Source: Macrostomum lignano (taxonomy: Eukaryota). From it: DNA of 64,000 bases. Shown here one piece after another: positions 1-64,000 of the stretch. The position numbers and the translations under genes are program-made. Location: NCBI GenBank assembly GCA_002269645.1, contig NIVC01000867.1:360324-424323 (forward strand), written 5' to 3'. The first letter of the stretch is position 1. The number at the start of each line of letters is the position of its first letter. A model generated the notes under the pieces. That model saw only the letters and a program-made list of their open reading frames with translations, was not told the DNA's origin and did no database searches.

Positions 1-660
1 CTGTATCTTCTCTCATCTCAGCCTGTATCTTCTCTCATCTCAGCCTGTATCTTCTCTCATCTCAGCCTGTATCTTCTCTTATCTCAGTCTGTCTCTTCTG
101 TCATCTCAGCCTGTATCTTCTCTTATCTCAGCCTGTATCTTCTCTTATCTCAGCCTGTATCTTCTCTTATCTCAGCCTGTATCTTCTCTCATCTCAGCCT
201 GTATCTTCTCTCATCTCAGCCTGTATCTTCTCTCATCTCAGCCTGTATCTTCTCTTATCTCAGTCTGTCTCTTCTGTCATCTCAGCCTGTATCTTCTCTT
301 ATCTCAGCCTGTATCTTCTCTTTATCTCTGTCATCTCTTCTTATCTCAGCCTGTCTCTTCTGTCATCTCAGCCTGTATCTTCTCTTATCTCAGCCTGTAT
401 CTTCTCTTATCTCAGCCTGTATCTTCTCTCATCTCAGCCTGTATCTTCTCTCATCTCAGCCTGTATCTTCTCTTATCTCAGCCTGTATCTTCTCTCATCT
501 CAGCCTGTATCTTCTCTCATCTCAGCCTGTATCTTCTCTTATCTCAGCCTGTATCTTCTCTCATCTCAGCCTGTATCTTCTCTTATCACAGCCTGTATCT
601 TCTCTTTATCTCTGTCCATCTCTTCTTATCTCAGCCTGTCTCTTCTCTCATCTCACCCGG
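1..660. repeat. 22-bp minisatellite (CTCAGCCTGTATCTTCTCTCAT)n, WDR6 intron
   Basis: Direct reading of tandem copies. Confidence 0.95.
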
Positions 661-814
661 TCTCATCTCTTATCTTAGCTTGTCTCTTCTCTTTTCTTTA
701 CCTTAATCTTTTCTTCTTATCTCTTACTAAGCTGTCTCTTGCTAAATGTACACTCCTAAAGTCACATGGATAGTTTATTGCCCTTATCTATATCGCATGT
801 ACCTATCATTCCAG

Positions 815-25051
<24,237 letters not shown>

Positions 25052-25055
25052 TTGG

Positions 25056-25290
25056 CGATATGTATCGAAAAGTAACTTTTTTAATTGTTTAAATCAATGG
25101 CCTTCTATGCGTAGAGTAAATGAGTCAATCCATCCGATATGTATCGAAATGTAACTTTGATAATTGTCGAAATACATTACCTTCTGTGCGTAGAGTAAAT
25201 GAGTCAATCCATTGACAACTTTGTTAATTGTCTAATTGCATTAACTTCTGTGGGTAGGTTAAATGAGTCAGCATCCGATATGTATTAATA
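25056..25290. repeat. Degenerate ~80-bp repeat (about 3 copies) at the start of the WDR6 3' UTR
   Basis: Recurring CCGATATGTATCGAAA.GTAACTTT and CTTCTRTGCGTAGAGTAAATGAGTCAATCCAT. Confidence 0.7.
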
Positions 25291-26411
25291 ATATCAGTTA
25301 AATTCTCGAAGGCATTTTCGTTTCCAAGTAAATTTGACTATCGATTTGTAAAGTTAAAATACATTAGGTAACTTAGGACTTGCCTGTATGAATCAACTGC
25401 CGATATGTTGTGTAAATTACTTTGTCAAACGTATTTTAATTGCATTTTACCTAATACATGTATTTATCAGCTGAAGCTGCGTATAAGACAGAACTAAATT
25501 ATACCTGTTTAAAGAATTAAATGCAAATAATCAGAAAGTCAATTTTTGTTAATGTCATATCGAACTCTACCAAAGCCAATGACGGTTTGCCTATAATGAC
25601 AAAGCATTTAAGCGCACAAATAAGTCTTGTAAATATATTTATTTGTTACTATTATTATGTAAAGTAAATAATAATTCTACAAACATGATATACAAGCACT
25701 ACGATTGATGCGTACTGATGTTGGGATGGGTGCACCCTGCTCAAAAAACCGAGTGCACTCAAGCGATGGAATTTATCACAGACGATTAGGTCTACAATTT
25801 TGTGTACGTGTTAAGCCATTGTTTTGTTTTAAGCTGAACAATAAAGTTAGCAAATAAAGTTAATATATAGTTTGTTTAAAGAATAAAAATTACAAGAATA
25901 GTTGAAGCCAAAAAGCAATTTAAAGCCATGTTGTGCAGTTACACTAGCATAGTATAAATCAAACGAATCGAATGAAATTTCCTTTGAAAAAAAAGACTGA
26001 CAGCAAGCATAAATTAAAAACGGTTACTTCGTTTTTGATTGTGCGTCAAGAGTCAAAATATTTACAGGAAGATTATAATTAATAATTATCATTCATTCTA
26101 TCAGGTCACGTCTCTTCCACGGAGACAAAAACTTGTCATCAACAATATTATTTACGGTTTTGAAAGCAAGCTGCAGGACCGAAAAAAGAACTGAAAAATG
26201 AACTTGCACTAGTTAGTTGATTCCGTGATGGTTGCTGGATAAAACCCTGTCAAAAAGGCATGACGTGAAATTTCTAGGAAAACTGCACGGGTTCAAAAAG
26301 TTTATGAGTCACTTTTGTTTGTTTTTTAAATCATTTTTTGCTACCATTTTCGAAAACGTGAATTCTAACGGCTTCGAGGTGCCTTTGAATAGCGTTATAA
26401 TTGTTAGCCCT

Positions 26412-26580
26412 AAGGTTGTAGCCTAGTGGTTAGAGCGTCGGACTCAAAACTGAAAGGTCGCGGGTTCGATTCTCCACTCACAGCTCGGAACAATTTGTAG
26501 TGTCCTTGAGTAAGACACTTAATTCTGAATTGTTTCAGTTGACCCAGCGGACAAATGAAATTCTGCCAGTTAACAGGTGA
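26412..26580 (+). mobile_element. tRNA-derived SINE with CORE-like central domain
   Basis: A box TAGTGGTTAGAGC, B box GGTTCGATTC, then GTGTCCTTGAGTAAGACACTTAATTC, which resembles the CORE domain of MIR-type SINEs (GTGACCTTGGGCAAGTCACTTAACC). Confidence 0.75.
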
Positions 26581-26708
26581 CAACTAACGGATGAAGTAGA
26601 TAATTTGATGGCCTACCAAATCACACTCAATTCTCAGCTGTTTGCTTGGGATCAGCTGACCTCCTCGAGTAAATTTTCGAATTTAGAATTCTCGAACGAA
26701 TTCCCAGG

Positions 26709-29700
26709 TTACATGGCATGCTCGGCCCCATTGTCCAGGTTGTGCCTCGCCCGCCGGGCATTCGCGTCGGAGCTGCGACGCCGCTGCAAGCGACCGGCAC
26801 TGGTGGCAGCGGAGGAGGCTTTGCGACTGTTTCCAGTCAGGCCGTACTGCTCTGCGTACTGCTCAGCCCTGAGTCGGTTGTTGATAGAGCGGCAGTGACA
26901 AAGCAGGATGTGCTTGAATGGCATGCGGAAGTCGCGATTAAACTTGGCGTAGATAATTGGGTTCAGAAACGAATTCACGTAGCCTGCGGGTAAAAGTTGG
27001 TGAAGGTAACTTCTAAGAAATCGGCCTTCAATTCTTCTAAGAAATTGGCTTCTACTGTTTCTAAGAAAACGGCCTTCAATGTTTTTAAGAAATCAGCCTT
27101 CAATACCGTCTAAGAAATCAGCCTTCAATATTTCTAAGAAATCGGCCTTCAATACCTAAGAAATCCGCCCTCAATGTTTTCAGAAGATCGGCCTTCAATA
27201 ATTATAAGAAATTAGTATTTAATACTACTAAGAAATTTGCCTTCAATTCTTCCAAGAAATCTGCCTTCAAATATTTTAAGAAATCGGACTTAAATACTTT
27301 TAAACGATCGGCCTTTAATAATTCTAAGAAATCAGCATTCCATACTTTAAAAAAATCGGCCTTATTGTTAGAAATCGGCTTTTTAACGCCTGTTAAAATC
27401 AGCCTCGGAAAGAGTAAAAGAATTGCAAAATAAAAGCGGATTTCGAGCCCCTATTCTGAGAAGAAGAAGGATAAGTACGTAATTTCCAGAAGGATTTTAC
27501 AACCGTTTATAAAGAAGTCAAAATTGTGATTTTTTGCGAATTCACACTGCGCCCGAGGTTCTTAGCTCAGCCATGGGTGATGCAGCTTAGGCTGGTGAGG
27601 AGAGACTGGAGAGAATTATAGGTAGAGTTGGATTAAAGCTGGCCACTTGTTGACCTCCTGGTTTCGAGATGGAAACCTTGAGTGTACATTTATTACATCC
27701 AGAAATACCGAAACGTCAGTTACGATTACAGGCGGGATCAGCTAGAGAGCCAAATGACAATAGGATGAAGAACTCAGCCTCCTTAAGAGCGCTAGCTGTC
27801 TAAATATTCGTTTTTTACACGCTTCATTAGCGGTTGTTGGGAGTTTAACCCCAGTTCATAACGGACATTATTAGCTATACTTGGCTTGGTCAGGCTGGTT
27901 GTAGTAGTTTAGTAGTAGACTACCTATTTAATACTCCATGACTGCCTTTGACGGGATTCCGTCTCTCCCCCCAGCCCCCTTGTAAGTCCTTGAGCTAGAA
28001 GCTTAAAAGCTGCATGTCTTCCCTAATCTAATGCATTTCTTCCCACGTAGTTTATGCACGATGGAACGTTCCGCTTTGGCGCATCGATCAGCTGCCTGAG
28101 AGCAGAGGCCGCTGCGGAACTTGCCTTAATTTTGTTAGAAACTGAGGCGTGCCATGCAGCTGCTGCTGGATCGGTGCTTCTCTCTCTCTTCCCAACTCAA
28201 AGTGTCTCATTGACTAGACAGGATAAGTTATCAGCCTGCCATCTGTTCAGGTTGGGTCCAAACATGATCAATAAATCATTCTATAGAGATACGAAGAGGG
28301 AGAGGGGAGAGACGAAGGGGGAGAGATGGAGGGGAGAGAGAAACGGGAAGGGAAAGGGGAGAAACGGAGGGGGAGAGGAGAGAGACGGAGGGGAGAAGGG
28401 AGAAGCGGAGGGAGAGAAGGGAGAAACGAAGGGGGAGAGGAGAGAGACGGAGGGGGAGAAGGGAGAAGCGGAGGGGGAGAGGAGAGAGACGGAGGGAGAG
28501 AAGGGAGAAACGGAGGATGAGAGGAGAGAGACGGAGGGGGAGAGGGGAGAGACGGAGGGAGAGAAGGGAGAAACGGAGGGGGAGAGGAGAGAGACGGAGG
28601 GGGAGAGGGGAGAGACGGAGGGAGAGAAGGGAGAAGCGGAGGGGGAGAGGAGAGAGACGGAGGGGGAGAGGGGAGAGACGGAGGGGAGAGGGGAGAGACG
28701 GAGGGAGAGAAGGGAGAAACGGAGGGGGAGAGGGGAGAGACGGAGGGGGGAGAAGAGAGAGACGGAGGGGGGAGGGGAGAGACGGAGGGGAAGAGAGAAA
28801 CGGGAAGGGAAAGGGGAGAAACGGAGGGGGAGAGGAGAGAGACGGAGGGGGAGAGGGGAGAGACGGAGGGAGAGAAGGGAGAAGCGGAGGGGGAGAGGAG
28901 AGAGACGGAGGGGGAGAGGGGAGAGACGGAGGGGGAGAGGGGAGAGACGGAGGGAGAGAAGGGAGAAACGGAGGGGGAGAGGGGAGAGACGGAGGGGGGA
29001 GAAGAGAGAGACGGAGGGGGGAGGGAGAGACGGAGGGGAAGAGAGAAACGGGAAGGGAAAGGGGAGAAACGGAGGGGGAGAGGAGAGAGACGGAGGGGAA
29101 GAGGGGAGAGACGGAGGGGGGAGAAGAGAGAAACGGAAGGGAAAAGGGAGAAGCGGAGGGGGAGAGGGGAGAAACGGAGAGTGATGGGAGAGACGTATAT
29201 GGAGGAGGTAGACGGATAGACTATTATTATTGAAATCCAATGATCAAAAGTGAGCTGCTGAAAACTAATAAAATGCCATCAAACAAAAGCTACGGCAACA
29301 TTAAAAAGGCATGACGCAGAAACCCGGCCCCAATCTGTTGAGTTGCAAACCGAACAGACTGCTGCCAGCCTCATGGTGCATTGAAAATGAGTGCCTCGGG
29401 GGGGGGGGATTTGTTACTCCAGATTCTGGTTCAAGGCCGCCTTAGTCGGGGCACGCATCCAGTGCAGACGCAGATGCGTCGCAGCTGCTGCCCCAGAAGA
29501 AGGTTAGATTGCGTGGATGGATTCAAACTGTCAACACGTGTTGACAACTCTAAGGTTAGGGGATGATGGACGTTGCGTGCAGTGCGAGAGACAGTCAGTG
29601 TGGTACGCCGGGAGAGAAATTCTTTTTTAACATCCTGCTGACGGGAGCGCACAAGTGCAATGAAGAATTGTACAAAATGGATTTCTCTAGCTCGAGGCAC

Positions 29701-32700
29701 CACACAGGTGCTACCGCGACAAGAATTCCATTAATTTCGACTTCTATAATCGATGCCTTAGTAAGGTTGTGACTTCGTGAAACTGGATATGTTTGCTGAG
29801 TTTCACGAGCACCAGGACGCGATTCAGGGAACCCATGAAGCACTTCAACTTGTGGTAACGACGTCGCTAATTGGGGTTGTTATTAACTTATCGCTTAACG
29901 CTCTTTTTTGTTAAACATTGGGTCAAACTTAAAATAAATAAACTAATAATTTATCTTTGCACTGTATTTATGAAATGATAGAATTTTTCTATTCATCTTA
30001 TGCGTTTAAAGGCACTTGTTTGAGTGTCTATTCAAACAAAGTATTACGTCACAGCTCTGTAGTGCGAGTTGATACGTAATCGAGGTGGGTAATATGGGTA
30101 ATTAGGTAATTAATTTGCATTATTAAATATTTTCTCGCAATAAATAGTTATTTTAGGACAATATTGTTACAGAGAAATTCACTGGCAAGTACGGGTGTAC
30201 GGGAATTATTACCACAAAGTAGAAAAAAATCTGTTGAAGAACGCTATCTTTAAGTCATTGAATTTCCTAAACTACACTAATGAAATATTTTTTTTATTTT
30301 TTTAAAGTTGGCCGGATCATTCAATTCTAAGCTACCATGAAGTCTCCCAAAACGTTTTAACGTGTTATTTAGCTGTAGAAATGGGGATTATCTGAACAAG
30401 CAAAGCCAAATTACAAAGCTGAGTAACTTTGCTTTGACATTTTTTAACTTCAGACAAAGTGAGACAGAGATAGAAAGCAGTGAATTTGTTTTAACTGACT
30501 TTTTAAACGTAAAGTTCTAACAGCTTTATTCGATCTTTGAAATATGGCTTATATTTAACCGGTTTCCATGGAGTCGATAAAGAGTTTATTCTTGTTGAAA
30601 ACCATTTTGCAGTAGGCTAAAGTAATATTTATATAAAAAGTAAATAAACTAAATAATCGAATGTATTTTTTTTATTAGAGGCAGGGGGTTGTGTGCACCC
30701 TGGCGCACTTTAAGCGACATAGGCACACAACCGGCGAGAGGCATTACTGCCCATTCCGCCGACTCCCCTGAGCAGGCATACAAGCGCGCGGATACGTACG
30801 CAGGCACACACTCACACAGGAGTGTACAGCGGCCCTAACTTTATATTATCGTTAGGCATGTACACTTCACTGCGCCTTGGGAGGTTGGCTCTCAAGGCCG
30901 TTAATTGCACGAGCAGAGCCAAGCCGAGATTCCAATTCAGCCCCAAATTAATGTGACTGCACTTGGAATCGAGCTTGGGTCGCTGGCACACCAGAGCAGC
31001 TGCGCTACCGCTGGGCTACGGCCCCCCTTTATAATAATAATAATCGAATGTAAGTTTTGTTCTGTATTTATATTTTTTCCATACAACAGACTTTTCTTGA
31101 GCCAGCATTTTCTAGGAAAACCGGTTCAATCATCCGCGACTGTTTAACTGTATTATTGTATATACTGTTAAGATTAGATGGGAGAAATTTGGGTGGCTGG
31201 ACTGGAAGATTATTGCGTCGGGAAACGAGAGAAGGGAAACGTTGGGGTGGCTAAAGAATCCACTTTTATATTAGCTGAGGGTATATAGTGAGTGGCAGTA
31301 GGAGCCACTTCAATATATGCATATACTACGGGTATGCGCATAGCAAGAGGAAGTCCTTATATATATTCTACTATTTTTTCACTAGTTCGACCATCACTGT
31401 TTGATGCATGCCTGTGGGGAAAAATCAATAAAGATGCTCATCATTATTTATGGACGTCATTTTCTCCATGCACAGACTTTCTAGCTATTATTAGTGTGTC
31501 TGCCGGGCTGTCTGAATCACTCTGTATTGATTTGCACTCTATCCACTCACGCAGTAAGACAGATCGCATTCATTAGTGGCCTACCTAAAACGGAATTTTT
31601 TGTTCGCAAAAAATCAATAATTTTTTACGATTGCACTCAAATTTTGAAATATTTTCATTGGAGTTCATTAGTTAATTGTAACTCTTAACTTTTGCCTATT
31701 AATCAGCTTTATCCAGGAATTTGACATTCTCTCTCATTAACCTTCATATCTTCTTGAAGCCCGTGTGACCTTTCATTTTTTGCATGCCCTGAGCTCATCT
31801 TATCCTGTCTCTTTCTCTACCTATCTCTCTCTCTCTCTCTCTCTCCCTCTCTCTCTCTCTCTCTGCTTCTCAGTCTCTCTCTCCCTCAGTCTTTCCCTCG
31901 CCGTCTCAGTCTCTCACTCTCCCTCTCATTCTCTCCCTCTCACTCTCTCACTGAGTCTCTTCCTCTCCCTCCTACCCTCTCCATCTCAGTCTCTTCCTCT
32001 CCCTCCCACCCTCTCCATCTCAGTCTCTCCCTCTCCCTCTCATTCTCTCCCTCTCACTCTCTCACTGAGTCTCTTCCTCTCCCTCCTACCCTCTCCATCT
32101 CAGTCTCTTCCTCTCCCTCCCACCCTCTCCATCTCAGTCTCTCCCTCTCCCTCTCATTCTCTCCCTCTCACTCTCTCACTGAGTCTCTTCCTCTCCCTCT
32201 CAGTCTCTTCCTCTCCCTCCCACCCTCTCCATCTCCGTCTCTTCCTCTCCCTCCTACCCTCTCCATCTCCGTCTCTTCCTCTCCCTCCTACCCTCTCCAT
32301 CTCAGTCTCTTCCTCTCCCTCCTACCCTCTCCATCTCAGTCTCTTCCTCTCCCTCCTACCCTCTCCATCTCAGTCTCTTCCTCTCCCTCCTACCCTCTCC
32401 ATCTCCGTCTCTTCCTCTCCCTCCTACCCTCTCCATCTCAGTCTCTTCCTCTCCCTCCTACCCTCTCCATCTCCGTCTCTTCCTCTCCCTCCTACCCTCT
32501 CCATCTCAGTCTCTTCCTCTCCCTCCCACCCTCTCCATCTCCGTCTCTTCCTCTCCCTCCTACCCTCTCCATCTCCGTCTCTTCCTCTCCCTCCTACCCT
32601 CTCCATCTCAGTCTCTTCCTCTCCCTCCTACCCTCTCCATCTCAGTCTCTTCCTCTCCCTCCTACCCTCTCCATCTCCGTCTCTTCCTCTCCCTCCTACC

Positions 32701-35700
32701 CTCTCCATCTCAGTCTCTTCCTCTCCCTCCTACCCTCTCCATCTCAGTCTCTTCCTCTCCCTCCTACCCTCTCCATCTCCGTCTCTTCCTCTCCCTCCTA
32801 CCCTCTCCATCTCAGTCTCTTCCTCTCCCTCCCACCCTCTCCCTCTCAGTCTCTTCCTCTCCCTCTCACTGTCTCGCTCTCCCTCTCAGTCTCTCTCTCT
32901 GCGTCTTACTCTATCCCTCTCCCTCTCGGTCTCTCCCTTTCCCTCCCCATCTATCCCTCTCACTCTCTCTCTCTCTTTTCTACTCTCCCCTCTTTTTGAA
33001 CCTTATTTTTACAAAGCAGCTTTCACCTCCCACCGTCACAAAATCTGTCAACAAAGTTTACAATTCACGCCTTCTTTCTTATTTGCTTTAGCCACCCTGT
33101 AGAAAACGCGCCTGAGTCGCTCTCCTCGGTGCAAACAATTTTAATCTTCATTATGGCAACTAACACTTCTCATGCATGCGTGGAGCACAAGGGCCTGTTT
33201 GTATTAATGCTTGTATTATAACTAGATTTCAGTCTGTTGTAGGCTGTAAAACTGACAGTTCGTGTCTAAATGCCCTGTTTGAACTTGATAGTTCAGCCTA
33301 CATGCTTTATTACTAATATTACAAGTAATGTGCTACTATAAAACAGTGGACCGAATCGACCGATCAACACGTCGTACTTGTCTTGTAGAGCAGCCAACAA
33401 AAGCGGAAACGTGATGCAGAGAGGGCTCCCACAGTCAAGCTGGATGCATTGAATCAGTTCGCTTTTTTGTATTCTCAGCCTGCCAGCCCACCAGAGCCCC
33501 AGGAAACCAAACACACGATTGAAACTCTTTCGCTTATTGTCGACCAAGCAAACAGTTTCCAAGCTGCAGTACACGCAGATCTTCATTGCTGCATGTAAAT
33601 CCAGTTGCAATTCATCCGTCTAAAGGAAATTTTTCTTAAGCAAACTATATCTGTCAGTGTGCTCAACTGGCTTGGCAAATTCGACTGGAATCTTGTTGTC
33701 TTCCTATCTTCTTCCTCTTTCTTTAGCAAGTATGCTGACATCAAGTCTGGGCTTTTGTTAAGCTACAGCTTTCCTCCCGGATGAGATGCTGTCGAAATTG
33801 GTTTGGAAATGAAATTAGAAATTTATCGTCAAAGAAGATTGCCTAGCTGCTGCGTCAACGGTTGTAAAAGGTGCTTTATGAAATCGAATAATTGAATGCT
33901 TTGTGGTGATGGGCACTTCTGAATTTGGCTGCCGCATATATAGTTCGACTGTTAGGCATTACATTGTGTTGGGGGTGCTCGGGTTTCCATTTTTTCCGGG
34001 TTCCGGGTTTACCCCAAACCCGAAACACTGATCCCCGAAGCCCGACCCGACCATAAACCCCGAACACACCCCTACAAATTGTGTACACGCTTACCAAGCC
34101 ATAAGAATATGGCAAACATGTGCTCGTTGATGTACATCGGTTCCGGTACGTCGAGCTTGTTCACCGCGGCGTGGATGGGTTTGTACAGAGCTCCCACCAG
34201 CTGAAATGGAGGAATGAATGCTGCTGATTTACGTAAAAATTACAGTGCGAATAAAGCTTCCTAACCACTTGAGTTCATTTAAAATTGGCACCTTAGCATC
34301 TCAGCGAGTGATGTGCTTACACGTAAGTCGCTATTGGTGTCAGAGGGATGTCTGAAACATCAAGTTTATTGTCAGGCATCACAAAGTCTGACAAATTGGG
34401 TACTATTGGTACAGTTCCCAGTCTGTGTAGAGCTGTACATTCGATAGTTTTATGAAATATTTGCAGCTTGCAATGCTGAACTCGCTGTCAACCAGTTCGA
34501 GTGACTGTATGCACAGCATCCATATATGCCAGACAATGATTGTTGGACACAAACGAGTATTTTCTGTAATTTTGTCCAAACACACCCAATAGTTGCCAGG
34601 CCACCCAGCAGTTACAAGCGTTGCGTTTTGACTCTTGGAGCTAAATTTAGCCTGAACAGCCAATATGTATGTATATATACATATATATATACATATTATA
34701 TACAATACATTGCCTATATGTGCAGATAGATGGATTGGGTGGGAGGGTCGTGCAGTGTGGCTTGTTTGGGTAAACTCTCTCTCTCTCTCGTTCAAGCCTA
34801 GAGGGGGCATAGACGTGATGTGGATGGAGACAGAGCGGGGCTTGGCATGAGAGAGAAATTAGTGGAAAGAAGCACATAAAGGGGGGAAGGCAGTGCAAAA
34901 GTTAACTGTACATTTAGCAACCTGTTAGTGTGTTTTTAGTCTTGCATAAATGCCAACACAATTGTTGAGGCAAGATTTCTGTTGACACCAACGTAGCTAT
35001 TAAAGTTGACGTTGATTTGTATGCTTCAAAATGATTGATTTATGAGGTCAAACCGGTGCAATTTAGGTTCAAACAGTAAAGTTTATTTATTATTGAAATT
35101 CATCTTTCCAATCTCACAATCAGACTGACAGACAACTTGACCAGTATAGCCCGACCCCAGCCTCACCTGCATGATGAAGAACGGCAACCAGCAGAGCGTA
35201 AAACAGCCCATAATCACTCCGAGAGTTTTGATCGCCTTGGTGTCGCTGCTGCTTTTCTTTTTGGCAGCGACTGCGGAATTTGCGCCACCGCTCCGACTGG
35301 TGCCGCCACTCTGCACCGAAGGTCGCGCGCCGCCAACGCCGCCATTGTTGTTAGGCGCCAACTGTTCGTCAATTAAATTCTTGTCCTCCTGGCGTAGGTG
35401 TACCACTTTCTGCTTCTCGTCGGCTTTGGCCATTTTTCTGGCAAGCTTAAATATATTACCGTAGAGAACTAGCATGATGATCAGGGGCAGGTAGAAAGCG
35501 ACAAACACGGCGTAGACTTGATACTCCGTGTTCGTTGGATAGCCGCAATGACCCTCGCTGAATTTGTTTTTCCAACTGGAGAATAGAGGCGGTATGCTGA
35601 TGCAGGCGCTCAGCAGCCAAACTGCCGCGATCATTAATCCCATTCGAACTGGAGTTCGTTTGACGGCGTACTCAAACGGCTTGGTTATGACTAGGTAACG

Positions 35701-36153
35701 GTCGATGGATATAGCGCACAGGTTCAGTATGCTGCTAGTGCACAATAGCACGTCGCATGAAGTCCAAAAATTGCAAATCTCCTCTGGGAAAGGAAAGTAG
35801 TTCATCAGCTGGTAGATGATGGCAAACGGTAGTACTAATAGACCGACTAGCAGATCACTGCATGCCAAGCTAACAATCAGCAGATTAGATGGATTCTGCA
35901 GCTTTTTGACCAGCGCAACGGCCATCACTACCAGCACGTTACCGAAGAAGGTGCCGCAAGCAATTATTGACAGGATGAAGCCAAGCAGAACTTTGCTGCC
36001 AAGATTGTAATTACAGGAGGGCAACAAATCGATGCATTGCTGACTCATATTACCCAAACTGATTGCCTCTTGCTTGAATAGCGTTATCTCAAAGCTAGTG
36101 CAATTGCAGGGCACATTCGGCGGCAGCTTTTCCCAATCTAGCGGCGCCGACAT
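26709..36153 (-). CDS. Serotonin receptor, 5-HT7-like class A aminergic GPCR (455 aa, 3 exons)
   Basis: Exons 36153-35167, 34200-34095 ([10 protein letters not shown]...MFAIFLWLG, found by reading the intron) and 26983-26709; 1368 nt, phases consistent. Motifs: GNVLV, LACSD, TM3 Asp ([21 protein letters not shown]), [33 protein letters not shown] and [12 protein letters not shown]...EQYG resemble invertebrate 5-HT7 receptors. An in-frame stop lies upstream of the ATG at 36153. Confidence 0.88.
27010..27380. repeat. Degenerate ~24-bp minisatellite (CTAAGAAATCGGCCTTCAATATT-like)
   Basis: Direct reading; abuts the last acceptor site of the GPCR gene. Confidence 0.85.
28285..29200. repeat. Purine-rich minisatellite (GGAGGGGGAGAGGGGAGAGAC-like) with higher-order duplication
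   Basis: Direct reading; GPCR intron. Confidence 0.92.
30940..31026 (-). mobile_element. Degenerate tRNA-derived SINE head
   Basis: Minus strand reads GGGGCCGTAGCCCAGCGGTAGCGC (A box) ... AGCTCGATTCC (B box). Confidence 0.5.
31815..32985. repeat. Pyrimidine-rich minisatellite (CTCTCCATCTCMGTCTCTTCCTCTCCCTCCTACC, ~34 bp)
   Basis: Direct reading; GPCR intron. Confidence 0.92.
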
Positions 36154-38621
36154 GGTTGCTAATCCAAAATCTTAGATTGAAGCGCTCGAGCTGAGTCTCC
36201 TCCCGAGCGAAGCCGATGTTTTATTGATGAATAGATGCCAAGCTTAGAGTAGGATGAAGCAGACCAGAGGCTGATGTATGTATTTATATAACTATTTCTT
36301 TCTGCTTCGCGCTCCACCCAGAGCATGTGCAGTACGCCTCGTTTTAGCTTTGGAACAGCTTTTATTATGAGACCTATGGGGTCAACCGAGTGAATAACCT
36401 TTCCTCTACTCTATCTCCTGTCTCCTATTTTTGCGTTTCTTTCTTCTCTTTTTTCTCTATCTCTTTTACTCTCTTCTTTTCGCTAATCAGGGCGGACTGA
36501 GGAGGGTGAGGCGGGTTGGAGGTGGGTAGGGTCGACGAGATGAACAACACAACACGCCAGACACGCTCCGGCCAGTGAGGGGTTGGGTCACCGCTTGCAT
36601 ACTTGCATACACTGAAACGACAGGGTGTGGGTGGGTCGGGGTTGGCGCTGGCGGAAGGGAGGGGTTGGGGTTGGAAGACCGCCTCCTTCCAGTCGGTAGT
36701 TGTTCCCTTATCCGTTCCTGCCCATAGGCCCCCGGGGCGGGGTGAGGGGAGGTTCAATTTGGAGAGTGTAAGAGTGTGTGCGGGGGTGCACGGAAGGCGG
36801 CAGGGGTGGACGTCAGCCCCAACCCGCGGCCATTCCAGTCCAGGGCCGCAGGCCCATTTACCCCTCCCATCTAGCAAGGGCCAAGGCCAGTCCCCCGCGG
36901 TGTGAAAAGATTTCAGACCCGTCATAGGGAGCACGGCCGACCCGACAGAATTGAACGGTTTCCCCTCCCATCGCTCCGCATCACTCTCCCTTCCCTTGCT
37001 CTCAGTTGGAATTCAAGCCTTAAAGTTCGTCCTTATTCATCTAGCAAAGTAATCTCTTCTCTTCCATCTATCTAATGTACTAAGTTCTAGTCTCATTCTG
37101 TCTTTACTGTAGCAATAGCAATAATATATCATCAAAACAATTTTATAATGCAATTATGAAATATTGGGCTCAAGGCTGTGATGGATTTAGTCTGGTCAGT
37201 GGACTTTTATTCCCCCCCCCCTTGGGGTTGTCTACCAAATGAACGCCTCTTCCCTGGAATCACGGGATAAAACCCCGAACTTTATTAGAGTGAATGCGTG
37301 CTAAAAGCTTGTTTTGATCCGAGATGTAGTAAAAGCAAAAATATTTTCGAGTTATTTATTTAATCTTTGATGACGTGACGTTTTTCAATAGCCAATTTTT
37401 GCAGCAATATTCGTGTCGTGAAAATTATCTTCGCTTTTGTTTAAAAAATTTAAATTGCCTGTCTCTGCACCAGTCTGTTCTGTGTGACGCAAATTGTTAT
37501 GGATTTTTTATTTTGGACTTGATCATCATACTTCAATTGAATAATATTTATCTATATAGTAAAATTTATTCAACAGAGGCACGTTGAGGGAACTACTTGG
37601 CGGTAATACCATGGTATGGTAACCCATACATAGTTGAAGAAGAACGAGGCGCCGCGCAAAGCACAGCTTTTTAATCAGTTGTTGGCAAAATAACCGTCTC
37701 GAACACCTAACAGGTTCCTTGTTTAGAATTTTCTTATCACCTTCAGATTATCAGCGGTGATTTGCTAAAGCTATAAATAAAATTGTGTTTAAATGTATTC
37801 GCTGATTTAAATTACCATGCAATACAGAATACATGTAACTCTATCCAATAGTAACACAGATTGGTATGTTAGCTTAAGTTAGCGGTATAATTGCATGGGA
37901 GGCATGCAGCGCTAAGGTACTATAAAAAATCCTATTGCGCGTACCCTATACATAACATTTTTATTTGGGTAAAAGCAATAAATTTTCTATAAATTCCCTT
38001 CAAGACTGAAAGAACCCAACACTCGTAATGCTACTATATAACAAATTCCGTTGTTATAGAGGTCATGATAAATGTTAACATTCTATTATTCTGCAGCTTT
38101 CCAAATTTCTGCTAATGCAAGCAGAAATTATAATTAATTATTGTGTACTTAACTGACCTCTCGTTCTTTGAAGTTCTGCGAAATGTTAGACAACCATGCA
38201 TACCATCCACCCAACTTCTAAGCGTACACGTACAACATTAGTTTCCTGACCCCGTTTCTATGGAGGCTAACTGCATTCTGTATATATCTGAATGTACATG
38301 TATATATCTAAATGTATGTACATGTATGTATGCATATTTTTTTAAAATTTTTTATTAAAAAACTATTTTTTCAGCGAGTTTATCGACTCGGTACTTCCCG
38401 GTGCGTAATGTTTGCATCCGATTCTTTTAATACAGGCTATGTTGAAATTTCCGTGAAAAAATTATCTTTCTTTATTGTCGTTTAATTTCCCAGTCTTCAG
38501 TGATCCGAGTTTCACGCCGATTTTACTACTTAATAGTAGCAAAAAGCGATTCCTACACTTCCATGTTTACTATCATGTTCAAATTCATGTTTAGTTTCAG
38601 CGTATATGTGTTACATTAGAG

Positions 38622-38892
38622 CCGGGTTGGCAAAATCCGGCCCGCAAAGCCTCTCTATCCGGCCCTCGAGTCCTTTGAAACTTTGAAACTCTCAGCTCTC
38701 CTCTCTTTAATCTCCTCTCTTATTTTTCTCTAATCTTTCCTCTCCCTCTCCTCTCTTCTCTCTTCTCTCATATCTATTCTCTCCTCTCCTCTCCTATCCC
38801 TTCTCCTCTCTCCTCTCTCTCTTCTCTCTTCTCTATTCCCTATCCTCTCTCCCCTTCTATGGCCCATGAGGTAAAAAGTTTGCCGACTTCTG
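38622..38892. mobile_element. Non-autonomous hAT (Charlie-like) MITE, degenerate, with internal CT repeat
   Basis: Left end CCGGGTTGGCAAAAT..GGCCC; right end GGCCC...AAAGTTTGCCGACTTCTG, matching the CAGGGGTCGGCAAAC-type TIR. Flanking 8-mers CATTAGAG and TATTAGAT are a 6/8 target-site duplication. Confidence 0.6.
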
Positions 38893-40113
38893 TATTAGAT
38901 GTAAGAGGCTTTGTCATTAAGTGTACAGATACGAAGGTCGTCCCTGAAGTTCCAGCAATTGTATGATTTTGGGACATGGAAAACTTGCAAAATCTTTCCA
39001 CTTGGAGGAAAAGATAGACATAGATACCCTGTACCCCGGTGCGTTCTTACTTCTCTATTACTTAGAAAGGAAATGAGAGGATAGAAGAGAGAAGAGCTGA
39101 AAGAGGAGATAAGAGATGAGATGAGGGGGCCGGCGGCTCAGCGTTACTGACGAAAATATTCAAGCGCAGGCTTTTACAAAGCAATGTCCAACAAATGAAC
39201 CGAATGCTGTGAACAACGCACAGCTAATCTTAACATGGGGTCGTTAGGCATATGAGCGCTAGGTCATTTAAAATTCGAAGACTGTTTCGTTTTCCAATTG
39301 TTTGCGAAGTCGCCGTCTGTACGCAGGTAGTATATGGTAACATGCAGATTTTGTAGGTCGCTGCACCCTGACGTGGCTATTTCTCTGTTATTGTGGCTTG
39401 TGGGCGTTGCAGATGAATATTAATATTTTTCCGCTGAGGACGATATAAATACATGCACAGTGTGTTAGCTAGTCTCATATTCATGCAGCTGCATGAACTT
39501 CTGGCGGCGAAGTAGTGGGGGGAGGCGACGAATGACTTCAGTATAGTGATGTCGCTCAGGGAGTCCGTCGGTCGTAGCGTGGTCCTCTTCACTAGCTTTG
39601 AGGGAGGAAGAAATCATCTCGTCCCGTATCCCTAAGATAAACATTGGAGAGAACCCGGGTTTGGCCCAAGGTGAGTGAGCCCGACCCTGGTGAAGATCGG
39701 TGTAGTGGCAGATTGAATGTTGCAATTAGAGCTAAAGTTAAAGTGAAGGTAAAGTACTGTTTTAATATGCAATCTGCAGTTTAGATAATAGGATTTATAT
39801 AATTTTTGCGTAAGACATTGGCTTCACAAAAATTTCAGCATATTTTTACAAATGTACAATGTTCGCCACAGTATCAAAATTACAAATTGCTGTATAAAGA
39901 CACGAAATATTGAATTTTAATCTCCACGAGCCAAGCTACGTGTAGTAATAACGAACTCTTTGTTAGAATCGGCTTGTCCGCGCGAATTCAAATCGCACTG
40001 TTGCGAATTGTGCAGTTGCTGCTGTATTGCATTTTTAATTGCAAACTATTTAAAAGCAACATACATTGCACTTTTGTTAGTCAATAAAGAAACACAAAAA
40101 CCAGAATTTAAAT

Positions 40114-43100
40114 ATGGAGTATGAAGATTCACAGCAGTTTGCAGAAATTTTCGGCTATAACGGCACCCTGAACAGCAGCGTTGTTGCAGATTTTCTCTCA
40201 AGTCTCAGAATGGACAGCAACTTTGCGCATCAGCTCAAAAGTCAAGGCAGGGTAAGGATTACTATTACTTAAGTACATACCGGATGCATAGCTATAATAA
40301 CTACACTAAATTTCAATGGTACATCGTGTCCTCACCGCAATATTATTACAGTGTCCAAGTCACAACTTTAGCTCGGAAGTCTGGTACGATGGCGGTCGAA
40401 GACAGGCGGATCTGATGAAGGCCATCTGGGAGACGGTGCAAACCCCGGCCTGTTATGCTAGGGAGGGCGGTCTGGCGGCCTCGCTAACTGGCTCAACCTT
40501 ACGAGATACTGATGCCGCAGTGGAAAGCACTGGAGGCAATACCGCCGTTCAAGGTGCGTTCATTTGCTTTTTCGATTTTCTTTTTTGAAATTACTTGATC
40601 ATGGTGGCTAAAACCCCATTTGACGGGAAGCCTCGGGTGGAATATCTTTCAGGACTACAATAACAGTTGAGCATAGCAATTTGTGTCCTTTGCTTTTCGT
40701 TAATAAAATTTTGTTAGCAGCAGAAGGGATTCCCATTACAGGATTCAAAAAGTGCTAACCAAACCCGATGCGACTTAACTTTTGTGATCGAGAACTGTTT
40801 CCTATGCTGCTTTGAAAGATGGATAGATTTAAAAGTCTATATTGATATTACTTCTATCATTTAAGTATCATTTTGCTGAATTCGAAAGAGTATTGACGTA
40901 ACCGCCTTACGAGTCAAGGCAACATGAAGTTCTTGAAAGTCAACTACAGGCTTTAATTAGACCATAAATAAGTTGTGCGCTTTAGCTTTCACAGATACTT
41001 TCACACCTTTCTAACTCCAAACCGAACCTCCTGACAGTGTGGGGCTACGGACTGCTCTGCGTCACCGCCATTAACCTGTGCTCCCTGCTGGGCGTCGCTT
41101 TCATGCCGGTGATGAAACGAAGTTTCTACCGACTGCTGCTGACTTTTATGACGGCGTTGGCTGTTGGCTCGCTGATTGCCACTGCCCTACTGATTTTGCT
41201 GCCCGATGTGAGTAAAATTCGTTGTTAAGTTGGGTCGAATCATCGATTATGGACAAGTAAAGTAGGACGCTAACCCTCGAAAATCGTGAAAATTTCACTG
41301 GTAAGCGCGGGTTAGTTAGTGGTCGCAAAATTAAATAGCGAGATAGAAACTTTCTGGATTTTTAAGCACTAAATCGCCAATTCTGCACCTTTTGAACTTC
41401 CGCATTTACGAGTAGTTTTTCCGAAGTTGATCTGCAAGTTGATCAAGCGATTGTATTTAAGAAATTCTAAGTGTTATACTGAGAAGCAACTCTTCATCAT
41501 GTACTTTTCAGAGCAACTCAAATTGCTACCGTTCACAACAGATAGACCAGTTTCAAAATAACTTTTTATGTGTCCATCGAGCATGACATGACGCACATAT
41601 GAATTTTAATAATAGACCCATAAACATGTATACGAGCGTATCTATGGCCAAAATTCTTGTTATCCGATCAAGCTTGCGATCAAGGTTGCAAATTTTGATT
41701 TCTTTAAAATAGAAGACTTTCAAGCTTATGCCTCTATACAGTCTTGAAATCTTCGGTATCAGTTGTCATGACGAGCTAATCAAAATTTAAGGAGATGCGA
41801 CACCAGGTCAGTCAACGGTTTACAGATGGTACTCGATGTTCGTTGATGGAGCAGTTCCACTGGTCGCAGCTCCTCGGATTGACCTACCGAGCTCTTGTTG
41901 AAGAAAATCCAAAATTTATGTGTCCGAGACCTCGTCGGACTTTGTTTGAAGGCTTTTTACAACTAGGGCATAGAAAAATCTTTCAACAGGTACGAGGTGG
42001 AAGCTGAGACGTGGGTGGTACCTCAACAACACTGGCACAAGGTAAAACAAAAGATCCTGGCGTTTCCAAGGGGATCTTTGACCACATTCAGCAACCACAA
42101 TGAAGTTCGAGAAGCTGCGTTGCAGCGGGCAAGAGACTTTGACCAAGATTGCTTAAAAAGAGAGGTTCAACAACTCGTTGACCATTTGGAAGCTGTGTAA
42201 TCAATGCATTTTTAGATTAAATTTTCAACTAGTTTCTTTCAACAATGTTTTCCGATAGTTCTGAAAACTTTTAAAAATAAATTCTCACGACTTTCTGGAC
42301 AGCCGAAGTAACACAGTTAGTAATCCAGTCGCTTTACTCAGCCCACAGGAATGTAGCTAATTGTGCGCTCTGGTGCTGCTTGCGTGACGATAAGTGCGCT
42401 CTTATGCCAGTGCTCGCCAATTGAACTGCTTCGGAACTAAATAATCTCATAATCTGGAAAAGTCTTCAAAAATAACTGCCATGTCTTCAGAGAGAGAAAG
42501 AAAAAATAAAGAAAGATGAAATCTGAGACCACTTTTTACAGGTGCATGTAGCTACATGTACTAGTGTATCGAAATGTGCTTTGAACTACGAATATATATC
42601 GTTTAACGCTAGAATTGCAAACCAACTGGTTAATTAATCAAAGATTTTTCTCTTCAAAGATTTTTTAGATTTTCGTTGCCTCGCCGTCGCCACACTCGGT
42701 TCGTTTTTGCCTACCCTTCACTAAATTCGTATAGACACGTTGCGAAATGATCAAGTAATCATATTACTATCGACGTATCTATCGTATAACGTAGATTGGT
42801 TTGAGTGTAACATCCAGAGTCAGCGAGAATCGCAAACTCTCAAGGGTCTGTTCTCACCCCCATCAAATAAGTTATTAAGTCGCATGATTGATGTACAAAA
42901 CTGTGAAAGTTTTGAGCCAAAATTGTTCCACCCAGAGACGCAGGCCATCGTATTGAATTTGAAATGGAGACGTCAAGTTACCGTCAAAATGGCGGCGCCT
43001 GCAGCGCTAAAATGAGAACCTTTATGATGTGTGTAATCTATGTGAAATTCACATTAGACTTTCACATTCTGTCTTAGCTTGTAGAACGTTGAATTGTCTG

Positions 43101-46100
43101 TTTTAGAAACGACTGATTTCACATACAGTAAAATAACCCACCTCCAAACCCGAGTCTAGCAACAACTCAATTACTAGTCGTGGTTATCAAAGCACAGTAC
43201 AGAGTAGTGCCTACCTTCAGTTTTGAATGGCCGCTTTTGTAAATTGTAAGTCTGGTATTATTTTACAGCAAGTTCCACTATCAATCTTATCTAGCAAAGT
43301 ATTCGCGTAAAACCGACCGAACACTTTGCCTAATTCGGAGTTTTCAGTTTTACACGCTCGCTTCACTATCCCACTCGATAACAAGCAATTAACTGCAGTT
43401 CAATCGTTTTGCCGTTTACAATGCTAACAATTGAGCAGGAAGTCTACTTCGTCTCGTGACCTCCAGTGTACTCGTAACTTGTTATGCTGAGAACCTAATC
43501 GCTGGAGAATCAAGTTCCCTTAAAATTTAGTCCCATGCGAATCTAGTCTCTTGATAATCTAGTCCTTTGATAATCTAGTGCCTGATAATCTAGATCCATG
43601 AGAACCTAGATCCATGAGAATCTATTCCGATAAGAATCTAGTCTCATGAGAATCTAGTTCTATGAGAAACTAGATCCATGAGAATTTAGTCCTATGAGAA
43701 TCTAGTCCCATGAGAACCTAGTCCCATGAGAATCTAGTCCCATGAGAACCTAGTCCCATGAGAATCTAGTCCCATGAGAATCTAGTCCCATGAGAACCTA
43801 GTCCCATGAGAATCTAGTCCCATGAGAATCTAGTCCCATGAGAACCTAGTCCCATGAGAATCTAGTCCCATGAGAATCTAGTCCCATGAGAATCTAGTCG
43901 CATGAGAACCTAGTCCAAAAGGAACCTATTGCTTTACGAATCTCAGTTTCCTTGAGAATCTATTCCTTTAAAAACCTAGTCCGTGTAAATCTCTCTATTG
44001 AGAAATCATTCTCTTTAGAATCAAGCATATGAGAACCTATTATACCGATAAACTAGTATTTTGATTATTCCTTTGAATAAATGAGTTTGCAAATGAAACA
44101 TACTGGTAGATATTTTCACTCCTGCACTAAAACAGTCGTTCGAGTTGGCTTTCATACACGAGGAGACGAATTCGGCTCACTCCGTCATCAGCCGGTTCGC
44201 GTCAACAAAAGCTGAACGAGAAGGCTGGAGCCAGTTTCTGTCTGCAAGGCCCTGGTACCTCTGGAGATGCTGCTTCGCTTTCGGTGGAATCTACCTGTTC
44301 TATGTGCTGGAGCGCCTGCTCAAAGAGCTACTAAGATTAAGGGTGAGTGAGTCATTTACAATTAAGTTTCTGTAGGCACCTGCTGCCCAGTGCTTGCATT
44401 TATAAGTGATTTTAATCCTGGTGTGCATTTCCGATGTACATCCAATATTCTTGGCTATCTGTTTTTAATGCACGCAGTCTCAACTGGAGGGTCGCTGCTA
44501 AATATATAAATCGATAGCACAGAGCCTACAATAGATTGAGGCTTTATCGGCTACACACAACACATAACTTTCTCTCTCTCGGCTTCGCTCTCTACAGTTT
44601 CCTAGAATCAAAAAGTCGTTAATATTGTTGTCCTAATATCGGCAGTTTTTACATTTTGTACCTAAATTTCAAAGTTCAAAGGTTCTTACTTTTAGCGCTT
44701 GTACGTTCGTAATATTGTTAAGCGGAAAAATTGAACTTTGGCCTATGTATTTATTTTGTTCTTTAGCTTTGCCATTCCTTTTTTAAAGCTTTGTCTTTAT
44801 TTGCCTTGATTAAAAAAAAATTTCTTTAGATTACGGATTAGCAAAAAACGACATTTTTAAGTGAAATATTGTTTTTTAGTTTTTTTACAAAAATTTAAGC
44901 TTCATATTAGGCTTTTCAGCTTCTTTTCAAACCGATGGTAAAAACAAAACTTCATTACTGTTTCTGGCGGCATGATCCATCATCGTCTTCCTAGCTACTA
45001 TTACAGTAGTAACTTCAGGACTTAGACGCCGATGTAAATTTTTTTGTTTCATGCCGTTTTTTCTAATCCTGCACCACTTACTAATGAATAAAGTTCCGTT
45101 CGCATCAAAAAGTATATATCAAGCGACAGTATCAGTATATGCAAAGTTCAATTTAAATTCGCGCCGAAATTCGTAAAGTGTGCAGTAGTAGACACTCTTT
45201 CACTCTTAACTCTAGTATAATTAAAAATAATTTAATAGTACTTTGCGGTGAGTAAGATAATAACCCTTTTTGGCACGAATTCAAATTAAAAGTATACGCG
45301 GTCACGGTCTGAGCTCTAGTGATAAGTCTTAAGTACGAATTTATGCTTGTGAATTCATAAATTTATAAATTTGCGACAAAATCTAGCCGATTGTGAACGT
45401 ATGATTAACAGTCCGGCTGCATGAGCTGAACTTAATTGATTTGATAATTCTATCAATTTTTAAGTCGAACGGCAGTGGCCTGCAGCATGTTCATACGCAC
45501 GGAGTTGAGACTGAGCAGGAGCAGGAGCTCAATAAAAGCATCAACAACAATATCGAGATGCGGACTCAAGCTGAGCCAGAAATCGAAGCCGGCCTGTCTG
45601 GAAGAAGAACAGTCGACGACGCAGTTCCAACTGGACGAGCTGCTAAACTGCGCGCACGACTTGCCAGCGTGCAGCCCGTGGCCTGGATGATTCTGCTTGG
45701 CGACTCGCTGCACAACTTCATCGACGGGATTAGCCTCGGCGCGGCGTTCGCTCGATCCCCGCTGACTGGCGTGAGCATAGGACTGGCCGTCCTGTGCGAG
45801 GAGCTGCCCCACGAACTAGGCGACTTTGCCATCCTGTTGTCGGCTGGCATGTCCATCCCGATGGCTGCCGTATCCAATCTGCTGTCCGCCTGCGTCTGCT
45901 ATGTTGGTTTCGCAATTGGCGTGCTTCTGGGAGAGGTCGGATTCAGCGTTTGGATCTTCGCGGCCGGCGGGGGAATGTTTCTCTACATCAGTCTGGTTGA
46001 CATGGTGAGAATAATTTCAGCTCTTATGCAGTGAAGTCAGGGGGTCGCAGCTCCTCCTCCGACAATAGAATCTAGTTCTTTGAGATTCTAGTCGCATGAG

Positions 46101-46796
46101 AAACTAGTTAGTCCCTTGAGAATCTAGTCCTTTTAGAATCTATTTATATGAGAATATAGTCTTTTGAGAATCTAGTCCCTTGAAAATCTAGTTCCTTTTA
46201 GAGTCTACTTATATGAGAATCTAGTCTTTTGAGAATCTAGTCCCTTGAAAATCTAGTTACTTTGAGAATCTAGTCCCTTGAGAATCTAGTTCCTTTGAGA
46301 ATCGACTCCCATGAGAATCTAGTCCCTTAAGAATCTAGTCCTTTGAGAATCTATTTATATGAGGATCTAGTCCCTGGAGAATTTAGTTCCTTTGAGAATC
46401 TAGTCCTTTTAGAGTCTATTTATATGAGAATCTAGTCCCTGGAGAATCTAGTTCCTTTGAGAATATAGTCCTTGGAGAATATAGTCCTTTGAGAATCCAA
46501 TCCTTTGAGAATCCAATCCTTTGAAAATCTAATCCCACGCGAATCTACTCTGTATAGAATCTAGTCCCATAAGAACCCGAATTCGTTGGCAAAATAGCCG
46601 CAGGTGTAATACCGCCAAACCGTCCAATCCTCATGCTTACTTCCAGATGCCCGAAGTGAACTCAGCGATGGACACGGCCAAATCCTTTGGTCTGAACAGA
46701 TGGAAAATTTTCTTACTGCAGAACATTGGCCTGCTATTGGGCTACGGGCTCATTCTGCTGATTGCTGTGTTTGGCGGTGAAATCAATATTGAATGA
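40114..46796 (+). CDS. ZIP (SLC39) LIV-1 subfamily metal transporter, ZIP8/ZIP14-like
   Basis: Exons 40114-40251, 40352-40553, 41038-41207, 44136-44342, 45465-46004, 46647-46796 (1407 nt, phases consistent). Motifs: VWGYGLLCVTAINLCSLLG, ALAVGSL, GGIYLFYVLE, GDSLHNFIDG, LCEELPHELGDFAILL, GGMFLYISLVDMMPE, LQNIGLLLG. The start codon is uncertain: no signal peptide is visible, and an AG acceptor at 40080 allows an additional upstream exon. Confidence 0.88.
40745..40795 (-). pseudogene. 5S rRNA-derived fragment (possible SINE3 head or 5S relic)
   Basis: Minus strand CTCGATCACAAAAGTTAAGTCGCATCGGGTTTGGTTAGCACTT resembles the 5S internal control region (GATCTCGGAAGCTAAGCAGGGTCGGGCCTGGTTAGTACTT). Confidence 0.4.
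41710..42210 (+). mobile_element. Internally deleted, degenerate mariner (Tc1/mariner) transposase relic in ZIP intron 3
   Basis: Interrupted translation EDFQAY...ISCHDELIKI*GDATPGQSTVYRWYSMFVDG..APR resembles the mariner N-terminal HTH. FSNHNEVREAALQ...LKREVQQLVDHLEAV resembles the mariner C-terminus. The DD34D core is missing and I did not find TIRs. Confidence 0.65.
43535..43990. repeat. 16-bp minisatellite (GAGAATCTAGTCCCAT)n, ZIP intron 3
   Basis: Direct reading. Confidence 0.92.
46050..46575. repeat. 16-17-bp minisatellite (GAGAATCTAGTCCYTT)n, ZIP intron 5
   Basis: Direct reading; same motif family as 43535-43990. Confidence 0.9.
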
Positions 46797-47121
46797 TAGC
46801 TGCATATTTAGTTATGCTTGCTTCTTAAGCGTTTAGATTAATGATATACGACGTAACTTTGTTTACTTTGTATGTCTGATAGTTTTGTTCTTATAACTAT
46901 TTGGAATTCTAAAAAACAGTTTCTAAAAATAACTACTGCTGTATGCACGTAATATCGCTTTTCTATCGTCTTTTAAACGCCTTCCGTTTTAAGACAGACG
47001 AGTTAGTATCTATTTAGCCCCTTCGTATTTAAACGGCACATCGTTTTAACTAAGTTTTTACGATGTCGATATTCAATTGTTTTAAACATTTTTACAGTCG
47101 GGATATATTTATTATTGTATT

Positions 47122-47127
47122 AATAAA
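47122..47127 (+). terminator. Candidate polyadenylation signal of the ZIP gene
   Basis: AATAAA about 325 nt after the ZIP stop codon in an AT-rich 3' region. Confidence 0.4.
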
Positions 47128-47984
47128 AGTATTTAATAATAATAATTGCATATAATCACAGATACTATATAGATACTACTAGTGATAGTTAACTGCTTCG
47201 GCCTAAAATTTGCGCCCGTACTTTTGTATTTGCTTTACTGTGTGCTTTTTAAGAAAGTGCCGTACGAGCGTACTGTAAAAACACTTGCTAATTTACACAT
47301 TGAGAGTCTTTAGACAAGATTATTCTTCAATTGTATCTCGCAGACCATTCCCCTAACGGTTGCATGCTTATCGCTGCTCGCTAAAATTATGCATGAGTCA
47401 AATTTATTTACTGAAGCCGTCAATTACCAAATTCAAAGACAAGTAAAAAACCGCCAGAGTCTCACTACTTCTCAGCTTAAAAAAAGTTGGTCATAAAAAC
47501 TTTCAACGGCTTTCTAATAGTAAAAAACTGGATTTTAATTCGAACTTAGTTGTAGCGGCTTTATTTATCAGCTCCCAGTGGTGCACTGGCGCCCGGTCCA
47601 ACAGATGGCGCTGGGCGCCAGAACATCGAAATTTCGACGCCGAGTTTTTCACAATTTTCACTGTACTACTTACTATCGAGAGGGCGCAGAGTGGGGGGCA
47701 CTGTGTAAAAAAACACGCTTTTCATAAGTCTAGGGTCTATTATTAGTAATTTTATGTTCCTGGATCTCCATTTTTATTTGTTGAACAATTTTCAAGTCTA
47801 TAACCTCATTTCAAGAAATAATACGCTCGTATGTTATCAAAATCATTCTCGGCAAAAAAGTAGCTTTTTCAGAATCTTTCAGCCAAGAATTTTTCAATAA
47901 ATGCTACTGAAAGTAGGTAACTACGAAATGAAACTTTGATGATTTTTTAAATTTCTGCTTTATGAGTGTCGTCATCAATTCTTA

Positions 47985-50900
47985 AATGGGAAATCCAGTA
48001 AGAACAATCAGAAATTGCCAAGCTGTATTAGTAGACTCAAATATGAAATTCTACAGATCATTAGAGCGTGTCAGTCCCTGTCTTCCCCAGAAAGAATCGT
48101 GTCTCTAGCTTAATCTGCTTTCCAGATATCCACTCAAAAACGGCGATTCCAGAAAATTGCAATGCATTCAAATGGTTAAATTCGCGAAAATCAATCAGCA
48201 ATTGCCAAGCTGTATTAGAAGACTCAGATATGAGATTCTACAGATCATTAGAGCGTGTCAGTCCCTGTCTTCCCTAGAAAGAATCGTGTCTCTAGCTTAA
48301 TCTGCTTTCCAGATATTCGAAGGCGGAGATTCCGGAAAATTTCTATGTATTTAAATAAGGGAAATCCAGGAAAATCAATCACAAATTGCCAAGCTGTATT
48401 AGAAGACTCAGATATGAGATTCTACAGATCATTAGAGCGTGTCAGTCCCTATCTTCCCTAGAAAGAATCGTGTCTCTAGCTTAATCTGCCTTCCAGATAT
48501 TCATTCAAAAATGGCGATTCCAGAAAATTGCAATGCATTCAAATGGTGAAATTCGCGAAAATCAATCAGCAATTGCCAAGCTGTATTAGAAGACTCAGAT
48601 ATGAGATTCTACAGATCATTAGAGCGTGTCAGTCCCTATCTTCCCTAGAAAGAATCATGTCTCTAGCTTAATCTGCTTTCCAGATATTCGAAGGCGGAGA
48701 TTCCGGAAAATTTCTGTATTTAAATAAGGGAAATCCAGGAAAATCAATCACAAATTGCCAAGCTGTATTAGAAGACTCAGATATGAGATTCTACAGATCA
48801 TTAGAGCGTGTCAGTCCCTGTCTTCCCCAGAAAGAATCGTGTCTCTAGCTTAATCTGCCTTCCAGATATTCATTCAAAAACGGCGATTCCAGAAAATTGC
48901 AATGCATTCAAATGGTGAAATTCGCGAAAATCAATCAGCAATTGCCAAGCTGTATTAGAAGACTCAGATATGAGATTCTACAGATCATTAGAGCGTGTCA
49001 GTCCCTGTCTTCCCTAGAAAGAATCGTGTCTCTAGCTTAATCTGCTTTCCAGATATTCGAAGGCGGAGATTCCGGAAAATTTCTATGTATTTAAATAAGG
49101 GAAATCCAGGAAAATCAATCACAAATTGCCAAGCTGTATTAGAAGACTCAAATATGAGATTCTACAGATCATTAGAGCGTGTCAGTCCCTGTCTTCCCCA
49201 GAAAGAATCGTGTCTCTAGCTTAATCTGCTTTCCAGATATTCATTCAAAAACGGCGATTCCAGAAAATTGCAATGCATTCAAATGGTGAAATTCGCGAAA
49301 ATCAATCAGCAATTGCTAAGCTGTATTAGAAGACTCAGATATGAGATTCTACAGATCATTAGAGCGTGTCAGTCCCTGTCTTCCCTAGAAAGAATCGTGT
49401 CTCTAGCTTAATCTGCTTTCCAGATATTCGAAGGCGGAGATTCCGGAAAATTTCTATGTATTTAAATAAGGGAAATCCAGGAAAATCAATCACAAATTGC
49501 CAAGCTGTATTAGAAGACTCAGATATGAGATTCTACAGATCATTAGAGCGTGTCAGTCCCTGTCTTCCCTAGAAAGAATCGTGTCTCTAGCTTAATCTGC
49601 TTTCCAGATATTCGAAGGCGGAGATTCCGGAAAATTTCTATCTATTTAAATAAGGGAAATCCAGGAAAATCAATCACAAATTGCCAAGCTGTATTAGAAG
49701 ACTCAGATATGAGATTCTACAGATCATTAGAGCGTGTCAGTCCCTGTCTTCCCCAGAAAGAATCGTGTCTCTAGCTTAATCTGCCTTCCAGATATTCATT
49801 CAAAAATGGCGATTCCAGAAAATTGCAATGCATTCAAATAGTGAAATTCGCGAAAATCAATCAGCAATTGCCAAGCTGTATTAGAAGACTCAGATATGAG
49901 ATTCTACAGATCATTAGAGCGTGTCAGTCCCTATCTTCCCTAGAAAGAATCATGTCTCTAGCTTAATCTGCTTTCCAGATATTCGAAGGCGGAGATTCCG
50001 GAAAATTTCTATGTATTTAAATAAGGGAAATCCAGGAAAATCAATCACAAATTGCCAAGCTGTATTAGAAGACTCAGATATGAGATTCTACAGATCATTA
50101 GAGCGTGTCAGTCCCTGTCTTCCCCAGAAAGAATCGTGTCTCTAGCTTAATCTGCCTTCCAGATATTCATTCAAAAACGGCGATTCCAGAAAATTGCAAT
50201 GCATTCAAATGGTGAAATTCGCGAAAATCAATCAGCAATTGCCAAGCTGTATTAGAAGACTCAGATATGAGATTCTACAGATCATTAGAGCGTGTCAGTC
50301 CCTATCTTCCCTAGAAAGAATCATGTCTCTAGCTTAATCTGCTTTCCAGATATTCGAAGGCGGAGATTCCGGAAAATTTCTATGTATTTAAATAAGGGAA
50401 ATCCAGGAAAATCAATCAGCAATTGCCAAGCTGTATTAGAAGACTCAAATATGAGATTCTACAGATCATTAGAGCGTGTCAGTCCCTATCTTCCCTAGAA
50501 AGAATCATGTCTCTAGCTTAATCTGCTTTCCAGATATTCGAAGGCGGAGATTCCGGAAAATTTCTATGTATTTAAATAAGGGAAATCCAGGAAAATCAAT
50601 CACAAATTGCCAAGCTGTATTAGAAGACTCAGATATGAGATTCTACAGATCATTAGAGCGTGTCAGTCCCTGTCTTCCCCAGAAAGAATCGTGTCTCTAG
50701 CTTAATCTACTTTCCAGATATTCACTCAAAAACGGCGATTCCAGAAAATTGCAATGCATTCAAATGGTGAAATTCGCGAAAATCAATCAGCAATTGCCAA
50801 GCTGTATTAGAAGACTCAAATATGAGATTCTACAGATCATTAGAGCGTGTCAGTCCCTATCTTCCCTAGAAAGAATCGTGTCTCTAGCTTAATCTGCTTT

Positions 50901-51022
50901 CTAGATATTCCAAGGCGGCGATTCCGGAAAATTTTCTATGCATTAAAATACGGGAAATCCAGGATAATCAATCAGCAATTGCCAAGCTGTTTTACTAGAG
51001 TCAAATATGAAATTCTACAGAT
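47985..51022. repeat. 185-bp satellite array 1 (~16 monomers, A/B variants)
   Basis: Core GAGCGTGTCAGTCC recurs every 184-187 bp. Variant order read as ABABABABBABABBA plus a divergent terminal monomer. Confidence 0.95.
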
Positions 51023-53724
51023 GACACCGACTGATACGCTCTAGTGATCTGTGGAGTTTCATGTTTGGGTCTACTAATACAGCTTCCTTGACCAGGAGAA
51101 AGCAGTTTCCTGGACCCAGGGGACCAGGCACAGGAAAAGCAATGCTGAGTTTGCTAAAGACAGGGGGCCAAATGCAGATGCTTCACAGATCGCAGACCCA
51201 CATCTGGCCGCTCTGGAGACAACCGAACCTCTTTGTTCTTATTCTTCGAGTCACAGACCAAATCTCGAGGCTTGCCGGGACGAAAAATCAACACAGAAGG
51301 TTCTTCCCCCCGATATGTATGACTGAGGCCGCAAAAAGTATAGCATTGGTCCAACAGAGCCGTATCTGTTGGACATATGCTCTGTCCAAGAAAGAGACCC
51401 GCTCTGTATCGATCGAGCGGTGAGATAAACCATTTTTATGGTCCTAGAGGCTTTTTTACTTCACTTTACCTGTCTATATTGTATATGTTTGGAAATGGGC
51501 ATGAGGATACCCACGGCATTCGGAACCCTTTATCTCTTTTGCTTCTTCCATTTAGAAGCAAAAATCTAATTTATTAGCCTCTCGAGCTTCTCCTTCCGAC
51601 ATCTTTTTTGCCACGCCACCAGGTTCCTACTGTCTCGTCCGATACTCCCCCGATAAGAAAAAAGTTTTTTTTCCAGCCTCTTTGTTTGATCCAGGCACGA
51701 TCCATGGACTCCTAGATTCTACTGGACTGAAAGCGAAATTGCCGCCTGTACAAGATGAGGGCATTCTTTCTTCCCCCAGCCAGTCCGTTCCTCAGCCACC
51801 AAAAGAATCAATCATGGAAAATAAGTTTTGAGCGCAAGACAGAATCTCATTTATTGATGACATGCCAATGCCAATAACTACTATTTCAGAATTCGGCACT
51901 GTTTATTTATGCAGGATTGGCAATTTAAAATAATCAGCAAACAGTTGGTGAAAAAATGCAGATAAATAACGTTTTAGAGTCACTAAATTATAGTGCAATC
52001 GAGGAGAAAAGGCAACAGTTATCCTTATTCAAACCACTTGTCAATGTACAACCCCACAGTCTGTGTCACTGTCTTTTCATGCACTTGCTCACTTTGGCTT
52101 CAGGCTGGAACGCGATATGTACGCGTTTGCTTGTTTGGGATGCCGTGAGGGAAAGAGTGTTGCGGAGAAGGGCCCCCACTCCTCTCTTCCTCAGAAAGGA
52201 ACTTTGCCCCATGTTGTACAGAAAAAAATAATGTATTTTCCGTTTCCTGTCCGGGTGCTTATATATAGTCGTCCATGCATGATCAGGGTTCTCAGACCAT
52301 GAATAGAATGGGTTTCCACGATTTTTGTTAGCTATGCAGCTAAACAGATATAAATCTTGGTTTTGATACATTAGGAAGGCCTTCAACAAAGCAGAACCAA
52401 GAAAGCAAGGCAGAACAAAAAACGGACTTATAGCTAGCGTTCTCGAGGTTTCAGTCTCTTTGTGTATCGATGATGCCAGTTCACAGTCGCATAAGCTAGT
52501 AGTTTTTTCGGCAAATGCATTCGGGGCGGAGTCGAGAAATCAAAGCAGCTGATTGATGATTCCAAAACAGCTGTGGGAAACGATATACGTTTCAATTAAT
52601 ACCAATATACAATCTAGAAATCTTGACATAAACTTTAGGCTATATACGAGTCGAGCTAATAACAAATCCGTTTGAATCTAATCACTGTCGCCCGTTAGAG
52701 GCACAACGCAGAAACGAATTTCTGCTTCAGTTGCTTCGGTTCGGTATCCCGATTTTTTAAGGCCAAATCCATGCAAATCGTGGCACACCACTCTTAAGGG
52801 GAAGAGGGGAGAAGCAGAGCTAGGAAATCTTTGTTTGGTTTGCTTTGTTCTTTCGTATAGAGCTTTGGTATATATTGGCTTAATTATATACATGTATACC
52901 GTATCACAAGTTACGAAAAATAAATGGTATCAGATATTTCAAACAGACTCAGAATAACAAGCAGTTGCATTCGCCGTTTCTTAACATCTGTACAAAAACT
53001 GCGAAAGCATAAGCGCCCTTCAAAAATCTCGAAGTCGAAAGCTGATTGAGATAGAGACATTCTTTTTGTGGGTGACACCGACTGGCACGCTCTAATAATC
53101 GGTTAGAATCTCATATCTGAGTCTCCATTAAAGTTATCTATGTCCTAACATGTATATACTAAAAACTATAATCTGACAATAATAAAGCAACACAAGTATT
53201 AGGTTCCTCATTTTCAAATATAGGTACATGTATATTGATTGCAAGGAATTGAAAGCAAGACTCAGTTTATTTTACCAGCTAATTCTTACAAAAATGCTCA
53301 CACAGGATGAATACCCAGTGGTGCACTGGCGCCCGGTCCAACAGATGGCGCTGGGCGCCAGAACATCGAAATTTCGACGCCGAGTTTTTCACAATTTTCA
53401 CTGTACTACTTACTATCGAGAGGGCGCAGAGTGGGGGGCACTGTGTAAAAAAACACGCTTTTCATAAGTCTAGGGTCTATTATTAGTAATTTTATGTTCC
53501 TGGATCTCCATTTTTATTTGTTGAACAATTTTCAAGTCTATAACCTCATTTCAAGAAATAATACGCTCGTATGTTATCAAAATCATTCTCGGCAAAAAAG
53601 TAGCTTTTTCAGAATCTTTCAGCCAAGAATTTTTCAATAAATGCTACTGAAAGTAGGTAACTACGAAATGAAACTTTGATGATTTTTTAAATTTCTGCTT
53701 TATGAGTGTCGTCATCAATTCTTA

Positions 53725-56700
53725 AATGGGAAATCCAGTAAGAACAATCAGAAATTGCCAAGCTGTATTAGTAGACTCAAATATGAAATTCTACAGATCA
53801 TTAGAGCGTGTCAGTCCCTGTCTTCCCCAGAAAGAATCGTGTCTCTAGCTTAATCTGCTTTCCAGATATCCACTCAAAAACGGCGATTCCAGAAAATTGC
53901 AATGCATTCAAATGGTTAAATTCGCGAAAATCAATCAGCAATTGCCAAGCTGTATTAGAAGACTCAGATATGAGATTCTACAGATCATTAGAGCGTGTCA
54001 GTCCCTGTCTTCCCTAGAAAGAATCGTGTCTCTAGCTTAATCTGCTTTCCAGATATTCGAAGGCGGAGATTCCGGAAAATTTCTGTATTTAAATAAGGGA
54101 AATCCAGGAAAATCAATCACAAATTGCCAAGCTGTATTAGAAGACTTAGATATGAGATTCTACAGATCATTAGAGCGTGTCAGTCCCTATCTTCCCTAGA
54201 AAGAATCATGTCTCTAGCTTAATCTGCTTTCCAGATATTCGAAGGCGGAGATTCCGGAAAATTTCTATGTATTTAAATAAGGGAAATCCAGGAAAATCAA
54301 TCACAAATTGCCAAGCTGTATTAGAAGACTCAGATATGAGATTCTACAGATCATTAGAGCGTGTCAGTCCCTGTCTTCCCCAGAAAGAATCGTGTCTCTA
54401 GCTTAATCTGCTTTCCAGATATTCATTCAAAAATGGCGATTCCAGAAAATTGCAATGCATTCAAATGGTGAAATTCGCGAAAATCAATCACAAATTGCCA
54501 AGCTGTATTAGAAGACTCAGATATGAGATTCTACAGATCATTAGAGCGTGTCAGTCCCTATCTTCCCCAGAAAGAATCGTGTCTCTAGCTTAATCTGCTT
54601 TCCAGATATTCGAAGGCGGAGATTCCGGAAAATTTCTATGTATTTAAATAAGGGAAATCCAGGAAAATCAATCACAAATTGCCAAGCTGTATTAGAAGAC
54701 TCAGATATGAGATTCTACAGATCATTAGAGCGTGTCAGTCCCTGTCTTCCCCAGAAAGAATCGTGTCTCTAGCTTAATCTGCTTTCCAGATATTCACTCA
54801 AAAACGGCGATTCCAGAAAATTGCAATGCATTCAAATGGTGAAATTCGCGAAAATCAATCAGCAATTGCCAAGCTGTATTAGAAGACTCAGATATGAGAT
54901 TCTACAGATCATTAGAGCGTGTCAGTCCCTGTCTTCCCCAGAAAGAATCGTGTCTCTAGCTTAATCTGCTTTCCAGATATTCAAAACGGCGATTCCAGAA
55001 AATTGCAATGCATTCAAATGGTTAAATCCGAAAATCAATCAGCAATTGCCAAGCTGTATTAGAAGACTCAGATATGAGATTCTACAGATCATTAGAGCGT
55101 GTCAGTCCCTGTCTTCCCTAGAAAGAATCGTGTCTCTAGCTTAATCTGCTTTCCAGATATTCGAAGGCGGAGATTCCGGAAAATTTCTATGTATTTAAAT
55201 AAGGGAAATCCAGGAAAATCAATCAGCAAATTGCCAAGCTGTATTAGAAGACTCAGATATGAGATTCTACAGATCATTAGAGCGTGTCAGTCCCTATCTT
55301 CCCTAGAAAGAATCGTGTCTCTAGCTTAATCTGCTTCCAGATATTCATTCAAAAATGGCGATTCCAGAAAATTGCAATGCATTCAAATGGTGAAATTCGC
55401 GAAAATCAATCAGCAATTGCCAAGCTGTATTAGAAGACTCAGATATGAGATTCTACAGATCATTAGAGCGTGTCAGTCCCTATCTTCCCTAGAAAGAATC
55501 GTGTCTCTAGCTTAATCTGCTTTCCAGATATTCGAAGGCGGAGATTCCGGAAAATTTCTGTATTTAAATAAGGGAAATCCAGGAAAATCAATCAGCAATT
55601 GCCAAGCTGTATTAGAAGACTCAGATATGAGATTCTACAGATCATTAGAGCGTGTCAGTCCCTGTCTTCCCCAGAAAGAATCGTGTCTCTAGCTTAATCT
55701 GCTTTCCAGATATTCATTCAAAAGGCGATTCCAGAAAATTGCAATGCATTCAAATGGTGAAATTCGCGAAAATCAATCAGCAATTGCCAAGCTGTATTAG
55801 AAGACTCAGATATGAGATTCTACAGATCATTAGAGCGTGTCAGTCCCTGTCTTCCCTAGAAAGAATCGTGTCTCTAGCTTAATCTGCTTTCCAGATATTC
55901 GAAGGCGGAGATTCCGGAAAATTTCTATGTATTTAAATAAGGGAAATCCAGGAAAATCAATCACAAATTGCCAAGCTGTATTAGAAGACTCAGATATGAG
56001 ATTCTACAGATCATTAGAGCGTGTCAGTCCCTGTCTTCCCCAGAAAGAATCGTGTCTCTAGCTTAATCTGCTTTCCAGATATTCATTCAAAAACGGCGAT
56101 TCCAGAAAATTGCAATGCATTCAAATGGTGAAATTCGCGAAAATCAATCAGCAATTGCCAAGCTGTATTAGAAGACTCAGATATGAGATTCTACAGATCA
56201 TTAGAGCGTGTCAGTCCCTGTCTTCCCTAGAAAGAATCGTGTCTCTAGCTTAATCTGCTTTCCAGATATTCGAAGGCGGAGATTCCGGAAAATTTCTATG
56301 TATTTAAATAAGGGAAATCCAGGAAAATCAATCACAATTGCCAAGCTGTATTAGAAGACTCAGATATGAGATTCTACAGATCATTAGAGCGTGTCAGTCC
56401 CTGTCTTTCCAGAAAGAATCGTGTCTCTAGCTTAATCTGCTTTCCAGATATTCATTCAAAAATGGCGATTCCAGAAAATTGCAATGCATTCAAATGGTGA
56501 AATTCGCGAAAATCAATCAGCAAATTGCCAAGCTGTATTAGAAGACTCAGATATGAGATTCTACAGATCATTAGAGCGTGTCAGTCCCTGTCTTCCCCAG
56601 AAAGAATCGTGTCTCTAGCTTAATCTGCTTTCCAGATATTCGAAGGCGGAGATTCCGGAAAATTTCTAATGTATTTAAATAAGGGAAATCCAGGAAAATC

Positions 56701-59700
56701 AATCAGCAATTGCCAAGCTGTATTAGAAGACTCAGATATGAGATTCTACAGATCATTAGAGCGTGTCAGTCCCTGTCTTCCCCAGAAAGAATCGTGTCTC
56801 TAGCTTAATCTGCTTTCCAGATATTCAAAAAGGCGATTCCAGAAAATTGCAATGCATTCAAATGGTGAAATTCGCGAAAATCAATCAGCAATTGCCAAGC
56901 TGTATTAGAAGACTCAGATATGAGATTCTACAGATCATTAGAGCGTGTCAGTCCCTGTCTTCCCCAGAAAGAATCGTGTCTCTAGCTTAATCTGCTTTCC
57001 AGATATCATTCAAAAGGCGATTCCAGAAAATTGCAATGCATTCAAATGGTGAAATTCGCGAAAATCAATCAGCAATTGCCAAGCTGTATTAGAAGACTCA
57101 GATATGAGATTCTACAGATCATTAGAGCGTGTCAGTCCCTGTCTTCCCTAGAAAGAATCGTGTCTCTAGCTTAATCTGCTTTCCAGATATTCGAAGGCGG
57201 AGATTCCGGAAAATTTCTATGTATTTAAATGGGAAATCCAGGAAAATCAATCAGCAATTGCCAAGCTGTATTAGAAGACTCAGATATGAGATTCTACAGA
57301 TCATTAGAGCGTGTCAGTCCCTATCTTCCCTAGAAAGAATCGTGTCTCTAGCTTAATCTGCTTTCCAGATATTCATTCAAGGCGATTCCAGAAAATTGCA
57401 ATGCATTCAAATGGGAAATCGCGAAAATCAATCAGCAATTGCCAAGCTGTATTAGAAGACTCAGATATGAGATTCTACAGATCATTAGAGCGTGTCAGTC
57501 CCTATCTTCCCTAGAAAGAATCGTGTCTCTAGCTTAATCTGCTTTCCAGATATTCGAAGGCGATTCCGAAAATTGCTGTATTTAAATGGGAAATCCAGAA
57601 AATCAATCAGCAATTGCCAAGCTGTATTAGAAGACTCAGATATGAGATTCTACAGATCATTAGAGCGTGTCAGTCCCTGTCTTCCCCAGAAAGAATCGTG
57701 TCTCTAGCTTAATCTGCTTTCCAGATATTCATTCAAGGCGATTCCAGAAAATTGCAATGCATTTAAATGGTGAAATTCGCGAAAATCAATCAGCAATTGC
57801 CAAGTTGTATTAGAAGACTCAGATATGAGATTCTACAGATCATTAGAGCGTGTCAGTCCCTGTCTTCCCAGAAAGAATCGTGTCTCTAGCTTAATCTGCT
57901 TTCCAGATATTCGAAGGCGGAGATTCCGGAAAATTTCTATGTATTTAAATAAGGGAAATCCAGGAAAATCAATCACAATTGCCAAGCTGTATTAGAAGAC
58001 TCAGATATGAGATTCTACAGATCATTAGAGCGTGTCAGTCCCTGTCTTCCCAGAAAGAATCGTGTCTCTAGCTTAATCTGCTTTCCAGATATTCATTCAA
58101 GGCGATTCCGAAAATTGCATGCATTCAAATGGGAAATCCGAAAATCAATCAGCAATTGCCAAGCTGTATTAGAAGACTCAGATATGAGATTCTACAGATC
58201 ATTAGAGCGTGTCAGTCCCTGTCTTCCCCAGAAAGAATCGTGTCTCTAGCTTAATCTGCTTTCCAGATATTCGAAGGCGATTCCGGAAAATTTCTATGTA
58301 TTCAAATGGGAAATCAGGAAAATCAATCACAATTGCCAAGCTGTATTAGAAGACTCAGATATGAGATTCTACAGATCATTAGAGCGTGTCAGTCCCTGTC
58401 TTCCCTAGAAAGAATCGTGTCTCTAGCTTAATCTGCTTTCCAGATATTCGAAGGCGGAGATTCCGGAAAATTTCTATGTATTTAAATAAGGGAAATCCAG
58501 GAAAATCAATCACAAATTGCCAAGCTGTATTAGAAGACTCAGATATGAGATTCTACAGATCATTAGAGCGTGTCAGTCCCTGTCTTCCCCAGAAAGAATC
58601 GTGTCTCTAGCTTAATCTGCTTTCCAGATATTCATTCAAAAATGGCGATTCCAGAAAATTGCAATGCATTTAAATGGAAATCGCGAAAATCAATCAGCAA
58701 TTGCCAAGCTGTATTAGAAGACTCAGATATGAGATTCTACAGATCATTAGAGCGTGTCAGTCCCTATCTTCCCAGAAAGAATCGTGTCTCTAGCTTAATC
58801 TGCTTTCCAGATATTCGAAGGCGGAGATTCCGGAAAATTTCTATGTATTTAAATAAGGGAAATCCAGGAAAATCAATCAGCAAATTGCCAAGCTGTATTA
58901 GAAGACTCAGATATGAGATTCTACAGATCATTAGAGCGTGTCAGTCCCTGTCTTCCCCAGAAAGAATCGTGTCTCTAGCTTAATCTGCCTTCCAGATATT
59001 CATTCAAAAACGGCGATTCCAGAAAATTGCAATGCATTCAAATGGTGAAATTCGCGAAAATCAATCAGCAATTGCCAAGCTGTATTAGAAGACTCAGATA
59101 TGAGATTCTACAGATCATTAGAGCGTGTCAGTCCCTGTCTTCCCTAGAAAGAATCATATCTCTAGCTTAATCTGCTTTCCAGATATTCGAAGGCGGAGAT
59201 TCCGGAAAATTTCTATGTATTTAAATAAGGGAAATCCAGGAAAATCAATCAGCAATTGCCAAGCTGTATTAGAAGACTCAATATGAGATTCTACAGATCA
59301 TTAGAGCGTGTCAGTCCCTGTCTTCCCTAGAAAGAATCATGTCTCTAGCTTAATCTGCTTTCCAGATATTCGAAGGCGGAGATTCCGGAAAATTTCTATG
59401 TATTTAAATAAGGGAAATCCAGGAAAATCAATCACAAATTGCCAAGCTGTATTAGAAGACTCAGATATGAGATTCTACAGATCATTAGAGCGTGTCAGTC
59501 CCTGTCTTCCCCAGAAAGAATCGTGTCTCTAGCTTAATCTGCTTTCCAGATATTCATCAAAAACGGCGATTCCAGAAAATTGCAATGCATTCAAATGGTG
59601 AAATTCGCGAAAATCAATCAGCAATTGCCAAGCTGTATTAGAAGACTCAATATGAGATTCTACAGATCATTAGAGCGTGTCAGTCCCTATCTTCCCTAGA

Positions 59701-59852
59701 AAGAATCGTGTCTCTAGCTTAATCTGCTTTCTAGATATTCCAAGGCGGCGATTCCGGAAAATTTTCTATGCATTAAAATACGGGAAATCCAGGATAATCA
59801 ATCAGCAATTGCCAAGCTGTTTTACTAGAGTCAAATATGAAATTCTACAGAT
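53725..59852. repeat. 185-bp satellite array 2 (~33 monomers)
   Basis: Same monomers and same divergent first and last monomers as array 1; longer interior. Confidence 0.95.
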
Positions 59853-62544
59853 GACACCGACTGATACGCTCTAGTGATCTGTAGAATTTCATGTTTAAGT
59901 CTACTAATACAGCTTCCTTGACCAGGAGAAAGCAGTTTCCTGGACCCAGGGGACCAGGCACAGGAAAAGCAATGCTGAGTTTGCTAAAGACAGGGGGCCA
60001 AATGCAGATGCTTCACAGATCGCAGACCCACATCTGGCCGCTCTGGAGACAACCGAACCTCTTTGTTCTTATTCTTCGAGTCACAGACCAAATCTCGAGG
60101 CTTGCGGGACGAAAAATCAACACAGAAGGTTCTTCCCCCCGATATGTATGACTGAGCCGCAAAAAGTATAGCATTGGTCCAACAGAGCCGTATCTGTTGG
60201 ACATATGCTCTGTCCAAGAAAGAGACCCGCTCTGTATCGATCGAGCGGTGAGATAAACCATTTTTATGGTCCTAGAGGCTTTTTTACTTCACTTTACCTG
60301 TCTATATTGTATATGTTTGGAAATGGGCATGAGGATACCCACGGCATTCGGAACCCTTTATCTCTTTTGCTTCTTCCATTTAGAAGCAAAAATCTAATTT
60401 ATTAGCCTCTCGAGCTTCTCCTTCCGACATCTTTTTTGCCACGCCACCAGGTTCCTACTGTCTCGTCCGATACTCCCCCGATAAGAAAAAAGTTTTTTTT
60501 CCAGCCTCTTTGTTTGATCCAGGCACGATCCATGGACTCCTAGATTCTACTGGACTGAAAGCGAAATTGCCGCCTGTACAAGATGAGGGCATTCTTTCTT
60601 CCCCCAGCCAGTCCGTTCCTCAGCCACCAAAAAGAATCAATCATGGAAAATAAGTTTTGAGCGCAAGACAGAATCTCATTTATTGATGACATGCCAATGC
60701 CAATAACTACTATTTCAGAATTCGGCACTGTTTATTTATGCAGGATTGGCAATTTAAAATAATCAGCAAACAGTTGGTGAAAAATGCAGATAAATAACGT
60801 TTTAGAGTCACTAAATTATAGTGCAATCGAGGAGAAAAGGCAACAGTTATCCTTATTCAAAACCACTTGTCAATGTACAACCCCACAGTCTGTGTCACTG
60901 TCTTTTCATGCACTTGCTCACTTTGGCTTCAGGCTGGAACGCGATATGTACGCGTTTGCTGTTTGGGATGCCGTGAGGGAAAGAGTGTTGCGGAGAAGGG
61001 CCCCACTCCTCTCTTCCTCAGAAAGGAACTTTGCCCCATGTTGTACAGAAAAAAATAATGTATTTTCCGTTTCCTGTCCGGGTGCTTATATATAGTCGTC
61101 CATGCATGATCAGGGTTCTCAGACCATGAATAGAATGGGTTTCCACGATTTTTGTTAGCTATGCAGCTAAACAGATATAAATCTTGGTTTTGATACATTA
61201 GGAAGGCCTTCAACAAAGCAGAACCAAGAAAGCAAGGCAGAACAAAAAACGGACTTATAGCTAGCGTTCTCGAGGTTTCAGTCTCTTTGTGTATCGATGA
61301 TGCAGTTCACAGTCGCATAAGTAGTAGTTTTTTCGGCAAATGCATTCGGGGCGGAGTCGAGAAATCAAAGCAGCTGATTGATGATTCCAAAACAGCTGTG
61401 GGAAACGATATACGTTTCAATTAATACCAATATACAATCTAGAAATCTTGACATAAACTTTAGGCTATATACGAGTCGAGCTAATAACAAATCCGTTTGA
61501 ATCTAATCACTGTCGCCCGTTAGAGGCACAACGCAGAAACGAATTTCTGCTTCAGTTGCTTCGGTTCGTATCCCGATTTTTTAAGGCCAAATCCATGCAA
61601 ATCGTGGCACACCACTCTTAAGGGAAGAGGGGAGAAGCAGAGCTAGGAAATCTTTGTTTGGTTTGCTTTGTTCTTTCGTATAGAGCTTTGGTATATATTG
61701 GCTTAATTATATACATGTATACCGTATCACAAGTTACGAAAAATAAATGGTATCAGATATTTCAAACAGACTCAGAATAACAAGCAGTTGCATTCGCCGT
61801 TTCTTAACATCTGTACAAAAACTGCGAAAGCATAAGCGCCCTTCAAAAATCTCGAAGTCGAAAGCTGATTGAGATAGAGACATTCTTTTTGTGGGTGACA
61901 CCGACTGGCACGCTCTAATAATCGTTAGAATCTCATATCTGAGTCTCCATTAAAGTTATCTATGTCCTAACATGTATATACTAAAAACTATAATCTGACA
62001 ATAATAAAGCAACACAAGTATTAGGTTCCTCATTTTCAAATATAGGTACATGTATATTGATTGCAAGAATTGAAAGCAAGACTCAGTTTATTTTACCAGC
62101 TAATTCTTACAAAAATGCTCACACAGGATGAATACCCAGTGGTGCACTGGCGCCCGCGCAACAGATGGCGCTGGGCGCCAGAACATCGAAATTTCGACGC
62201 CGAGTTTTTCACAATTTTCACTGTACTACTTACTATCGAGAGGGCGCAGAGTGGGGGGCACTGTGTAAAAAACACGCTTTTCATAAGTCTAGGGTCTATT
62301 ATTAGTAATTTTATGTTCCTGGATCTCCATTTTTATTTGTTGAACAATTTTCAAGTCTATAACCTCATTTCAAGAAATAATACGCTCGTATGTTATCAAA
62401 ATCATTCTCGGCAAAAAAGTAGCTTTTTCAGAATCTTTCAGCCAAGAATTTTTCAATAAATGCTACTGAAAGTAGGTAACTACGAAATGAAACTTTGATG
62501 ATTTTTTAAATTTCTGCTTATGAGTGTCGTCATCAATTCTTAAA

Positions 62545-64000
62545 TGGGAAATCCAGTAAGAACAATCAGAAATTGCCAAAGCTGTATTAGTAGACTCAAA
62601 TATGAAATTCTACAGATCATTAGAGCGTGTCAGTCCCTGTCTTCCCCAGAAAGAATCGTGTCTCTAGCTTAATCTGCTTTCCAGAATATCCACTCAAAAA
62701 CGGCGATTCCAGAAAATTGCAATGCATTCAAATGGTTAAATTCGCGAAAATCAATCAGCAATTGCCAAGCTGTATTAGAAGACTCAGATATGAGATTCTA
62801 CAGATCATTAGAGCGTGTCAGTCCCTGTCTTCCCTAGAAAGAATCGTGTCTCTAGGCTTAATCTGCTTTCCAGATATTCGAAGGCGGAGATTCCGGAAAA
62901 TTTCTGTATTTAAATAAGGGAAATCAGGAAAATCAATCACAAATTGCCAAGCTGTATTAGAAGACTTAGATATGAGATTCTACAGATCATTAGAGCGTGT
63001 CAGTCCCTATCTTCCCTAGAAAGAATCGTGTCTCTAGCTTAATCTGCCTTCCAGATATTCATTCAAAATGGCGATTCCAGAAAATTGCAATGCATTCAAA
63101 TGGTGAAATTCGCGAAAATCAATCAGCAATTGCCAAGCTGTATTAGAAGACTCAGATATGAGATTCTACAGATCATTAGAGCGTGTCAGTCCCTGTCTTC
63201 CCTAGAAAGAATCGTGTCTCTAGCTTAATCTGCTTTCCAGATATTCGAAGGCGGAGATCCGGAAAATTTCTGTATTTAAATAAGGGAAATCCAGGAAAAT
63301 CAATCACAAATTGCCAAGCTGTATTAGAAGACTTAGATATGAGATTCTACAGATCATTAGAGCGTGTCAGTCCCTATCTTCCCTAGAAAGAATCATGTCT
63401 CTAGCTTAATCTGCTTTCCAGATATTCGAAGGCGGAGATTCCGGAAAATTTCTATGTATTTAAATAAGGAAATCCAGGAAAATCAATCACAAATTGCCAA
63501 GCTGTATTAGAAGACTCAGATATGAGATTCTACAGATCATTAGAGCGTGTCAGTCCCTGTCTTCCCCAGAAAGAATCGTGTCTCTAGCTTTAATCTGCTT
63601 TCCAGATATTCATTCAAAAATGGCGATTCCAGAAAATTGCAATGCATTCAAATGGTGAAATTCGCGAAAATCAATCACAAATTGCCAAGCTGTATTAGAA
63701 ACTCAGATATGAGATTCTACAGATCATTAGAGCGTGTCAGTCCCTATCTTCCCCAGAAAGAATCGTGTCTCTAGCTTAATCTGCTTTCCAGATATTCGAA
63801 GGCGGAGATTCCGGAAAATTTCTATGTATTTAAATAAGGGAAATCCAGGAAAATCAATCACAAATTGCCAAGCTGTATTAGAAGACTCAGATATGAGATT
63901 CTACAGATCATTAGAGCGTGTCAGTCCCTGTCTTCCCCAGAAAGAATCGTGTCTCTAGCATTAATCTGCTTTCCAGATATTCACTCAAAACGGCGATTCC
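62545..64000. repeat. 185-bp satellite array 3 (truncated by window end)
   Basis: Same monomer family. Confidence 0.95.

Follow-up and report, generated by a model that had tools for sequence, protein, structure and literature searches.

We have confirmed that the 3' part of the window, by which we refer to the entire 64,000-nucleotide stretch of Macrostomum lignano DNA analysed, carries a genuine and very young two-tier composite tandem repeat of a known kind. Between positions 47574 and 64000, two complete units of 5,740 and 8,821 bp follow each other head-to-tail and are succeeded by the first 1.87 kb of a third, a non-coding composite unit of 5.7–8.8 kb being repeated at least 2.2 times within the window, which ends inside unit 3, with the right end of the whole array located beyond base 64000. 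This organization, which had been proposed in an earlier note, is borne out by the arrays detected with TRF, by self-BLAST and by exact junctions. Of the three consecutive units counted there, two are complete, whereas the third consists of a head and about eight monomers only. With its kb-sized units and two identical junctions at 53313/53314 and 62134/62135, the block has the head-to-tail organization of a macrosatellite.

Architecture of the composite unit

In a self-BLAST of the window, the non-satellite parts of the unit recur in identical order. From its 5' end, each unit starts with a 72-bp GC-rich hairpin cluster (PAL-1), followed by about 340 bp of AT-rich sequence, a satellite array, a fold-back stub and about 2 kb of unique non-coding DNA, which contains a second hairpin cluster (PAL-2), then an old inverted half monomer and then a 189-bp tail. 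The earlier note had recognized the unique spacer of about 2 kb, found in both complete units, the fold-back tail behind the array and a distance of about 190 bp between inverted monomer and junction, all of which agree with our measurements. Its palindrome-rich head is equally present, although the AT-rich part measures about 340 instead of 400 bp, and its solo inverted monomer exists as a piece of about half that length. The left boundary of the block is exact at 47574, where the flank ends in ...ATCAGCT, whereas the junctions end in ...GGATGAATA, with CCCAGTGGTG... following in each of the three units. Unless stated otherwise, features are located on the + strand.

PAL-1 of unit 1 (47574–47645, 64% GC, folding z = −2.8) sits exactly on the unit boundary, and four hairpins or palindromes are found within the first 63 bp of the head. 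These include a 15-nt palindrome located 1–2 nt from the unit start (CCAGTGgtgCACTGG, 47575–47589), a 9-bp stem (CTGGCGCCC/GGGCGCCAG, 47586–47621) whose loop region includes the motif GGTCCAACAGA, the sequence GGCGCtggGCGCC at 47607–47619 and the perfect palindrome TCGAAATTTCGA at 47626–47637. Nine of the 16 GC-rich stems of the whole window fall in the three heads. The remainder of head 1 (47646–47987) is AT-rich, with a GC content of 29–32% (32% overall, 29% from 47721 on), is unrelated to the monomer and lacks a coding signal. In self-BLAST, head 1 (47574–47988) is 100% identical to head 2 (53314–53728) and 98.8% identical to head 3 (62135–62546). The identity of head 2, with its PAL-1 copy and AT-rich part at 53314–53727, extends across 414 bp, and head 3 is distinguished by four 1-bp indels and two substitutions, the latter converting GGTCC into GCGC inside PAL-1.

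The second hairpin cluster, PAL-2 (51342–51445, z = −5.3; copy in unit 2 at about 60170–60273), which is absent from the earlier description of the unit, is composed of three consecutive hairpins, the first of which reads AGCATtgGTCCAACAGA...TCTGTTGGACatATGCT. Both clusters have GGTCCAACAGA in common, with 18/20 nt matching in inverted orientation (unit nt 23–40 vs 51354–51374), and shuffling assigns a p below about 0.01 to such an inverted motif shared by two hairpin clusters that bracket the array. On the 3' side of this motif, PAL-2 continues with a hairpin of a 6-bp GC stem and then ACCATTTTTATGGT, and the hairpins are followed by TTTTT, which is yet not the end of the unit.

The end of array 1 is abutted by the fold-back stub (51020–51085, − strand), an inverted copy of monomer positions 33–98, which together with the array end forms a hairpin at about 50985–51085 whose stem comprises about 45 bp (z = −4.1). 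Its counterpart in unit 2 (59850–59915, − strand, z = −4.9) shows four clustered G/A changes relative to unit 1. The first part of the unique spacer (51086–51341, 51% GC) precedes PAL-2, and the main part (51446–53036), with no match in six-frame Pfam and with ORFs lacking relatives, extends to the old inverted half monomer (53037–53124, − strand), which corresponds to monomer positions 46–135 and whose copies at 53037–53124 and 61860–61946 span 88–91 bp at 80–81% identity. The AT-rich tail (53125–53313, 29% GC, z = +1.8) ends in ...CACACAGGATGAATA at the junction and contains neither a hairpin nor CTRR. In unit 2, the spacer (59916–62134) holds the same features, with its tail at 61947–62134. 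Neither inverted piece is a split half of one monomer, since their monomer positions (33–98 and 46–135) overlap. A simple insertion of spacer and head into an older array was rejected, as the array breaks off at monomer position 71 and resumes from position 1. Equally rejected was a derivation of head and spacer from degenerate satellite, whose local alignments to the dimer are no better than those of shuffles.

We found no protein coding in the unit: a six-frame Pfam search of spacer and head gave no match, the satellite ORF has no match in protein space and the spacer ORF no relative among 1.84 billion representatives. A search of Rfam at E up to 0.1 between 44 and 64 kb matched no family, which rules out an SL RNA, 5S, tRNA or snRNA repeat as identity of the unit, and the block appears to be devoid of a detectable function of its own. 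Its left neighbour is a ZIP14-like zinc transporter gene, whose last coding exon (46647–46796, + strand) terminates in a stop codon at 46794–46796 and which was rebuilt as a six-exon model of 468 aa, the length of the Zip-domain gene annotated there in GCA_002269645.1; in the search for its exons, matches reached only 60–67%. The sole + strand AATAAA hexamer between the stop codon (46796) and 47574 is located at 47122–47127 and thus 447 bp from the first unit, as expected from the previous estimate of about 450 bp between the ZIP poly(A) signal and the start of the repeat. The GPCR of the same neighbourhood is 100% identical to BOX15_Mlig006460g1, which confirms M. lignano as the source of the DNA.

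Satellite arrays and the age of the two tiers

The inner tier was defined by TRF as period-184 arrays at 47988–51022 (16.4 copies, score 4626) and 53722–59852 (33.4 copies, score 9465), in line with the 16 and 33 monomers initially counted, and a third array that starts at 62546 and continues to the end of the window with at least 8 monomers. All three are on the + strand, in a single orientation relative to their flanks, and tandem repeats make up 53–69% of the unit. Instead of the single 185-bp monomer described before, the satellite is an aA-bB dimer of 187 and 184 bp, with TRF periods of 184 and 371 and alternation of aA and bB. Array 1 (47988–51022) contains 16 full monomers and a 71-bp stub, with an occasional aB in the aA-bB pattern and distinctive first and last monomers. 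Array 2 (53728–59852) contains 33 full monomers and an identical 71-bp stub, with edge monomers that match those of array 1 and a type pattern in its last 12 monomers as in array 1. Array 3 (62547–64000), of which about 8 monomers precede the window end, repeats the monomer succession of array 2 except for an additional dimer placed behind the second monomer.

The proposed constancy of the array edges at changing interior copy number is reflected in the edit distances between units, which amount to 0 and 2 for the first two monomers, 1 for the last full monomer and 0 for the 71-bp stub, whereas the interiors differ. Compared with interior monomers of matching type, the edge monomers show at least 8 differences, as opposed to 0–2 between units, and the interiors are homogenised, with 0–5 differences within one monomer type. 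TRF and edit-distance matrices thus reveal the constant-length head-to-tail monomers, alternating types, homogenised interior and diverged edges of a higher-order satellite. The satellite array predates the amplification of the unit, since the first monomer, the last full monomer and the 71-bp stub had diverged from the interior before they were carried along in the unit copies. After this amplification, the inner arrays have changed length independently, as monomers were gained and lost in steps that keep to the aA-bB dimer register.

The similarity of the units extends to their spacers, which are 99.2% identical in self-BLAST (51023–53722 vs 59853–62540). Four substitutions, all G/A and all within 51053–51068, are accompanied by 13 one-base indels, of which 12 fall in mononucleotide runs, and outside of the fold-back stub these single-base indels are the only differences. 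In contrast, a comparison of the window with the neighbourhood in the Mlig_3_7 contig reveals 88 substitutions in 6.8 kb and 49 in 1.8 kb, and the two versions of the neighbouring genes differ by 1.3–2.7% substitutions, far above the difference between units. Since the units are far more alike than these versions, the block must have been amplified, or is being homogenised, very recently, their near-identity being a sign of either very recent amplification or ongoing homogenisation. The real differences between units concern the length of the array, the G/A patch and the variant of head 3, which argue for distinct unit copies.

Origin of the block and the question of mobility

As best reading of these data, and with moderate confidence, we favour the local tandem amplification of a composite unit. 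The process might have started when about 5.7 kb were duplicated in tandem by a non-homologous event, whose left breakpoint, located at the foot of the GC-rich hairpin cluster, would fit stalled replication with a template switch at palindromes. Additional copies, as well as their near-identity, could stem from gene conversion among the units and unequal exchange between sister chromatids, with the long inner arrays probably offering the best substrate for unequal exchange. The sharp left edge at the junction is expected for any tandem duplication and therefore no evidence of mobility. Conversely, a breakpoint within 1–2 nt of a 15-nt palindrome and bracketing clusters that share a motif would be equally expected from a transposon or a replication-initiator site, and the near-identity of the units fits a single rolling-circle burst equally well.

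The main rival, which we consider possible but distinctly less probable, is a non-autonomous rolling-circle element of the Helentron/HINE type that surrounds a central satellite array and either equals the unit or forms part of it. The units would then be a concatemer from rolling-circle replication that has numerous 5' ends but only a single 3' end, placed to the right of the window. In a variant of this scenario, the element proper would extend from 47574 to about 51445 (PAL-1 to PAL-2), with the other 1.9 kb carried by read-through of a weak terminator. The unit, at most a candidate for mobility, resembles the satellite-carrying cassettes of some transposons in its build, and it resembles Helentrons in two features, the palindrome 1–2 nt from the unit start and the motif-sharing hairpin clusters that bracket the array. 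The palindromic 15-mer, which begins at unit nt 2, is reminiscent of the palindromic subTIRs of HINE-Mo, located 2–4 nt from the 5' end (PMC4067079), and the left flank of about 400 bp is followed by tandem repeats in fixed orientation to the flanks, as in Helentron/HINE elements, with a monomer size near that of the Cg_HINE repeats of oyster (PMC7492417). The inverted 20-nt motif found in PAL-1 and PAL-2 adds to this likeness, as the succession of subTIR, palindrome and T run corresponds to the 3' order of HINEs. Truncated Helitrons arranged in tandem, in which several 5' ends go with just one 3' end, are documented products of rolling-circle replication (Xiong et al., 2016, as summarised in PMC12628747), and near-identical units would be left behind by one burst.

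The visible ends, however, do not support the earlier proposal of a non-autonomous mobile cassette of the CACTA/CMC, foldback or Helitron/Helentron kind amplified by rolling circle; the search for Helitron termini with CTRR or a CMC target duplication found none at these ends, and the right end of the whole array lies past 64000. Canonical Helitrons start with TC and insert between A and T, whereas the unit starts with CCCAGTGG, neither CACTA nor TC, its 5' end thus being CC instead of T or TC, and is preceded by ...AGCT at the left flank, which is neither A|T, T-rich nor TT, and by ...GAATA at the junction. At their 3' end, Helitrons carry CTRR and a 16–20-nt hairpin about 11 bp upstream, both of which are missing at the end of the unit, where the last 150 nt show no structure (z = +1.8), although the 3' end of the whole array is beyond the window. 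The subterminal repeats of Helentron/HINE elements measure 12–15 bp and are placed 2–4 nt from the 5' and 38–60 nt from the 3' end; here, the 15-mer at nt 2–16 has neither a second copy nor an inverted partner near any candidate 3' end, the motif shared by PAL-1 and PAL-2 lies 22 nt from the 5' end, and the hairpins of PAL-2 with their TTTTT do not coincide with the end of the unit. Head, spacer and monomer are each without a further copy in the remaining 47.5 kb of the window, and head, dimer, spacer and two motifs are absent from about 70 kb of M. lignano DNA around the GPCR and two paralogues, a sample too small to judge dispersal. A head 20-mer and an invariant satellite 22-mer have 0 matches in metagenome contigs, as has the latter in viral contigs. 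Helentrons are absent from the repeat table of the M. lignano genome paper, and in a literature search we found no paper that prints these sequences and none on satellite DNA of this species. A more specific proposal, still more tentative, would view the unit as a flatworm Helentron-like or unclassified rolling-circle carrier, whose start hairpin cluster initiates replication and whose PAL-2 acts as leaky terminator, the concatemer being freshly integrated or locally re-replicated and incubating the 185-bp satellite beside a gene.

It is unlikely that the number of units or the multi-unit structure reflects an assembly artefact, in which fewer true units, or allelic or homeologous versions with arrays of differing length, were strung together. 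In favour of this reading, the units differ mainly by single-base indels located in mononucleotide runs, as is typical for the consensus of noisy long reads, and assembly of the M. lignano genome is known to be difficult, part of it being duplicated, with blocks of at least 95% identity adding up to 180 Mb (PMC5730564). Judged by its length, the older contig NIVC01003926.1 would end at about 51.4 kb of the window, inside or just after array 1. However, the same spacer-to-head junction is found twice beside different arrays, which is impossible for a single-unit locus, and the units show linked real differences (16 vs 33 monomers, four G/A changes and the variant of head 3).

Least probable, and in our view very improbable, is a derivative of a cut-and-paste DNA transposon (CMC/CACTA, hAT, Tc1-like or foldback), in which the array would be internal and a right inverted repeat of the ...CACCACTGGG type would lie beyond the window. 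After two bases, the head reads CAGTGGTG, and CAGTG-type starts occur in inverted repeats of Tc1-like and hAT-like elements. Forward monomers occur together with inverted monomer pieces, an association also found in the TCAST elements of Tribolium (PMC3411249); however, an inverted copy of the unit terminus is absent from every unit and junction and from anywhere in the window, which counts against an element with terminal inverted repeats because each head-to-tail copy would carry both ends, the left end shows neither the CACTA or CACTG repeats nor the 2–3-bp target duplication of CMC/CACTA elements, no TA, TTAA or other duplicated target is found at left flank or junctions, and the array, which runs in one orientation only and is thus not a foldback, is accompanied by inverted pieces of only 66 and 88 nt instead of long inverted arms of subrepeats.

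Significance and comparison with known systems

M. lignano is a model for regeneration and stem cells, and about 13% of its genome consists of tandem repeats. The locus offers a clean and dated snapshot of a satellite array and its flanks turning into the unit of a longer repeat, with frozen edges and a breathing interior, in units far more recent than the split of the locus into its two versions. Should the hairpin-headed unit turn out to be mobile, transposon-borne satellite cassettes, which are known from bivalves and insects, would extend to flatworms, in a tractable case with both tiers intact. Blocks of this kind are likely break points of assemblies and copy numbers in such places thus need care.

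Among known systems, the TCAST elements of Tribolium castaneum, dispersed elements that measure about 1.1 kb, carry inverted repeats of 269 bp and are flanked by a 3-bp target duplication, similarly combine a forward monomer with an inverted segment separated by unique DNA near genes in euchromatin (PMC3411249), whereas the inverted pieces observed here are short, old and non-terminal, and the unit is tandem. Tandem truncated Helitrons likewise consist of head-to-tail units with an identical 5' start and with no 3' end that could be recognised where the units meet (Xiong, Dooner and Du 2016, as summarised in PMC12628747), but their 5' TC, A|T target and 3' CTRR with hairpin are not seen at the visible ends. 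The non-autonomous Helentrons (HINE, DINE-1, Cg_HINE and Pearl) resemble the unit in their left flank, the one-orientation array of 140–190-bp repeats, the hairpin-rich right flank, a palindromic motif beside the 5' end, the lack of coding and the proximity to genes (PMC4067079, PMC7492417). In contrast to these elements, the unit, seen as a single tandem block in the DNA covered here, has neither T-run termini nor a TT target at its visible ends, and its terminal palindrome has no 3' partner; its array is much longer than those of Cg_HINEs (mean up to 5 monomers, maximum 29.3) and each unit carries about 1.9 kb of extra DNA.

Composite satellites and macrosatellites, such as the bovine satellites 1.711a/b, consist of kb-sized tandem units in which an older short-period satellite is combined with non-satellite DNA. 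As in these cases, satellite and unrelated DNA have become the unit of a longer period, with homogenised units and a varying number of inner repeats. The block from M. lignano differs in the about 2.2 units that are seen, in a location 450 bp from a gene instead of heterochromatin and in an inner array that reaches 3–6 kb with a two-fold difference between adjacent units.

Architecture and boundaries of the tandem units

Downstream of a zinc-transporter (ZIP) gene, the window contains a non-coding unit that is repeated head-to-tail. Tandem Repeats Finder detects three arrays with a period of 184 bp (47988-51022, 16.4 copies; 53722-59852, 33.4 copies; and a third that opens at 62546 and reaches the window end), and a self-comparison of the window reveals that the non-satellite DNA between them recurs with order and orientation preserved. 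The 414-bp head at 47574-47987, with which the unit starts, has copies at 53314-53727 (100% identity) and 62135-62546 (98.8%), and the stretch following the first array (51023-53722) matches 59853-62540 at 99.2% identity in the same self-comparison. An alignment of the three head starts places the left boundary of the unit exactly at 47574, with all three agreeing from CCCAGTGGTGCACTGG onward, whereas the preceding flank of unit 1 (...TTTATCAGCT) is unrelated to the sequence at the two junctions (...CACAGGATGAATA); the 3' end of the unit reads ...GGATGAATA. The two-tier structure is genuine and far above chance level. Of the three consecutive units described in the earlier note, the shared architecture, order and orientation are borne out, although only unit 1 (47574-53313; 5,740 bp) and unit 2 (53314-62134; 8,821 bp) are complete, and unit 3, which starts at 62135, is cut by the window end at 64000.

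The unit opens with the hairpin cluster PAL-1 (47574-47645), which has a GC content of 64% compared to 41% in the window and packs four hairpins or palindromes into 63 bp. Its folding beats 199 of 200 shuffles (z = -2.8), and 9 of the 16 GC-rich stems of the whole 64-kb window are located in the three heads. PAL-1 is followed by about 340 bp of AT-rich DNA unrelated to the satellite and, as third part, by the array, which halts at monomer position 71 and continues into a fold-back, where positions 98 down to 33 follow in reverse; the stem of the resulting hairpin measures about 45 bp (z = -4.1 and -4.9 in the two copies). From there, 256 bp of GC-richer DNA lead to PAL-2 (51342-51445), a cluster of three consecutive hairpins (z = -5.3) that was absent from the earlier note. 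The remainder of the unit consists of about 1.6 kb of unique DNA, an inverted half monomer (53037-53124) with 80-81% identity to the satellite monomer and an AT-rich tail of 189 bp with no structure (z = +1.8). Both hairpin clusters contain the 11-mer GGTCCAACAGA, which has six matches in the window, all within units, compared to one expected, and a motif of PAL-1 recurs inverted in PAL-2 with agreement at 18 of 20 nucleotides, a value reached by none of 300 shuffles with a 50-nt query. Head 3 carries GCGC at 62155-62158 instead of the GGTCC of heads 1 and 2, which destroys the GGTCCAACAGA motif common with PAL-2 at this position.

Organization of the satellite arrays

The satellite is a dimer composed of monomers of the aA type (187 bp) and the bB type (184 bp), with the aB type appearing now and then, and a core of 33 nt is unchanged in all 55 full monomers. 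In every array, the edge pieces (the first monomer, the last full monomer and a 71-bp stub) show at least eight changes with respect to interior monomers of their own type. Between units, the edit distances of these pieces are 0, 1 and 0, respectively, with a distance of 2 found for the second monomer. Since the distinctive edges are common to the units, the array and its edges predate the multiplication of the unit. The interiors are homogenized and vary in the number and order of their monomers, with arrays 1 and 2 sharing an identical type pattern over the final twelve monomers and array 3 following the order of array 2 with one additional dimer. This pattern is as expected for an array that evolves via unequal exchange with its edges frozen. 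A run of shortened monomers of 175-183 bp (57231-58305; monomers 20-25 of array 2), whose variable block resembles an A/B hybrid (CATTC----AAGGCGATTCC), is attributable either to genuine recombinants or to poor quality of the consensus at this place. We found no description of a satellite of Macrostomum lignano in the literature searched.

Genomic surroundings and age of the units

An open reading frame at 35083-36153 (-) matches the serotonin-type receptor BOX15_Mlig006460g1 of M. lignano with 100% identity across 329 residues and constitutes the first exon of this GPCR; other contigs of the species carry paralogues that are 70% and 59% identical. In the assembly GCA_002269645.1, BOX15_Mlig006460g1 is located on contig NIVC01003926.1, where it adjoins an annotated gene for a Zip-domain protein of 468 residues. 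The length of this protein matches our model of a ZIP14-like zinc transporter at 40114-46796 (+), which comprises 468 residues in six exons (40114-40251, 40352-40553, 41038-41207, 44136-44342, 45465-46004 and 46647-46796) and lacks a signal peptide at its start. When its largest exon served as query in a protein search, the annotated M. lignano protein was not among the results. Downstream of the stop codon of the gene, a single AATAAA, at 47122, precedes the unit. Two introns of the gene contain the same 16-bp minisatellite (GAGAATCTAGTCCCAT / AGAATCTAGTCCTTTG; 43505-43916 and 46067-46575). Further upstream, positions 1-33000 are filled nearly without interruption by minisatellites, in more than 20 distinct arrays whose periods range from 12 to 40 bp (such as 138 copies of 30 bp at 20312-24447, 83 copies of 20 bp at 15219-16870 and 32 copies of 22 bp at 1-692). 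Many of the arrays show a strong strand skew in G/C and A/T. This abundance is consistent with the 13% of tandem repeats reported for the M. lignano genome (PMC5730564).

The region 21400-45767 is collinear with NIVC01003926.1, an older public contig (Mlig_3_7), but differs in minisatellite lengths and by 1.3-2.7% substitutions (1.3% in a 6.8-kb and 2.7% in a 1.8-kb stretch of the neighboring genes), which implies that the window is another haplotype, homeologue or strain rather than the identical sequence. Within the window, heads 1 and 2 show zero differences. Spacers 1 and 2, the DNA between an array and the next head, are separated by four substitutions, each of them G/A, which cluster at 51053-51068 in the right-hand arm of the hairpin formed by the fold-back, with unit 1 carrying G at 51053, 51056, 51067 and 51068, and unit 2 carrying A at 59883, 59886, 59897 and 59898. 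The A form is nearer to the monomer consensus and the G's of unit 1 pair as G-T within the hairpin; local mutation or conversion within this structure could have produced the patch. The spacers also differ by 13 one-base indels, many of which may be consensus errors, with 12 residing in mononucleotide runs. Outside the 16-bp patch, there are no substitutions in about 2.2 kb of spacer. Compared to the divergence of the neighboring genes, this near-identity means that the units are either much younger than the separation of the two versions of the locus or much more strongly homogenized.

Origin of the units and relation to known elements

As best reading, to which we grant an even chance, we propose a local in-place duplication of an older array with its flanks, followed by multiplication and homogenization. 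Initially, the older satellite array would have been duplicated in place together with its flanks, with the left breakpoint at the palindrome cluster, a plausible site for stalled replication and template switching. Subsequently, the block would have been multiplied, and unequal exchange together with conversion would have maintained its uniformity, with the inner arrays drifting in length.

The earlier note had instead proposed a non-autonomous mobile cassette acting as satellite incubator, a claim that finds no backing in our analysis, as the visible ends lack the signatures of Helitrons, CMC/CACTA and foldback elements and the unit is devoid of coding capacity, with no protein-coding or known-RNA content found in it. 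Its sharp left edge does not argue for a transposon, since any tandem duplication yields such an edge at the junction. The main rival, a Helentron-like rolling-circle cassette, is possible but distinctly less probable than local duplication. Helitrons are marked by a 5' TC, a target between A and T and a 3' CTRR with a hairpin (PMC4067079), which we did not find at the unit start and junctions. However, truncated Helitrons are known to form arrays that combine many 5' ends with a single 3' end, according to the summary of Xiong et al., 2016 in PMC12628747, and junctions without a 3' signature are thus compatible with rolling-circle amplification. Further copies of head, spacer or monomer are absent from the remaining 47.5 kb of the window and from roughly 70 kb at other loci of M. 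lignano. Similarly, a head 20-mer and a satellite 22-mer had no match in metagenome contigs, nor the 22-mer in viral contigs. All of these samples are much too small to judge dispersal in a genome of 760 Mb. Over-expansion of the repeats during assembly is improbable in our view, in a genome that is hard to assemble (PMC5730564). Least probable of all is a cut-and-paste element, and nowhere in the window do the first 13-30 nt of the unit occur inverted (an inverted head would read ...CACCACTGGG). CMC/CACTA elements require a CACTA-type inverted repeat, whereas the unit starts with CCCAGTGG, and foldback elements require long inverted arms, which are absent, with every array running in the same direction.

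Among known systems, HINEs have features that the unit shows only in part. There is a palindromic 15-mer located 1 nt from its start, its central repeats have a fixed orientation, and an inverted motif is common to PAL-1 and PAL-2, which in PAL-2 precedes a hairpin and T run. In contrast to HINEs, it has at the visible ends neither a T-rich target nor terminal Ts, its terminal palindrome is unpartnered and PAL-2 is located 1.9 kb short of the unit end. Tandem repeats of composite units and satellite cassettes carried by transposons are both already well known.
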